A stretch of 64,000 bases of DNA from Gammaproteobacteria bacterium (GTDB lineage: Bacteria > Pseudomonadota > Gammaproteobacteria > Ga0077536). The stretch's first letter is position 1. Each line of letters starts with the position of its first letter. The stretch is from NCBI GenBank assembly GCA_963662545.2, contig CAXXLL010000003.1, positions 2,304,001 to 2,368,000 of the forward strand, written 5' to 3'. Positions 1 to 64,000 of this stretch are shown piece by piece. The notes below the pieces were generated by a model that saw only the letters and a list, made by a program, of their open reading frames with translations, ran no database searches and was not told where the DNA came from. The position numbers and the translations under genes were made by a program.

Positions 1-120
1 CGTAGCATCGGCAAGAGCCGAACCGCCAGTCGTCCGTCTGGATGAATATCGGTGGGAAAACTACTGCGGCGGGCTTTATCAGCTACCTGTGGCCGCATAA
101 CGCTTAATTCGCCACCAACA
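1..120 (+). mobile_element. 3' end of an rve-integrase-core IS (IS3/IS481-like); continues off the window
   Basis: Identical to 7279-7398; ends ...AATTCGCCACCAACA (TGT..ACA-type terminus). Confidence 0.7.
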
Positions 121-182
121 CGTGGGTAGAGATTAGCCCTACGGACCTCTTCTCAGTAAAAACAGAAGCTTACTGAATGTTA

Positions 183-196
183 TGGCGGAGAGAGAG
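183..196 (-). repeat. att core: duplicated 3' end of tRNA-Ser
   Basis: TGGCGGAGAGAGAG vs TGGCGGAGAGGGAG at 33988-34001 (13/14 match), 170 bp upstream of a P4-type integrase. Confidence 0.75.
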
Positions 197-304
197 TCCG
201 CTATAATATAGTTCTACCAAGTCCAGAGTAGTCCATAAGATTCGAATATTCATGTACTTGTTATCCTATACTATCCAGAGCCAACTGCTATAATCCATAC
301 ATAT

Positions 305-324
305 CGGGGGACCGTTTGGGGGAC
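305..324 (+). promoter_or_regulatory. Putative integrase arm-type sites (paired GGGGG motifs)
   Basis: CGGGGGAC-n4-TGGGGGAC; a matching pair TGGGGGCT-n3-CGGGGGGC lies at 33913-33931 near the other att. Confidence 0.5.
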
Positions 325-365
325 TTACCCAATGGAGCTCCACCGACAAGAACAGGATTTATGGC

Positions 366-1580
366 ATGCCGATACACAAGCTCAACCCGCGCAAAGTTAC
401 AACCGTAGGCCCCGGCAAGTATGAGGACGGCGGCGGGCTTCGCCTGGTGGTTGCCGGTTCGGGAGCGAAGAAATGGGTGCTGCGCTTCACCATCGACGGC
501 AAGCGTCGGGAGATGGGCCTGGGCAGCTTCCCGGATGTAGGATTGGCCGAAGCACGGGACCAAGCTGCGGCCTACCGGAAACAGGCCAAGGCCGGGGTTG
601 ATCCGATCGAGGCGCGGCAGACCGGGATCGAGACAACGCCCACCTTCACCACCTGCGCGGCCCGCTATATCCAGACCCATCGACGCGCCTGGAAGAACGC
701 CAAACACGCCCGACAGTGGGTGCGCACGCTCAAGACCTACGCCCGGCCGGTGATGGGCTCGAAGCGGGTGGACATCATCGTTACGGAGGATGTTTTGAAA
801 ATCCTCAAACCCATCTGGACCACCAAGACCGAGACCGCCAAGCGGGTCCAGGGGCGGGTCGAAAACATCCTCGATTACGCCGCCGCGCACCAGTACCGCG
901 ACCCGCTGAACCCCGCCCGCTGGCGCGGCCATCTGGACAAACTGTTACCGAAGCCGGCACGGGTGAAGCAGGTTACCCACCATCCGGCCATGCCCCACAC
1001 CGAAGTCCCCGCCTTCATGGCGGAGTTGTCGGACAACGACAGTGTCTCCGCGTTGGCGCTGCGGTTTCTGATCTTGACGGCCACCCGCACCAATGAGGTG
1101 CTACACGCGCAATGGCAAGAGGTTGACCGGGAGGCCGCTGTCTGGACCATCCCCGCTGACCGGATGAAGACCCGGCGCGAACACCGGGTGCCGCTGTCAG
1201 ACGCGGCTCTAGCGGTTCTGCAGGCGCTGCCCTGCCTCGAAGGCAATCCCTATCTCTTTCCCGGTGCCCGGCATGGCCACCCTCTGTCGAACATGGCTCT
1301 GCTGCTGCTGATGCGCGGCATGGGGTACGGGGGCTGTGGCGAGCGGGGTCACTACGTGCCCCACGGTTTCCGCTCCAGCTTCCGTGACTGGTCCGGTGAG
1401 GTCTCCAGCTTCCCGCGCGACGTGGCGGAGATGGCCCTGGCCCACGTCATCGAGAACAAGGTAGAAGCTGCCTACCGACGCGGCGATTTGTTCACCAAGC
1501 GCCGCAAGATGATGCAGGAATGGGCGGCCTACGTCGGCAAGCCACAAGCCGAAGTCATACCGATCGGCACACACGCCTGA
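366..1580 (+). CDS. P4-like tyrosine integrase with Arm-DNA-binding domain
   Basis: N-terminal DGGGLRL..KKWVLRF..GKRREMGLG; catalytic R (TATR), HGFR, LAH and AAY motifs. Confidence 0.95.
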   Translation: MPIHKLNPRKVTTVGPGKYEDGGGLRLVVAGSGAKKWVLRFTIDGKRREMGLGSFPDVGLAEARDQAAAYRKQAKAGVDPIEARQTGIETTPTFTTCAARYIQTHRRAWKNAKHARQWVRTLKTYARPVMGSKRVDIIVTEDVLKILKPIWTTKTETAKRVQGRVENILDYAAAHQYRDPLNPARWRGHLDKLLPKPARVKQVTHHPAMPHTEVPAFMAELSDNDSVSALALRFLILTATRTNEVLHAQWQEVDREAAVWTIPADRMKTRREHRVPLSDAALAVLQALPCLEGNPYLFPGARHGHPLSNMALLLLMRGMGYGGCGERGHYVPHGFRSSFRDWSGEVSSFPRDVAEMALAHVIENKVEAAYRRGDLFTKRRKMMQEWAAYVGKPQAEVIPIGTHA

Positions 1581-1758
1581 AATGGTCAGGGCCCCCTGGG
1601 AGGGACAGACCCTGTTCTATCCCGCAAGCCGCGTTTGCACGGCCCGCTCCATCCGCGGGTGATACCCGTCAATAACCTGGCGCGCTCGGGACTGTGTTTG
1701 TCTCGATATTTATGTGGCGACACAGTCATTCGTCACGACTCACATGCGCGGCATCGCG

Positions 1759-1828
1759 GCCGTGACACTTTTCGCAGCCGGTCCTTCCGTAACCGGCAAA
1801 ACCGATGAAACCGACACCGCCCGCCACG
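1759..1828 (+). repeat. ~70-bp inverted repeat, left copy (partner 30455-30524)
   Basis: 31-bp perfect core CGTAACCGGCAAAACCGATGAAACCGACACC (1788-1818) is the reverse complement of 30465-30495. Confidence 0.85.
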
Positions 1829-2122
1829 CCCCATCGTAAACCTGGACGAACCGCAACGAACCAATCTCTCGAGTCGGTGACGACATGGTGAAGACCTGGG
1901 GAAAGCCGGTCATTGCATAAACGTTGAGCGGGCATCTAAACCTCATCACCTCGGCGCTACAGTGCGCAGGGATCGCGGTTGAGCGACAGAAAAGCGGCCG
2001 GCGGCTGATTTTCGAGTATTCGGCTTACCCGAAGGGAAACACTGAAGGGCGTCCCCATGCGCGCGGGGCGGTGGTGGAGAGACATTCGAACCCATCCCTG
2101 AACGAACACCATAGGAGAACCA

Positions 2123-2400
2123 TTGATGAAGCACACCGAAATGATGGCCTTGTCAAATCGGGGGGGCACACGCACCGCGGTGGAACGCGCGAGCGCGTGG
2201 CTGCTGTCGCACTTGGAGGCGGGTAGCTGCTTGGACGCCGCCGGCTGGGTGAGGGCACGCGACATTGAGGTGGCGCGTTCGAAGACGGGCGTAAGTCGTG
2301 CCGCGCTAAACCGGGCCCGCAGGTGGTTGCAGAAAACCGGACACATCGAGAAATGTCGGCGCGGCTATCAAGGACCGTGGATGTATCGCCGGGTGGCCTC
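2123..2400 (+). pseudogene. Possible winged-helix fragment resembling the C-terminus of RepA/AAA replication proteins
   Basis: ASAWLLSHL...GVSRAALNRAR...GYQGPWMY pattern; the downstream part of ORF 2123-2902 looks non-coding. Confidence 0.3.
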
Positions 2401-3703
2401 GACGTCCAGGCACTGTCCGTTGTGCGGTGCGGTCAACGGTGTGCCGGCCCCGGTCGAGCCGGTGCCGACATCCGAGCCCCCCAGCCTGCGGTGGCGATCC
2501 GCTACCTTGGCCGGCGGTCCTGGTACACCGATGGATTGTATGGGACCGGCCTCGTGTGGCACGGCCCCGGTGACATCCAGCCGATCACGGATGCCGACAA
2601 GGCACGGCGCATGGCCCGGAATCACCCGGATGCCTATGAGCTCGTCGAGGTCGAGTCCGACTGACCGCGTTCAGGCGCCTGAGCCAAGGCAAACAAACGG
2701 CGCACAAGACCTGTTCCAACTGCCAACCGCTGAAACGCAAAGGGTCACCAAGACCGTAACAAACAGCGTCGCACCTGCGGTCCGGTTGCCTCGTTGGGCC
2801 CACCCCCAGCGGAAAACGAGGGCAATATTGCTCAGCATGAAGAAGCGACCTTCAAAGCCGGTTGACACACTCGCGGCTGCCAACCTTTTGCGTCACCGTT
2901 GACATGGTATTCGGTCATTTGATCAGCATACTGCCTCATTGACGGTGATAATGTTCAATGGTCTTCTCCTTTCACAAGGCGATTACATACGATTGTACCC
3001 AAAGCGGGCGCCGGGCGAACGGACACCCGACGCCCTATGCCGACCTTGGAAGTTCGCGCAAACAGGGCCGACAATCTGATAGACGAGCGCCGAAGCGGAG
3101 AGAAACGACAAGAGCCGCCCCGGCGCTCTGGCCCTGCGTAAACGAGTAGTCAAACGCAGAGATTTTGGCAGAAGCTAGCGGGTTATTTCTGAGGGGCGGG
3201 CGACCCGCGCCGCGGCGGAGGATCGTTGGGAAACAGGGCTTTGACTCCGCGCCGGAATCGCTCGTACAGCTCTTCGCCGGTCGTTTCCTCGGTGGCGTAA
3301 GGCTTGATGCGCATGTCTTCGTGGTAATCGCGTGGCGGTCGTTTTTTCAACTTTGGCATGGAGGCATTTTTTTGATAACAATAGTTTATCGCAAAATCGC
3401 AATCAATCCGGGCCCCTGCCAAGCGTTGACAAAGTGACCACTAAGCAACCATAGCCGTTGTCGTTTATTCGTCAACAACTATATACGATTGACGATCTCA
3501 ACGTCGCTATAGCACACCGCCCACCGTGACAACTCATGTGGTCCGCCCTGTCGGGCCACCCGCTGAACACAACAGCTGTTCAATGCAGCGCTGGGTAGCT
3601 CCCGGTGCTGGGCGAATAAGCGGGACTTTCCGCGATCACGTGGGTTGTCACAATGGCCCGGTGCCCTTTGCCGGGAAGGTCCCGATACACAGGAGAACTC
3701 ACC

Positions 3704-3979
3704 ATGAAGAAAGCCTTAGCGGTGCTGGCTTTACCGGCGCATTCTGCGTGGGCGCAAGAGTCCGCGTCTCCGAAAATCGCTACCCCCATCGGACTTGCTC
3801 CCCCGCAAAGCTACGTCCACATTGTCTGCGACAAGGACGAAGGTGAGGAAGATTGCGTCGTCGCCTTCCGGTGCCATGGCTACTTCGAGGCAGTGACGTG
3901 GACGGTCGACGTCGAGCCGGGGCTGTTCAACTACTGGCCGGGCAAAACCGATAGCTCGGGGAATTATGTACGAAAGTGA
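3704..3979 (+). pseudogene. Truncated secreted hypothetical protein
   Basis: AGGAG RBS then MKKALAVLALPAHSAWAQ signal-peptide-like start; ends at an IS-like terminus GGGGAATTATGTAC (~3958). Confidence 0.35.
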
Positions 3980-4432
3980 CGAAAAGCCGCTTAGCGGCTG
4001 ATCGTTAAGTCTTTTCAGCTTTTGGCTTTTCCGGTCCGTAGCCAGCGCCGCTGAGCACGACTTTGACGAACCAATGGGCTCGGTCCAGCAGCTCTTTTCG
4101 AGTTGCGTTCTCAGGTGGTGGTGGGGCGAAGCGAAGATCTGCGTCGTAGTCTCGCGGGGCTGCTTTAGGCTTTGACGTGTTGTCTCTCCATTGGCACCAC
4201 GCCGAAGGGTACCACGCCCCAGATCACATACAAGCCCACTTGGTGACTATCTTCGGGAATCCCGCGACGTCGGGTTACCCGTTGAATACAACAGCCTATC
4301 GTGGCGCTGGAGTAGCTACCAGCGTCGGGTGAACAGGCGGGGATTTCTCCTTTTTCCGAGGATGGTCGCCAATGGCCCGGCATGTTGAGTTGCACCGAAA
4401 ATTGACCCACCCGGAAGAGCCAGTATGGCTCA

Positions 4433-5206
4433 TTATTTTGATGATTTTCTAGTCTTCTTTTCCTTTTTGTTTTGCATCGAACTGTTCTTGAAGCGGAAGC
4501 TATCATTTCCGGTCTCAGCGATGTGGCAATGATGCGTGAACCGGTCCAACAGCGCTGTTGTCATTTTTGGATCAACGAACACGCTGGACCACTCCGAGAA
4601 ACTCAGATTAGTGGTAATGATGACGCTGGTGCGTTCATAGAGCTTGCTGAGTAAATGGAAGAGCAACGCACCGCCGGCTTGCGAGAATGGCAGATATCCG
4701 AGTTCGTCAAGAATGACGAGGTCCGTATGAACTAAACGCTTGGCCATTTTCCCAGGTTTTCTCTCTGCCTTTTCTTGTTCAAGCAGATTGACGAGTTCAA
4801 TGGTAGAGAAGCAGCGAACCCGTAAATGATGATGCCTGATGGCATGGACGCCGATCGCGGTTGCCAAATGGGTTTTGCCGGTACCGGGTCCACCGATGAG
4901 GACGAGGTTATGTGCATCGTCGATGAAGTCGCCGGCATGGAGCGTGCTGATCAAAGCCTGGTCAACGGTACTCTCGGTGAAGTCGAAACCGGCTAAATCG
5001 CGGTAAGCAGGGAAGCGAGCAACCTTCATTTGATAGTTGATCGACCGCACTTCGCGCTCGGCGACTTCGGCTTTAAGCAGTGACGCTAGAAGGGGCTCGG
5101 CTTGGCGGTAGGCCGGCGCCTGTTGTAGGGCGAGTTCACCGATAGCGTCAGCCATGCCGTGGAGTTTCAGCGACTTCAAGGTCGTTACCAGTGCGTCAGT
5201 CTGCAT
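4433..5206 (-). CDS. istB: IS21 helper ATPase IstB
   Basis: Walker A GGPGTGKT, Walker [16 protein letters not shown]. Confidence 0.93.
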
Positions 5207-6717
5207 GGGTAACCTCCCGTAAATGATCGTAGCGATCAACATTGGCTTGGGGCTCTTCAATCAAGCTCAGTCCGGCCGGTGCGTCGATGCGCGCTGGTGC
5301 GGTTGTTTCGAGCAACCGATTGAGGATATTGATAACGTGTTGCTTCGAAGGCGCGCCAGTTTCAAGCGCGAGTTCGACGGCACACAGCACCGTCTGCTCG
5401 TCGTGGTGCAAGACCAACGCCAAAACCTCGACCATCTCGCGATCGCCACCAGGGCGCTTGAGTCGTGTTGATTGGAGACGTTTGAACCCGTCAGGGAGCT
5501 CGGCAAAGGGAGCCCCATTACGCAACGCGCCCGGCTTGCGTTGCACCACGGCCAAATAATGACGCCCGTCGTATAAGACTTGCGCGGTGCGGTCATGACC
5601 CTGCGAGAACAGCCTGGGATGTTCGACGACTTTGCTACCTTCAGCGACAATCACGAGTCGATTCGCATAAACGCGTAGACTCACGGCGTGGTTCGCGAAT
5701 GCAGCCGGCACACGGTAACGATTGCGCTCGAACGCGATCAAACAGGTTGGCGACACCCGTTTAGTGTGCTCGATGAATCCATCGAACGGCGGCGGCATCC
5801 GCATCAGTGCTGTTTGCTCATCTACCCAGACCGCGGCGATGGTGCATCGGTTGCTCGGGGTGACGAACCTCATGCCACAGCATCTGACAACGAGCGGCCA
5901 ACCAGGTATTAAGTTCGTCCAGGTCAACAAACTTCGGTGCATCGTGCCAGAACCGTGACCGCGAGTCCCTCACGTTCTTCTCGATCTGGCCCTTCTCCCA
6001 GCCGGCGGCGGGGCTGCAAAATGTCGCCTCGAGTAAGAAGTGGCTGGCCATCGCCTGGAAACGCGCGTTGACCTCGCGGATCTTACCCCGACCAACCCGG
6101 TTCACGGCCGTCTTCATGTTGTCGTAAATACCCCGCTGAGGCACACCGCCCAGCACGGCCAACGCGTGGTTGTGCGCATCGAATAACATCTCGTGCGTTT
6201 GCAGCGGGTAAGCACGTAGGACGAATGCGCGGCTGTAGGAGAGTTTGAAATGCGCGATCATGAGCTTGCGGCGCTCGCCGCCGATCACTGCCCAGTCTTC
6301 GGACCAATCAAACTGAAAAGCCTCTCCCGGCTCGAACACCAACGGGACAAACGTCCCACGGGCCGCCTTTACCCCCTCTTGGCGCCGCGTCCGCCACGCG
6401 CGCGCGAATGCTGCGACCCGGTCGTAGGAACCGCGATATCCCAGATGAACCAAGTCGCCGTAGAGTTGGCGTAAATTACGCCGTTGTTTGCGGCTACGAC
6501 CCGATTCTCGCGTCAGCCACGACGCCAGCGTTTCCGCATCGTCATCTATTTTGCTGGGGGTCGTGCGCTTGGGATACGCAGGCTCCACCTCGCCGCTCGC
6601 CAAATACTTAGCAATCGTGTTCCTGGATAACTTCGTTCGACGGGATATCTCTCGGATCGACTGGCCTTCCCGAAAATGCCAGCGTCTAATAACACTCAAT
6701 AAATCCACGTCCATCAC
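5196..6717 (-). pseudogene. istA: IS21 transposase IstA, frameshifted
   Basis: 2-bp deletion near 5845 relative to the intact copy (GATGGTGCATC vs GATGGTCCGCATC) splits the ORF into 5818-6717 and 5196-5942. Confidence 0.92.
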
Positions 6718-6823
6718 TCCTTCTGTCTCCTGCTCGGTTCCGAGCAGGCAAGGGTCTATGAGTGGATCAAATTTGGATGCAAATACCTACCTTAAGTGGA
6801 TCACTTTTAAGTGCAAATCAACA

Positions 6824-7398
6824 GACAGCCTCTGGAGCGTCGATTTATTTCGGTGCGAATCACTGATCATAAATACCCACTGGGTGATGGTCGTCATGGA
6901 ACAATTCACTCGGCGGATTATCGGCTTCGCCGTTCATGCCGGGGTGGTCGACGGATCCGCGGCCTGCCGCATGTTCAACGAGGCGACTGCCGGATCAGGA
7001 GCCCGACCCCGATATCTCAGCAGTGACAACGATCCGTTGTTCGAGTTCCACCGTTGAAAGGCAAACCTGCGGATCCTCGAAGTAACGGAGATAAAGACTG
7101 TCCCATACGTACCCTTATCTCATCCGTTCGTCGAGAGATTGATCGGCACCGTTCGGCGCGAATTCCTCGATTTCGTGCCGTTCTGGAACGCCCATGATCT
7201 GCAGCAGAAGCTTCGTAATTTTCGGGAATACTACAATCGCGTGCGAGTTCACCGGGCGTTGGATGGCGCCACGCCGGACGTAGCATCGGCAAGAGCCGAA
7301 CCGCCAGTCGTCCGTCTGGATGAATATCGGTGGGAAAACTACTGCGGCGGGCTTTATCAGCTACCTGTGGCCGCATAACGCTTAATTCGCCACCAACA
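6824..7398 (+). pseudogene. rve integrase-core transposase fragment (IS3/IS481-like), 5' end removed at IS21 copy A
   Basis: WSVDLF, SSDNDP, VERLIGTVRRE, YNRVRVH motifs; in-frame TGA at 7055-7057. Confidence 0.8.
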
Positions 7399-7431
7399 GG
7401 TCAGGGCGCTCCGCAGCGGTGAAATCACCCC

Positions 7432-7695
7432 TCAACGGCGCGTAATCGGCCAAGCGAACCACGCTCTCTGGGCATGCTGTTTGGCGAGGATCATGAGATT
7501 GTGGCCACGCCGCTCTGCGCCGAGCCGATAGGCGAGCCTGTCCGCAACCTGCTTCCAGGCCCAGCCGGACACCCGTTTGAGATGGTAGGCCTTGGCGCTG
7601 AGCGAAGCTTGCTTGCACGTGGCGCAATATTTCCTGAGCTGCTTTTTCTGCTGCGCCCACAGTGCCTGACCGCAAACTTTACAAGTGCCGGGCAA
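7432..7695 (-). CDS. Small hypothetical protein with two CxxC motifs (Zn ribbon) and an HTH-like tail
   Basis: CKVC...CATC and WAWKQVADRL. Confidence 0.35.
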   Translation of the reverse strand: MPGTCKVCGQALWAQQKKQLRKYCATCKQASLSAKAYHLKRVSGWAWKQVADRLAYRLGAERRGHNLMILAKQHAQRAWFAWPITRR

Positions 7696-7816
7696 GCCCG
7701 AGCCTGTGGCCGATCTGCGAGACGCGCTGTTTCGTGATCCCCAGATCTGCGCTGATCTCGCGCTGCGTTTTCCGGCCCCACCACGCCCGTATGTTAAGAT
7801 TGACTTTCCATGCCAT
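7679..7816 (-). CDS. Small HTH (sigma70 region 4-like) ORF or fragment
   Basis: Manual translation: KTQREISADLGITKQRVSQI; too short for the supplied ORF track. Confidence 0.45.
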   Translation of the reverse strand: MAWKVNLNIRAWWGRKTQREISADLGITKQRVSQIGHRLGLARHL

Positions 7817-8209
7817 CAAGGTTGGTTCGTTGACTTCGCCATCAGCATCTCTTATTGAGTCGGCCTTTGCACGGTATTTCCAATCTGCCTTCTTGCCACC
7901 ATGTTCGCCATCAGCACATGCGGGACAAATTGAGGTGACAGGCTAACGGAGGATTTCTGGTTCATCCTCGTTAGAGAAAGGAACAAAAATGAGGCAGGAA
8001 TCCATGAACACGAGCGGGCTCGCTGAGTGGCGGAAATTCTCACCAGCGATAACTGCTGCCGTATTCCCCCTATTCAGAGAAGAAGCCGCTGCGCACCCTG
8101 ATTGAACACTCCGAGCACACACCGACCGTCGCCGAAAACGCAGGCCATCTCGCCGTAAAACACGAGCGCAGGATGAGAAAGGACCCGTGGGCATGAATTC
8201 CGTGCTTTC

Positions 8210-9169
8210 ATGCTTTCATTCCTACTGTTTGTCGTCGCCCTGTGGGGGCTTGCACTACACCCAGCGCAGGCTGGATCGGGACTCTATCTGAGTAGTGAGT
8301 TGGGCGCCAACTTCGCCCCAAACCTGGATACGCTCGGCACGTCCAACGACCGGGCCAGCGCGTGTGACGAGTTCATCAATCCCATGTTCGCAACCGTCAC
8401 ACAAACACCAGGGTACGAGAACTACAACTGTACGGGGCCCAATCGCGGTGCGACTGGCGACTGGGAGAACACGCTCGACGCTGCCGAGGGCATTCTGGCC
8501 GGCGTGGCGGTGGGGTATGGCTTGCGGGAGACATACCCGGACCACTTTCTGGGCCGGTTCCGTTTTGAGGTGGAGTACTTCTACCGTGACACCGAATACG
8601 ACCAGACGGCCGACATCCCCAGTGCCGCGGGCGAGAGCGGCGACAAGCTGGCCCAGGAGATCCTGACGGCGACCGACCGCATCGGCAGCGTCACATCGCA
8701 CAATCTGTTTGGGAATCTGTACGTCGACTTCCCGAACAGCAGCCGCTTCACGCCCTATGTGGGGGTTGGCGTGGGCGTGGGATTTACCGACATGGACTAC
8801 GGCAGTCTGTGGGCGCGCAACCCCGATCCCAACGCGATCACCACGGGCGTCGGATTGCCCAACGCGGACGCCATCCGCCGGAATCTTGCCGGGACGACCA
8901 GCAGCGCGCAAACCAAGCTTTCCGACACGCTGTTCGGCTACCAGGTCCTGTTCGGCGTGGACTATGCGCTCACCGAAGCGCTCACGCTGGGGGTCAAGGG
9001 CCGCTGGGTCAACTTCGAGACCTTCAGCGATGGCGGCATCGTCTGGGATCCGCTGCGCAGTCATCCACCCCATCTGCGCAGAGACTTGAGCGAACCCGTA
9101 GCGGGTTGGTTCAAGACACAGGACATCGAAATGTTCGCGGTCAGCGTAACCATGAAATACCACTTCTAG
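8210..9169 (+). CDS. Outer-membrane beta-barrel protein (opacity/OmpA-like transmembrane family)
   Basis: Signal peptide, RFEVEYFY, FTPYVGVGVG, GYQVLFGVDY strands, C-terminal Y-x-F. Confidence 0.85.
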   Translation: MLSFLLFVVALWGLALHPAQAGSGLYLSSELGANFAPNLDTLGTSNDRASACDEFINPMFATVTQTPGYENYNCTGPNRGATGDWENTLDAAEGILAGVAVGYGLRETYPDHFLGRFRFEVEYFYRDTEYDQTADIPSAAGESGDKLAQEILTATDRIGSVTSHNLFGNLYVDFPNSSRFTPYVGVGVGVGFTDMDYGSLWARNPDPNAITTGVGLPNADAIRRNLAGTTSSAQTKLSDTLFGYQVLFGVDYALTEALTLGVKGRWVNFETFSDGGIVWDPLRSHPPHLRRDLSEPVAGWFKTQDIEMFAVSVTMKYHF

Positions 9170-9332
9170 GGAAGATCTGAACGACGCGGGCAAGGGTCAA
9201 AACGCGCCGACAGGCGCGCACGCCTGAGAAGTTGCTCGACCGAAAGGGCCGGTCAGACGCCGAGAAGATCGCCGCTAGGTGGGCCGAGGCGAGCGATGCC
9301 CACCAAGTCATCCGCAAAAACGCGCATCTGCG

Positions 9333-9449
9333 TTAGATTCGAACAACATCCGTACCACCCGTTCCCGTACCTCAGGGGAATAGTTGTTTGATTTGCTCAC
9401 CACGCCTCCTCTCAAGAAATGGAGCCTCCGGGAAAGTCGGGGCGGTTCA
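9333..9449 (-). mobile_element. IS3-family (IS51-like) left-end remnant
   Basis: TGAACCGCCCCG..CGGAGGC terminus followed by an OrfA start (SKSNNYSPEVRERVVRM). Confidence 0.65.
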
Positions 9450-9587
9450 CTCGATGATGGATGCTTGAAGTCATAGGAGGTCTTTGACTGTGGAGTTTTT
9501 TAGATCCGTAATTGATTGTAAATAGGCATCGAAAACTGACCCACTATCGGCGTCGAATATTGACCCACCCAGAAAGGGGTTATTGCA

Positions 9588-10320
9588 TTAATCTCTGTGT
9601 TTGATTCTCCAACTGTCATTGCCTGTTTCGATGATGTCGCAGTGATGCGTGACACGATCAAGAAGCGCTGTGGTCATCATTCTTTTCGCCGAATACGGTT
9701 GGCCATTCGCCGAACGCCAGGTTGGTGGTGATGATGACGGAAGTGCGCTGATACAGATGCGAGAGCAAATGGAAAACGAGCTGTCCGCCATTCTTTGAGA
9801 ACGGCAGATAACCGAGTTCATCGAGCACCACAAGTTCCGTGTATTTAGCCAATCGATCGGCAAGACGGCCACCTTTGCCGTTCAGTTTTTCCTGCTCAAG
9901 CTGGTTGGCAAGATCAACGAGATTGAAGAACTTGGCTCGATAGCCGGAGCGCACAGCTTGCGAGGCGATGGCGGTTGCCAAATGGGTTTTGCCGGTGCCA
10001 GTGCCGCCGACAAAGACAATGTTGCGGTGCTCCTCGATAAAGTCACCAGCATAGAGGTCCTTGATCTGAGTCTCTTCGATGGCGAGTTTGTCGAACTCGA
10101 AGCTGTCCAGATCTTTGGGCACCGGGAATCGCGCCTGGGTCATGCGGTAACGGATCGAACGTGCCTGGCGCTCACTGACCTCGATCTCGAAGAGTTGTTC
10201 GATAACGGTCTCGGTCGTTTGCTTGCGCTTGCGGGCAGTGGCGAGTACTTCATCATAGGCTTTCGGGATCGCCACGAACTTCAGGGACTTCATCAGCCCC
10301 ATAACATAATCACGCAACAT
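9588..10320 (-). pseudogene. istB: IstB with a frameshift near the 3' end
   Basis: GGTGTGKT and DELG in one frame; [12 protein letters not shown] in another. Confidence 0.85.
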
Positions 10321-11521
10321 GGACCACCTCCTTCCTGAAGCGGTCATAACGAGCGCAGTCTGCGACCGGCGGTTCGCTGAGTTCCAGATGAGCCGGGATG
10401 GTGACAATCTCGGGACTCGGTTCCTCATGTTGCCGGGCCAGCAGGTTGATGATGACGTCGCGGCTCACCGAGCCGTTGCCGAGGGCCTCGTTGCAGGCAT
10501 CGGCGACGGCATCCAGACCATAGCCTGGCACGCAGGCGAGGATATCGACCAGTTGGCGATCCCAGTCGGGATAATGCTTCAACCGCTGCCAGGTACGATG
10601 AATGGATCGGGGCAGATCCCAGTCCTTGAACGGCGCGCCATTGCGTAACGCACCCGGCTTCTTCTGCAGCACTGGCAGGTAATGCCAGGGGTTGAAAATC
10701 ATCTGATCGCGCTGGAAGCAGCGTGAGTGCTGGGCTACACACTCGCCATCGTGCAACACCACGATTTTATCGGCATAACTTCTGGGTTCTGCGGTCCGGC
10801 CCGCGGCTTTGCAGTCAACGCTGTATCGATTACGGTCGAAGTTCACCAGCGAGGTAGAACTGACACGCACGGTACGCTCGGCATAACCGTCAAAGGCGCG
10901 TGGCAATGTCAGTAACGACGGCCGTTCCGACTCAAACACTGACCATACTGTCTGATCCTTGAGCACCGGGTGACGCTGCTTCTTTGCCCATTGCAGGCAC
11001 TCGGCCTGCAATGCGTGGTTGAGCTCATCGAGGTTCCTGGCCTTGCGGGTGGGCGTGAACAGTCGACGCCGGACCGTGCGTACCTGGTTCTCCACCTGAC
11101 CCTTCTCCCAGCCTGCAGCCGGCGTGCAGGCGACCGGCTCAAAAAGATAATGGCTGGCCAGTTCCTCAAAGCGGCGGTTGAAGTCGCGTTCCTTGCCACG
11201 CAAGATACGGCACACCGCTGTCTTCATGTTGTCGTAAATGCCGCGCCGGGCGACACCGCCGAAAAACTCGAAGGCTCTGCGATGGGCATCGAACACCATC
11301 TCCTGTGACTCGCGAAGATAAGCAACCGTCAGAAAGAATCGGCTGTGACAAAGGCGGATGTGAGCAATCTTTACTTCAGTCATGGCGCCGGCAATGACGA
11401 TCTTCTCGTGGCTCCAGTCAAACTGAAACGCCTCGCCAGGTTCAAACACCAGCGGGATGTAAGCATCTGTAGGCGTTCCCTGATGCTCTTCTCGCCAGTT
11501 CTTCACAAAACGGCGCACACT
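10310..11521 (-). pseudogene. istA: IstA lacking the N-terminal HTH
   Basis: [22 protein letters not shown] motifs; abuts the IS21 E terminus. Confidence 0.88.
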
Positions 11522-11620
11522 TGCGTATTCCGGCGAAGCCGATCACTGATTCCATTTGATGCCGATCACCTGTTCCGGTCATGCCGATCGCTCATCGGAG
11601 CGTAGCGACGCAGGTGTAGT

Positions 11621-12379
11621 TTATTGTGCCGAGTGATCGGGCTGAGTCAAGTTCGCTTGTTTTTTCCGCATGGATTCTCCTTTTAAATTGATCGTGTAGG
11701 CGTTGTGCACGAGCCGGTCGAGGATGGCATCGGCGAGCGTGGGATCGCCGATGACCTCGTGCCATTGTTTGACGGGTAATTGCGATGTCACGATGGTCGA
11801 GTGCAACGCGTGCCGGTCGTCGAGGATGTCGAGCAGGTCCCGCCGTTGTTCAGCATTGAGTATCGCGAGTCCCCAGTCATCGAGGATGACGAGGTCAGTC
11901 TTGGCAAGCTGCGCGAGGAGCTTGTGCTAGGTGCCGTCGCCGCGTGCGAGGGTGATGTTGGTGAGCAATCGCGGGACACGGAGATAGCGTGCCGAGAAGC
12001 CGTTACGACAAGCGCTATGAGCAATGGCGCAGGCGAGATAGGTTTTGCCGACGCCGGTGGGTCCGGTGATGAGGACGTTGAGATGGTCGTTGATGAAGCG
12101 GCAGCGGGCAAGTTCATTGAGGGTGGATTTATCGAGGCCGCGGGGTGCGCGATGATCGATGTCCTCCACGGTGGCGTTGAGCTTGAGCTGGGCGCGGCGG
12201 AGTCGATAGGTGAGTTGCCGGTTCGAGCGTACAGCGTGCTCACGTTCGACGAGGAAGGCGAGCCGGTCGTCGAAGGATAAGTCGTTGAGGTCGGTGCGTT
12301 GCAGCTGCTCTTCGAAGGCCTGGGCCATGCCGGTGAGCTTCATGCTTTGCAGTTGGTCGAGGGTCGGATGATTCAGCAT
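11621..12379 (-). pseudogene. istB: IstB with in-frame amber stop
   Basis: GPTGVGKT...ARGDGT-TAG(11927-11929)-HKLL...LDDWG...ADAILDR, all in one frame. Confidence 0.88.
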
Positions 12380-12391
12380 CGATGTTTCTCC

Positions 12392-13933
12392 TTAATGATA
12401 GTAGCCGGGTCCACGGAGATTGCCGTGGTCGGCGGGCAGCGTGGATTCCGTCGGTGGATTCAGGGGTTGCTGGTCGAGTCCTTTTTTGAGGATGGACTCG
12501 ATACTTTTGTAACGATGGGTGCCGAGGATGAGCGCGCGGGCACAGGCCGCATTCAGTCGTTTATCGCCGTAGCTTTTGGCCAGCCGCAAGATCCCGAGGC
12601 AGGCACGGTAACCCTGCTCCGGGTGGGGTCGTTCAGCTAAGACTTGGGTGATGAGGGCGGCGGTCTCGGGGCCTATCTTCGCGGCCCAACGCTGTAATCG
12701 CTCGGGTGAGAACTGGGCCAAGTGCCGATGCTGCTCGGGCATATGCGCGGTGATGGTGGTATGCCGCCCGGGTTGATTGACACGGCGATGACAGGCCACG
12801 CGTTGGCCCTGATGGAAGCACTCGATGGTGGATGCCGTCACACGAACATCGAGTTGTCGTTTCACGAGATGATGCGGCACGGAGTAGTAATGGCGCTCGA
12901 CCTCGATGTGATAGTCGATATGCACGCGTGCCTGCTTCCACTCGGCGTATTCATAGGGGGTACTCGGTAGCGGTTTCAGCGCGGGTCGGTCGATGGCCTC
13001 GAACTGGCTCTGGCGAGAACCGGGTAGTTTCTTGAAGGGTCGAAGGTTGAGCCGGATGAGCAGTTCAGCGATGGCGGCATTGAACTCGGCCAGCGAGAAG
13101 AACTGCCGATGACGCAGCGCCGCGAGGAGAGTGCGTTCGACGATCTGGACACCGACTTCGACTTTGGCTTTATCGCGTGGTTTGCGCGCCCGGGTTGGCA
13201 CGACAGCGACGCCATAATGGGTGGCCATGTCCTGGTAGGTGGGATTCAAGTCGGGCTCGTAGCGATGCGCGAGCGTGACACCGCTTTTGAGGTTATCCGG
13301 CACCACGATGTTGGGCACACCGCCAAAGAAGCTGAATGCGCGGGTGTGGGCGCCGATCCAATCCGGCCGACTTTGCGTCCACGTCGCCTCCGCATACGTA
13401 TAGTTCGAGGCGCCCAGCACGGCGACAAAGATCTCGGCCTGGCGCACCTCACCGGTCATGCGGTCAATCACCGGCATCGTCTGCCCGGCATCGTCGACGA
13501 ACAGTTTGTCGCCGGCCAGATGCGTCTGGCGCATCACGACATCGAGATGGTCTCGCCAGGCACGATAACGCTCGCAGAAGGCGGAATACATGAGGCCGTC
13601 GGGATGGGCGGCCTTGTACTCCATCCACAGCAGCATCAGGGTCACGCTTTTGCGCCGCAGTTCGCGATGAATATCGGCGAAGTCCGGCAACGGTCGTGGG
13701 CCACTGGGCGGGTTGGCGCTTGAGCCGTACAGCGCCTGCTCCAGGGCGGTGTCGCTCATGCTCTCGGGCAACGGCCAAGCGATGTTCGCGGCACGCGCCC
13801 GACTCAGGCAATCACTGACCGTCGAGGCCGACGCCTTGATGGCGCGGGCTATCGCCCGGTTACTGAGTGCGGCGGCATGATGCAGCCGCACAATATCGCG
13901 TATTTTGCGCATGGATAACCTCGTCGTGGCCAT
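12392..13933 (-). CDS. istA: IS21 transposase IstA
   Basis: N-terminal HTH, VPDNLKS, KPRDKAKVE, YSVP motifs. Confidence 0.93.
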   Translation of the reverse strand: MATTRLSMRKIRDIVRLHHAAALSNRAIARAIKASASTVSDCLSRARAANIAWPLPESMSDTALEQALYGSSANPPSGPRPLPDFADIHRELRRKSVTLMLLWMEYKAAHPDGLMYSAFCERYRAWRDHLDVVMRQTHLAGDKLFVDDAGQTMPVIDRMTGEVRQAEIFVAVLGASNYTYAEATWTQSRPDWIGAHTRAFSFFGGVPNIVVPDNLKSGVTLAHRYEPDLNPTYQDMATHYGVAVVPTRARKPRDKAKVEVGVQIVERTLLAALRHRQFFSLAEFNAAIAELLIRLNLRPFKKLPGSRQSQFEAIDRPALKPLPSTPYEYAEWKQARVHIDYHIEVERHYYSVPHHLVKRQLDVRVTASTIECFHQGQRVACHRRVNQPGRHTTITAHMPEQHRHLAQFSPERLQRWAAKIGPETAALITQVLAERPHPEQGYRACLGILRLAKSYGDKRLNAACARALILGTHRYKSIESILKKGLDQQPLNPPTESTLPADHGNLRGPGYYH

Positions 13934-14544
13934 GGAATTCCCCCGGACGGCAAAACGTCCAGGGTGCCATGGGCCAGTTGTTATCCTGCGGTCGTCAACG
14001 CTCCTTCAGTGCTCGAAACCGATCCCGGCAATCGCCCGAAAGTGATCGCGATGAGCCGGAATCGATGATCGGCATGCGCTGGAATCAGTGATCGGCATCA
14101 GCTGGAATGGGTGATCGGCTTGCGCCGGAATCGGTGATCGGCATGGGCTGGAATACGCACCTGGACCAAACAATGCGGTCAGGACAGGTTGGGGATGGTG
14201 GGCGGCGGTTACGCTACCCTGACTTGGTTCGATAACTGCCTGCTTCAGAGTTCCCACAAGCTGCTGAAACAGAACCTGATCGGCTATCGATATGGTATTC
14301 AAGAAGAGTGCGCTGCATCTAATAGGCTGGTGGGTATGAAGGACGAACTACACGAAATACGTCAATAGGTGCGAAAAAAACTCCAGGGCGGTGACGAACC
14401 TCCCTGGGCATGGTACCAATACATGAACTCGTCGAGACGCTGGATGTCATCCTGGATGGCTATGGAGGCGAATACTACGCTGGAAGATTCGCTTCAATCG
14501 GAGTCACGTCAAGATAGCGCACTCCGATTATGGGACCGAGCGAA

Positions 14545-14939
14545 CCAGCCATGCAGTCCTTGCCTGGACGCAGGACACCGGTGTTCAATGGCATTACATC
14601 GCACCGGGCAAGCCGACCCAAAACGCCTTTTGCGAAGCGTTTGAAGCGTTTAATGGTCGGTTTCGCGACGAATGTCTGAATGAGAACCTGTTTCGTCATC
14701 TCGCCCATGCCCGATAGGTCATCGCCCTATGGGTTCACGATTATAATGACGTGCGTCCGCACTCCGCACTCGGATATCTCACACCCGCTGCCTACGCGGC
14801 GGCGTTGCAATCCAAACGGGATGACGCGCTCAAATGCCTTGACGGCTCCGCAAATCACCCAGTTGATCAACCCGCACAAATGCGCAAAATGCAACCGCCA
14901 ACGCTAGATCACATTGGATGATCGTTGGGCGTCACAGCA
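14545..14939 (+). mobile_element. Degenerate IS3-family (IS407/IS511-like) OrfB 3' remnant with right end
   Basis: [14 protein letters not shown] / [12 protein letters not shown] across frameshifts; end GGATGATCGTTGGGCGTCACAGCA. Confidence 0.75.
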
Positions 14940-14952
14940 GGTGTTCTCTACC

Positions 14953-17556
14953 GTGAAAAATCGCAAAGAATATAGATGGCTAACATTATATGGAATGGTG
15001 GGCATGTTGACATCAGTAACCGGGGTTGCTCAAGAGAATATCCTGGAGGAAGTTGTCACCACCGGTACACGCTCCAAAGCGAGAGTCGTTCAGGACTCAC
15101 CTGCTCCGATTGACGTAATCGCTGGTGATGATTTCGTCAATCAAGGTGACAGCGATCTGGGGAATCTGCTGCGTAATATCGTTCCTTCCCTTAATATCAA
15201 CACCCAACCTATCAGCGATGCCGGCACCATTGTCCGACCCTCAAACCTCCGGGGGCTAGCGCCAGACCATACCTTGGTCCTAGTCAACGGCAAGCGCCGC
15301 CACCGCGCGAGTATTATTACTTGGGTAGGAAACGGTATCGCAAACGGATCGCAGGGTCCTGATCTTGCGTCCATACCGGCCATCGCCCTGAAACGGGTTG
15401 AAGTGCTGCGTGATGGTGCCTCGGCCCAGTACGGCAGTGACGCCATCGCCGGCGTGATCAACTTCATCTTGAAAGACTATGATGAGGGCGCCACATTTGA
15501 GGCACGTTACGGCCAGACGACCGAAAATGATGGGGACATGTTTCGCGTCTCCGGCAATATCGGCCTGCCTTTCACCGCCTCGGGCTTCGCCAACCTGAGT
15601 TTCGAATACGGTGAGACGGACCCCACCGTCCGCAGCATTCAGAGAAATGATGCACAGGCCCTGATCGACGAAAGCAATACCCTTACTACGGGGATGGGGG
15701 CACTGGACAGCTATTTGGGTGAACGTGGCGCGGCCGTGCCCGCGCCTGCGATGATCTGGGGTTCACCGGTCATTGATGAGGATCTCAAACTTTGGGGCAA
15801 CCTGGGGGTGGAGCTCGGCAACCACAATAACTTCTATACCCACGCCAACTACTTGTCGAAAGAAGTGGATGGTGGTTTCTACTACCGCCACCCCAATACC
15901 CGTGGCGGGGTGTTCGGAACCGGCGGTGGCACCCAGCTGCTGATCGGCGACCTGACGCCTGACGGGTCAGCAGGGTGTCCTGCTGTGGGAGTTGCCGACG
16001 ATGGTACCGTCCTCGCGGATGATCGTGATGCATGGAACCAGGTACTCGAAAACGACAACTGTTTCACTCTGCAGAAACTGTTACCCGGCGGCTTTACCCC
16101 GCGTTTTGGCGGAAAGCTGACCGATGTTTCCCTGGTTAGCGGTGTGGAAGGCGAAGCCGACAGTAAGCTTGGCGCGTTTAGTTGGGATTTCAGTGCGAGT
16201 TACGGTCAGAATGAGGTGGACTTCTTCATCTACAACACGGTGAATGCCTCCCTGGGACCGGACACGCCACTCTCTTTTGACCCCGGCGCCTACATACAGA
16301 CAGAGGTGAATTTCAATGTTGATCTGGGCTACGCGCCTACGGATGCCATCAGTATCGCAATTGGTTACGAATGGCGCGAGGAAGAGTTTGAAATTCGCAT
16401 CGGCGAGCAGGCATCGTGGGAGGATGGGCCCTTGGCGGACCAAGGCTTCACGCCAGCATCCAACGGTTTCTCAGGCTTTGGCCCCCGTACCGCCGGCGTT
16501 TTCTCCCGCTATAACGATGCGTTCTATTTTGATACCGAATGGGAACTGACTGACAACGCGCTGCTGACCGGGGCGGTACGCCACGAGGAATTCGAAGACT
16601 TTGGCGGTACCACCAACTGGAAGGTAGGCGGCAACTTGCGTCTATTCAAGCAACTCGGTTTCAGGGCCACCGCCAGTACTGGGTTCAAGGCACCGACACC
16701 GGGTCAGTCCAATGCTTTCAATATCTCCACCGTATTTAATCAAAGCCTAGGAGATCTGGTCAACGAGGGAACCATTCCCTCCACCCATCCACTTGCCGTG
16801 GCGTATGGCGGCCAGGAGTTGAGTCCCGAGGAGTCGCTGAACCTGACCGCTGGTACTTTTTTCAACATCTTCGATTTGGATGTGTCAGTTGACTATTACA
16901 ACATCAAGGTCAAGGATCGCTTGAACCTGTCTACAGAGCGGAACGTATGTCCCGGTGATCGGCCGGCGGTTCCTGATCCCAGCTGTACTGCCTATTTCAG
17001 CGATCTTCAAGGCGATCTCCTGGCTGAGGCGAAAACCCTACAATCATTCAAGTTTTTCATCAATGATTTTAATACGAGAACCCAGGGTGTAGATATCGTG
17101 GCCACTTACCCCATTGCTTGGGCTAGTGGCAAGACCGATCTCAACTTCGCCTTCAATCATACGGAAACCAAGGTCATCAAAAGAAATCCGGAGACGGTGG
17201 GTGAGGAACGGGTCAAGCAAATTGAGGAGGGGATACCTGAAACACGCTGGAATCTTTCCGCTAACCACGGTATGGATGAATGGCGTTTCCTGGGGCGGGT
17301 CAGCTACTACGGCGGCTGGTATGACTCAGAAGACGGTAATACCTACGGCGGTGAGTACCTGTTTGATCTGGAGGCAGCATACACGCTCGACGGGCGAATG
17401 ACCTTTACTGCGGGTGTGCAGAACGTCTTTAACGAGAAAGGGGATAAGAATCCAAAGGCGCGAGATCAGACCGGTAATCTCTACAGCCAGTATTCACCGT
17501 TCGGGTTTGACGGCACCTTCTATTACCTCAGGATTGGTTACCAGTTTGACTATTAA
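14953..17556 (+). CDS. TonB-dependent receptor (start probably the GTG at 14953; ORF open from 14914)
   Basis: TonB box EEVVTTGTR, plug LVLVNGKR...VEVLRDGASAQYGSDAIAGVINF, C-terminal barrel strand. Confidence 0.95.
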   Translation: MKNRKEYRWLTLYGMVGMLTSVTGVAQENILEEVVTTGTRSKARVVQDSPAPIDVIAGDDFVNQGDSDLGNLLRNIVPSLNINTQPISDAGTIVRPSNLRGLAPDHTLVLVNGKRRHRASIITWVGNGIANGSQGPDLASIPAIALKRVEVLRDGASAQYGSDAIAGVINFILKDYDEGATFEARYGQTTENDGDMFRVSGNIGLPFTASGFANLSFEYGETDPTVRSIQRNDAQALIDESNTLTTGMGALDSYLGERGAAVPAPAMIWGSPVIDEDLKLWGNLGVELGNHNNFYTHANYLSKEVDGGFYYRHPNTRGGVFGTGGGTQLLIGDLTPDGSAGCPAVGVADDGTVLADDRDAWNQVLENDNCFTLQKLLPGGFTPRFGGKLTDVSLVSGVEGEADSKLGAFSWDFSASYGQNEVDFFIYNTVNASLGPDTPLSFDPGAYIQTEVNFNVDLGYAPTDAISIAIGYEWREEEFEIRIGEQASWEDGPLADQGFTPASNGFSGFGPRTAGVFSRYNDAFYFDTEWELTDNALLTGAVRHEEFEDFGGTTNWKVGGNLRLFKQLGFRATASTGFKAPTPGQSNAFNISTVFNQSLGDLVNEGTIPSTHPLAVAYGGQELSPEESLNLTAGTFFNIFDLDVSVDYYNIKVKDRLNLSTERNVCPGDRPAVPDPSCTAYFSDLQGDLLAEAKTLQSFKFFINDFNTRTQGVDIVATYPIAWASGKTDLNFAFNHTETKVIKRNPETVGEERVKQIEEGIPETRWNLSANHGMDEWRFLGRVSYYGGWYDSEDGNTYGGEYLFDLEAAYTLDGRMTFTAGVQNVFNEKGDKNPKARDQTGNLYSQYSPFGFDGTFYYLRIGYQFDY

Positions 17557-17557
17557 T

Positions 17558-17609
17558 CCGAGCTGTCGGATACCAGACTGAGGTGGCCTCGGTATGTCGG
17601 ACAGCTTGG
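17558..17609 (+). terminator. Imperfect hairpin after the receptor gene
   Basis: CCGAGCTGTC...GACAGCTTGG; no clear U-tract. Confidence 0.3.
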
Positions 17610-18035
17610 CGGCTTGCTCAAGGTGTATTCCGGTTGTCATTCATGCCGCCAGAAACCCTTTGAATCGATCGTCCTGTCGCTGATGTTGCGCCTGGGGATG
17701 TGGGCAAGGCGCGTAGCGGCTTGTCCATCCTCTCCACAGGCGGCTCGCCGCGGTAGGCCTCGGCCGGGGTGCTCTTGCTCTTGACCGTACCCCTCGACCA
17801 GAGCCACGTTTGATGTGGGAGATTGAGCCTATCAGGCAGCTTCCTGGTGATCTAGCCCTAGATTTCTGGTCCAGATCTAAAGTGGTAAAAAGCCATAGAG
17901 GAGATCTGAACCCTGGAGTTGACCCGCTTTCGTGGATACCTGACCCTTTTAGAAGGAAGATTGTTGAGTTGCATCGAAAAGTGATCCGGTAATTGCACCG
18001 AAAATTGATCCACCCGGAAGAGCCAGTATGGCTCA

Positions 18036-18809
18036 TTATTTTGATGATTTTCTAGTCTTCTTTTCCTTTTTGTTTTGCATCGAACTGTTCTTGAAGCGGA
18101 AGCTATCATTTCCGGTCTCAGCGATGTGGCAATGATGCGTGAACCGGTCCAACAGCGCTGTTGTCATTTTTGGATCAACGAACACGCTGGACCACTCCGA
18201 GAAACTCAGATTAGTGGTAATGATGACGCTGGTGCGTTCATAGAGCTTGCTGAGTAAATGGAAGAGCAACGCACCGCCGGCTTGCGAGAATGGCAGATAT
18301 CCGAGTTCGTCAAGAATGACGAGGTCCGTATGAACTAAACGCTTGGCCATTTTCCCAGGTTTTCTCTCTGCCTTTTCTTGTTCAAGCAGATTGACGAGTT
18401 CAATGGTAGAGAAGCAGCGAACCCGTAAATGATGATGCCTGATGGCATGGACGCCGATCGCGGTTGCCAAATGGGTTTTGCCGGTACCGGGTCCACCGAT
18501 GAGGACGAGGTTATGTGCATCGTCGATGAAGTCGCCGGCATGGAGCGTGCTGATCAAAGCCTGGTCAACGGTACTCTCGGTGAAGTCGAAACCGGCTAAA
18601 TCGCGGTAAGCAGGGAAGCGAGCAACCTTCATTTGATAGTTGATCGACCGCACTTCGCGCTCGGCGACTTCGGCTTTAAGCAGTGACGCTAGAAGGGGCT
18701 CGGCTTGGCGGTAGGCCGGCGCCTGTTGTAGGGCGAGTTCACCGATAGCGTCAGCCATGCCGTGGAGTTTCAGCGACTTCAAGGTCGTTACCAGTGCGTC
18801 AGTCTGCAT
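18036..18809 (-). CDS. istB: IS21 helper ATPase IstB
   Basis: Same protein as copy A. Confidence 0.93.
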
Positions 18810-20322
18810 GGGTAACCTCCCGTAAATGATCGTAGCGATCAACATTGGCTTGGGGCTCTTCAATCAAGCTCAGTCCGGCCGGTGCGTCGATGCGCGCTGG
18901 TGCGGTTGTTTCGAGCAACCGATTGAGGATATTGATAACGTGTTGCTTCGAAGGCGCGCCAGTTTCAAGCGCGAGTTCGACGGCACACAGCACCGTCTGC
19001 TCGTCGTGGTGCAAGACCAACGCCAAAACCTCGACCATCTCGCGATCGCCACCAGGGCGCTTGAGTCGTGTTGATTGGAGACGTTTGAACCCGTCAGGGA
19101 GCTCGGCAAAGGGAGCCCCATTACGCAACGCGCCCGGCTTGCGTTGCACCACGGCCAAATAATGACGCCCGTCGTATAAGACTTGCGCGGTGCGGTCATG
19201 ACCCTGCGAGAACAGCCTGGGATGTTCGACGACTTTGCTACCTTCAGCGACAATCACGAGTCGATTCGCATAAACGCGTAGACTCACGGCGTGGTTCGCG
19301 AATGCAGCCGGCACACGGTAACGATTGCGCTCGAACGCGATCAAACAGGTTGGCGACACCCGTTTAGTGTGCTCGATGAATCCATCGAACGGCGGCGGCA
19401 TCCGCATCAGTGCTGTTTGCTCATCTACCCAGACCTCGGCGATGGTCCGCATCGGTTGCTCGGGGTGACGAACCTCATGCCACAGCATCTGACAACGAGC
19501 GGCCAACCAGGTATTAAGTTCGTCCAGGTCAACAAACTTCGGTGCATCGTGCCAGAACCGTGACCGCGAGTCCCTCACGTTCTTCTCGATCTGGCCCTTC
19601 TCCCAGCCGGCGGCGGGGCTGCAAAATGTCGCCTCGAGTAAGAAGTGGCTGGCCATCGCCTGGAAACGCGCGTTGACCTCGCGGATCTTACCCCGACCAA
19701 CCCGGTTCACGGCCGTCTTCATGTTGTCGTAAATACCCCGCTGAGGCACACCGCCCAGCACGGCCAACGCGTGGTTGTGCGCATCGAATAACATCTCGTG
19801 CGTTTGCAGCGGGTAAGCACGTAGGACGAATGCGCGGCTGTAGGAGAGTTTGAAATGCGCGATCATGAGCTTGCGGCGCTCGCCGCCGATCACTGCCCAG
19901 TCTTCGGACCAATCAAACTGAAAAGCCTCTCCCGGCTCGAACACCAACGGGACAAACGTCCCACGGGCCGCCTTTACCCCCTCTTGGCGCCGCGTCCGCC
20001 ACGCGCGCGCGAATGCTGCGACCCGGTCGTAGGAACCGCGATATCCCAGATGAACCAAGTCGCCGTAGAGTTGGCGTAAATTACGCCGTTGTTTGCGGCT
20101 ACGACCCGATTCTCGCGTCAGCCACGACGCCAGCGTTTCCGCATCGTCATCTATTTTGCTGGGGGTCGTGCGCTTGGGATACGCAGGCTCCACCTCGCCG
20201 CTCGCCAAATACTTAGCAATCGTGTTCCTGGATAACTTCGTTCGACGGGATATCTCTCGGATCGACTGGCCTTCCCGAAAATGCCAGCGTCTAATAACAC
20301 TCAATAAATCCACGTCCATCAC
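18799..20322 (-). CDS. istA: IS21 transposase IstA
   Basis: 507 aa; FQFDW, YDNMKT, WEKGQIE. Confidence 0.94.
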
Positions 20323-20750
20323 TCCTTCTGTCTCCTGCTCGGTTCCGAGCAGGCAAGGGTCTATGAGTGGATCAAATTTGGATGCAAATACCTACCTTAA
20401 GTGGATCACTTTTAAGTGCAAATCAACAATCGTGGATCTGATAGCGGCGCAGTTGCGGCCGTTGGAGCATGCGCTAGAGCGCGATTTGAAACAGTTGAAG
20501 TAGACGCGCAGTTTTGCGTATTGCGCATTACGAAACAGCCGACGGTCGCGCCCCGTGTGGCATTGTGTAGAGGGTATAGTTATATCCAGAAAAAATATAT
20601 CGCGGCCCAATGCCCTTCGCATATGGTTCAAAATCGGCAATATTTCTAAACGTGCCGAAGGAAACGACACCCGTCTAAGAGTTCCCCGTTTACTCCTTGG
20701 CGTCAGGTGCCGAACGAACTGTCAGGCAAGGTAGGGAGTTTTATAGATAA

Positions 20751-21176
20751 TTAGAAGGGTGCTTTGCCCACCTCCCATGTGGGCAAATAGTCACTGGCCA
20801 CATAGCCCTGTGCGCACTCATTCCGCAAGTATCTGTAAGCTTCGGCCCGTTCTTCCGGTGGTAACCCCGTTACGGCCTTTTCTGTTTCCCATGCTTGCTT
20901 GTTGAAGTTCTCGCCCTCTAGCTCACTGTGAAGCTCAATTGCAGCGTCATCGATATTGGCAATATCTGCGCCCTGGTCTTCTGCCAGTTGATACATGCAA
21001 GGCATCCACACCCACGAAAAAAATTCCCCTCTGTAATCCGTGTCCGCAAGGCTTGGTGCGGTGAGCGGTATGGATAGAGCAAGCAGAACAATTGTCCTTT
21101 TGCCAAGATGCACCATCTTTTTGAGCAAACACCGCTTCACGGGGCTAACCAGTGGCTTTAGTAAGAACCTCGACAA
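20751..21176 (-). CDS. Hypothetical exported protein
   Basis: Signal-like KRTIVLLALSIPLTAPSLA; two Cys; start uncertain. Confidence 0.5.
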   Translation of the reverse strand: MSRFLLKPLVSPVKRCLLKKMVHLGKRTIVLLALSIPLTAPSLADTDYRGEFFSWVWMPCMYQLAEDQGADIANIDDAAIELHSELEGENFNKQAWETEKAVTGLPPEERAEAYRYLRNECAQGYVASDYLPTWEVGKAPF

Positions 21177-21227
21177 GAGTGCCGCGATGGTAAACTTGTT
21201 GTTCCTCCACTTACAACTTCTGTCTTA

Positions 21228-21381
21228 TTCATAAGACGCTCGGCGTAACGCCAGCGATGGAGACCGGTATTACCGATACTCTGCGTGACATGGAATGGAT
21301 CGTCGGCCTGATTGATGCTCGTGCTTCAAAGCCTAACCGCCCCAAGATCTACAAAAAGCGCACCGTCGAAGCCGCCCGATG
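21228..21381 (+). mobile_element. IS1-family transposase C-terminal remnant
   Basis: Manual translation HKTLGVTPAMETGITD...PNRPKIYKKR. Confidence 0.55.
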
Positions 21382-21621
21382 ACGACTACCGGAAATTCAT
21401 GGTGGAGGGCAAAAGGTCAGAGAGACGGGGTCGGAAAAACCAGTGCTGCACGCTGGGCTGTCAAGCATATCGCTGAAGCGATTTGGATCCGATCCACGAA
21501 CACCCTATGGGCCCGCGGCGCATGCATGCTGCACTTGAGAGGCCGGACATACGACAGTACCTGACCGCATGTCACGAGTTGTTCAAATTTCTGCTTGCAT
21601 TGCAGGGGGCGTCCACATACG

Positions 21622-21997
21622 TGCAATGAAGCGCTACGGCGCGCCACAAGTCATCGTGACGGACCGACTACGTTCCTACGGTGCCGCGATGAAGGTCATG
21701 GGGTCGAGGGTCGTCAGCTTTGTGGTCGGTGGCTCAACAATCGAGCCGAAAACTCACACCCACCGTTCCGCCGACGAGAAGGAGTGATGGCCAGGTTCAG
21801 AGACATCGAGACCCTGCATAAATTCGCCTCCATCCATGCTTCGACCCACAATCACTTTCACCACGAATGTCATCTCAACCGCCGCGATATTTTTTTACAA
21901 GACCGGGCCGGTGCCCTGGCCGAGTGGCGTCAACTTGCAGCCTGACAGTCCTCAATTGTAGGTTCTACAGGTCTGATCTAGTTAGTCTGGCAATGCC
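21622..21997 (+). mobile_element. IS6-family transposase 3' remnant with right end
   Basis: PQVIVTDRLRSYGAA, LNNRAENSH..FRRRE, ALAEWRQLAA; terminus TTAGTCTGGCAATGCC. Confidence 0.8.
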
Positions 21998-22037
21998 CAA
22001 CGGCGGGTTGACTAAAAACAATTCGCTCACACAGTTC

Positions 22038-22072
22038 GCTACCGGCTACCGGCTACCGGCTACCGGCTACCG
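22038..22072. repeat. Heptamer tandem repeat (GCTACCG)x5
   Basis: Read directly from the sequence. Confidence 0.95.
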
Positions 22073-22178
22073 AAACACTGCCGGCCATCGAGGCGTTAGC
22101 CCATTGTTGAGTTGCATCGAAAAGTGATCCGGGATTTGCATTGAAAATTGACCCACCCGGAAGAGCCAGTATGGCTCG

Positions 22179-22948
22179 TTACTTTGATAATTTTCTAGTC
22201 TTCTTTTCCTTTTTCTCGCGTATTGAACTGTTTTTGAATCGATAGCTATCATTGCCAGTCTCAGCGATATGGCAGTGATGCGTGAATCGGTCCAAAAGTG
22301 CGGTCGTCATTTTCGGGTCGACGAACACGCTCGACCATTCAGAAAAACTGAGATTCGTCGTGATGACGACGCTGGTACGTTCGTATAGCTTGCTCAGTAA
22401 ATGGAAGAGCAATGCGCCGCCCGCTCGCGAGAATGGTAAATAACCGAGTTCATCGAGAATGACGAGATCGGCATGGACAAGACGATTAGCCATTTGTCCG
22501 GGTTTGCCGTCTGCCTTTTCTTGCTCAAGCAGGTTGACAAGTTCGATGGTAGAGAAGCAGCGAACGCGCAGATGAAGATGTCTGATCGCATGGACGCCAA
22601 TCGCCGTTGCTAAATGGGTCTTGCCTGTCCCAGGTCCGCCGATGAACACGACGTGGTGTGCGTCGTCGATGAAATCACCGGCATGGAGAGAACCAGCGTT
22701 TGGTCAACGGCGCTCTCGGCGCAGTTGAAACCAGCCAAGTCACGGTATGCCGGGAAGCGAGCCACTTTCATTTGATAGTTGATCGAGCGCACTTCACGCT
22801 CTGCAACTTCCGCTTTGAGCAGTGACTCTAGCAGCGGCTCGGCTTGGTGATAAGCGGGCGCTTGTTGTTGAGCGAGTTCACCGATAGCGTCAGCCATGCC
22901 GTGAAGTTTTAACGATTTTAAGGTCGTCACCATGGCCTCAGCTGGCAT
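22179..22948 (-). pseudogene. istB: IstB, frameshifted
   Basis: Split between ORFs 22610-22984 and 22179-22649; small deletion near 22690 relative to A/B. Confidence 0.88.
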
Positions 22949-24461
22949 GCATGCGCTCCCGTAAGTGATCGTAGCGATCGACATTGGCTTGCGGCTCTGC
23001 AGTCAAACTTAATCCAGCCGGCGTGTCGATAGGCGCCGGCGCGGTTGCTGCGAGCAACCGGTTTAGAATATTTATAACGTGCTGCTTCGATGGTGCGCCG
23101 GTTTCAAGCGCGAGTTCTACCGCACACAACACGGTCTGTTCGTCGTGGTGTAACACCAACGCCAGGATGTCGACCATCTCGCGGTCTCCTCCAGGACGTT
23201 TGAGCAGCATTGACTGGAGGCGTTTGAAGGCTGCTGGCAGTTCCGCAAATGGTGCACCGTTGCGCAATGCACCCGGTTTGCGTTGTAGCACCGCCAGATA
23301 ATGACGCCAGTCGTATAACACTTGCGCCACACGGTCATGGCCTTGCGCAAACAATCGAGGATGTTCAACGACTGGATGACCTTCGGCGGCAACGACGAGG
23401 CGGTCCGCGTAAACCCGTAAGCTCACAGCATGGTTCGCGAAAGCCGCGGGCACGCTGTAACGATTACGTTCGAACGCGATCAAACACGTTGGCGAGACGC
23501 GTTTGGTGTGTTCGATGAATCCATCAAACGGTGGTGGCATCCGCATCAGCGCCGGTCGTTCATCCGCCCAGACCTCAGCGATGGTCTGTGTCGGCTGCTC
23601 CGGATGGCGGACTTCGTGCCATAGAGTCTGACAACGCGCACTCAACCAGGTGTTGAGTTCGTCCAGGTCGGCAAACTTCGGCGCGTCGTGCCACAGTCGC
23701 GACCGTGAGTCTCTCACCCCTTTCTCGACCTGGCCCTTCTCCCAGCCGGCGGCGGGGTTACAAAATGTGGCCTCGAATAAGAAGTGACTGGCCATTGCTT
23801 GGAAACGCGCGTTGACCGCTCGGGCTTTGCCTCGGCCGACACGATCCACCGCCGTCTTCATGTTGTCGTAAATGCCGCGCTGCGGCACACCGCCGAGCAC
23901 CGCTAACCCGTGGTTGTGGGCGTCGAAGAGCATCTCGTGGGTCTGCAACGGGTAGGCCCTGAGGATGAACGCACGGCTATAAGACAGCTTGAAATGCGCG
24001 ACCATCAGCTTACGGCGCTCGCCACCGATCACTGCCCAATCTTCCGACCAATCAAACTGGAACGCTTCTCCTGGTGCAAACACCAGCGGGACAAACGCGG
24101 CGCGGCTCGCTTTTACTGCTTCTTGCTGCTGCGCCCGCCAAGCTCGTGCGAACGCGGCGACCCGGTCGTAGGAACCACGATACCCCAGGTGAACCAAGTC
24201 CCTGTAGAGCTGGCGTAAATTGCGCCGTTGTTTGCGACTCCGCCCTGATTCCCGCGTTAACCAAGACGACAGTACGTCCGCGTAGTCATCTATTTTGCTA
24301 GGCGTTTTGCGCGTCGGATACACCGGCTCAACCTCACCGTTGGCCAGATACTTGCGGATTGTGTTTCTGGATAGCTTCGTCCGTCGTGCTATCTCTCGGA
24401 TCGATAGGCCCTCGCGAAAGTGCCATCGCCTAATTACGCTTAATAAATCCACCGTTATCAC
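22938..24461 (-). CDS. istA: IS21 transposase IstA
   Basis: 507 aa, intact conserved motifs. Confidence 0.94.
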   Translation of the reverse strand: MITVDLLSVIRRWHFREGLSIREIARRTKLSRNTIRKYLANGEVEPVYPTRKTPSKIDDYADVLSSWLTRESGRSRKQRRNLRQLYRDLVHLGYRGSYDRVAAFARAWRAQQQEAVKASRAAFVPLVFAPGEAFQFDWSEDWAVIGGERRKLMVAHFKLSYSRAFILRAYPLQTHEMLFDAHNHGLAVLGGVPQRGIYDNMKTAVDRVGRGKARAVNARFQAMASHFLFEATFCNPAAGWEKGQVEKGVRDSRSRLWHDAPKFADLDELNTWLSARCQTLWHEVRHPEQPTQTIAEVWADERPALMRMPPPFDGFIEHTKRVSPTCLIAFERNRYSVPAAFANHAVSLRVYADRLVVAAEGHPVVEHPRLFAQGHDRVAQVLYDWRHYLAVLQRKPGALRNGAPFAELPAAFKRLQSMLLKRPGGDREMVDILALVLHHDEQTVLCAVELALETGAPSKQHVINILNRLLAATAPAPIDTPAGLSLTAEPQANVDRYDHLRERMHAS

Positions 24462-24776
24462 TCCTTTTGTCTCCTGCTCGATTCCGAGCAGGATAGGGTC
24501 TATGGGTGGATCAAAATTAGATGCAAATACCTACCTCAAGTGGATCACTTTTAAGTGCAAATCAACATAGATGCCCACGACAGCGAGTCAAGACCGCATG
24601 GCATCCTCTCTGCATGCTGCAATGCATTGTGAATGCGCAGTAAGGTATTGCAACGTCCCGTATCACCCACGAATGACTTGAATTGAACATCGAAGTTGAG
24701 CACGTCGTGGAATAGCTGGTGCGCAGAGCCAGGGCAGTCGAAACCCTACTCCGTGCCGGCCAAATTGGAGACCGCC

Positions 24777-25946
24777 ATGAGCGAATACGATCCTCTTCCG
24801 CCTGGGCCTGACGGCCAATACATAGCCCATCCCAAAGCGATGGGGCAATTGGCTAACCGCCTCAAGGCATCACCCGAGGAATTGGCCGTATGGGTATTTA
24901 TGGGACCGGAACTTGGCGGTCTTCGTGCCTACCTCAATGCCAATGAGCTCGATCCGCCGCCCGAGTTTTGTTTTGATCCGTACCTGGGAGACGACCCATA
25001 TTGCCTAGATTACCTGTCACCCTTGGTGGCGTGCTGGTTTCGGCAACAGGACATCCTGAATTTCAGTCCTACCAGGCGGTTCATCGCAGGCCGAGCGCTC
25101 ATGGACCGCTGGCGCCCGCATTTGGGCATGCAAGTCGAGGCGTTCATACGTGCCAAAATTGAGGAGGACCGCCTTCTAGACATTCATCCGATTTCTGGCT
25201 TGACGCAAGGAAGTATGTCCGGCGACAAGTGGTATCCGCCCATCTCGAGCGGCTTATTTGAGCTGTCTAAAATTGAAGCCATCGAAAAGGAGGATTTTAA
25301 CCTCGCGGAGAGTGGTACATCAGAGACGACTGCAAACGGGCAAGCGGGATGTGGTATCGCCCCGGACGCAAACCTGGGAGGAGCAACTGATCCTTGCGCC
25401 GAATTCCGCGCGATGGAACATCTCGAGCCTAGCGATGTCACCATCGCATTTGTCGGCGATCGAAATGATGACGGGCTGGGGGCAAATAACATGCTCGAGA
25501 TTTCTGCGCGCGGCATCAAAAAACGCGTTTCTCTCGCGGAACTTGATCTCATCAATAGACGAACTGGCCGGTTGAATTGCCAAGGCGGCATCCTTTGGGG
25601 CTTGGCGAAAAAACACATGCTGCCGCGGAGTGATAAGAATGTGAAAAGGATGTCCCGGTTGCGGTCGTCGCTGCGCTATTGCCTCGGTCTGCGTGGAGAT
25701 CCGTTTGAGGACTACAAGCTCGGAGGCAGTTGGCAGCCTAGGTTCCAGATCGATGACAGGCGAGGTGCGGCGGATGAACGCGCCAGGAGAGCGGCTGAAA
25801 AACGCACGGAATCCTTTGAGCAAGCCATTGAGCGCGGCGACCAATTCACAGACTCGGACGACTCGATGAGGTCTGTCGACCATGAGGGGGACGACGCTGC
25901 TGTGTGGCTGGATAAGCGTGATTCTGGATTGGCCGGCAGTGCGTGA
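24777..25946 (+). CDS. Island hypothetical protein upstream of alpA, possible C-terminal winged helix (ORF open from 24696)
   Basis: GGAG RBS before the ATG at 24777; long ORF; KRMSRLRSSLR..LG...DPF tail. Confidence 0.7.
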   Translation: MSEYDPLPPGPDGQYIAHPKAMGQLANRLKASPEELAVWVFMGPELGGLRAYLNANELDPPPEFCFDPYLGDDPYCLDYLSPLVACWFRQQDILNFSPTRRFIAGRALMDRWRPHLGMQVEAFIRAKIEEDRLLDIHPISGLTQGSMSGDKWYPPISSGLFELSKIEAIEKEDFNLAESGTSETTANGQAGCGIAPDANLGGATDPCAEFRAMEHLEPSDVTIAFVGDRNDDGLGANNMLEISARGIKKRVSLAELDLINRRTGRLNCQGGILWGLAKKHMLPRSDKNVKRMSRLRSSLRYCLGLRGDPFEDYKLGGSWQPRFQIDDRRGAADERARRAAEKRTESFEQAIERGDQFTDSDDSMRSVDHEGDDAAVWLDKRDSGLAGSA

Positions 25947-26053
25947 CAAGTCATCGTGACAACATGACAAGTCAGCGACTTGTCATGACAAACGCAACCT
26001 CCCTCATTCCCCTGTTTTTCAGTCACTTAGGTGGAGTCGTGTGACATGTCACG
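25942..26053. promoter_or_regulatory. Cluster of direct and inverted TGACA motifs upstream of alpA
   Basis: GTGACAAGTC, GTGACA, ATGACAAGTC-AGC-GACTTGTCAT, GTGACATGTCAC. Confidence 0.6.
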
Positions 26054-26100
26054 TGTAATGTTATGCAGCATGGTGCTGTGCGATGCCAGGAGGTTTGCGC

Positions 26101-26343
26101 ATGACTTACACGATTCTTCGCTTGAGGGAAGTTCTCAGACGACGCGGTAGATCGAGAAGTGCGCATTACATGGATGTGGGCGCGCGCTTGTTTACGAAAC
26201 CGGTAGCGATCGGCGCCCGTGCGGTTGGCTGGCCCGAACGCGAAGTCGATACGCTCAATGCGGCTCGTATCGCCGGTAAATCAGACGATGAGATCCGGGC
26301 GCTCGTCGTACAACTCGAGGCTGCGCGCAGGGCCGCGGCGTAA
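26101..26343 (+). CDS. alpA: AlpA-family regulator/excisionase
   Basis: ILRLREV...SRSAHY...FTKPVAIGARAVGWPEREV. Confidence 0.9.
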   Translation: MTYTILRLREVLRRRGRSRSAHYMDVGARLFTKPVAIGARAVGWPEREVDTLNAARIAGKSDDEIRALVVQLEAARRAAA

Positions 26344-26355
26344 GAGTTTCCCGCC

Positions 26356-29031
26356 ATGCGTTCGATTCTGACATCTCTGCCGGACGACGGCGGTGAAACC
26401 GAAACCGGTCTCGTTCATAACGGAGATTTTCTCGCGGCGGTATTTCGCCACGAGCTGGGCGATGCGCGGCCGCTGCTCGTCAGTTTCGAGGGTGACCCGG
26501 AGAACGTTCCCAGCACGGCATGGTCCGGGCGACCGTGGACGGGCACCCGTGACGACGCGATCAACTGCGCGGCTGGCGCGAATAATTACTTTACCTTGGC
26601 GACTTTCAGACCCGATGACACGGGGCGGTATCGCCCACAGAAGTCGCGCTTTCACGCGCTGTATGCAGTGATGCTCGACGACGTGGGCACAAAAGTCGTG
26701 ACGGAACCGCCGCCCCTTCAACCATCTTGGCTGTTGGAAACGTCGCCCGGTAACCATCAAGCAGGCTATCTCCTGAGCGAGCCGTTAAGCAACGGAGCGG
26801 CGGTCGACCGGCTGATGAATGCGATCATCGATGCCGGATTGTGTGGCCCCGGTGCGAATGGTCCGCGCTCGCGATTGGCTTGGCTGCCCTGCGCGAGCAA
26901 TGGAAAGCATGCGCCGCCGTTCCCTTGCCGCCTGATCGAATGGTTGCCCGGCTTGCGCTACTCGATCGATGAATTGGTCGATGGTTTGGAACTCGAGACC
27001 TCGCGCGCAAGGCGGCCCAGGGGTCGAGGATCCCGGCCGGCCCGACAGCGTCCGACTGACGGGGATCCTGTCTGTATAGCGCACCCCGAGGAGAATGCGC
27101 TGCTCGCCGCACTGCGCGACCGTGGCGCCCATTTCGTTCTCGCCCGGTCCGACAAGCGACCAATCACGCGCGGCTGGCTGAACTCGGCGCCAAGCTACGA
27201 GGCCGTATTGTCTCACGTTCGCAAAGGCGGACTCCTTGGAGTTGTCGCGTCGTCTCTCGGATGCGTTGTGGTGGACCTCGACAAAGGCCACCCCAGCACC
27301 GTGATAAACGTACTCGGCTCTCCCCTCTGCATCGTCGAGACACCTCGAGGTCATCATCTTTGGTATCGGGCCCCGAGTGGTGAGATTGGTAACCGGATAT
27401 GGGCGCTTGACGGCGCACACGGAGACATCCGTGGCTCGAAGGGTTCAATCATCCTTTGGAACGTCGCGGTCGTGGCCGCCGGATTGAGTCGCGTCGACGA
27501 TGCGGTCCCGGTGGAGTTGTCGAAGATTCCGAGGACACCATCGAAGCGGAAGCAACGCGGGCCCGATGCGGTTCGGGCGGCGAAGCCGGGCGATCGCAAC
27601 GGGACTTTGAATCGCGAGGTGTTCACGGCGGCAAAGGCTCGCAATCTCGACCGTGAAGCCTTCCAAGAGGCCGGTGTAGAAGCCGGGCTCCCTCTGTCGG
27701 AGGTGGTCGCCACTATCGCGAGTGCGGAACAGGCGGGCACCAATGCCGCGAGTTCCAGGCTTGACATCAACCAGCTCGGCGCGATTATCCGGGAGGAAGA
27801 CACCGGACGATGGGCATACACGGCCGGCCGCGGTTGGTACCGCCGCAGCGAAGGTGGATTGTGGCGACGGGACCCGCAAGCGCTAGCGCTACGCAGACGC
27901 TTCCAAGAGTTGATCGATATCGGCATCGCGCAGCGCGGGACTCGTGCTCGGCTCGCGGTCGAAACGGTGGAGCCGGCCTTTGCTGTCGATCCCGAGCGTT
28001 GGGATGCCGAGCCGCACTTGGTCGGCCTGCCGAGCGGGTGGGTATTCGACTTGCGGACCGGACAGGTGGTCGATGGCGGCGATGCTTTCATCACACGGCG
28101 GCTCGGCGTGGTTCCCGAGCGCGGCGAGCCGACCGCATGGCTGAGCTTTCTCGACGAGACCTTCTCATTGACGGGCGAGGCCGACCGGGTGGTCGCGTGG
28201 CTGCGGTGGTGGCTACGACGTTCGCTATCCGGCGATTGCCGTGATGAGTCGCTGGTATTCCTGTTTGGGCCGCGTGGCACGGGAAAATCGACCATTGCCG
28301 AGACGTGGCAACACGTGGTCGGTGAGTACGGCGCGACCGTGCCGGGCGAACGACTGACGAGTGACCGCGGCACTCACCGTCAATGGATCGCGAATCTGGC
28401 GGGCGTGCGGCACGTGTTCGTGAACGAGCTACCGGAACGCGGTCGATGGCAGACTCCGGATCTGAACGCGCTGGTGAGTGGGGAATCGATCACTGCGAAT
28501 TTCATGCGTCAAGGTGACTTCACGTTCCGCTCGCAGGCGCACGTGATCGTCGTGGGCAACCATCGGCCGCGGGTGTCGGCGCAGTCGGGGTTCTGGCGGC
28601 GGCTGCGATTGGTCGAGTGCCGACACGTTCCACGCGTACCGGACGACGGCTTGCAGGAGAGGCTTCGCGGTGAGGCCGGACGCATTCTGCAATGGGTGCT
28701 CGACGGTCCGGAAGCGCAACCGATAAAGCCAGTCGGCATGGACGCGAATGCGCGGACGTACATGGAAGAGGTCGATCATTTGGCGGCCTGGCTCAATGAG
28801 TGCGTGGAGCTCGACGGGAATGCTTTCGAAACTGCCGAGGCGCTTCGATCAAGTTATGAGGCATGGTCCAACCGCGAGGGTATCGACCCGCTAATGAGGC
28901 CGCGAACGCTGGGGATGAAGCTCACCGAACGGTTCGGCGCGGGATTCGACAAGAAGGTGTCTGGCAGGACCGTGAAGTGTCGCGCAGGTGTGAGGCTGCG
29001 AAAGGTTGCGGTTGCGGATGGTCGCGGATAA
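26356..29031 (+). CDS. Primase-helicase fusion (RepB-type primase + Prim-Pol + D5/SF3 helicase)
   Basis: VMLDDVG/ETSPGNHQ; VVVDLD/ETPRGHH/DIRG; GPRGTGKST, FVNE, VVGNHRP, GFWRRL. Confidence 0.88.
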   Translation: MRSILTSLPDDGGETETGLVHNGDFLAAVFRHELGDARPLLVSFEGDPENVPSTAWSGRPWTGTRDDAINCAAGANNYFTLATFRPDDTGRYRPQKSRFHALYAVMLDDVGTKVVTEPPPLQPSWLLETSPGNHQAGYLLSEPLSNGAAVDRLMNAIIDAGLCGPGANGPRSRLAWLPCASNGKHAPPFPCRLIEWLPGLRYSIDELVDGLELETSRARRPRGRGSRPARQRPTDGDPVCIAHPEENALLAALRDRGAHFVLARSDKRPITRGWLNSAPSYEAVLSHVRKGGLLGVVASSLGCVVVDLDKGHPSTVINVLGSPLCIVETPRGHHLWYRAPSGEIGNRIWALDGAHGDIRGSKGSIILWNVAVVAAGLSRVDDAVPVELSKIPRTPSKRKQRGPDAVRAAKPGDRNGTLNREVFTAAKARNLDREAFQEAGVEAGLPLSEVVATIASAEQAGTNAASSRLDINQLGAIIREEDTGRWAYTAGRGWYRRSEGGLWRRDPQALALRRRFQELIDIGIAQRGTRARLAVETVEPAFAVDPERWDAEPHLVGLPSGWVFDLRTGQVVDGGDAFITRRLGVVPERGEPTAWLSFLDETFSLTGEADRVVAWLRWWLRRSLSGDCRDESLVFLFGPRGTGKSTIAETWQHVVGEYGATVPGERLTSDRGTHRQWIANLAGVRHVFVNELPERGRWQTPDLNALVSGESITANFMRQGDFTFRSQAHVIVVGNHRPRVSAQSGFWRRLRLVECRHVPRVPDDGLQERLRGEAGRILQWVLDGPEAQPIKPVGMDANARTYMEEVDHLAAWLNECVELDGNAFETAEALRSSYEAWSNREGIDPLMRPRTLGMKLTERFGAGFDKKVSGRTVKCRAGVRLRKVAVADGRG

Positions 29032-29106
29032 TCGGTGTTCGTTACGCGCGCGTGTGAGAGGGTATATGGGATTTTGCGCAATCATCCGCAACCGCAACCG
29101 CAACCG
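29004..29106. repeat. Inverted GCAACC iterons, putative replication origin
   Basis: GGTTGCGGTTGCGGATG (29004-29020) and CATCCGCAACCGCAACC (29083-29099) form a perfect 17-bp IR. Confidence 0.65.
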
Positions 29107-30454
29107 GGAAACGGCGGCGATATCATGGCTCCGGGATCCTGCCGCGGTGTCATGCGGGGGTGCGGGCACCTCAGTCACCAATTCCATCAACTCGGTTATC
29201 GCGACGGCCGTAGGCGGCCGCAGCACACGGACGCCTTCTCCATTCGGTCCTCTAGGCATAGTCGCAAGTCTTGTCCGTCATCAGGATAAATGGGCAGCAG
29301 ATACGGTAATCTAACGGAGGCTTTGGCTCATCGTGGTTTTCGCACTAACGCGTGCCGAGGGGCGCGACGACCGTGGCGACCTATGCGCGGATGATGTGCT
29401 GGGAAAGCGACGCTTGGTTATGCTGAGATGGCGCCGCGTCTGATTCCGCAGGCCAGAAGGAACGCGGTGACGCTCCTCTCTGCTCCCCCCACTTGCCAGA
29501 GAAACGCTTACACCGCTTGGTGATTGCGCTTGGCCGTTGATGGGCTTTGACATGGGGCGAACCCGCACGCGATCTCGCCCCGCACGTCTACCATGTGCGC
29601 ACCGCCCTGCGAAACGATCGGTATTCTGGCTTGAACTGGCTGACGCGATGCCCGTTCTGCCCCGATGGGTGCGGGAAGCCTCAGAGGATAGGTGACCGGT
29701 CGAAGCCCAGATGGGGTGAGCACATCTTCCACGGTGCGACAGAGAGGGACGATCAGGCTGTTAGGCAGCTGTTCCAACTCCGACGGTAGGTTGGCATCGG
29801 CGATCTTGGATAACAGCCGCGAATTCGCCACTTTCGATGAACCGCTGTAGTTCTGCCGGTCCTTCAAGATGGGGTAACACAGTGCGGACGAGGAGTGGAG
29901 CTGGCTCGATGCGTCACCGAACAGCGCGGCCGTACTGGCTAGACTCAGACGTGTGGCCACTCCGATCTTAACGAGCCTGTCAATCAGATTCCTGCGCATC
30001 GGTCCCGCGAACGCCATCCGCCTAGTCAGCTATCGCGGGTTTGTTTTAGGGCTGCCCGCGCGAGGCGCCGACAGATTGACAAGTGGACCCCTACCGTTGT
30101 GCCTCTGTGCCATTTTGAATCGGAACACCCCCCATCGATGCAAAAATCAGGGTCCCATTAATGCGTACTCCATAACTTCCGGGCGCCACATGGGCGGGCT
30201 CGTGTAACTATCCCCGGTTCGGGCACTCGATAGACGGTCCAGTCGAACATCAGCATATCTTCGTGCTTCTCGGCATCGGACACCTTGGCTGTGTTGACGT
30301 CGTCGTCCAGGCTCACGCCATTGATGAAGTCTGAGCCTGCGCGGCACACGAGCTACCTACGTACCACAAGGAAGGACCCAACATGAGGCTGAAAGCGGCG
30401 CTCAATCAACCCTCGGTAACGAAGATGGTGGTTTGGGCGTCACGAGAGCAGCTT

Positions 30455-30524
30455 CATGGCTGGTGGTGTCGGTTTCATCGGTTTTGCCGGTTACGAACGG
30501 GGCGGTCGCCGAAAGTGTCACGGC
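30455..30524 (-). repeat. ~70-bp inverted repeat, right copy (partner 1759-1828)
   Basis: See left copy. Confidence 0.85.
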
Positions 30525-31117
30525 AAAAAGCCATCAGTAACAGGCTTGCCGACCAGACGAACCAGCTGCTGGCAAGCAGTTGAGCACAGCACCCGTGACC
30601 TCGACCCGGTGTCCATAAAGCGGTTTTACCACTGGCTTGCTAGGCAACCTGGGTATCAGTCGCCATTGTGATATTGCATAGACTGACTCCTCCGATTGGT
30701 CGGAGTCGGATGTGCGCGTGGCGACGGCGAAGCCTGAGCAGTTTGCCTGGCCTTGGATTGGGTGACGTCCCACATCACCACAGCATCTGCGGATGGGGTT
30801 ATCGAGCGCCGCGCTCGCGCTATAGCTTCGATGAAGCTGCAGCCTATTGATCTCATCTGTGGCTGTGCCAATCACGATACGTGGGCTAGGGTGCGTATTC
30901 CAGCCCATGCCGATCACCGATTCCGGCGCAAGCCGATCACCCATTCCAGCTGATGCCGATCACTGATTCCAGCGCATGCCGATCATCGATTCCGGCTCAT
31001 CGCGATCACTTTCGGGCGATTGCCGGGATCGGTTTCGAGCACTGAAGGAGCGTTGACGACCGCAGGATAACAACTGGCCCATGGCACCCTGGACGTTTTG
31101 CCGTCCGGGGGAATTCC

Positions 31118-32659
31118 ATGGCCACGACGAGGTTATCCATGCGCAAAATACGCGATATTGTGCGGCTGCATCATGCCGCCGCACTCAGTAACCGGGCGAT
31201 AGCCCGCGCCATCAAGGCGTCGGCCTCGACGGTCAGTGATTGCCTGAGTCGGGCGCGTGCCGCGAACATCGCTTGGCCGTTGCCCGAGAGCATGAGCGAC
31301 ACCGCCCTGGAGCAGGCGCTGTACGGCTCAAGCGCCAACCCGCCCAGTGGCCCACGACCGTTGCCGGACTTCGCCGATATTCATCGCGAACTGCGGCGCA
31401 AAAGCGTGACCCTGATGCTGCTGTGGATGGAGTACAAGGCCGCCCATCCCGACGGCCTCATGTATTCCGCCTTCTGCGAGCGTTATCGTGCCTGGCGAGA
31501 CCATCTCGATGTCGTGATGCGCCAGACGCATCTGGCCGGCGACAAACTGTTCGTCGACGATGCCGGGCAGACGATGCCGGTGATTGACCGCATGACCGGT
31601 GAGGTGCGCCAGGCCGAGATCTTTGTCGCCGTGCTGGGCGCCTCGAACTATACGTATGCGGAGGCGACGTGGACGCAAAGTCGGCCGGATTGGATCGGCG
31701 CCCACACCCGCGCATTCAGCTTCTTTGGCGGTGTGCCCAACATCGTGGTGCCGGATAACCTCAAAAGCGGTGTCACGCTCGCGCATCGCTACGAGCCCGA
31801 CTTGAATCCCACCTACCAGGACATGGCCACCCATTATGGCGTCGCTGTCGTGCCAACCCGGGCGCGCAAACCACGCGATAAAGCCAAAGTCGAAGTCGGT
31901 GTCCAGATCGTCGAACGCACTCTCCTCGCGGCGCTGCGTCATCGGCAGTTCTTCTCGCTGGCCGAGTTCAATGCCGCCATCGCTGAACTGCTCATCCGGC
32001 TCAACCTTCGACCCTTCAAGAAACTACCCGGTTCTCGCCAGAGCCAGTTCGAGGCCATCGACCGACCCGCGCTGAAACCGCTACCGAGTACCCCCTATGA
32101 ATACGCCGAGTGGAAGCAGGCACGCGTGCATATCGACTATCACATCGAGGTCGAGCGCCATTACTACTCCGTGCCGCATCATCTCGTGAAACGACAACTC
32201 GATGTTCGTGTGACGGCATCCACCATCGAGTGCTTCCATCAGGGCCAACGCGTGGCCTGTCATCGCCGTGTCAATCAACCCGGGCGGCATACCACCATCA
32301 CCGCGCATATGCCCGAGCAGCATCGGCACTTGGCCCAGTTCTCACCCGAGCGATTACAGCGTTGGGCCGCGAAGATAGGCCCCGAGACCGCCGCCCTCAT
32401 CACCCAAGTCTTAGCTGAACGACCCCACCCGGAGCAGGGTTACCGTGCCTGCCTCGGGATCTTGCGGCTGGCCAAAAGCTACGGCGATAAACGACTGAAT
32501 GCGGCCTGTGCCCGCGCGCTCATCCTCGGCACCCATCGTTACAAAAGTATCGAGTCCATCCTCAAAAAAGGACTCGACCAGCAACCCCTGAATCCACCGA
32601 CGGAATCCACGCTGCCCGCCGACCACGGCAATCTCCGTGGACCCGGCTACTATCATTAA
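31118..32659 (+). CDS. istA: IS21 transposase IstA
   Basis: Same protein as 12392-13933. Confidence 0.93.
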   Translation: MATTRLSMRKIRDIVRLHHAAALSNRAIARAIKASASTVSDCLSRARAANIAWPLPESMSDTALEQALYGSSANPPSGPRPLPDFADIHRELRRKSVTLMLLWMEYKAAHPDGLMYSAFCERYRAWRDHLDVVMRQTHLAGDKLFVDDAGQTMPVIDRMTGEVRQAEIFVAVLGASNYTYAEATWTQSRPDWIGAHTRAFSFFGGVPNIVVPDNLKSGVTLAHRYEPDLNPTYQDMATHYGVAVVPTRARKPRDKAKVEVGVQIVERTLLAALRHRQFFSLAEFNAAIAELLIRLNLRPFKKLPGSRQSQFEAIDRPALKPLPSTPYEYAEWKQARVHIDYHIEVERHYYSVPHHLVKRQLDVRVTASTIECFHQGQRVACHRRVNQPGRHTTITAHMPEQHRHLAQFSPERLQRWAAKIGPETAALITQVLAERPHPEQGYRACLGILRLAKSYGDKRLNAACARALILGTHRYKSIESILKKGLDQQPLNPPTESTLPADHGNLRGPGYYH

Positions 32660-32671
32660 GGAGAAACATCG

Positions 32672-33430
32672 ATGCTGAATCATCCGACCCTCGACCAACT
32701 GCAAAGCATGAAGCTCACCGGCATGGCCCAGGCCTTCGAAGAGCAGCTGCAACGCACCGACCTCAACGACTTATCCTTCGACGACCGGCTCGCCTTCCTC
32801 GTCGAACGTGAGCACGCTGTACGCTCGAACCGGCAACTCACCTATCGACTCCGCCGCGCCCAGCTCAAGCTCAACGCCACCGTGGAGGACATCGATCATC
32901 GCGCACCCCGCGGCCTCGATAAATCCACCCTCAATGAACTTGCCCGCTGCCGCTTCATCAACGACCATCTCAACGTCCTCATCACCGGACCCACCGGCGT
33001 CGGCAAAACCTATCTCGCCTGCGCCATTGCTCATAGCGCTTGTCGTAACGGCTTCTCGGCACGCTATCTCCGTGTCCCGCGATTGCTCACCAACATCACC
33101 CTCGCACGCGGCGACGGCACCTAGCACAAGCTCCTCGCGCAGCTTGCCAAGACTGACCTCGTCATCCTCGATGACTGGGGACTCGCGATACTCAATGCTG
33201 AACAACGGCGGGACCTGCTCGACATCCTCGACGACCGGCACGCGTTGCACTCGACCATCGTGACATCGCAATTACCCGTCAAACAATGGCACGAGGTCAT
33301 CGGCGATCCCACGCTCGCCGATGCCATCCTCGACCGGCTCGTGCACAACGCCTACACGATCAATTTAAAAGGAGAATCCATGCGGAAAAAACAAGCGAAC
33401 TTGACTCAGCCCGATCACTCGGCACAATAA
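32672..33430 (+). pseudogene. istB: IstB with in-frame amber stop
   Basis: TAG at 33122-33124, as in copy E. Confidence 0.88.
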
Positions 33431-33963
33431 ACTACACCTGCGTCGCTACGCTCCGATGAGCGATCGGCATGACCGGAACAGGTGATCGGCATCAAATGGA
33501 ATCAGTGATCGGCTTCGCCGGAATACGCAGCTAGGGCCCAGTACAGTTCATGTTTGATACCTGAGTTCAGGGCGTTAAAGGACGTTCAGTCCATGTACGA
33601 CCTCATCTCGGCATGGAAATTTGAACACGAATGCGCGTTTAAGCGGGCGCTCTTCCACCCGCCTGTGGGATCCGACGCACGCGCACCGCGACTTGATGGT
33701 GAAGGAAGCGTTGCGAGCAGAGACACCAGGTGACTCTTAATTCCCAGGCCCTTCGGAATGCGTTTTCAAAGCCGGGCCGTCGCTGGCCGGTTCAAGGAAG
33801 TTTGGTTGGCTGCAATGATTGGAAATACTTATCGACGCCTACCTGGCGGGGGTGTTGTCGTCACGCACGGCCGCCAGGAAGCGGACGGATAGGACCGCGG
33901 CAACGATCAGATTGGGGGCTAATCGGGGGGCCGGATATTATTTAAATGAATGAACTATCTATT

Positions 33964-33976
33964 AATCAATATGTTA
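33964..33976 (+). promoter_or_regulatory. IHF-binding site next to att
   Basis: AATCAATATGTTA fits WATCAANNNNTTR. Confidence 0.6.
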
Positions 33977-33987
33977 ACTTTTAAGTT

Positions 33988-34078
33988 TGGCGGAGAGGGA
34001 GGGATTCGAACCCCCGGAACGCGCTAAGCGTTCAACTGATTTCGAGTCAGCCCCATTCGACCACTCTGGCACCTCTCC
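33988..34078 (-). tRNA. tRNA-Ser(CGA)
   Basis: GGAGAGG..GCTGA-CT-CGA-AA-TCAGT, long variable arm, GGTTCGAATCC, encoded CCA end. Confidence 0.97.
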
Positions 34079-34610
34079 TGAAACTTTGTACCTTGTCATA
34101 ACAGCGTCGCTACGCAACGCCGTTCAACTGATTGGATTCGCAAACGAAGGATCGTTTGCTCACCCCTGCGGGGCGCCTGCGCTTCGCTGCGGCGTCCAAC
34201 TTCGCGTTTCGAAGTTGTCGAGTCAGCCCCATTCGACCACTCTGGCACCTCTCCTGAAATTTTAGGTGCTAATAAACCAGCGCTGCTCCGCAACGCCGTT
34301 CAACTGATTGGATTCGCAAACGAAGGATCGTTTGCTCACCCCTGCGGGGCGCCTGCGCTCCGCTGCGGCGTCCAACTTCGCGTTTCGAAGTTGTCGAGTC
34401 AGCCCCATTCGACCACTCTGGCACCTCTCCTGAAATTTTATGTGCTAATAAACCAGCGCCGCTACGCAACGCCGTTCAACTGATTCGATTCGCAAACGAA
34501 GGATCGTTTGCTCACCCCTGCGGGGCGCCTGCGCTCCGCTGCGGCGTCCAACTTCGCGTTTCGAAGTTGTCGAGTCAGCCCCATTCGACCACTCTGGCAC
34601 CTCTCCTGAA
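34079..34610 (-). repeat. Three tandem 176-bp tRNA-Ser-derived units, each with an 84-nt insertion after the anticodon
   Basis: tRNA 5' ends at 34254, 34430 and 34606; inserts at 34134-34217, 34310-34393 and 34486-34569. Confidence 0.93.
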
Positions 34611-34699
34611 AACCTTGTGCATTTCTTAAGGTTCTCTTCCCCCGCATTCTGCGAAATGCATGTGGCGTCCCCTTATTGGGACGAGCTGTTGCGCTTTAA

Positions 34700-34713
34700 G
34701 GGCGCGCAGTATA
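34700..34713 (-). promoter_or_regulatory. Putative stable-RNA promoter: -10 box plus GC-rich discriminator
   Basis: Minus strand TATACT-GCGCGCCC; -35 box not convincing. Confidence 0.55.
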
Positions 34714-34952
34714 TCGCATGACACCGTCGTGACTTGGCCACCGTCGCTGTAGCGCTCACGCCAGTTCCTTCAGCACCCATTTTAAGAACATAACCGCCAG
34801 TGATTTCGGCCAGCTGTCGACGAATTCGATCTCCCGAATCTTCTTATAGGGCGCGACTCATTCGGCTTAGGACGCTCCAGTATATTATGCGGCTGATCCG
34901 TTGGTGTGATTCGACCATAGCCTAATATCGCCTGGAGCCAACTTTCAACTGC

Positions 34953-36479
34953 ATGAAACCGGCGGCGCGCGGCCTTGTCACACTATCGTTTGGAACCATT
35001 CTTGTGAATTTTCATCCTTCTATGCCTATGAGCTATCACTCATTCTCTCTCCCGGGTCAATCACGCCTGATACGGGCCACCATTGCGTTGCTGGTATGTC
35101 AGATATTGGGATCCTGCACGGCTCCGCCATCGACGGTGGAAGCGGTTCGCGCGGTGGGTGAACTACGGATTGCCACGCTCAATACGGGAACGATTTATTT
35201 CGAAGGTCCCGACGGCTACAGCGGATTCGAACACGACTTGACACGGGCATTCGCCGAATACCTCGGCGTGGAGGCGCGCTATGTGGTCGCGAGCAGCCAC
35301 AGTGAGCTGTCCGAACTCGTCCGGCACAACAAGGCGCACCTGGCCGCCGCTTTGATGCCGATTGGCAATGACCAGGTGAAAGGCCTGTCGTTCGGGCCGT
35401 CCTACGCGACCTTGCGACAAACCGTGATCTACCGCCGCAGCGATCGCCGGCCCGAAAGTATCGAAGACCTGCGCGGGAAATCCATTGCGGCACCCGGCGG
35501 ACGTGGCGCGCGCGCAGTGCTCGAACAGGAGCTTCCTGCCAGCGCGGGCGTTCAATGGACGATACGCGACGACCTTTCGATCGACGACCTGCTGGACCTC
35601 GTCGATCGGAACGAGATCGACTTCGCCGTCGTACCGGCCGGTGAATTCGCAGCCGCGCGTCTCTATTACCCGGAAACGCGTGAGGCCTTCGCCATCGGCG
35701 CACCGCAGGCCGTGGGTTGGCTTTATCATCGCGGTCCCGAAAATAGCCTGTGGACGGCGCAACTCGAATTCCTGAACGCCGTGCGCGGCAATGGAGAGCT
35801 CAAGATCCTGCGCGATCGGTACTTCGGACACATTGAGAAATTTGACTATGCTGAAGCGCGGGCGTTTCTGCGGCACTACGACGAAAGGCTGCCCAAATAT
35901 CGCCGCGCTTTCATCGATACCGGGGCGGAATACGCTGTCGACTGGCTGCTGCTGGCCGCTATGAGCTATCAGGAATCGCACTGGCGCGCAGATGCGAAAT
36001 CGCCGACCGGCGTGCGCGGCCTGATGATGTTGACCAAGCGTACGGCGCGCGCCTTGTCCGTCGACCGCCTCGATCCGATTGAAAGCATCCGCGGCGGCAC
36101 CGAATACCTTGCCGATCTCCGCTCCCGTCTACCCGGACGCATCGCCGAGCCCGATAAATCCTGGTTTGCGCTGGCCGCCTACAACGTCGGGCTCGGACAT
36201 CTGGAAGACGCCCGCGTGTTCACTGAGCAGGCGGGTCTGAATCCGGATCGATGGGCCGAGGTCCGTCAGTACCTGCCGAAACTGTCGAACAAGTCCTGGG
36301 CAAACAAAGCGCGGCACGGTTACGCACGCGGATACCAAGCGGTGCATTTTGTGCAAAACATCCGCCGCTACCACGACGTGCTGCGTTGGCTGGAGAGCGC
36401 GCCCGACGATGAGCCCGAAGCGGCCAGGCCCCCGTCTACCCTGTTCGCACCGATGTTACCCCGCGGGCCGGGAGTCTGA
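34953..36479 (+). CDS. mltF: Membrane-bound lytic murein transglycosylase F
   Basis: Solute-binding domain plus SLT domain (YQESHW, GVRGLMMLT, AAYNVG.GH, GYARG); start may be slightly downstream. Confidence 0.93.
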   Translation: MKPAARGLVTLSFGTILVNFHPSMPMSYHSFSLPGQSRLIRATIALLVCQILGSCTAPPSTVEAVRAVGELRIATLNTGTIYFEGPDGYSGFEHDLTRAFAEYLGVEARYVVASSHSELSELVRHNKAHLAAALMPIGNDQVKGLSFGPSYATLRQTVIYRRSDRRPESIEDLRGKSIAAPGGRGARAVLEQELPASAGVQWTIRDDLSIDDLLDLVDRNEIDFAVVPAGEFAAARLYYPETREAFAIGAPQAVGWLYHRGPENSLWTAQLEFLNAVRGNGELKILRDRYFGHIEKFDYAEARAFLRHYDERLPKYRRAFIDTGAEYAVDWLLLAAMSYQESHWRADAKSPTGVRGLMMLTKRTARALSVDRLDPIESIRGGTEYLADLRSRLPGRIAEPDKSWFALAAYNVGLGHLEDARVFTEQAGLNPDRWAEVRQYLPKLSNKSWANKARHGYARGYQAVHFVQNIRRYHDVLRWLESAPDDEPEAARPPSTLFAPMLPRGPGV

Positions 36480-37700
36480 ATCCCGCGCCCGCGCAAGCGT
36501 GGTGGGATCGAGTTTTCTTTCGAGTTTTTCGAGCGCCTTCTGAGCACTGTCGTATCCTTCCGCAGCCGCGCGCCGGAACCACCGATACGCCTGAACGGGG
36601 TCTTTGTTCGCGCCCTTCCCCTTGAGATGACACACACCGACGCTGTAGGCCGCAGGTAGATGACCGTCGTCGGCTGCGCGTTTGAACCAGCGATACGCGG
36701 TGCGTTGGGATTCGGGCTCGGCCATGACAATGAAGCGGCGGGCGAGCCGGTACTGTGCATCGGCATGCCCCGCGCTTGCTGCGGCCTCGAGCCAGCGCCG
36801 TGCCGCCGGTTCGTCCGCGGCAATCTCGTCGCCTTTCGACAAGAGCTTGCTCAATTGGTACTGCGCTTTGGTATAGCCGGCGTGGGCTGATTTCTCGAGC
36901 CAGGCGAGCGCTTGCGCCGTGTCTTTCTCGACGCCGAGTCCGCGCCGATAAAGCGATGCCAGCGTGAACTGGGCCTTGGCCAGACCCTGCTCCGCCGCCG
37001 CCTCGATCCATTGCGCTGCCTCGACGTCATCTTGCTCCGCGGCATCGCCCCCGGCGAGCAGCAGTCCAAGGTTGTACTGCGCCTTGGCATAACCGCGCTC
37101 GGCAGCGCACCGGTACCAGTGCAGCGCGGCCGTCGGATCCCGATCGACACCGCGTCCTTCCGCCAAAGCGCGTCCGAGGTTGAGCTGCGCCCGCGCATAG
37201 CCCTGCTCCGCGGCAAGTTCGAACAAAGCGACCGCCGCCGCCTCATCCGTTTCCACGCCCTTACCGTGCCGCAGGCACATCGCAAGGTTGTAACGGCCTG
37301 CAGCGCTGCCGCCCGCCGCGGCGCGGCGATACCATCCGAGCGCGCGAGCCATGTCGACGGTGACCTCCAAGCCCCGCTGGTAACACCAGCCGAGCAAGGC
37401 CTCGGAATCGGGATGTCCGATCTCGGCCACCCGGATCAGCGCTGCAAAAGCGGCGCTCGCGTCGCCGCCTTCCACACCGCCGGCAAGATAGACGGTGACA
37501 GCGCGAAAAGCCGCCTGCGGGTGCCCCGCCTCGGCCGCCTGCAAATACCAGCCGAAGGCGACGCCGGCATCGCGCGTGACCGACCAGCCCTTGGCGAAGC
37601 ATTCGCCCAGTTGATAGCTGGCCTGAACGTCTCCGCCCCCGGCCGCCTCCTGCAGTCGCGCGATCGCTTTGTCGTCTATGTGTTTGGGTGCCGGCATCAC
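36456..37700 (-). CDS. SEL1-like repeat protein
   Basis: Repeated A..WY..AA..G...AQ..LG..Y..G.GV units. Confidence 0.92.
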   Translation of the reverse strand: MMPAPKHIDDKAIARLQEAAGGGDVQASYQLGECFAKGWSVTRDAGVAFGWYLQAAEAGHPQAAFRAVTVYLAGGVEGGDASAAFAALIRVAEIGHPDSEALLGWCYQRGLEVTVDMARALGWYRRAAAGGSAAGRYNLAMCLRHGKGVETDEAAAVALFELAAEQGYARAQLNLGRALAEGRGVDRDPTAALHWYRCAAERGYAKAQYNLGLLLAGGDAAEQDDVEAAQWIEAAAEQGLAKAQFTLASLYRRGLGVEKDTAQALAWLEKSAHAGYTKAQYQLSKLLSKGDEIAADEPAARRWLEAAASAGHADAQYRLARRFIVMAEPESQRTAYRWFKRAADDGHLPAAYSVGVCHLKGKGANKDPVQAYRWFRRAAAEGYDSAQKALEKLERKLDPTTLARARDSDSRPAG

Positions 37701-37847
37701 ATCGGTCGAACGTTCACGAATCCCCTGAACGGGTCACCTGCCCGACCATCAATCGGGTCGAGTCTTTCATCGACCCAATTATGCGGCAATGAAAGACCTG
37801 ACCCCAACAATGCTCAAGGCGGTCGGCGGTGGGCCGATAGACCCCTT

Positions 37848-38735
37848 ATGACCACGAGCGCAAATGCCCGGGCACCGGAACGATCGCCCGCCGCGAGACT
37901 CGTCGACGGCATGGTCGACCTCGTACCGCTACCGCAAGCATACGTACGCCTCCGCGAACTCGTCGATGATCCCAATACCCGCCTCAGCGAATTCGGCGAG
38001 ATCGTCGCGAGCGATCCGGCATTGACGGGCCGCCTCCTGCGTCTCGCCAACAGCGCCTATATGGGGCTTGTTACGCCGGTCGAGTCGATCGAGCATGCTG
38101 TGCGCGTGATTGGCATGACCCAACTCCACGATATCGCGCTCGCGACCTCCGCCATCGGATCGCTGTCCAAGCTCCGGGCGGATCTGTTCGACATCTACGA
38201 TTTCTGGCGTCTGGGCATTTATTGTGCGGTGTGCTCGCGACTGCTCGCCGTGCACTGCGGGCTACCCTCGCCCCAGCGTTCGTTCGTCTCCGGGCTCATG
38301 CACAATATCGGCACGTTGATCTTTGCGCACGAAATGCCCGAAGCCTTCGCTGAATGTCGCGTCCGGGCGACGGCGATAGAGCGGCCCTATTATGAATTAC
38401 AGCTGGAGATGTTCGGCTTCGATTATGCGGAAGTCGGCGCGGAGCTCATGGGGCATTGGAATTTGCCGGGCGCCTTGATCGAGCCGGTAAAGCTCCATAC
38501 TTCGGCCATCGCGAACCTCGACCCCGACCTGCGGCCGGGCGCGGCCGTGCTGCAGATTGCAGCGACCACCGCCCGCGCAGCCCTGTGGGAGTCCAGGGAG
38601 AGCGAACCGGTACCGAATTACGACGCCGAAGCCATCGCGTTTACGCAGATGGACGCGGAGCATATCGAAAAAATGATGACCGAGGCCGATGAGGAGGTCA
38701 TCGAATCCGTCGCGATATTGATGCAGCAGCCGTGA
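37848..38735 (+). CDS. HDOD domain protein
   Basis: DPALTGRLLRLANS, GLMHNIG, WNLP; true start is inside track ORF 36912-38735. Confidence 0.9.
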   Translation: MTTSANARAPERSPAARLVDGMVDLVPLPQAYVRLRELVDDPNTRLSEFGEIVASDPALTGRLLRLANSAYMGLVTPVESIEHAVRVIGMTQLHDIALATSAIGSLSKLRADLFDIYDFWRLGIYCAVCSRLLAVHCGLPSPQRSFVSGLMHNIGTLIFAHEMPEAFAECRVRATAIERPYYELQLEMFGFDYAEVGAELMGHWNLPGALIEPVKLHTSAIANLDPDLRPGAAVLQIAATTARAALWESRESEPVPNYDAEAIAFTQMDAEHIEKMMTEADEEVIESVAILMQQP

Positions 38736-38795
38736 AGGCGCGCCGTTAACCCGACTATGTCACCAGCGTTCGTCGCGAGGCGGCTCAAGGGCGCG

Positions 38796-40598
38796 TCAGT
38801 CCGGCTCGACCTTGAGGCTGGCGTAGCTGCCGGGCGCTGGCTCGATCACATCTAACCCGCCGTCCCCCGGCACCCGGGCGGGCACCTGATCACCGCCGTG
38901 CCCCGCGATCCACTCAGCCCATCGGCCCCACCATGTTTCTTCGTGGAATTCGGCTTGTTCCAGCCATTCTTCCGCGCTCAACCCCTTGATGTCGGGTCCG
39001 GTGTAATGGCCGTATTGACGTGCTCCCGGCGGATTGATGATGCCGGCGATGTGGCCGGCCTTGCTGAGGATGAATTCCATATCGCCGCTGAAGAGTCGCG
39101 CGCCCGCATAAGTCGATTTCCATGGGGCGATGTGATCCTCGGTCGCCGAGACAAAACAACTCGGCACGTCGACGTCGTGCAAATTGATCGGCGTACCGTC
39201 GATTTTCATTCCACCCGGTTTGCAGAAGACGTTTTCAAGATACATCTTGCGCAGGTAGGTGCTGTGCATACGCGCTGGCATGCGCGTTGAATCCGCGTTC
39301 CAATACAGCAGGTCGAATGCCATCGGCTGCTTGCCGAGCAGGTAATTATTGACGACGAACGACCAGATCAAGTCGTTCGCGCGTAGCATGTTGAAGGTCG
39401 ACGCCATCTCCGCGCCGTCGAGATAGCCTCGTTCGTTCATCATGCTCTCGACGTTCTCGAGTTGTTCCTCGTCAATGAACACGCCGAGGTCGCCGGGTTC
39501 AGTGAAATCCAGCATTGAGCAGAAATAGGTGGCTGCGTGAATGCGGTCATCGCCCTTTGCTTTCATATACGCGAGCATACCGCCAAGCAGGGTGCCGCCC
39601 AGGCAGTAACCTATGGCATTGACCGATTTCTCGCCGACCGCCTGCTCGATCGCGTCGAGCGCCGCCAACGGACCTTCACCTACGTAGTCGTCGAAATCCT
39701 TTTCGGCCAGGCGCTCGTCGGGGTTGACCCATGAAACGACGAACACCGTGAGCCCCTGTTCGAGCGCCCACTTAATAAAGGAATTCTTCTGGCCCAGGTC
39801 GAGCACGTAATACTTGTTGATCCAGGGCGGTACGATCAATAAAGGACGCCGATAGACGGTATCCGTCGTCGGTTCGTATTGGATGAGTTGTATTAATTCG
39901 TTTTGAAAGACGATTTTGCCCGGCGTGATCGCGAGGTTCTCGCCCAGTTTGAAAGCGTTCGAATCTACCATCTTGGTGCACAGACGGCCGGTTGCGGGGT
40001 CGATGTCGGCCAGGAAATTCTTGAGGCCGTCGACGAGGTTGCGCCCGCCCGATTCGACCGTTGCGTGCAGCACCTCCGGGTTGGTCAGCACGAAATTGGT
40101 CGGCGCCATCGCGTCGATGTACTGGTTGGTGTAGAACTCGATCTTTTTCTTCGTCTTGTCGTCGAGGCCCTCGGCTCCGGCCACGACCGACTGCATGACC
40201 CTGGCCGTCGCGAGGTAGGTTTGTTTGACGTAATCGAAGAAGGGATTCTTATCCCAGTCCTCGGCTTTGAACCGTCGGTCGTTGCGCCCGGCCTCGACCA
40301 CGGGTTCCGCCTCAGCGCCGAGCAGGCGTTGCGCGGTGGACTGCCAAATCTGCATGTAGGTATGCCAGGCATTGAACTGCGCTTCGAGCAGGGCTGCGGG
40401 ATCGCGCGCCAAATCTTTGGTAAACGAGGCGAATGCCTGCAGGATGCCGAGCGGATCCATCGCTTTCAGATCGTGGGAGGAATGCGAATCAAAAAATTTC
40501 TGCATCAAGACCTGCGATTGGGCGCTGACGTTGGCGAGGGCCTCGGTGACCTCCTGCGGACTGGGCAGCGGTCCGGGGTACGGCATCTTATCGGTCAT
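38796..40598 (-). CDS. phaC: Class I polyhydroxyalkanoate synthase
   Basis: PPWINKYY, lipase box GYCLGG, DHIAPW, GHIAG. Confidence 0.96.
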   Translation of the reverse strand: MTDKMPYPGPLPSPQEVTEALANVSAQSQVLMQKFFDSHSSHDLKAMDPLGILQAFASFTKDLARDPAALLEAQFNAWHTYMQIWQSTAQRLLGAEAEPVVEAGRNDRRFKAEDWDKNPFFDYVKQTYLATARVMQSVVAGAEGLDDKTKKKIEFYTNQYIDAMAPTNFVLTNPEVLHATVESGGRNLVDGLKNFLADIDPATGRLCTKMVDSNAFKLGENLAITPGKIVFQNELIQLIQYEPTTDTVYRRPLLIVPPWINKYYVLDLGQKNSFIKWALEQGLTVFVVSWVNPDERLAEKDFDDYVGEGPLAALDAIEQAVGEKSVNAIGYCLGGTLLGGMLAYMKAKGDDRIHAATYFCSMLDFTEPGDLGVFIDEEQLENVESMMNERGYLDGAEMASTFNMLRANDLIWSFVVNNYLLGKQPMAFDLLYWNADSTRMPARMHSTYLRKMYLENVFCKPGGMKIDGTPINLHDVDVPSCFVSATEDHIAPWKSTYAGARLFSGDMEFILSKAGHIAGIINPPGARQYGHYTGPDIKGLSAEEWLEQAEFHEETWWGRWAEWIAGHGGDQVPARVPGDGGLDVIEPAPGSYASLKVEPD

Positions 40599-40634
40599 TT
40601 TTATTCAAGTAATTCACGGATATAGTTGAAATGT

Positions 40635-40646
40635 TGCATTGCAGCA
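40635..40646. promoter_or_regulatory. PhaR-box-like site upstream of phaC
   Basis: TGCATTGCAGCA (TGC-n3-GCA-rich motif) ~40 bp upstream of the phaC start. Confidence 0.5.
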
Positions 40647-40688
40647 ATCTAGCGCCGCAATGTCGGCTTGTCAAGTTGCGGCGCCGCT

Positions 40689-42095
40689 TCATGATCGCCT
40701 TGGCAGGTAAAGATCGGTGATCGTGCCACTGTAGGCTTCGGCCGCCATCGCGACCGTCTCGGATAGGGTCGGATGGGGATGCACAGTCAGACCGATGTCT
40801 TCCGCGTCGCAGCCCATCTCGATCGCGAGCGCCACTTCGGCGATGAGATCGCCCGCATTGGGCCCGACGATGCCGGCGCCGACGACGCGGCCGTCGTCGG
40901 TATCGAAAAGGAGCTTGGTCAATCCGTCGTTACGACCGAGTGAGAGCGAGCGTCCGCTCGCGGCCCACGGGAAAACCCCCTTGCCGACTTCGATGCCCTG
41001 GGCTTGCGCCTCGGTTTCGGTGAGCCCGGCCCAGGCCACTTCCGGATCGGTATAGGCCACCGAGGGAATGACGCGTGCGTCGAATGCGACCTTGTGCCCG
41101 GCCGCCACTTCGGCCGCGACCTTACCTTCGTGCGTGGCCTTGTGCGCGAGCATGGGCTCACCGACGATATCGCCGATCGCAAAGATGTGCTGAACGTTCG
41201 TCCGCATGGTCTTGTCGACGAGAACAAAGCCGCGCTCGTCGAGCGCGATGCCTGCCTCTTCGGCGCCGATGCGATCGCCGTTCGGCCGACGGCCCACGGC
41301 GACGAGGATCTGGTCGTAAGACGTTTCCGCCGGCGCGCGCTCGCCCTCGAACGACGCCGTCAACGATGCACCGGTCACGGTCACGCCGGTGACGCGGGTA
41401 CCGGTGTGGACCGCTTCGAGCCGCTTGGCGAGCCGTCTTTCGAGTGGCTTGACGAGATCGCGGTCAGCGCCGAGCATGAGTTCATCCATCAATTCCACGA
41501 CGGTGACCTGCGATCCGAGCTCCATGAAAACCGTCGCCATTTCCAGGCCGATGATGCCGCCCCCGATAACGAGCAGACGCCCCGGTATGCCGGTGAGTTC
41601 GAGCGCGCCGGTTGAATCGATCACGCGTGGATCGTCGTAGGGGATCCCCGGCAGTCGCGCGGGCTCCGATCCCGCCGCGATGATCGCTTGCTTGAATTCG
41701 ATGGTGACCGTACCGCCACTGCTCTCGACTTCGACGCGATTGGGGGAGGTGAAACGGCCGGTGCCGCGTACCACTTCGACCGTGCGCTGCTTAGCGAGCC
41801 CTTCCAGCCCCTTGGTCAACTGGCCGACGATCTTGTCCTTCCAAGCACGCAGCAGATCGAGATCGATTTCGGGCTCGGCGAAGCGGATTCCCTTGGGTGC
41901 CATGTCGCGCGCGTCGCTGACCACCTTGGCCGCATGCAGCAGTGCTTTCGAGGGAATACAACCGACATTCAGGCACACACCGCCCAGCCTCGCAAAACGT
42001 TCGACCAGAATTACCTGTAATCCGAGGTCGGCTGCGCGAAACGCTGCGGTATAACCGCCCGGCCCGGATCCCAGGACCACCAGATCGGCGTTCAT
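40689..42095 (-). CDS. lpdA: Dihydrolipoyl dehydrogenase
   Basis: GSGPGG, GGVCLNVGCIPSK, HPHPTLSE. Confidence 0.96.
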   Translation of the reverse strand: MNADLVVLGSGPGGYTAAFRAADLGLQVILVERFARLGGVCLNVGCIPSKALLHAAKVVSDARDMAPKGIRFAEPEIDLDLLRAWKDKIVGQLTKGLEGLAKQRTVEVVRGTGRFTSPNRVEVESSGGTVTIEFKQAIIAAGSEPARLPGIPYDDPRVIDSTGALELTGIPGRLLVIGGGIIGLEMATVFMELGSQVTVVELMDELMLGADRDLVKPLERRLAKRLEAVHTGTRVTGVTVTGASLTASFEGERAPAETSYDQILVAVGRRPNGDRIGAEEAGIALDERGFVLVDKTMRTNVQHIFAIGDIVGEPMLAHKATHEGKVAAEVAAGHKVAFDARVIPSVAYTDPEVAWAGLTETEAQAQGIEVGKGVFPWAASGRSLSLGRNDGLTKLLFDTDDGRVVGAGIVGPNAGDLIAEVALAIEMGCDAEDIGLTVHPHPTLSETVAMAAEAYSGTITDLYLPRRS

Positions 42096-42297
42096 CGTCC
42101 ACTCCTTTCGCGCTGCAGATAATGTGATCGTACCCGCAGGCTGCGCTTTTTATTGGCTTTGAGCATAAGGGATTCGTTGCACTTTCGTCCGGCGGCATCA
42201 TTTCACAAAATAACGGCTCGTGCCCATGTGAAATGGTCACCAGTTGTCGACCGCGAAAATCGTCGCGGTCTGTACCCATCCATAAACGTCAATATTT

Positions 42298-42390
42298 CTC
42301 TCGCCAAGGTGCAAAGACGCCAAGATAGCAGCGAGTATAATTTCAATAACAATTACTCGTCACTTTGCGACCTTTGCGTGTTAGCGAGAG
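42298..42390. repeat. REP-like imperfect inverted repeat
   Basis: CTCTCGCCAAGGTGCAAAGACGCCAAG ... CTTTGCGACCTTTGCGTGTTAGCGAGAG with inner CGAGTA/TACTCG stem. Confidence 0.6.
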
Positions 42391-42433
42391 TTATGCTTTC
42401 TGGCTGGACAGTAGCCAGCGTCAACTGCTCGCC

Positions 42434-43837
42434 ATGAGTTATGCGCGCACAGAACAAACCTTAATGAACTGCGATAGCGCCGACATTCACCACAAGGCAC
42501 CGCCACCCGGTCGCGCGATCGGAGCCGTGCGGGACAACATCGTTGCCGGCTGTCGGCTGTCGCTCGCCCGCCGAGTCGCGCGCTCCGACTTTCGCGCCTC
42601 ATTCGGTCACCTGCTGTTCGCTCTGATTTTGAGCGGGTGCGCAACGGTGCTCGTACACCGCATCGAGGCCGGCGCTGGATCGCTCTTCTGGATATGGGGT
42701 TTCATCAGTACCTCGGCGAAACTCCAAGTATGGCTGGCGGTGCTGGCCGTAATCGCCTGGCGATCGGTCGGAACTGGCGCGTTCGTGACACTCGTAACGG
42801 TCATCGTCTACGCGAGCCTGCCACTGTGGCTCGTGACGTTCGCGCTCCAGGCCGTTGCTGATCTCCATGCGCCGTATGTCACGATATACGCCTATTGCGT
42901 GCTGCTCTGGCACCTCGCCATATTCTGGCGAGCGTTTCGCCTTTTGCCGTCCGTCGGAATATCGCAGACCATGGGTGCACTCGTGCTGTATTGCGCAGCG
43001 CTCTTCGTCATCACCGATCTTTTGCCGGACTCGCGGATGTTCTATCAGCAGACCGCGTCGGCGCCGGGTCTCGATATTGAATCCATTTATTACCGGCAAA
43101 CCGCGCTGCTCGATCGTGAACTCGATGCGCTCGCACCGGAAATACCCGCGCGCGCCGACGTCTATTTCGTGGGCGTCGGGGCCTTCGCGTCACAGGATGT
43201 GTTCATGCGTGAGGTAAAACAGGTTAGAAACCTCTTCGAGGGGCCTTTAGGCCTCGTAGGTCGCGCGGTTTCCCTGGTCAACAACCCGGCTACTGTGTGG
43301 AACACGCCGCTGGCCAACCTGCACAATCTCGAACGCGCGACCGCACACTTGAGCGGGATAATGAATGTTGATGAGGACATTCTGTTTTTGTTCGTCACCT
43401 CGCACGGTAACGAAGATACCTCGGTCGCGGTCGATTTCGAAGACCTCGGGCTGAACGACATATATGCCGGCGATATTCGCGCCGCGCTGGACACAGCCGG
43501 GATCCGCTGGCGAGTCGTCGTGGTCTCAGCCTGCTATTCAGGCGGCTTTATCGATGAATTAAAGACATCCGACACCCTCGTGATCACCGCCGCGGCGCGG
43601 GACCGGGCCTCGTTCGGCTGTAGCCACGAAAATAACTGGACGTATTTCGGGCGGGCTTATTTCGAACAAGCGCTCCTCCAGACGCGGGATTTCGTCGAAG
43701 CCTTCGAAGTGGCGCGCGCCATTATCTCCAAACGGGAGCGTGACGAAGGCAAACAAGCTTCGAAGCCGCAGATTTGGGCGGGCGACGCGATCGCGCAGCA
43801 TCTGAAAGATTGGCAGCCGCTGGCGGAGATGCGTTAA
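42434..43837 (+). CDS. Membrane-anchored peptidase C13 family protein (start uncertain)
   Basis: N-terminal TM helices; LFVTSHG and VVSACYSGGF His-Cys dyad. Confidence 0.88.
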   Translation: MSYARTEQTLMNCDSADIHHKAPPPGRAIGAVRDNIVAGCRLSLARRVARSDFRASFGHLLFALILSGCATVLVHRIEAGAGSLFWIWGFISTSAKLQVWLAVLAVIAWRSVGTGAFVTLVTVIVYASLPLWLVTFALQAVADLHAPYVTIYAYCVLLWHLAIFWRAFRLLPSVGISQTMGALVLYCAALFVITDLLPDSRMFYQQTASAPGLDIESIYYRQTALLDRELDALAPEIPARADVYFVGVGAFASQDVFMREVKQVRNLFEGPLGLVGRAVSLVNNPATVWNTPLANLHNLERATAHLSGIMNVDEDILFLFVTSHGNEDTSVAVDFEDLGLNDIYAGDIRAALDTAGIRWRVVVVSACYSGGFIDELKTSDTLVITAAARDRASFGCSHENNWTYFGRAYFEQALLQTRDFVEAFEVARAIISKRERDEGKQASKPQIWAGDAIAQHLKDWQPLAEMR

Positions 43838-44250
43838 CCCCCGCCGAACATCTTCCTCAGGTTGTCCATCCCTGCCTGGTAGACCTCCTGGACCGCCGAC
43901 GATGCGTCAATTTCTGAAGCGCCGCTCGGATCGAACTCACTCGACCATTCGAGCACGGATTTTCCGGCGCCATCGTCTTTGACGCGCAGGGTCGCGGTGT
44001 AGTTTGCCACCGGTAGCGGGCTGCTGACGATGCTGTAGCGGTAGAGACGATCACCTTCCTCGATCTGTTCGAGGCGTTCGACGATCTCGCCGCCGCCGAA
44101 CAGGGCAAGCCGGCGAACTCGGCCATCGTCCTCGAGTTTGCTGCTGGTCACAGCCGGATGCCAGTCGGGCAACGCGTTGAACTGCCCGATGAGTTTCCAC
44201 AATTCATCCGGGTCCATGTTTATTTCAGATTTCATCGAGACTTTAGCCAT
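43834..44250 (-). CDS. SRPBCC (polyketide cyclase/dehydrase-like) protein
   Basis: W..IG.F..LPDWHP, E.L, Y.Y.I...PLPV.NY. Confidence 0.88.
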   Translation of the reverse strand: MAKVSMKSEINMDPDELWKLIGQFNALPDWHPAVTSSKLEDDGRVRRLALFGGGEIVERLEQIEEGDRLYRYSIVSSPLPVANYTATLRVKDDGAGKSVLEWSSEFDPSGASEIDASSAVQEVYQAGMDNLRKMFGGG

Positions 44251-44401
44251 GGGTGTTTCCCTTTGTCGTTCATCGTTTTCTGCGATTTAGACATTGCGCC
44301 GCCCGCGAGCGCGGTGCCGAGACGCTATGCGTGCCTTATGAATACTATAGAATATGTAAAGGAGAACAGCGTCAATTAGTGATGCCTTAGGATCACATCA
44401 G

Positions 44402-44599
44402 ATGAGTACTAAACCCCGGGAAATCAAGATCGTAGACGATGACATAGAGGACGTCGGCTGTGATGGGGGCGCGGCCGCCCTCGGCCATCCCTTGATCTAC
44501 CTGCCGTTCACAAGCCGCAACTACGTCGATTGCTATTACTGCGGTCAACGCTTTGCGAAATCGGGCTATGAAAAGCCCGATGACACGGCCGGCGTCTGA
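44402..44599 (+). CDS. zf-CHCC zinc-finger protein
   Basis: CDGG..ALGHP..YL...CYYC. Confidence 0.85.
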
Positions 44600-44613
44600 G
44601 ACCGGCACCTGCC

Positions 44614-44889
44614 ATGCGAGCATTGCACTACCCGGTCTGCTGGTTGATCAACGGTTACCAGTGGTTGATCTCACCCGTGCTCGGGCCCCACTGCCGGCAC
44701 CTCCCCACTTGCTCCGAATTCGCGCTCGAGGCGTTCGAACGACACGGCCTCTGGCGCGGCGCCGCCTTGAGCATCGGCCGCCTCCTGCGCTGTCATCCAT
44801 GGGGGACGAGCGGCTACGATCCGGTCCCCGAAGTTCGTGTTACGTGTGAAAAAAGCAAGGCGCGTGTGTCGTCGCGATTGACCGAATAA
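44614..44889 (+). CDS. yidD: Membrane protein insertion efficiency factor
   Basis: YQ..ISP....[21 protein letters not shown]. Confidence 0.9.
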
Positions 44890-44971
44890 AATATTCGCCC
44901 GCAAGCGGGCTCCTACCTCCGAATCATTCATTTCGTGCTCGCCATCCATGGCGCTCTGCCAGAAAAATCCC

Positions 44972-45490
44972 CTAGTTCGCCCGATCAAAGTCGACCATCT
45001 CGCGTTCAATACCGCGTTGCTTGAGCCAGTCCTGTAATGCTTTGCCCGTACCGGCCGTCCATGGCTTGACCTCTTCGACGTGCACCCACTTGTGGTCGGC
45101 GATCTCCTCGGTGCAAAGCGTAACTTCCTTCGATTCGACGGTTAAGTGGTAGGCAATGATGAGTTGATTGCGGCGATAGAACTCGTACATACCGATGTAC
45201 GACTGCATTTCCGCCTGCAAACCGATCTCTTCTTCGATCTCGCGGGCAATCCCTTCTTCCGGCATTTCCCCGGACTCGAGAAAACCCGTGACGAGCCCAT
45301 ACCAGTGCTGCGGCCATCCGACGTTTCTAACCAGCACCACATGATCGTCGTGTTCAACGATCGCTGCGACGACGGGGACCGGATTATCCCAATGCACGAA
45401 TCCACATTGCCCATCCGGACAAGCCAGGCGTTCGCGGCCCGACAGGGGCAGGCGCATGAGGGGTGATCCGCAATAGGGACAATATTTCAT
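44972..45490 (-). CDS. NUDIX hydrolase with N-terminal Zn ribbon
   Basis: CPYCG..C..C; Nudix box GFLESGE....IAREIEEEIG. Confidence 0.9.
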   Translation of the reverse strand: MKYCPYCGSPLMRLPLSGRERLACPDGQCGFVHWDNPVPVVAAIVEHDDHVVLVRNVGWPQHWYGLVTGFLESGEMPEEGIAREIEEEIGLQAEMQSYIGMYEFYRRNQLIIAYHLTVESKEVTLCTEEIADHKWVHVEEVKPWTAGTGKALQDWLKQRGIEREMVDFDRAN

Positions 45491-45539
45491 CGGGGGCTAC
45501 CTTTTTTAATGGGTGTCCATTCGGGAAGAATATTAATGT

Positions 45540-47621
45540 TTATGGATGGACACTACTCAACGGTTGGAGATAAACGCCGCTCACACCAATCCGCTGCGGT
45601 CCATTCTCAGGCGATGATGCCGCGGATTCGAACTGAATGAAGCTGTCGAGGCCGATCGTCACCTCGCCGATTGGCGTCAACCGTGGGCTTACGGTGCCCG
45701 CCCGAACCGATCCGTTCTCGATCGAATGCCGCTTACCGCCGAGGATCACGGAAAAATCTCCATAAGAGTCTGCGCGCGTGCTGGCGACATCCACGCGGTA
45801 TCTGCCCGGTGCGACGCCGGTCAGCGGCGCCCGTAGCCACTGTGCCGGCGCGTTGAATTCGATTTCCAGATAACGGCTGCCCGGCCAAGACGCGGTCGCC
45901 GGCCGAGATGCGACGTGAACGCCGCCGCCCGTACTCAAGTGCCCGAACCCATCCAGGGCGTGAAAGTTTGTTTGATCGTGGGGCGCCGAGCGGTACGCCG
46001 CCGCAGCGCCGGCCATCACCACGAGCGCGAGGACGAGCGCGACGCCGTTCCAGCGAGCGGTCGCCAGGTTCTGGGTCTTTTTCAAAGCGCACCACGCCAG
46101 CACCACCACCGAACACGCCAGGATCGCGAGCATCACGCGGCTGGACTGGAACGAGACGCTGAAATAGCCGGGCTCGTAGCCTAGTTCGCGCTGGAAGGGA
46201 ATGGACACGACGCGGAGCGACGCCATCCCTAGCACGAGGACGGCCATGAGGGAGGCCCGGGTTTCGCGCTCAATGCGCCACGCCGCGAGCGGCAGCAGCG
46301 CGAGAAATACATAGTAGTAAATGAAAGGCGAGAACACGGTGAATACCGCGACCGAGCCGAGCAACACCGTCGCCGCCATGGGATCGCGTCCGCGTACGGC
46401 CATCACGGTCGACACCAGCAGTGCGAGCCCCAGGAACTCCCGGAACGGACCGAACGACGCCGCGTCGTGCTGGATGGCCCCGAGCCACGCGTTCATCGCG
46501 TTCAGAGCGTCGGCAGCGCCCTCGAACGATGGCCATACCAGTACATTCCAGAAACTCGCGACTTTGAGCAGACCGATCGAATTGCTGCCGTAGGGGTTGA
46601 TTCGCACCTGCAGCACCTCGACAAACTCATACCAGACCCCAGGCCCGAACATGATCAACGATAGCGCCCCGAAGGCTATGCCGCCCGCCACGCCGGCCGC
46701 ACACACTCGCAATAAGCCACCGCGCAGGTTGGGTTTCCCAAGCGCCAGCACCAGCACCGCGCTGAGTGCGAATACCACCGGGAACGCGCGGCACACCACC
46801 GCAATTGCGAGCAGGAAACCGGCCAACGCAAACCGCCTGACGGCCAGCGCGATCACGCCGCCGGTGAGCGCGGCGTACCAGTCGGCACGAAAGTAGCTGC
46901 CGCCGGTCCAACCGAGATTGGCGAGGGGACTGGCGAAGTAAAACAGGAGATAGGCAAGCGTGGGTACTAACCCAAAGGCGCGATACACCACTAAGGGCAA
47001 CACGACGAGGAGCAAGACCTGGTCGATCAAGGGCAGCCAAATGAGCGCCTCGGCGTTGAGCGGCACCCGGTTGGCGACAAACGACGCGGCGACGTTCCAT
47101 CCGGGCGGTGAATTATTGCCGAGATCGTTCAACATGGGGCGCCAGGTTTGGTCGCTCGCATCGTGTGCCAGTAGCACGGCGAGGTCGTCCTTGAACCGCG
47201 CCCAGCGTGCCGCGGCAAACGAATCGCGGCATTGCGCGGCTTTCGCATCGAGCGCTGCACCGACTACGATCTCTGACGGCCGGTCGAGCGACCGCGAGAA
47301 GGTGACCGACGGCACGTCGTGGCCCTCGCGTTCGAGTTCGTCCAACGCGGCATGGGTGCAGAGATAAAGCCGCATGTGTCCGACTTCCCGATAGTACTTA
47401 GCGCCGACGTAATAATGATAGAAATCGTGCAGATGCAGCCAGCGTTCGGGTTTCTGCGTGAGCCAAGAATTGAAGTAGACGACCGCCATGATCGCCACCG
47501 TGAGCATGGCGCCGGCCTTCAATCCGCGCAGCAGTGGTACGGAACGCACGGACGGCGCATACAGCGTCGCCAGGCAGGCGCCGCCCGCCAGGAATACTAG
47601 GGTTTCGCCGTAATAAGGCAT
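45540..47621 (-). CDS. Polytopic membrane protein, probable GT-C-fold glycosyltransferase
   Basis: Many TM helices, HDFYHYY after the first loop, N.PP.W motif, soluble C-terminal domain; downstream of the ubiA-like gene. Confidence 0.65.
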   Translation of the reverse strand: MPYYGETLVFLAGGACLATLYAPSVRSVPLLRGLKAGAMLTVAIMAVVYFNSWLTQKPERWLHLHDFYHYYVGAKYYREVGHMRLYLCTHAALDELEREGHDVPSVTFSRSLDRPSEIVVGAALDAKAAQCRDSFAAARWARFKDDLAVLLAHDASDQTWRPMLNDLGNNSPPGWNVAASFVANRVPLNAEALIWLPLIDQVLLLVVLPLVVYRAFGLVPTLAYLLFYFASPLANLGWTGGSYFRADWYAALTGGVIALAVRRFALAGFLLAIAVVCRAFPVVFALSAVLVLALGKPNLRGGLLRVCAAGVAGGIAFGALSLIMFGPGVWYEFVEVLQVRINPYGSNSIGLLKVASFWNVLVWPSFEGAADALNAMNAWLGAIQHDAASFGPFREFLGLALLVSTVMAVRGRDPMAATVLLGSVAVFTVFSPFIYYYVFLALLPLAAWRIERETRASLMAVLVLGMASLRVVSIPFQRELGYEPGYFSVSFQSSRVMLAILACSVVVLAWCALKKTQNLATARWNGVALVLALVVMAGAAAAYRSAPHDQTNFHALDGFGHLSTGGGVHVASRPATASWPGSRYLEIEFNAPAQWLRAPLTGVAPGRYRVDVASTRADSYGDFSVILGGKRHSIENGSVRAGTVSPRLTPIGEVTIGLDSFIQFESAASSPENGPQRIGVSGVYLQPLSSVHP

Positions 47622-47751
47622 CGACAAAATAGAGAAACGCGAAATGGAGTCAGAACAAACTAAGGGCAACGCATTTCGACATGGGCCGGTGAGTTGCCAT
47701 TAGTTTTCTTTGGCCCATTTATCCTCCAAGGTCTCGTTGCGGCCGGTTGCG

Positions 47752-48618
47752 TCAACCGGCGCTGATCGCCCAGACGCAGGTTGCCAGCCACACTGCGATC
47801 GTCACCATTAACTGCCAATCACCGAGGAGCGCGTCGCTAGGCGATTCCCCGGCCTTGCGACATTCAACCAGCCAGCCGTAACGAAACAGGCCAAAGAGCA
47901 CGATAGGAATCGTGAAGACGAGTTCCGGGCGCGTCGACATGACGAACAGGCTGTAGAAAACCAGCGCCCCGGTCGCCGCTGTCTGCGCGTAGCGATCCAG
48001 CAGGGGCATGGTGTACTGCTTCAAGACATCCCGCCCCGTGGCCTCATTCAGATTCAGCTCCTGGCGCCGTTTGATCGTCGCGAGGTAAAGCGCGAGGCAC
48101 AAGCTTGTGACGAACATCCAGGCCGAAACGGGTACCGCGATTGCCTGCGCGCCCGCGTACACCCGCATGACGAATCCGATGGATATCGAAAAGATATCGA
48201 CGACGGGTTGCTTCTGCAGGAACCAGGTATGGGCGATGTTGAGCCCGATATAACAGAGCACCACCTGCATGAACGCCGGCTTCAATACGTAGGCGCCGAG
48301 GATAATGCCGTACAAAACGACGAGTACCAGTATTGCGTCGCGCGTTCCGATGATCCCGGCCGCCAGCGGACGCTTGCGCGCTTTGACCGGATGCATACGG
48401 TCTTCGTCGACGTCGTGAATATCGTTCAACACGTAGACGGACGAAGAGGCGATGCAGAACAATACGAACGCCGCAACAGCGCGCATGATCGAGGCGGGGT
48501 CGAAGAACGCTCCGGCGAAAACAAGCGGCGCGAGTACGAACGCATTCTTGACCCATTCGCGAGGCCGCAGCAACGCGACGAACCCTGCAGCGCGCGATGG
48601 AGTATTGAGTTCGGCCAC
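47752..48618 (-). CDS. Decaprenyl-phosphate phosphoribosyltransferase (UbiA family)
   Basis: LRP.EWVKN, NDIHDVDEDRMHPVK..RPLAAG, KRRQE; start uncertain. Confidence 0.9.
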   Translation of the reverse strand: MAELNTPSRAAGFVALLRPREWVKNAFVLAPLVFAGAFFDPASIMRAVAAFVLFCIASSSVYVLNDIHDVDEDRMHPVKARKRPLAAGIIGTRDAILVLVVLYGIILGAYVLKPAFMQVVLCYIGLNIAHTWFLQKQPVVDIFSISIGFVMRVYAGAQAIAVPVSAWMFVTSLCLALYLATIKRRQELNLNEATGRDVLKQYTMPLLDRYAQTAATGALVFYSLFVMSTRPELVFTIPIVLFGLFRYGWLVECRKAGESPSDALLGDWQLMVTIAVWLATCVWAISAG

Positions 48619-48619
48619 T

Positions 48620-48707
48620 GGAAAAAAGGGGTCGGAGTCAATTAATGACAACGTGCAATTCGATATTCGATCGCATTGCTATTAATTGACTCCGACCCCT
48701 TTTTTCC
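48620..48707. repeat. 88-bp REP-doublet/MITE-like element with perfect 27-bp inverted arms
   Basis: GGAAAAAAGGGGTCGGAGTCAATTAAT ... ATTAATTGACTCCGACCCCTTTTTTCC. Confidence 0.9.
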
Positions 48708-48783
48708 CGAAGGGACATATCCTACCGGCGGGCGCTATTATAGCTGGTGAAGAAATCAGTCGGGGCCGAGCGAAAAAAAAGCG

Positions 48784-50085
48784 ATGCGACTAGCCGGTTG
48801 GGGACGGTACCCGTCAAGCGAAGTGCGGGTTACCGCGATCAGGACACGGGACGATCTCGCGCGCACCTTGCGGCAGGCAAACGGTCCCTGCATCGCGCGC
48901 GGCATGGGGCGCAGCTACGGTGATTCAAGCCTGGCGCCGCACGTTATCGACTTGAGGCGGCACGATCATTTCCTGAACTTCGATTCGGATCGGGGCACCA
49001 TACGCTGCGGTGCCGGCGCGACCCTTGCCGCTCTTTTGGACATCGTTGTGCCGCGCGGCTGGTTCCTCCCCGTCACTCCGGGCACCGGTTTCGTCAGCGT
49101 CGGTGGCGCCATCGCCAGCGACGTGCACGGTAAGAATCATCACCGCGACGGCTCTTTCGCGGACTTCGTCGAAAGTCTTCTTCTGATGATGCCGAATGGT
49201 GAACTCGTCACCTGCTCAAGTGAAGAAAATGCCGAGCTGTTCCATGCGGCGGCAGGCGGCATGGGGCTCAGCGGCATCATCGTCGACGCCGTCCTGAAAC
49301 TCAGACGCATCCGGAGTAGCTTTGTTGACGAGCGTATCGTCAAGACCAGCGACCTCCACGACACCCTCGCCTGTCTCGACGAACATGGCGAAGCGACCTA
49401 CGTCGTCGCGTGGCTCGACGCGAACAAGCGCGGCGCGGCGCGCGGCCGCGCGCTCGTTATGATCGGCGAACACGCTCAAGACGATGACTTCGAGGTGCAC
49501 CGCAAGCCGCACGCGCGAATTCCCTTCGACCTGCCCTCGATGTGTTTGAACAGCCTCGTCATGCGGCTTTTCAACGCGCTCTACTACGAGCGCATTCGTA
49601 CTCGCATGACCACGCGTAGGACTCATTACGAACCGTATTTCTACCCGCTCGATCGTCTCCGCGACTGGAATCGGCTGTACGGTCGGGCGGGCCTTCTGCA
49701 GCACCAATCCGTGGTCCCGCGCACATCGGCTAGAGAAGCCATTGAGGAGCTGCTCTCTTGCGTTGCCACCAGCGGTCTTGGTTCGCCGCTGTCGGTATTA
49801 AAGGCCCTTGGTGAGGGCAATCAAAATTATCTTTCCTTTCCCCGTGCAGGCTATACCTTGACGATGGACTTCAAGCGCAGCGACACGGCCTTGGCGTTGA
49901 TGGGGCGGCTCGACGACATCGTGCTCGCACACGGCGGGCGGATGTATCTGGCCAAGGACGCCTGCATGAGCGAATCGACCTTCAAGCGCAGCTACCCGGC
50001 CTGGGAAGTTTTTCAAACCGTACGCGAACGACACGGCGCACTGGGTCGGTTCAGTTCACTGCAGGCACAGCGTCTGGGTCTATAG
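48784..50085 (+). CDS. DprE1-like FAD-binding oxidoreductase
   Basis: GWGR, ARGMGRSYGD, PGT..VSVGGAIASDVHGKNHH, YLAKD. Confidence 0.92.
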   Translation: MRLAGWGRYPSSEVRVTAIRTRDDLARTLRQANGPCIARGMGRSYGDSSLAPHVIDLRRHDHFLNFDSDRGTIRCGAGATLAALLDIVVPRGWFLPVTPGTGFVSVGGAIASDVHGKNHHRDGSFADFVESLLLMMPNGELVTCSSEENAELFHAAAGGMGLSGIIVDAVLKLRRIRSSFVDERIVKTSDLHDTLACLDEHGEATYVVAWLDANKRGAARGRALVMIGEHAQDDDFEVHRKPHARIPFDLPSMCLNSLVMRLFNALYYERIRTRMTTRRTHYEPYFYPLDRLRDWNRLYGRAGLLQHQSVVPRTSAREAIEELLSCVATSGLGSPLSVLKALGEGNQNYLSFPRAGYTLTMDFKRSDTALALMGRLDDIVLAHGGRMYLAKDACMSESTFKRSYPAWEVFQTVRERHGALGRFSSLQAQRLGL

Positions 50086-50317
50086 TGCGCTGTCCCGTAA
50101 TAAGCCTTCATAATTCGCTGGTCCTCGTGCCGCGCTACGGCGTTGCTCGTCGTTGCCGTATTGCGGATACCATCCATGGCATCCGCCCTTCGGGCCCGCC
50201 TGCGGCGGTCCAAATTCGTTCCGGACGAATTTGTCCCGATACGACGCCTCCTCGCGCCTTGTATCGCACCACGAGTCCTGCGCGATTTATTGAAGTTTAT
50301 TACGGGACAGCACACTA
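50083..50317. mobile_element. 235-bp MITE with 21-bp terminal IRs and a nested multi-hairpin element
   Basis: TAGTGCGCTGTCCCGTAATAA / TTATTACGGGACAGCACACTA (20/21 match); nested element ~50163-50235. Confidence 0.85.
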
Positions 50318-50319
50318 GC

Positions 50320-51057
50320 ATGCAGAAGATTCTCATCATCGGCGCGACCTCCGCCATCGCGGAAGCGACCGCCCGGCTCTACGCGCGCCGCGGCGATACC
50401 CTCTACCTCGTGGCGCGCAACGAAGAGCGGCTGGCGGGAATAGCGAACGACCTCGCAATACGCGGCGCGCATAAAGTAGAAACCGCCGCGTTCGATATTC
50501 TCGAACACGAACGCCACCGAGCGCTGCTGGAGCGCGCCGCCGAAACCATGGACGGGATCGATGTCATTCTCGTCGCGCATGGAATCCTGCCCGATCAAGC
50601 GGCCTGCGAAAAGGACCCCGAGCGGATGCGCGACGCGTTCGAGGTCAATGCGCTCGGCACGATGTCGCTGCTGACCTTGGTCGCGAACGTGCTAGAGGCG
50701 CAGGGATCTGGCACCCTGGCCGTGATCGGTTCGGTGGCGGGAGATCGCGGCCGCAAGAGCAACTATGTATACGGTGCCTCGAAGGCGGCCCTCCATACCT
50801 TCCTGCAAGGGCTGCGCAACCGGCTCGCGGGCCAGGGCATCAAGGTAATCACGATCAAACCCGGCTTTGTCGATACGCCCATGACCGCGGCATTCGAAAA
50901 AGGACCCCTGTGGGCTGCGCCCGAGACGATCGCGGCCGGCATTGTAAATGCGATAGAGAACGGCCGGGATGTAGTCTACCTGCCCTGGTTTTGGCGCCTC
51001 ATCATGCTGGTGGTCGGGACCATCCCCGAACCGCTGTTCAAACGTTTGTCGCTTTGA
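50320..51057 (+). CDS. DprE2-like short-chain dehydrogenase
   Basis: GATSAIA, SVAGDRGRKSNYVYGASK, KPGFVDTPMT; follows the dprE1-like gene. Confidence 0.9.
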   Translation: MQKILIIGATSAIAEATARLYARRGDTLYLVARNEERLAGIANDLAIRGAHKVETAAFDILEHERHRALLERAAETMDGIDVILVAHGILPDQAACEKDPERMRDAFEVNALGTMSLLTLVANVLEAQGSGTLAVIGSVAGDRGRKSNYVYGASKAALHTFLQGLRNRLAGQGIKVITIKPGFVDTPMTAAFEKGPLWAAPETIAAGIVNAIENGRDVVYLPWFWRLIMLVVGTIPEPLFKRLSL

Positions 51058-53680
51058 AGGCGGGGGTGGACTCTGATTCGCCCGCCAACTGGCGACATGC
51101 CCAGGACGCAAAGGCTTCCGGTGGCAGGGGCTTCGCGAACAGATAACCCTGCCCCTTGACGCAGCCTTCGCCGATCAGGAATGCGCGCTGTGCTTCCGTT
51201 TCGACGCCTTCTGCGATCACCTCGAGACGCAGGCTGTCACCTAGCGCGATCACGGCGCGCGTGATCGCCATGTCATCGGAATCGTCCGGAATATCGCGCA
51301 CAAAGGACCGATCGATCTTGATCTTGTTGATCGGCAGGCGCTTTAAATAAGCGAGCGAGGAGTAACCAGTGCCAAAATCATCGACGCTTAGCGACACGCC
51401 GAGATCACGCAGACCTTCCAGTGTTTCGATGGCGGCGTCGGCTTCGCGCATGATAAAGCCCTCGGTCACCTCGAGTTCCAGGTGCTCGGGCGGCAGTCCC
51501 GTCGCATCGAGGGCCTTCTCGCAGGTCTCGAGCAGGTCGCCCCGGCTGATCTGGGGGCCGGCGATGTTCACCGCAATCCGCTTGAGCGACAGCCCCACTT
51601 CGAGCCACGATTTCGCCTGACGGCAGGCCTCATTCAATACCCATTCGCCGATCGGCACGATCAGGCCTGATTCCTCCGCCATCGGAATGAAGCGGTACGG
51701 GGGGATCAGTCCTTTTCCCGGATGTTCCCACCGGATGAGTGCTTCTGCCCCGATCAGCTCACCCGTGAGCATGTCGATTTGCGGCTGATAATACAGGACG
51801 AATTGATCGCGTTGCAGGGCCTTGTGCAGGTTCTGTTCGAGCTGCATGCGTTCCAGGGCTTCACTCGTCATCGCCTCGGTATAAACAGCGAATGCATTGC
51901 GGCCCCGGCCCTTGGCTTTATACATCGCGGCGTCCGCATTGCGCAGCAACACGTCGATCGATTCGCCGTCGCGGGGATATATGCTGATCCCGATGCTGGG
52001 TGTGACATGCAGCTCCCGTCCTTCGATTTCGAACGGCTCGTCGAACGCGCTCAGGATCTTCTCTGCAACGCGCGTCGCGTGCAGGAGTGATGTAATGTCC
52101 TCCAGCAGCAGGGTGAACTCGTCCCCGCCGATACGCGCGACCGTGTCCTCCAGTCGGACGCATTGTCGCAAGCGCGCTGCCGCTTGTATCAGTAACTCGT
52201 CGCCCGCGTAATGCCCGAGGCTGTCGTTGATATTCTTAAAATGATCGAGATCGAGGAACAACAAAGCACCGCTGCTTGAGCGCCGCTTGGCACGTTCGAG
52301 CGCCAGTTCCAGACGCACGGCAAGGTATAGGCGATTCGGCAGTCCGGTGAGCGGGTCGTGGTGTGCGAGTTCCTCCAGTTCCGCCTGGGAGCGCTTGAGA
52401 TCGGTGATGTCCTGGCCGACACCGATGATCTCGAGCAGCTTGCCGTCATCGTCGTAACGGTTGACCGACGTCCACGATATGACTCGCGACTCGCCGGATT
52501 CGGTCTCGATGGTCATTTCGTAGTTCTTGACGCCGTCGGTCACGTCAAATATCCGAAACAGCCGCTCGACCTGCGCATACTTATCACCGGGGTAAACGAT
52601 GCGCCAGAAATTCTTGCCCAATATCTGCTCGCGCGTATATCCGCTGATCCGGCAGCCGCTATCGTTGATCGACACACAGATACCGTCGGGATCGAGGCCG
52701 ACGATATAAGACGGCGAATTCTGAACGATGTGCGCGGTATATTCCTTGAGCGCCCGAGTTTCCTCCAGCGTATGCCGCAATTTTTTCTGCTGCTCGATAT
52801 CGTCGGTAACGTCCTGAACCGTACCGATGGACCGTATGGCCGCGCCGGTTTTGTCATAGTGCGTGTCAAATTGAGCGCGGAGATGCTTGATCCGTCCGTC
52901 CGGGAAGGGGAAGCGGCAAATAACATCGTAGGGTCGCCTGGATTCGCGATGTTCGGTAAACGCCCGATCGACCTTGTCGCGGTCCTCGGGATGGATCAAC
53001 TCGAGTAACTCCTGAAAGGAATTCATCGTACGTTCCCAATCGAGCTCGAGAATCGCCTCGGTTTCCTTCGAAAACCAGAAGCTGTCGTTCTCCAGATCCA
53101 GTTCCCAACCGCCGATATGCGCGACCCGCTGGGCTTCTTCGAGGCGCGCCTCGCTTTTGATCAATTCTTCTTCGGCGCGTTTGCGCTCGGTCACGTCCAC
53201 GCCGATGCCGATGATTTCCACGAGTTCTCCCGACTCGCTGAACCGATTGACCGAGTTCCAGGAGATGATGCGCGACTCGCCCGATTTCGTCTCGATTTCG
53301 AGTTCGTAATCCCAAACGTTACCATCACGATCGAAATCGAAGACGAGCTGTTCAAGCTGCCGGTATTTATCGCCGGGATAGATGATGGACCACCAGTTCT
53401 TGCCGATCAGCTCTTCGCGGTCGTGACCTGTGATTCGGCACCCCGCATCGTTAATGGAAACCGTCGAACCGTCAGGCGCGATGCTCACGATCACGGAGGG
53501 TGAATGCTGGATGATGTGCTCGGTATAACTGCCGACCTCGGTCGAACGGCGGGACCCGAGCCCGAAAAGCGAAGGAAAAGAAAATTTGGGCGCAGACTCC
53601 TTACCGCCATCATCCGACCAGGCGTTCACGTGTGGCACGGTGATGAGCGTTGAGGCGAGTTTGCGATTGGGCGAGGACAT
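51038..53680 (-). CDS. Triple-PAS GGDEF-EAL protein
   Basis: Three PAS/PAC repeats, GGDEF, EAL, DDFGTGYSS. Confidence 0.95.
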   Translation of the reverse strand: MSSPNRKLASTLITVPHVNAWSDDGGKESAPKFSFPSLFGLGSRRSTEVGSYTEHIIQHSPSVIVSIAPDGSTVSINDAGCRITGHDREELIGKNWWSIIYPGDKYRQLEQLVFDFDRDGNVWDYELEIETKSGESRIISWNSVNRFSESGELVEIIGIGVDVTERKRAEEELIKSEARLEEAQRVAHIGGWELDLENDSFWFSKETEAILELDWERTMNSFQELLELIHPEDRDKVDRAFTEHRESRRPYDVICRFPFPDGRIKHLRAQFDTHYDKTGAAIRSIGTVQDVTDDIEQQKKLRHTLEETRALKEYTAHIVQNSPSYIVGLDPDGICVSINDSGCRISGYTREQILGKNFWRIVYPGDKYAQVERLFRIFDVTDGVKNYEMTIETESGESRVISWTSVNRYDDDGKLLEIIGVGQDITDLKRSQAELEELAHHDPLTGLPNRLYLAVRLELALERAKRRSSSGALLFLDLDHFKNINDSLGHYAGDELLIQAAARLRQCVRLEDTVARIGGDEFTLLLEDITSLLHATRVAEKILSAFDEPFEIEGRELHVTPSIGISIYPRDGESIDVLLRNADAAMYKAKGRGRNAFAVYTEAMTSEALERMQLEQNLHKALQRDQFVLYYQPQIDMLTGELIGAEALIRWEHPGKGLIPPYRFIPMAEESGLIVPIGEWVLNEACRQAKSWLEVGLSLKRIAVNIAGPQISRGDLLETCEKALDATGLPPEHLELEVTEGFIMREADAAIETLEGLRDLGVSLSVDDFGTGYSSLAYLKRLPINKIKIDRSFVRDIPDDSDDMAITRAVIALGDSLRLEVIAEGVETEAQRAFLIGEGCVKGQGYLFAKPLPPEAFASWACRQLAGESESTPAFKATNV

Positions 53681-53956
53681 CGGGCGGGGCGGCCCCTATT
53701 TTTTAATTACCTTTTAAGTATCGGCCAAATCCCGGATTTTTGTAGGCTGGGCGAGGCTTTAGCATAGTTTTACGATTCCAGGCCGGTTCGCTGGGAGTTG
53801 GGTGATCGCAGGTAATTGGGATTCGTTGCCCAAGGCGCAATAAAGGCCTAGGCGAATACTGGACTAGCGCCGATCGAATTTGCGAAATTCGCCAACTGCG
53901 GCCGTGGCCTAGCGGCCGATCGCCATCTCATTTCGCAGGAGTGAAAGCGCTTGGTG

Positions 53957-55408
53957 CTATTTCGCCGGCGCTGTCCGCCGCTTTTTCGACGGAGATTTTT
54001 CGCGCTTGCTTGCGGACACGGGCTTCTTACCGGCCTTCCATTCCGGCAACGTGCGGTAGGCGATGTGATTCGGCGGCAAGCGCTTGTGGCCGACGCCGAA
54101 GTAGTGTTCCCGCAGCGTCTCGGTCTCGTAATGGGTGCGTACGCGTCCGCGCCGTTGGAGTTCCGGTACGACCAGGTCGACGAAGTCGAAAAATCCGCTG
54201 GGCTGGTTGACCGGCACGAGGTTGATGCCGTCACAATCGGTTTCGTCGACCCAGCGCTCGATCTCGTCGGCAACCGTCGCGGGTGAGCCGATGATCTTTG
54301 GCATCACACTTCCGATCGAGAGGAACTCGCCTATTTCGCCAACCGTCCAATCGCGTTCCGGATCGACCACCGTGAAATAGTTCATCAGGCCCTGGATGGC
54401 ATCGGTCTTGACTTCGTCGAGGCGCTGTCCCGGTTCGAACTGCGCCAGGTCCACGCCTACCCAGCCGCTGAATAGCGCCAGCGCGCCCTCGGGACTGATG
54501 TAGCGTTTGCAGGTCTCGAGTTTCATCTGAGCTTCCGCATCGGTCGGGGCGACGATCACGGTTACTCCCGGAAATGCGCGCACCTGGTCGGGTTCGCGGT
54601 TTTCGGCGCAGGCCGCGTCCCGCACCTGCTTGATACCGTCGCGACAGGATTCGATCGTCGGCCAGATCCCGAAGATGCCTTCGGCGTGACGGGCTGCGAA
54701 TTTGACCCCTCGCCCGGACTGACCGGCCTGGAACAGCACCGGCGTGCGTTGCACCGAGGGTTCGCACATGTGGGGTCCCGGCACCTTGAACCACGGACCG
54801 ACGTGGTTGATCTCGTGCACCTTGTCCGGATCGTTGTGCACGTCGTTGACCACATCGCGCGCCGCCGCGTCTTCCTCCCAGGAGTGCTCCCACAGTTTGT
54901 AGACCACTTCCATGTATTCCTCGGCGCGCTCATAGCGCTGGTCGTGTTCCATCTGCTCGCCGATGCCGAAGTTCGCGTTGGCATCGGGCAGGTAGGAGGT
55001 GACGACATTCCAGGCAATGCGGCCCTTGGTCAGGTGATCGAGGGTGGAAAACACCTTTGCCGCCTGGTAGGGCGCGAAATAGGACGTGCTGTAGGTACAT
55101 GCAAACCCGATGTAGCGCGTGGCGTGGGCCAGTGCCGAAACGACCAGGGTTGGATCATTGCTCGGAAACTGTACCGCGTGCCGCACGGCCGCCGCGCGCG
55201 AACCCTTGTAGGTGTTGTAGGTGCCGTGGACGTCGGCCAAGAATAATGCGTCGAAACAGCCGCGCTCGAGATAACGCGCTAATTCCACCCAGTAATTGAG
55301 ATCCTTGTAGCCGTGCGATGATCGGTCGATGGGGTGTTTCCACTGCCCTTTCGAATGATGGCAGATAGAACACTGGGTAAAAGCATTGAGGTGAATCTGC
55401 TTGGCCAT
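53957..55408 (-). CDS. NtaA/DmoA-family FMN-dependent monooxygenase
   Basis: FDALFLAD, LDHLTKGRIAWNVVTS, QRTPVLFQAG.S..G..FAARHAE. Confidence 0.93.
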   Translation of the reverse strand: MAKQIHLNAFTQCSICHHSKGQWKHPIDRSSHGYKDLNYWVELARYLERGCFDALFLADVHGTYNTYKGSRAAAVRHAVQFPSNDPTLVVSALAHATRYIGFACTYSTSYFAPYQAAKVFSTLDHLTKGRIAWNVVTSYLPDANANFGIGEQMEHDQRYERAEEYMEVVYKLWEHSWEEDAAARDVVNDVHNDPDKVHEINHVGPWFKVPGPHMCEPSVQRTPVLFQAGQSGRGVKFAARHAEGIFGIWPTIESCRDGIKQVRDAACAENREPDQVRAFPGVTVIVAPTDAEAQMKLETCKRYISPEGALALFSGWVGVDLAQFEPGQRLDEVKTDAIQGLMNYFTVVDPERDWTVGEIGEFLSIGSVMPKIIGSPATVADEIERWVDETDCDGINLVPVNQPSGFFDFVDLVVPELQRRGRVRTHYETETLREHYFGVGHKRLPPNHIAYRTLPEWKAGKKPVSASKREKSPSKKRRTAPAK

Positions 55409-55563
55409 GATCGGCTCCTCGCCGCGCCCAGTCTAACCGATTGAGGCAGCGGAGGTGGGGTGGCCCTAGCAGCCTGTCGGACTTAGGGAATCTACTCGAC
55501 AATTGCTCCTGCATTGCTCTACCTCCTGCATCCATGCAGTCTTGCGGCGTTGGGATAGCGGTC

Positions 55564-57106
55564 CTATTTGAAATCGTTGAACAGCTTCCTGGTATTCAAG
55601 CTCAGAGGCGCGGCGCAGGCGCCCATCGCGAAGGCCGGACCCGGCCTGTTGCAATCGTTGACGCCTTTGTTCGATTCATCTGCGCGGGGATCAACTAAGG
55701 TGTACCCGTATTCCGATTCGGCGTCATCCTCTTGTTGTTCGGCCGGCGGTTTCGGCGGCGTCCACCCGCGGTCTTCAATGGGTGCGCGGGTGCGGCGCCC
55801 AAGGCGTTCGTCCGTGTTTTCAATCTGCTCGTTGAGCTCGCGATCCAGGCGCTCCAGGCGATCTTCAGCCTCGGCGTCACGGCCTGTGGTCACGCGCTCG
55901 TGGCGCACGATATGCGGGGTGATGAGCACCACGGTCTCGGTCTTGATGAGGAGTTGCTCGGACCGCCCAAACAGCCTTTCGATCAGCGGCAGGTCGCCGA
56001 TGATCGGGACATTTTCCCGCCGCTGGCTGGCTGTGTTGCGGATCAATCCGCCGATGAATATCGTCTGGCCGTCTTCGGCCAGGAGACGCGTGGTCACTTC
56101 GGTCGATTTCTTGCTCGGCACGCCATCGAGTGTCACCGTTCCCGAACTGACTTCCGGATGAATGTCCATCATGATCCGGCCCGCACGGTCGACGTAGGAT
56201 CTCACGCGCATGATGATGCCTGTCTCGAGAAACTCGACGCTTTCGGTGGTGACCTGGTTGATGGTCGTGGTCACGCGGTATCCAATCTCGTCACCGATGA
56301 TGACTTCTGCTTCCTCATGCTCCAGCGCCAGCAGCTTCGGCGTCGACAAGGTGCGTACCCGGCCCTTGACGCTCAAGGCGTTCAATACCGCTTCGACGTT
56401 CGAGTTGAACAGACTGAAAAAGAGTCCGGGTGCGGTGAGGGAGGCAAAGCCCTGCGCAGCGACGCGGCCGACGCCGCCATCCGAGCTAAAGAGCCGGGTC
56501 CAGTCAATGCCGTAGGTATCGCTCGCGTCCAGGGTTATTTCGAGGATGCGGGCTTCGATCAGGATTTGCGCCGGCTGCTTGTCGAGCTCGGTCAACAGGT
56601 TTTCGAGCCGGCGTATGAAGTCGGGCAGGTCCTCGACGACTAGCAGGTTGCGTTCAGGCAAGGCCGTTATCTTGCCGTAGCGCGAGAGGTGGTTCTCGAG
56701 AATCTCCGCTACGAGTTCCGGATCGCTGTATTGAATCTTGAACGAACGAACTTCCGTCAGGCCGCCCGCGATGTCCTTGCCGGCTTCCTCGCGGCTGACG
56801 ATGTAATAAGTCCCATCGTCATATTCGACGGCATAGCCGGCGGCTGCCGCCACGGTACGCACGGCCTGTTGCAAGCTTACATCGTAAAGATTGACGGAAA
56901 TTTCACCCGTTACGTCGCTGCTCAGGAGAATGTTCGTCTTGCCTTCACGGGACAGCATTTCGAACACTTCGGCGATATCCGCGTAGCGCACGGACAACGA
57001 GATGTTGCCAGCCGCCGCGAGCGGGACCGTGAACGCGACCGTCAATCCGAACAAAAGTATTTGTATCGCGCGCTTACTCACGGCCCTGGTTCTCATGGCG
57101 TTCATC
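55564..57106 (-). CDS. Secretin (PilQ/GspD family)
   Basis: QILIEARILE, LSTPKLL, IFIGGLI, VPIIGDLP..LF, VLITP; start uncertain. Confidence 0.92.
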
Positions 57107-57445
57107 GTCGAGCGATACCACGAAACTTTCATCCCCCTGTAGTAACACGACGTCACGCTCACCGGCGGCGACCACCTGGAAATTTTCGAACCGGCCGCCG
57201 ACCGCGATCAATTCCCCGTCGAGGTTAACAACCGTTGTTAGCGGTGAGCGCATGATGGCGCGCAGTCGCGGCACGGCGACGACAGCGTGCTCCTCTCCAA
57301 GCACCAATGGTTCAGGGGGCGCCAGTTCCTTCAGTGCAGGTTTGCGAAAGGGATCCGTCGTCAAGATGAACTTTTCGTCACCGGCATGCACCGTCCATAC
57401 AGCGGCGGCAAGCAAGGCGAAAAATTGGGGGACGCCCGTCTTCAT
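57074..57445 (-). CDS. Small exported PilP/MshK-like protein
   Basis: Signal peptide, DPF motif, position between the pilO-like gene and the secretin. Confidence 0.55.
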   Translation of the reverse strand: MKTGVPQFFALLAAAVWTVHAGDEKFILTTDPFRKPALKELAPPEPLVLGEEHAVVAVPRLRAIMRSPLTTVVNLDGELIAVGGRFENFQVVAAGERDVVLLQGDESFVVSLDDERHENQGRE

Positions 57446-58005
57446 GCGCCGCCGCTCCGCGAGCGATAAGAAACCATGGTCAATCGCATGCGCCTGGTAT
57501 CGCCTGGCGCGACGGGTTCGATGTCGAACGATTTGACCACCATGGGACCGAGTTCCCGCTCGGCGTCGTGCAACCAGGCCACGAGCCGGAAGTACCCCCC
57601 CACGACTTCGACGTGAAAGGGGATCTCGTCGAATTCGAAGACCTCCGCGATATCGCCGGGCTCGACGCTGATCAGTTGCACCCGGCGGCTCTGTGCGAGC
57701 CGATCGAGGCGACCGATAACGAAGGCCACCATTTCGTTTGCCGCGAGCGACGGGCCCGCGCCCTGGAGTTGTTCCCGCAGCGCCGCAGTACTCGCCTCGA
57801 CCGAACGAATGCGGGCCTCGATGGGTTGATCGCTCGGGTGTGCGCGGCGCAGATCGAAAAACGTATCTCGCGCTTCGGCCAGGTACCCCATCGGTTTCTT
57901 CAACACGTAGAGGTGGCCGGCCAGACCGGTCAGAGCGAACGCGACCGCCAGCAGCATCGCCAGACTGCGGGGCGGGACGTGCTGGGTGATCATCGGCCGA
58001 GGCAT
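57442..58005 (-). CDS. PilO-like protein
   Basis: Single TM, coiled coil, EIPF.VEV.GGY..L..WL. Confidence 0.75.
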   Translation of the reverse strand: MPRPMITQHVPPRSLAMLLAVAFALTGLAGHLYVLKKPMGYLAEARDTFFDLRRAHPSDQPIEARIRSVEASTAALREQLQGAGPSLAANEMVAFVIGRLDRLAQSRRVQLISVEPGDIAEVFEFDEIPFHVEVVGGYFRLVAWLHDAERELGPMVVKSFDIEPVAPGDTRRMRLTMVSYRSRSGGA

Positions 58006-58661
58006 CAGGCTTCCTGTGCGGTGTAAACCGTGATCGCGAGATCGAAATCGATCACTTCGCGCGTAGATGCGCGGCGGCTACGGGTTCTCAGGATCTTGAC
58101 GTCGGCGATTTCCGCACGTCCGAGCAGGCGTTTGACGAAGTCCGCGAGCGCGGTGTGGTCGATGGCACTGCCGGCAATCTCCATATGGGTCGCGAGTCGC
58201 CAGGTCTTTTCGGCAACGCCCTTGCGCGGCTCGGCCACGATGATGAAGTAGCCGGTGTGTACTGACTCGGGCGCATCATCGGTTACTTCGCCGCGCCGGC
58301 GAAAAGTCCATTTACGGAACCAGGTATCACCGTCCACCGCCGCGTCGATGAGCGCAAACATTCTTTCCGCCGGCAAGCCTCCGCGCAGGCTTTCCAGGAT
58401 TCGAACCCGTCGCGCGAGCACCTTCTGCTCCGCGTTCAATCGATCGAAATGTTGCCGCTGTTCAGCGTCGTAGCTGATATCAGCTCTCAGGGCATCGATA
58501 TTTTGCTCGATGCGCTTCTGCTCCAGACCAAGCACGGCACGGCTGCCGCCAATGGCTCCCAACAGTAGAACGAACACGGGTATGAACCAAACGAGCATGC
58601 GCCGCGCACGGCGTTCGCTCCGATAGTCCTGCGGGATCAAGTCGAGCTTGGCGGACGACAC
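58005..58661 (-). CDS. PilN-like protein
   Basis: LDLIP N-terminal motif, TM, coiled coil, I.G.A....L..FV..L. Confidence 0.75.
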   Translation of the reverse strand: MSSAKLDLIPQDYRSERRARRMLVWFIPVFVLLLGAIGGSRAVLGLEQKRIEQNIDALRADISYDAEQRQHFDRLNAEQKVLARRVRILESLRGGLPAERMFALIDAAVDGDTWFRKWTFRRRGEVTDDAPESVHTGYFIIVAEPRKGVAEKTWRLATHMEIAGSAIDHTALADFVKRLLGRAEIADVKILRTRSRRASTREVIDFDLAITVYTAQEA

Positions 58662-58662
58662 C

Positions 58663-59793
58663 TCAGGTCGTCTCCCGCAAAGCGAGGCCCGTGGCCACGG
58701 CAACCCCGGAGATCGGCCCGATGTCGCTCATATCGGTCGCCCCCTCGGAGACGTCGAGGCCGTAGAAGGGATTGATACTCGAGATCTCGACGCCGCACAG
58801 CGACGACAGCAAGCGGTCCGCATTGGGCCAGCGCGCGAGGCTCCCGAACGCGTAAATCTTGCCGGCAGAGCCGCGCGTTTCCGCCGCCACGTAATCACGT
58901 ATGCGAAGGACATCCTTGGCCAGAGCGATGAACTGAGGTTTGAGGATCTCCGACAGCGCGCTCTTGATGCCCGCCGCGGGGTCCGCGGCGTCATGGGTAG
59001 CGTCGACCGATCTGCCGAGCGCGAGTCCGTGGCGCTGCAAGAGGTCCAGGGCTTTCGCCGGCGTGCAGTCGAGGGCGTCACCGAGCCGGGACACGACGGC
59101 CCGAGTGCCGAAATCGATATCGCGATCGAGCAGCAATTCGCCGTTCGACAACACCGTGACGAAGCTCTTGACCGTGCCGAACGTAATGGCGACGACGGTA
59201 GAAGCCGCGTCCTTGTCGATCTCGGCGATCAAGCGCTGGATTGCGATCGGCCCGACTTCGAGCGCGACGACGTCGAGCGAGCATTTGCGCAGGGCTTCGA
59301 GATATCCGACCACGGCGTCGTGATCGGCTACCGCCACGAGCGCAGCTCGGCCGTTGCCGTCGTTGCCGCGCGCGATCGGCAGATAGTCGACTACCCGTGC
59401 TGCGATCGAACCGCCGAGCCGCTCCTCGGTTGCCCGAACGATCGCAGCGACCTCGTCGGTCGGGCTCTCGCAACGATAGTTGATCACGAGCATTTCAACG
59501 ATGGACGGCGGTACCGAAGCGACTACCTTGCGACCGCGAAATGGCCGCTCCGCGAACGCGTGGCGCATCAGGCGTTTCAATTCAAGCGGCGAATCGAGCA
59601 AAGCTTCGCGTTCGCGATCGTAAGGCAGCGATGCTGCGGCATGAATCCGGCACTCGCCGCCTAGGCGCGCGACCTGGACCAGGTTGACGCGTTCGGTGCC
59701 GAAATCGATACCGATGGCACCGGTCGATGCGACGCCCAGAAAGTGTGCGGGTACGAACGGACGCGCGTGCTTCAGGACCCCAGCAATAACCAT
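58663..59793 (-). CDS. PilM-like actin-fold protein
   Basis: IGIDFG...VNLVQ, INPF, AVATGLALR. Confidence 0.82.
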   Translation of the reverse strand: MVIAGVLKHARPFVPAHFLGVASTGAIGIDFGTERVNLVQVARLGGECRIHAAASLPYDREREALLDSPLELKRLMRHAFAERPFRGRKVVASVPPSIVEMLVINYRCESPTDEVAAIVRATEERLGGSIAARVVDYLPIARGNDGNGRAALVAVADHDAVVGYLEALRKCSLDVVALEVGPIAIQRLIAEIDKDAASTVVAITFGTVKSFVTVLSNGELLLDRDIDFGTRAVVSRLGDALDCTPAKALDLLQRHGLALGRSVDATHDAADPAAGIKSALSEILKPQFIALAKDVLRIRDYVAAETRGSAGKIYAFGSLARWPNADRLLSSLCGVEISSINPFYGLDVSEGATDMSDIGPISGVAVATGLALRETT

Positions 59794-60953
59794 GATCCAC
59801 TGTCCTCGAAATTCGTATTCTCGCCCGGCAACACGTGCCCGCGACCGCTGCATAAATCCTTCGCGGCATACAGATTCTGATCGGCGCGGCGATAGAGCAC
59901 CGACATCGGTATCGTCGAATCGAGCGAAGCCGCGACGCGCCCATAGCTCAGTGAAATCTTCGCCTGCTCGAGGCCCTTGATCGCCTGTACGCGCTCGCGA
60001 ATATCCTGCAGGGCCGCCTGCAGAAGCGGCTCCGGATCATGAGCTACGAGCAATACGCAGAATTCGTCGCCGCCGAGACGGATTACATACCCTTGCTCGC
60101 CAACATGTTCGCTGAGTGCCGTGCTCACGCATCGCAGAACCTTATCGCCCGCCGCGTGGCCGTAGGTATCGTTGACGATCTTGAAATCGTCGATGTCGAA
60201 CAAGGCGAAATGAAAGTCGTCGTTGCCGTCGCCGAAACGCGCGCACAGGTCCGCCAGCGCGTGCTTGAGGTAGCGCCGGTTCCACGCGCCGGTCAGGGGA
60301 TCGACGTTCGACAGGCGAAAGAGGTGTTCGCGGGCTTCTTCGAGGTCGTGGCGCGCAGTGAGCTCATTCTTGCGCACGGCCACCGCCCGCCCCACAACAG
60401 CAAGGCTCGCGACCGCCGTCGTGAACATAAAGACCTGGAGCAACATCAAGCTATCAGCGCCAAAGCGCGCGGCCACGCCCATGGTCGAACTGGTCAGCAG
60501 CAGCCAGATCACGACAGTCACGATCGTCGCCTCGCGTAAACCCCACGGCACCATCGGGATCACGACGAACAGCAGCAGCACGTTCGCCAGGAGCAGCGGG
60601 CTGATATGGCCCGTGCGGTGTGCGACGAAGACCAGCGCGGTTGCCGAGATGACGAGCAGGGCCATGCCGAGCAGATAGAGGCCGCGGACCTCTTTGATCT
60701 TGCTCGCCGACAGGAAAATGTGAATACACAGGGCGCCGACCAGCGCGTAGGCTTGGAGGTAATAGTCGTCGAGCTGGAGCTGGGCGTGGGCCAAGGTCGC
60801 GACCAGCACCAGGCCGGCGAGCACGGCGCTCATCGCGCGCACCCCCGTTCGAACCTCGCCAACGAGATTCGATTCGGCATAGTCGCAAAGTTCGTTTCGC
60901 GAGAAATTCGTCGCCGACCAGGTGTGCCTGATATCGTCTAGGAACTTACCCAC
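59772..60953 (-). CDS. Membrane-bound diguanylate cyclase
   Basis: About six TM helices; DPLTG, DIDDFK.VNDTYGH, RLGGDEF. Confidence 0.93.
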   Translation of the reverse strand: MGKFLDDIRHTWSATNFSRNELCDYAESNLVGEVRTGVRAMSAVLAGLVLVATLAHAQLQLDDYYLQAYALVGALCIHIFLSASKIKEVRGLYLLGMALLVISATALVFVAHRTGHISPLLLANVLLLFVVIPMVPWGLREATIVTVVIWLLLTSSTMGVAARFGADSLMLLQVFMFTTAVASLAVVGRAVAVRKNELTARHDLEEAREHLFRLSNVDPLTGAWNRRYLKHALADLCARFGDGNDDFHFALFDIDDFKIVNDTYGHAAGDKVLRCVSTALSEHVGEQGYVIRLGGDEFCVLLVAHDPEPLLQAALQDIRERVQAIKGLEQAKISLSYGRVAASLDSTIPMSVLYRRADQNLYAAKDLCSGRGHVLPGENTNFEDSGSWLLLGS

Positions 60954-61058
60954 GGACCACTCCTCTTTTTTTATGCGTTTTCATACCGGGTTATCGGATC
61001 CCCGGGACGATTCTTGAGGATCCGGCCGCCGCGCGAGAAAGCCTCGCCCGCTCGGTAT

Positions 61059-61898
61059 TCAGGCGGATTTGCGGACCGGGAACAGCAGGGCGATGACCTC
61101 GGCGACCTGCGCATCGAGATGCGCCCGCACATCGCTGACGGCCTCCTCGGTCAGCGTGGACAGGGCGTATGCGGCCGGGTGGATTGGCGGCGCCTCGCAT
61201 TCGTCGGCGACCTGGGGAATGCGGGCCGCGATGTGCACGATCGCCGTTTCCGTCGCGAAATCCTTGGCGGATGAGGGGTCGTTTTGATGGCGGATGGTCT
61301 GCTCGAGCGCCGCCGGCAGGCTCCAGGCCTTGAGCAGTTCGGCACCGACTTCAGCGTAATCGAGCCCGAACATCTCGCGCTGGACAACATGTAGCTCGCG
61401 GCCGTGTTTGCGCGCTGCCTCAGCAGCCTCTTGCAGAAAGCCGGGAGCCAGGATGGCGATGACCATCTTGCCGATGTGGCTCAACAAGCCGGACAGGAAA
61501 ATGCGCTCGCCGTCGAGGACGTTGCAGTGCGTCGCCAGGAGCTTAGATGCCACCCCGCGCCGGACGCTGTCTGCCCAGAAATCCGCGACGTTCAGCACGT
61601 CGTTGCGAACGCCTGAGAACATGGTCGCGACCGAGGTCGCGAGCAGCAGATCGTGGATCTGAATAGTACCCAGCAGGCTGACCGCGCGTGCCGTGGTGTC
61701 GACATTGGCGGCAAAGCCGAAAAAGGGACTGTTGGCCATGCGCAACAGGCGCGCCGTCATCCCCGGATCGGTCTCGATGGCACGCGCCATGTCGGCGGCG
61801 CTGGAATCCGAGTCGTCCAAGACGCCTTTGACTCTGAGATAGACGTCGGGAAGGGTGACGAGTTGCAGGCTGTCGCTGACGAGATCTTTCGCTTTCAC
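61059..61898 (-). CDS. HDOD domain protein
   Basis: LVTLP, DPGMTARLLRMANS, GLLSHIG, WSLP. Confidence 0.92.
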   Translation of the reverse strand: MKAKDLVSDSLQLVTLPDVYLRVKGVLDDSDSSAADMARAIETDPGMTARLLRMANSPFFGFAANVDTTARAVSLLGTIQIHDLLLATSVATMFSGVRNDVLNVADFWADSVRRGVASKLLATHCNVLDGERIFLSGLLSHIGKMVIAILAPGFLQEAAEAARKHGRELHVVQREMFGLDYAEVGAELLKAWSLPAALEQTIRHQNDPSSAKDFATETAIVHIAARIPQVADECEAPPIHPAAYALSTLTEEAVSDVRAHLDAQVAEVIALLFPVRKSA

Positions 61899-61994
61899 CG
61901 ACGCTATATTCTCTTTACTTAACGGTCCGTCTCCGGCTATCGGCTGAGCGTGATATTTCTTGAACGGAACCGATGGTTCGGCATGAGGCAGTAT

Positions 61995-62811
61995 TTAGGG
62001 GACATTCATGTTTTTCCCATTTTTTTGCTCGACTTACGACTTACGGGGTCGCCCCCGCGGCCGAATACTGGCTTCCAAACCAAGTTCTTCTGCGACTTTG
62101 AGCCGCCATGCTTGGTGGCCGAATGGTCGGCCACGCACCACACATTCGCGAATCGCCTCAACCTCTTCGGTGGTCTGAGGCGCGTTTACAAATTCAATCC
62201 AATCTGCGGCGCAAGCTTCGGGAGCCATCTCGCTCAACAAACTCCGTCGCACTGTCATTCCTGCGCTCAGGCTGGACCACGGCCAAGATTCTGCCGTGTT
62301 GCTCAAACGTGCTCGAAGAGGATTACGCTCAACGTATCGCAAAACTGTCAGTAGATGTCGATCCTGTTCAATGGGAAACGCTTTGAATCGCCCCTGCCAT
62401 ATTCGGCCATCTGTCCCATACTTTTTGTGATATCTCCTTACATGAGCCGTCATAAGCCGTTGCATCCATCGACTGAGATCCCCGTCGCCGAATGGGTACA
62501 AGATGAAATGAAAATGGTTCGGCATGAGACAGTAGCCAAGCACGCGCATCGGTACCTTGGCGCTCGACCGTGCCATGAGGTCTACAAAAGCCTGATAATC
62601 ACTTGGATGATGAAATACGCGCGCGCGGCGGTTACCACGGTTTATAACGTGGTAGCAGGTCCCTCCGACCGAAGCGCGTGCCGTCCGTGGCATCTCGCAA
62701 GCTTACCAAAAACCTGCTCAGATTTTAGGGGACAATCATCATTTTCATGCGCCTAACCTTCGAAAAGATGAATGTCCCCATTAATACGGCTTCGAAAAGA
62801 TGAATGTCCCC
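61995..62811. repeat. GGGGACA(T/A)TCAT / ATGAATGTCCCC repeats flanking the RAYT gene
   Basis: Copies at ~61998 and ~62728; inverted 22-bp tandem copies CTTCGAAAAGATGAATGTCCCC at 62758-62779 and 62790-62811. Confidence 0.85.
62034..62693 (-). CDS. REP-associated tyrosine (Y1 HUH) transposase, RAYT-like
   Basis: MPR.AR, YHVINRGN, CLMPNHFH, WQGRF, YVERNP, WPWSS, RPRGRP tail. Confidence 0.92.
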   Translation of the reverse strand: MPRTARASVGGTCYHVINRGNRRARVFHHPSDYQAFVDLMARSSAKVPMRVLGYCLMPNHFHFILYPFGDGDLSRWMQRLMTAHVRRYHKKYGTDGRIWQGRFKAFPIEQDRHLLTVLRYVERNPLRARLSNTAESWPWSSLSAGMTVRRSLLSEMAPEACAADWIEFVNAPQTTEEVEAIRECVVRGRPFGHQAWRLKVAEELGLEASIRPRGRPRKS

Positions 62812-62831
62812 TTTTATTCTTCTCTCTTCGC

Positions 62832-64000
62832 TCAATTCGCGCAGATCTCGACTTCGTCGAAAAGGACGGCGTCACTCGAGCCCATGGTCGGGGAGGTCAG
62901 GAACCGGATGCGGGCGTTGGGTGCGATGGCACCGGTGATATCGAGAATCATGTGCTGCGGGTTGGCGGCGCTGTCGTTGCCCGGGCCTTCGATACGGGCG
63001 ACCTCCGTCCAGATCGCCCCACCGTCGTTGGAATAGTCGACAGTCGCGTAATCGTTGGCGTCGTCCAGATTGCCGCGCCAGTAGTCGAATTCCAGTACGG
63101 CGCTCGAATAGGGGGACAGATTGAGTTGGCGACCCACCCCCTCCCCGCCGCCGTCGTTGTCGCGTACCCGCACCGCGCGATTGCCGCCGTCGAACAACGC
63201 GACGATTTCGTCGCCCGTGGCCGAGTTACCGTTCTCGTTGATCTCGACCCAGTTCGTGGCCCATGCGCTGGTGCCCGTGCTGCCGCTGTAATCGTTCGTT
63301 TCGAAATCGTCCGCGAAACGGGCCGCGCAGGTCGCGATCCCGTCCTTGCCGGCGCCCGCGGCCCACTTGATGGCCCGCAGCATGAGATGCCGGCCGTCGT
63401 CAGTGAGACTCCCAATGTCGAAAGCATTTCCACCCCAGGGCAGACTCACCCGACGGCCCGCCGCCGTGCCGCCGTCATGCAGGAGGTCGCCGGTGGACAG
63501 CGTGACCAACGTGCCGGCGCCACCGCCCTCGGCGAGCACGTTCAGGATCGGCGAGAGCGTGCCGGCGACGCTGTGGAGAGCCTCGCTCACGGCCGTGATC
63601 ACCAGCGGGCCGGTGCCGAAAGGCGCCGTGATGTAATGCTGGTCGTCGATGATCGAAATGGTAGTTTCCGTATATCCCGCACCGCCCGACGCGATGCCGA
63701 ATTCGTCGTGCAGCGCCACTTCTTCGTCGACGATACCGATGGCCGCGTCTCGCAGTTTCGTGTTGAGGTCGCCGGAAGTCGTCTCTTCGGAGATATAAAC
63801 GACATCAGACGTGGCGACCGCAGCATCGAATGCCGCCTGTGGATCGCTCGCGGTAATGAGGTTCACCGTGTAACCCCAGGATTGAAGCAATGCCTGTTTC
63901 GCGGCATCCTGCGCGCTGAGACTGGCCGCATCAGGCACGACCAGCAAGACCCTCGACGCGCCGCCGACGGCCAGCGCTGCGATCTCCGCCGCACTGAGCG
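62832..64000 (-). CDS. C-terminal part of a large extracellular beta-rich protein (probably LamG-containing); 5' end off the window
   Basis: Frame open to the window edge, reading LSAAEIAAL (typical LamG end); DDFE...YS.DGG..W..V C-terminal domain. Confidence 0.65.
   Translation of the reverse strand, partial: LSAAEIAALAVGGASRVLLVVPDAASLSAQDAAKQALLQSWGYTVNLITASDPQAAFDAAVATSDVVYISEETTSGDLNTKLRDAAIGIVDEEVALHDEFGIASGGAGYTETTISIIDDQHYITAPFGTGPLVITAVSEALHSVAGTLSPILNVLAEGGGAGTLVTLSTGDLLHDGGTAAGRRVSLPWGGNAFDIGSLTDDGRHLMLRAIKWAAGAGKDGIATCAARFADDFETNDYSGSTGTSAWATNWVEINENGNSATGDEIVALFDGGNRAVRVRDNDGGGEGVGRQLNLSPYSSAVLEFDYWRGNLDDANDYATVDYSNDGGAIWTEVARIEGPGNDSAANPQHMILDITGAIAPNARIRFLTSPTMGSSDAVLFDEVEICAN

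Follow-up and report, generated by a model that had tools for sequence, protein, structure and literature searches.

A gene-less four-hairpin mini-element nested in MITEs, ERIC sequences, transposase genes and tRNA-like sequences of Proteobacteria

The window analysed here is a stretch of 64,000 nucleotides (contig 3, 2304001-2368000) from a gammaproteobacterial genome of 5.58 Mb with 58% G+C. It contains a palindromic MITE, here called MITE-A (50083..50317, no strand assigned), in the interval that separates the stop codon at 50083 from the start codon at 50321; this MITE was delimited from its sequence and an alignment of 11 copies and carries 21-nt inverted ends of the TAGTG(C/T)GCTGTCCCGTAATAA type. 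MITE-A measures 235 bp when filled and 163 bp without its insert. The insert is a mini-element of four consecutive hairpins at the centre of MITE-A on the plus strand, located at 50163..50234 (or 50162-50233) and thus 72 nt in length, +/-1, the end ambiguity amounting to a single T. It was matched with 81.1 bits (E 1.3e-20) by R1, the covariance model described below, of which it is itself a training member.

The 235-bp sequence of MITE-A was compared with its own genome using BLAST, which revealed five empty copies in which positions 1-80 abut positions 152-236, two copies with a single element (the window copy and one more), two that were multiply nested and two further partial copies. The junction of the empty copies reads GCCGTATT^CCCGATACG, with one T ambiguous and no duplication. 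A preliminary description of the window had read four hairpins in the same order in a MITE insert and in tRNA inserts, had seen no clear target duplication and had named empty MITE alleles as a check. The letters were as written in both element types, the absence of a duplication was borne out by the empty alleles, and these alleles took the form of five copies lacking exactly the 72 nt. In another genome of the same genus (G002) the orthologous intergenic region was without the entire MITE-A. The window stretch was also found, whole or in part, in 20 of the 22 listed runs of public sequence data (nine studies), in all cases as contigs; one run recorded as RNA contained just a minor portion of it. 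Some contigs contained a 72-nt skip from 50161 to 50234. In the four runs that were aligned, the contigs bearing the skip were deeper (65.6 and 31.2, vs about 11 and 7.5) and differed from the window copy, indicating that they stem from other, empty copies of MITE-A, and the contigs of these four runs gave no evidence of a filled/empty polymorphism at the window locus.

Three related copies of 84 nt, here termed tRNA-type, were located on the plus strand at 34135..34218, 34311..34394 and 34487..34570. Each was matched by R1 over its full length, with 24.3 bits, an E value of 4.5e-5 and exact ends; because the three are copies of one another this counts as one independent test. They occupy the anticodon loop of a pseudo-tRNA-Ser, antisense to the tRNA, within three tandem 176-bp units (34079..34613, minus strand) that share 98-100% identity. 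Each unit combines the tRNA upstream flank with a 5' portion of tRNA-Ser(CGA) (approximately 50 nt), the insert and a spacer of 42 nt, and the pseudo-tRNA parts were placed from the sequence at about 34121-34254, 34297-34430 and 34473-34606 on the minus strand. The units lie directly upstream of, and in the same orientation as, an intact tRNA-Ser(CGA) at 33988..34078 (minus strand; ARAGORN; Rfam tRNA 54.8 bits). This gene was the sole tRNA called in the window by ARAGORN and Rfam, and it provides the uninterrupted reference for the insertion site, which on the plus strand reads CTGATT^TCGAG.

The tRNA homology of the pseudo-copies extends no further than the beginning of the variable arm, the T arm being absent, which together with the single ARAGORN call indicates that the three interrupted "tRNAs" are truncated pseudo-copies. 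The position in the anticodon loop that had been proposed for these inserts was correct, but the hosts are truncated copies adjoining an intact gene and not working tRNA genes. Elsewhere in the genome related inserts were found in T loops, the hosts being decayed tRNA copies that adjoin intact tRNA-Arg(ACG), tRNA-Ser(UGA) and tRNA-Gln genes. One such decayed copy contains three elements, one of them nested in reverse within the last hairpin of another.

The four hairpins of the element have distinct features. In hairpin 1 the loop is conserved and reads (A/G)TCC(N)T, the mini-hairpin CCC-TTC-GGG forms hairpin 2 and is fixed, a triloop caps the variable hairpin 3, and hairpin 4 has the form T(C/T)CAA...TTGT with a TCCNG loop; the tRNA-type copies are without the conserved TCC loops. 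Both strands of both elements folded better than all of 200 shuffles, with z between -4.3 and -5.3. A hand-written four-hairpin structure was assessed on 23 distinct copies, none of them of the tRNA type. In these, 92.8% of the paired cells were complementary compared to 33-44% when the partners were slid, 15 of the 24 pairs had changed on both sides and the observed covariation was reached by none of 500 shuffles. The two-sided changes and the excess over the slid controls show that the structure is selected. In a separate alignment of 31 sequences intermediate subfamilies bridged the MITE type and the tRNA type, and RNAalifold gave compensatory changes in 15 of the 20 predicted pairs.

R1 was built from the same 23 non-tRNA copies. 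At least 65 matches were obtained in the genome itself (150 of 2341 candidates scored), among them a further tRNA-type copy at 35.4 bits, while an iterative profile search returned 74 matches at E up to 1. The decamer shared by the element types was not significant by itself (16 matches vs 12.9 expected). Conservation was then tallied over 83 copies from many taxa, excluding the CCC-TTC-GGG hairpin and the CAAA, which were set by the search pattern. TCC was present in the loops of both end hairpins in 61-70 of the copies and the final TTTGT was kept in 76-82; hairpin 1 retained its closing C-G pair and hairpin 4 its CAA...TTG base, positions 2-3 were likewise conserved as A and T, and the inner stems covaried. 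The first three bases of the element differ by subfamily (GAT, TAT, AAT or TAC). Read on the opposite strand, the end loops are GGA and the small loops GAA and GCA, two DNA triloops of unusual stability. The preliminary description had inferred a structure-conserved, non-autonomous family of ~75-85 nt with shared termini that a covariance model should recover elsewhere. The model did find further copies in the genome, in its relatives and in named bacteria, and the termini were shared across the 83 copies; the family is thus real, and its size is typically 72 nt, up to 87 nt.

Among the Rfam families only tRNA reached its gathering score, and the matches to RF02902 and RsmW were weak. RF02902 (AaHKsRNA22) gave 33.2 bits for the best match in the genome and 25.8 bits for the window copies, below the cut-off of 39.8. 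The RF02902 match spans the four-hairpin order on the minus strand and is a lead to relatives in the Pasteurellaceae. No mention of sRNA22 or of repeats was found in the available part of the Aggregatibacter sRNA paper (PMC5909427).

Matches to R1 were present in 61 of 101 related genomes, a tally that includes one unpublished genome (G099). They occurred in 41 of the 60 genomes of the same family and in about half of the remaining families in the class. When one genome per species was scanned with a pattern, at least 118 stretches were returned. The pattern is short, and by a rough estimate a few hundred chance matches are conceivable in such a collection; each locus was therefore checked with R1. 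At E up to 0.01, R1 matched 74 of the 80 listed stretches from named genomes, mostly over the full length, and the six loci without a match included a Bacillota MAG and a Rhizobiaceae MAG. The carriers include the enterobacteria Pectobacterium, Serratia, Yersinia, Klebsiella spallanzanii, Sodalis and Budvicia, the marine gammaproteobacteria Paraglaciecola, Alteromonas, Shewanella, Rheinheimera and Marinomonas, as well as Thioalkalivibrio, Mariprofundus and MAGs of the Desulfuromonadales, Desulfobacteraceae and Magnetococcales. The family is not local to this genome and is widely spread through the Proteobacteria, ERIC inserts included.

Insertions of ~70 bp at fixed internal sites of ERIC/IRU sequences in enterobacteria are reportedly the subject of work by Sharp in 1997, by Cromie, Collins and Leach in 1997 and by Wilson and Sharp in 2006; to our knowledge they have been described solely as a feature of enterobacterial ERIC, and we know of no explanation for them over the decades since. 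The element was found within ERIC, at GGGGATT^CAC, in Serratia, Yersinia, Pectobacterium, Sodalis and Symbiopectobacterium. The enterobacterial flanks correspond to the ERIC consensus (PMC2759123, Table 1a), with the element placed at CTGGGGATT^CACTC, and the 71-nt insert of the Escherichia coli ERIC lies at the same CTGGGGATT^CACTC. ERIC with this insert was present, unannotated, in 610 of 5426 complete E. coli genomes at a query cover of at least 80%. The insert of E. coli O157:H7 (L175), in the ERIC between rpnC and panC, is outside the training set and was matched by R1 over its full length with 67.5 bits, so that by direct test the window element and the ERIC inserts belong to the same family. 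The two share their size (~70 bp), the fixed internal ERIC site and homology of sequence and structure, but the mini-element family is independent of ERIC, having other hosts as well (tRNA loops, IS91 genes, other MITEs and itself), and its range extends far beyond the enterobacteria. In a full-text literature search the family was not found described outside ERIC; the key ERIC papers may hold a prior description.

The hosts identified were tRNA T loops and anticodon loops, three MITE families, ERIC, three sites in IS91-family genes and the last hairpin of the element itself. Junctions whose original sequence is known read GGGATT^CGAACC in the T loop, CTGATT^TCGAG in the anticodon loop, GTATT^CCCGA in MITE-A and GGGGATT^CAC in ERIC. 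The element itself begins with NAT and ends with TTTGT, with neither inverted ends nor a target duplication. A tabulation of insertion sites, also among the checks named at the outset, gave a flank preference over 80 copies from named genomes, with T at -1 in 61 and C at +1 in 52. The common feature of the target is thus a T-rich 5' flank usually followed by a 3' C (TT^C). In a second family, MITE-B, one to three tandem copies of 66-67 nt lie centrally at GGTTT^...^CGTTAAA. Self-insertion into the last hairpin, at AAATT^, gives rise to nested copies, and tandem or nested copies occur where the T-rich end or an arm of the element recreates the target site. T-loop insertions are recurrent in several named genomes, and both orientations relative to host transcription are represented among the copies. 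Many sites lie in foldable DNA, namely in tRNA loops, at the apex of palindromic MITEs and ERIC, and in the last hairpin of the element. The suggestion that stem-loops are targeted accordingly fits many host loops, but it does not fit one nested copy in the 5' arm of the last hairpin or the three coding sites in IS91 genes.

The genome contains 20 matches to IS91-family transposase genes (PF04986), and the element was found at three codon-level sites: ten copies after RVNLTR(F/L), three copies after AQRVGR(L/F), and a third site further upstream. Empty IS91 genes in the same genome have CGCTTC followed directly by CACGG or by CTGGAA at the insertion sites. At the IS91 and anticodon-loop sites the filled and empty alleles disagree in the base immediately 5' of the element, the empty ones reading TTC/TAC and TTT, and the filled ones TTT, TTG, TAG or TGT in IS91 genes and TTG in the anticodon loop. 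Filled and empty alleles are available in MITE-A, in ERIC and in IS91 genes, which supports a discrete unit, and it is highly probable that the element is mobile at the DNA level.

Usefulness to the cell might instead be the main reason why the element is kept, with the element acting as a structural or regulatory transcript module with CsrA/RsmA-like GGA hairpins, or as a stabiliser or terminator. The opposite strand shows GGA where the TCC loops lie, as in CAGGGAUG and CAGGAUG, and a hairpin with a GGA loop is a feature of the CsrA consensus. The element also occupies intergenic and probably transcribed places such as ERIC, and a very weak match to RsmW was obtained (18 bits, E 0.55, not significant). 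The likeness to CsrA/RsmA sites is one of sequence, however, and the tRNA-type subfamily has no TCC/GGA loops. Utility to the cell would also leave unexplained the precise present and absent alleles, the nesting and the insertions in transposase genes and pseudo-tRNAs. We consider such a role improbable as the explanation of the family; a regulatory function could coexist with mobility and does not compete with it.

Passive spread would require that the element entered a few host repeats (MITEs, ERIC, IS91) once and was subsequently multiplied by host transposition and gene conversion. Many copies are consistent with such hitchhiking. In one related genome (G088) 14 of the 15 fetched copies share the right flank of an ERIC-like MITE and 13 also share the left flank, the fifteenth (L189) being of a different subfamily, and these common flanks indicate that much of the copy number there is hitchhiking. 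The copies in MITE-B likewise have common flanks, and for three IS91 copies (C3:2694827, 2702365 and 2710028) the element and left flank are 99-100% identical. The hosts, however, are unrelated to one another, comprising the T loops of several tRNA types, an anticodon loop, three MITE families, ERIC, IS91 genes and the element itself. At the first IS91 site the elements are 90-100% identical although the 150-nt flanks are only 55-77% identical between lineages, which points to insertion that was recent and site-specific. In one IS91 copy that codon is occupied by an element of another subfamily (71-74% identical), and the same site is filled in other genera (L037, L039, L041 and L043). Either this site has been targeted repeatedly or the element has been copied between IS91 genes without its flanks. 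Taken as the explanation of the whole family, purely passive spread is quite improbable.

An element acting at the level of RNA, either a structured RNA that is reverse transcribed or an intron-like sequence removed from transcripts, would account for the open frames on both sides of the insert in interrupted IS91 genes. The inserts are 72 nt long and hence in frame, and the downstream frames were open and conserved in all ten copies at the first site. Covarying stems suit RNA as well as DNA, and the sub-threshold match to RF02902 is to an expressed Aggregatibacter sRNA family. Most of the IS91 inserts, however, contain an in-frame stop (TAA or TGA), and since the elements are much younger than the genes that they interrupt the open frames need no splicing. 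There was no match to any Rfam ribozyme or intron, group I included, and known self-splicing introns are far larger than 72 nt. The presence of both orientations relative to host transcription, and the decay or truncation of the interrupted tRNAs beside intact ones, also argue against removal of the insert from RNA, and we regard this explanation as very unlikely.

The genome was searched for an enzyme that might mobilise the element. Seven Y1 (PF01797) matches were found, of which five are full-length RAYT-like genes and two are truncated IS200-like tnpA fragments of 83 and 79 aa with unrelated flanks. The five RAYT-like genes are each associated with their own repeats, present in 95, 69, 28, 15 and 14 copies (up to 3 mismatches), the 95-copy repeat being a classical GTAG REP family. 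No mini-element flanks any of the seven Y1 genes or fragments in this genome, and no adjacency was apparent by eye in the relatives among the matches listed. The RAYT-like gene at 62034-62693, which had been put forward as a candidate mobiliser and which does encode a Y1 HUH protein (PF01797, 51 bits) within the window, is hardly credible in that role, being bordered on both sides by its own AT-rich repeats of the GGGGACATTCATCTTTTC and AGGGGACATTCATCTTTTC types (15 genome copies, up to 3 mismatches) with no adjoining mini-element, while other element-bearing genomes have no Y1 match at all. The remaining Y1 genes were rejected since each has its own, different repeats. Judged by similarity of ends, the IS91 transposase was not favoured, those of an intact 1874-bp IS91-type element being unlike those of the mini-element. 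A TnpB/IS605 parent was not supported, there being no PF07282 match in the genome, and neither was a gene-carrying or split version, as all pairs of left and right halves in this genome were nested or neighbouring whole copies.

Across the 101 genomes the element and a Y1 match occurred together in 51, the element only in 10, Y1 only in 12 and neither in 28, a positive association in which genome size and kinship are confounders. Ten of the 61 element-bearing relatives thus have no Y1 match, one of these being a complete single-contig genome, and Y1 is not required for presence of the element.

When compared with known systems, the mini-element resembles REP/BIME sequences with their RAYT (REPtrons, REPINs) in being a short, non-coding and clustered hairpin repeat. 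REP/RAYT are thought to move as single-stranded DNA by means of a Y1 HUH enzyme, much as may be proposed by analogy for the mini-element. It differs from the GTAG REP in that it has no GTAG tag and consists of four hairpins in a fixed order rather than a single hairpin of 20-40 nt, and from a REPtron in that it flanks no RAYT gene, the GTAG REP family of this genome being a separate one beside its own RAYT. According to the available part of Di Nocera et al. (2013, PMC3733652), REPs are sometimes nested in larger palindromes and genes. The same part defines a class of CGTC-tagged REPs by an 8-9 bp stem starting with A-T pairs, a loop of 4-5 nt and a CCA tail, with TGTC/CCTC variants allowed; the class includes the Rickettsia RPE-4/-6 and Neisseria dRS3, has in-frame insertions in genes and, as stated there, no dedicated transposase has been found for it. 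The last hairpin of the mini-element partly fits this class as judged by sequence. It often follows CGTC or TGTT and has an 8-9 bp stem with an A-T-rich base and a 5-nt loop, but the tag is only partial, with C at model position 46 in 33 of 83 copies and at position 49 in 20 of 83. Subfamilies I and II and the tRNA type have CGTC as their YGTY tag, and the window copy has GGTC at this place. Compared with the class as defined in that part of the source, the mini-element also has a GT(C) tail instead of CCA and is a four-hairpin composite.

The ends of IS200/IS605 elements and of PATEs are similar to those of the mini-element in having neither inverted ends nor a duplication, hairpins inside both ends and a short specific target. 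The mechanism of the IS200/IS605 elements is known from IS608 and ISDra2, and these elements have a replication-strand bias. For the mini-element this genome contains no parent IS with matching ends, no TnpB and only fragments of tnpA. No strand bias was seen (29 vs 34 overall), in what is a weak test since most copies ride in other repeats, and the target is approximately 3 nt with a junction that varies at one base. Classical MITEs differ in that they have terminal inverted repeats and target-site duplications, which the mini-element does not. IS1397/ISKpn1 and the IS110-family ISPpu9 target REP hairpins (available part of PMC12288879), and the mini-element similarly uses the palindrome of another repeat as landing site, but these are full-size insertion sequences with their own transposases whereas the mini-element is 72 nt and gene-less. 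It is also distinct from the bacterial group I tRNA intron, as no Rfam intron was matched and the hosts are truncated or decayed tRNA copies. An integron attC site and a hammerhead were also considered and were set aside on inspection of the sequence.

On balance the family is best described as a non-autonomous, gene-less element that inserts precisely, probably as single-stranded DNA through an HUH-type enzyme acting in trans, a reading that we judge somewhat likelier to be right than wrong. The single-stranded, HUH-type mechanism taken on its own is put at just short of even, and by analogy is deduced from the anatomy of the element: the absence of inverted ends and of a duplication, end hairpins with the same motif and a short T-rich target. 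The element would move as single-stranded DNA in a "peel and paste" reaction; a tyrosine enzyme of the HUH type, acting in trans, would bind both terminal hairpins with their TCC loops, much as at IS200/IS605 ends and in REP/RAYT. No such enzyme is encoded beside any of the copies. On this reading copies persist at places where they do little harm, be it a pseudo-tRNA with an intact gene next to it, another mobile element or an intergenic palindrome, and the surviving copies are carried along as their hosts multiply.

A more specific proposal, which we consider possible but rather doubtful, is that the element is a hyperparasite, spread across the Proteobacteria, that homes to a few specific TT^C sites in tRNA loops, IS91 genes and the apices of MITEs and ERIC by means of an enzyme that is never encoded beside it and lies outside the recognised REP-RAYT and IS200/IS605 pairings, and whose two other-strand GGA hairpins could scatter CsrA/RsmA-type sites. 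For the preferred reading, that of a non-autonomous element mobilised in trans, the counterpoints are that no enzyme has been tied to the element, that no overall replication-strand bias was seen, that the junction base is variable, that the tRNA type has no TCC loops and that mobility is deduced from the comparison of sequences.

The ERIC inserts are now placed in an independent and widespread family whose structure, ends and landing sites are defined. Two features set the family apart: it favours tRNA loops and other mobile elements as hosts, and it has no known mobiliser. The element interrupts tRNA-like sequences and transposase genes, where an in-frame insertion of 24 codons can confuse gene calling, and it alters the lengths of the ERIC and MITE repeats that are used in strain typing. 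If the trans-acting enzyme proves to be new, the family would represent a compact DNA insertion system guided by both sequence and structure.

The commonest hosts of the four-hairpin mini-element in the source genome were genes of IS91-family transposases, which accounted for 17 of the 63 classified copies. On contigs 2 and 3 (C2 and C3) single IS91-family transposase genes contained two or three mini-elements, each at a different fixed site, examples being C3:2759396-2760128, C3:2046941-2047594 and C2:724552-724817. The base or codon immediately 5' of the mini-element differed between filled and empty alleles at both IS91 and anticodon-loop junctions. At the IS91 junctions (C3:2046941, C3:2759396, and the loci L041 and L043 of other genera) the filled alleles read TTT, TTG, TAG or TGT, compared to TTC or TAC in the empty alleles, while at the anticodon-loop junction (window 34133-34135) TTG in the filled allele corresponded to TTT in the empty one. 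The junction sequences read as if insertion of the mini-element would swap one base at the 5' junction.

The source genome also contained a second MITE family, with inverted ends of the TAGCAGCCTGTCGGACTTAGG type and a centre of one to three tandem mini-element variants, each of three hairpins and 66-67 nt (for example C3:1087790-1088075 and C2:2528465-2528820). When window 50040-50360 was aligned with the orthologous intergenic locus on contig 36 of G002, a genome of the same genus, the place of the window's own MITE (50083-50317) was occupied in G002 by an unrelated intergenic sequence of ~70-85 nt. The ends of this sequence (TAGTGTGC...GAACACTA) are similar to those of the window MITE. Near-identical DNA to window 42000-51500 (97-99% of sampled words) was present in public sequencing runs from four studies under four organism labels, and partial matches to the same region were obtained from sponge, sediment and marine-sediment metagenomes.

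The tRNA-Ser(UGA) gene and the interrupted pseudo-copy upstream of it occurred twice on contig 3, at about 5600-5980 and 20980-21240, in inverted orientation and ~15 kb apart. The arrangement is either an inverted duplication of large size or a composite element.

The RAYT-like Y1 gene at window 62034-62693, named as one candidate mobiliser in the preliminary description, is bracketed by inverted AT-rich repeats of the GGGGACATTCAT... type (61993-62015 and 62720-62811), of which ~15 copies were found in the genome with up to 3 mismatches allowed. Together, the gene and its repeats have the appearance of a REPtron-like unit in its own right. A classical RAYT lies beyond the window on contig 3 (129419-129907) and carries GTAG-tagged REPs on its flanks; this REP, of the GATTCGCCCGCAAGCGGGCTCCTAC type, has 95 copies (up to 3 mismatches allowed). 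Both this REP and the tRNA-type mini-element begin with GATTCGC.

The complement of window 50163-50234, like that of most family members, has GGA in the loops of its first and last hairpins, in contexts such as CAGGAUG and CAGGGAUG. Judged by the CsrA/RsmA consensus, these look like CsrA/RsmA binding hairpins, the sole Rfam support being a non-significant match to RsmW (18 bits, E 0.55). Sub-threshold Rfam matches to RF02902 (Aggregatibacter sRNA 22) were located on the minus strand at window 34123-34226, 34299-34402 and 34475-34578. The match to the tRNA-type copies was full-length, with an alignment spanning the four-hairpin order. It scored 25.8 bits, where the cut-off is 39.8, and suggests that the mini-element family has transcribed relatives in the Pasteurellaceae.
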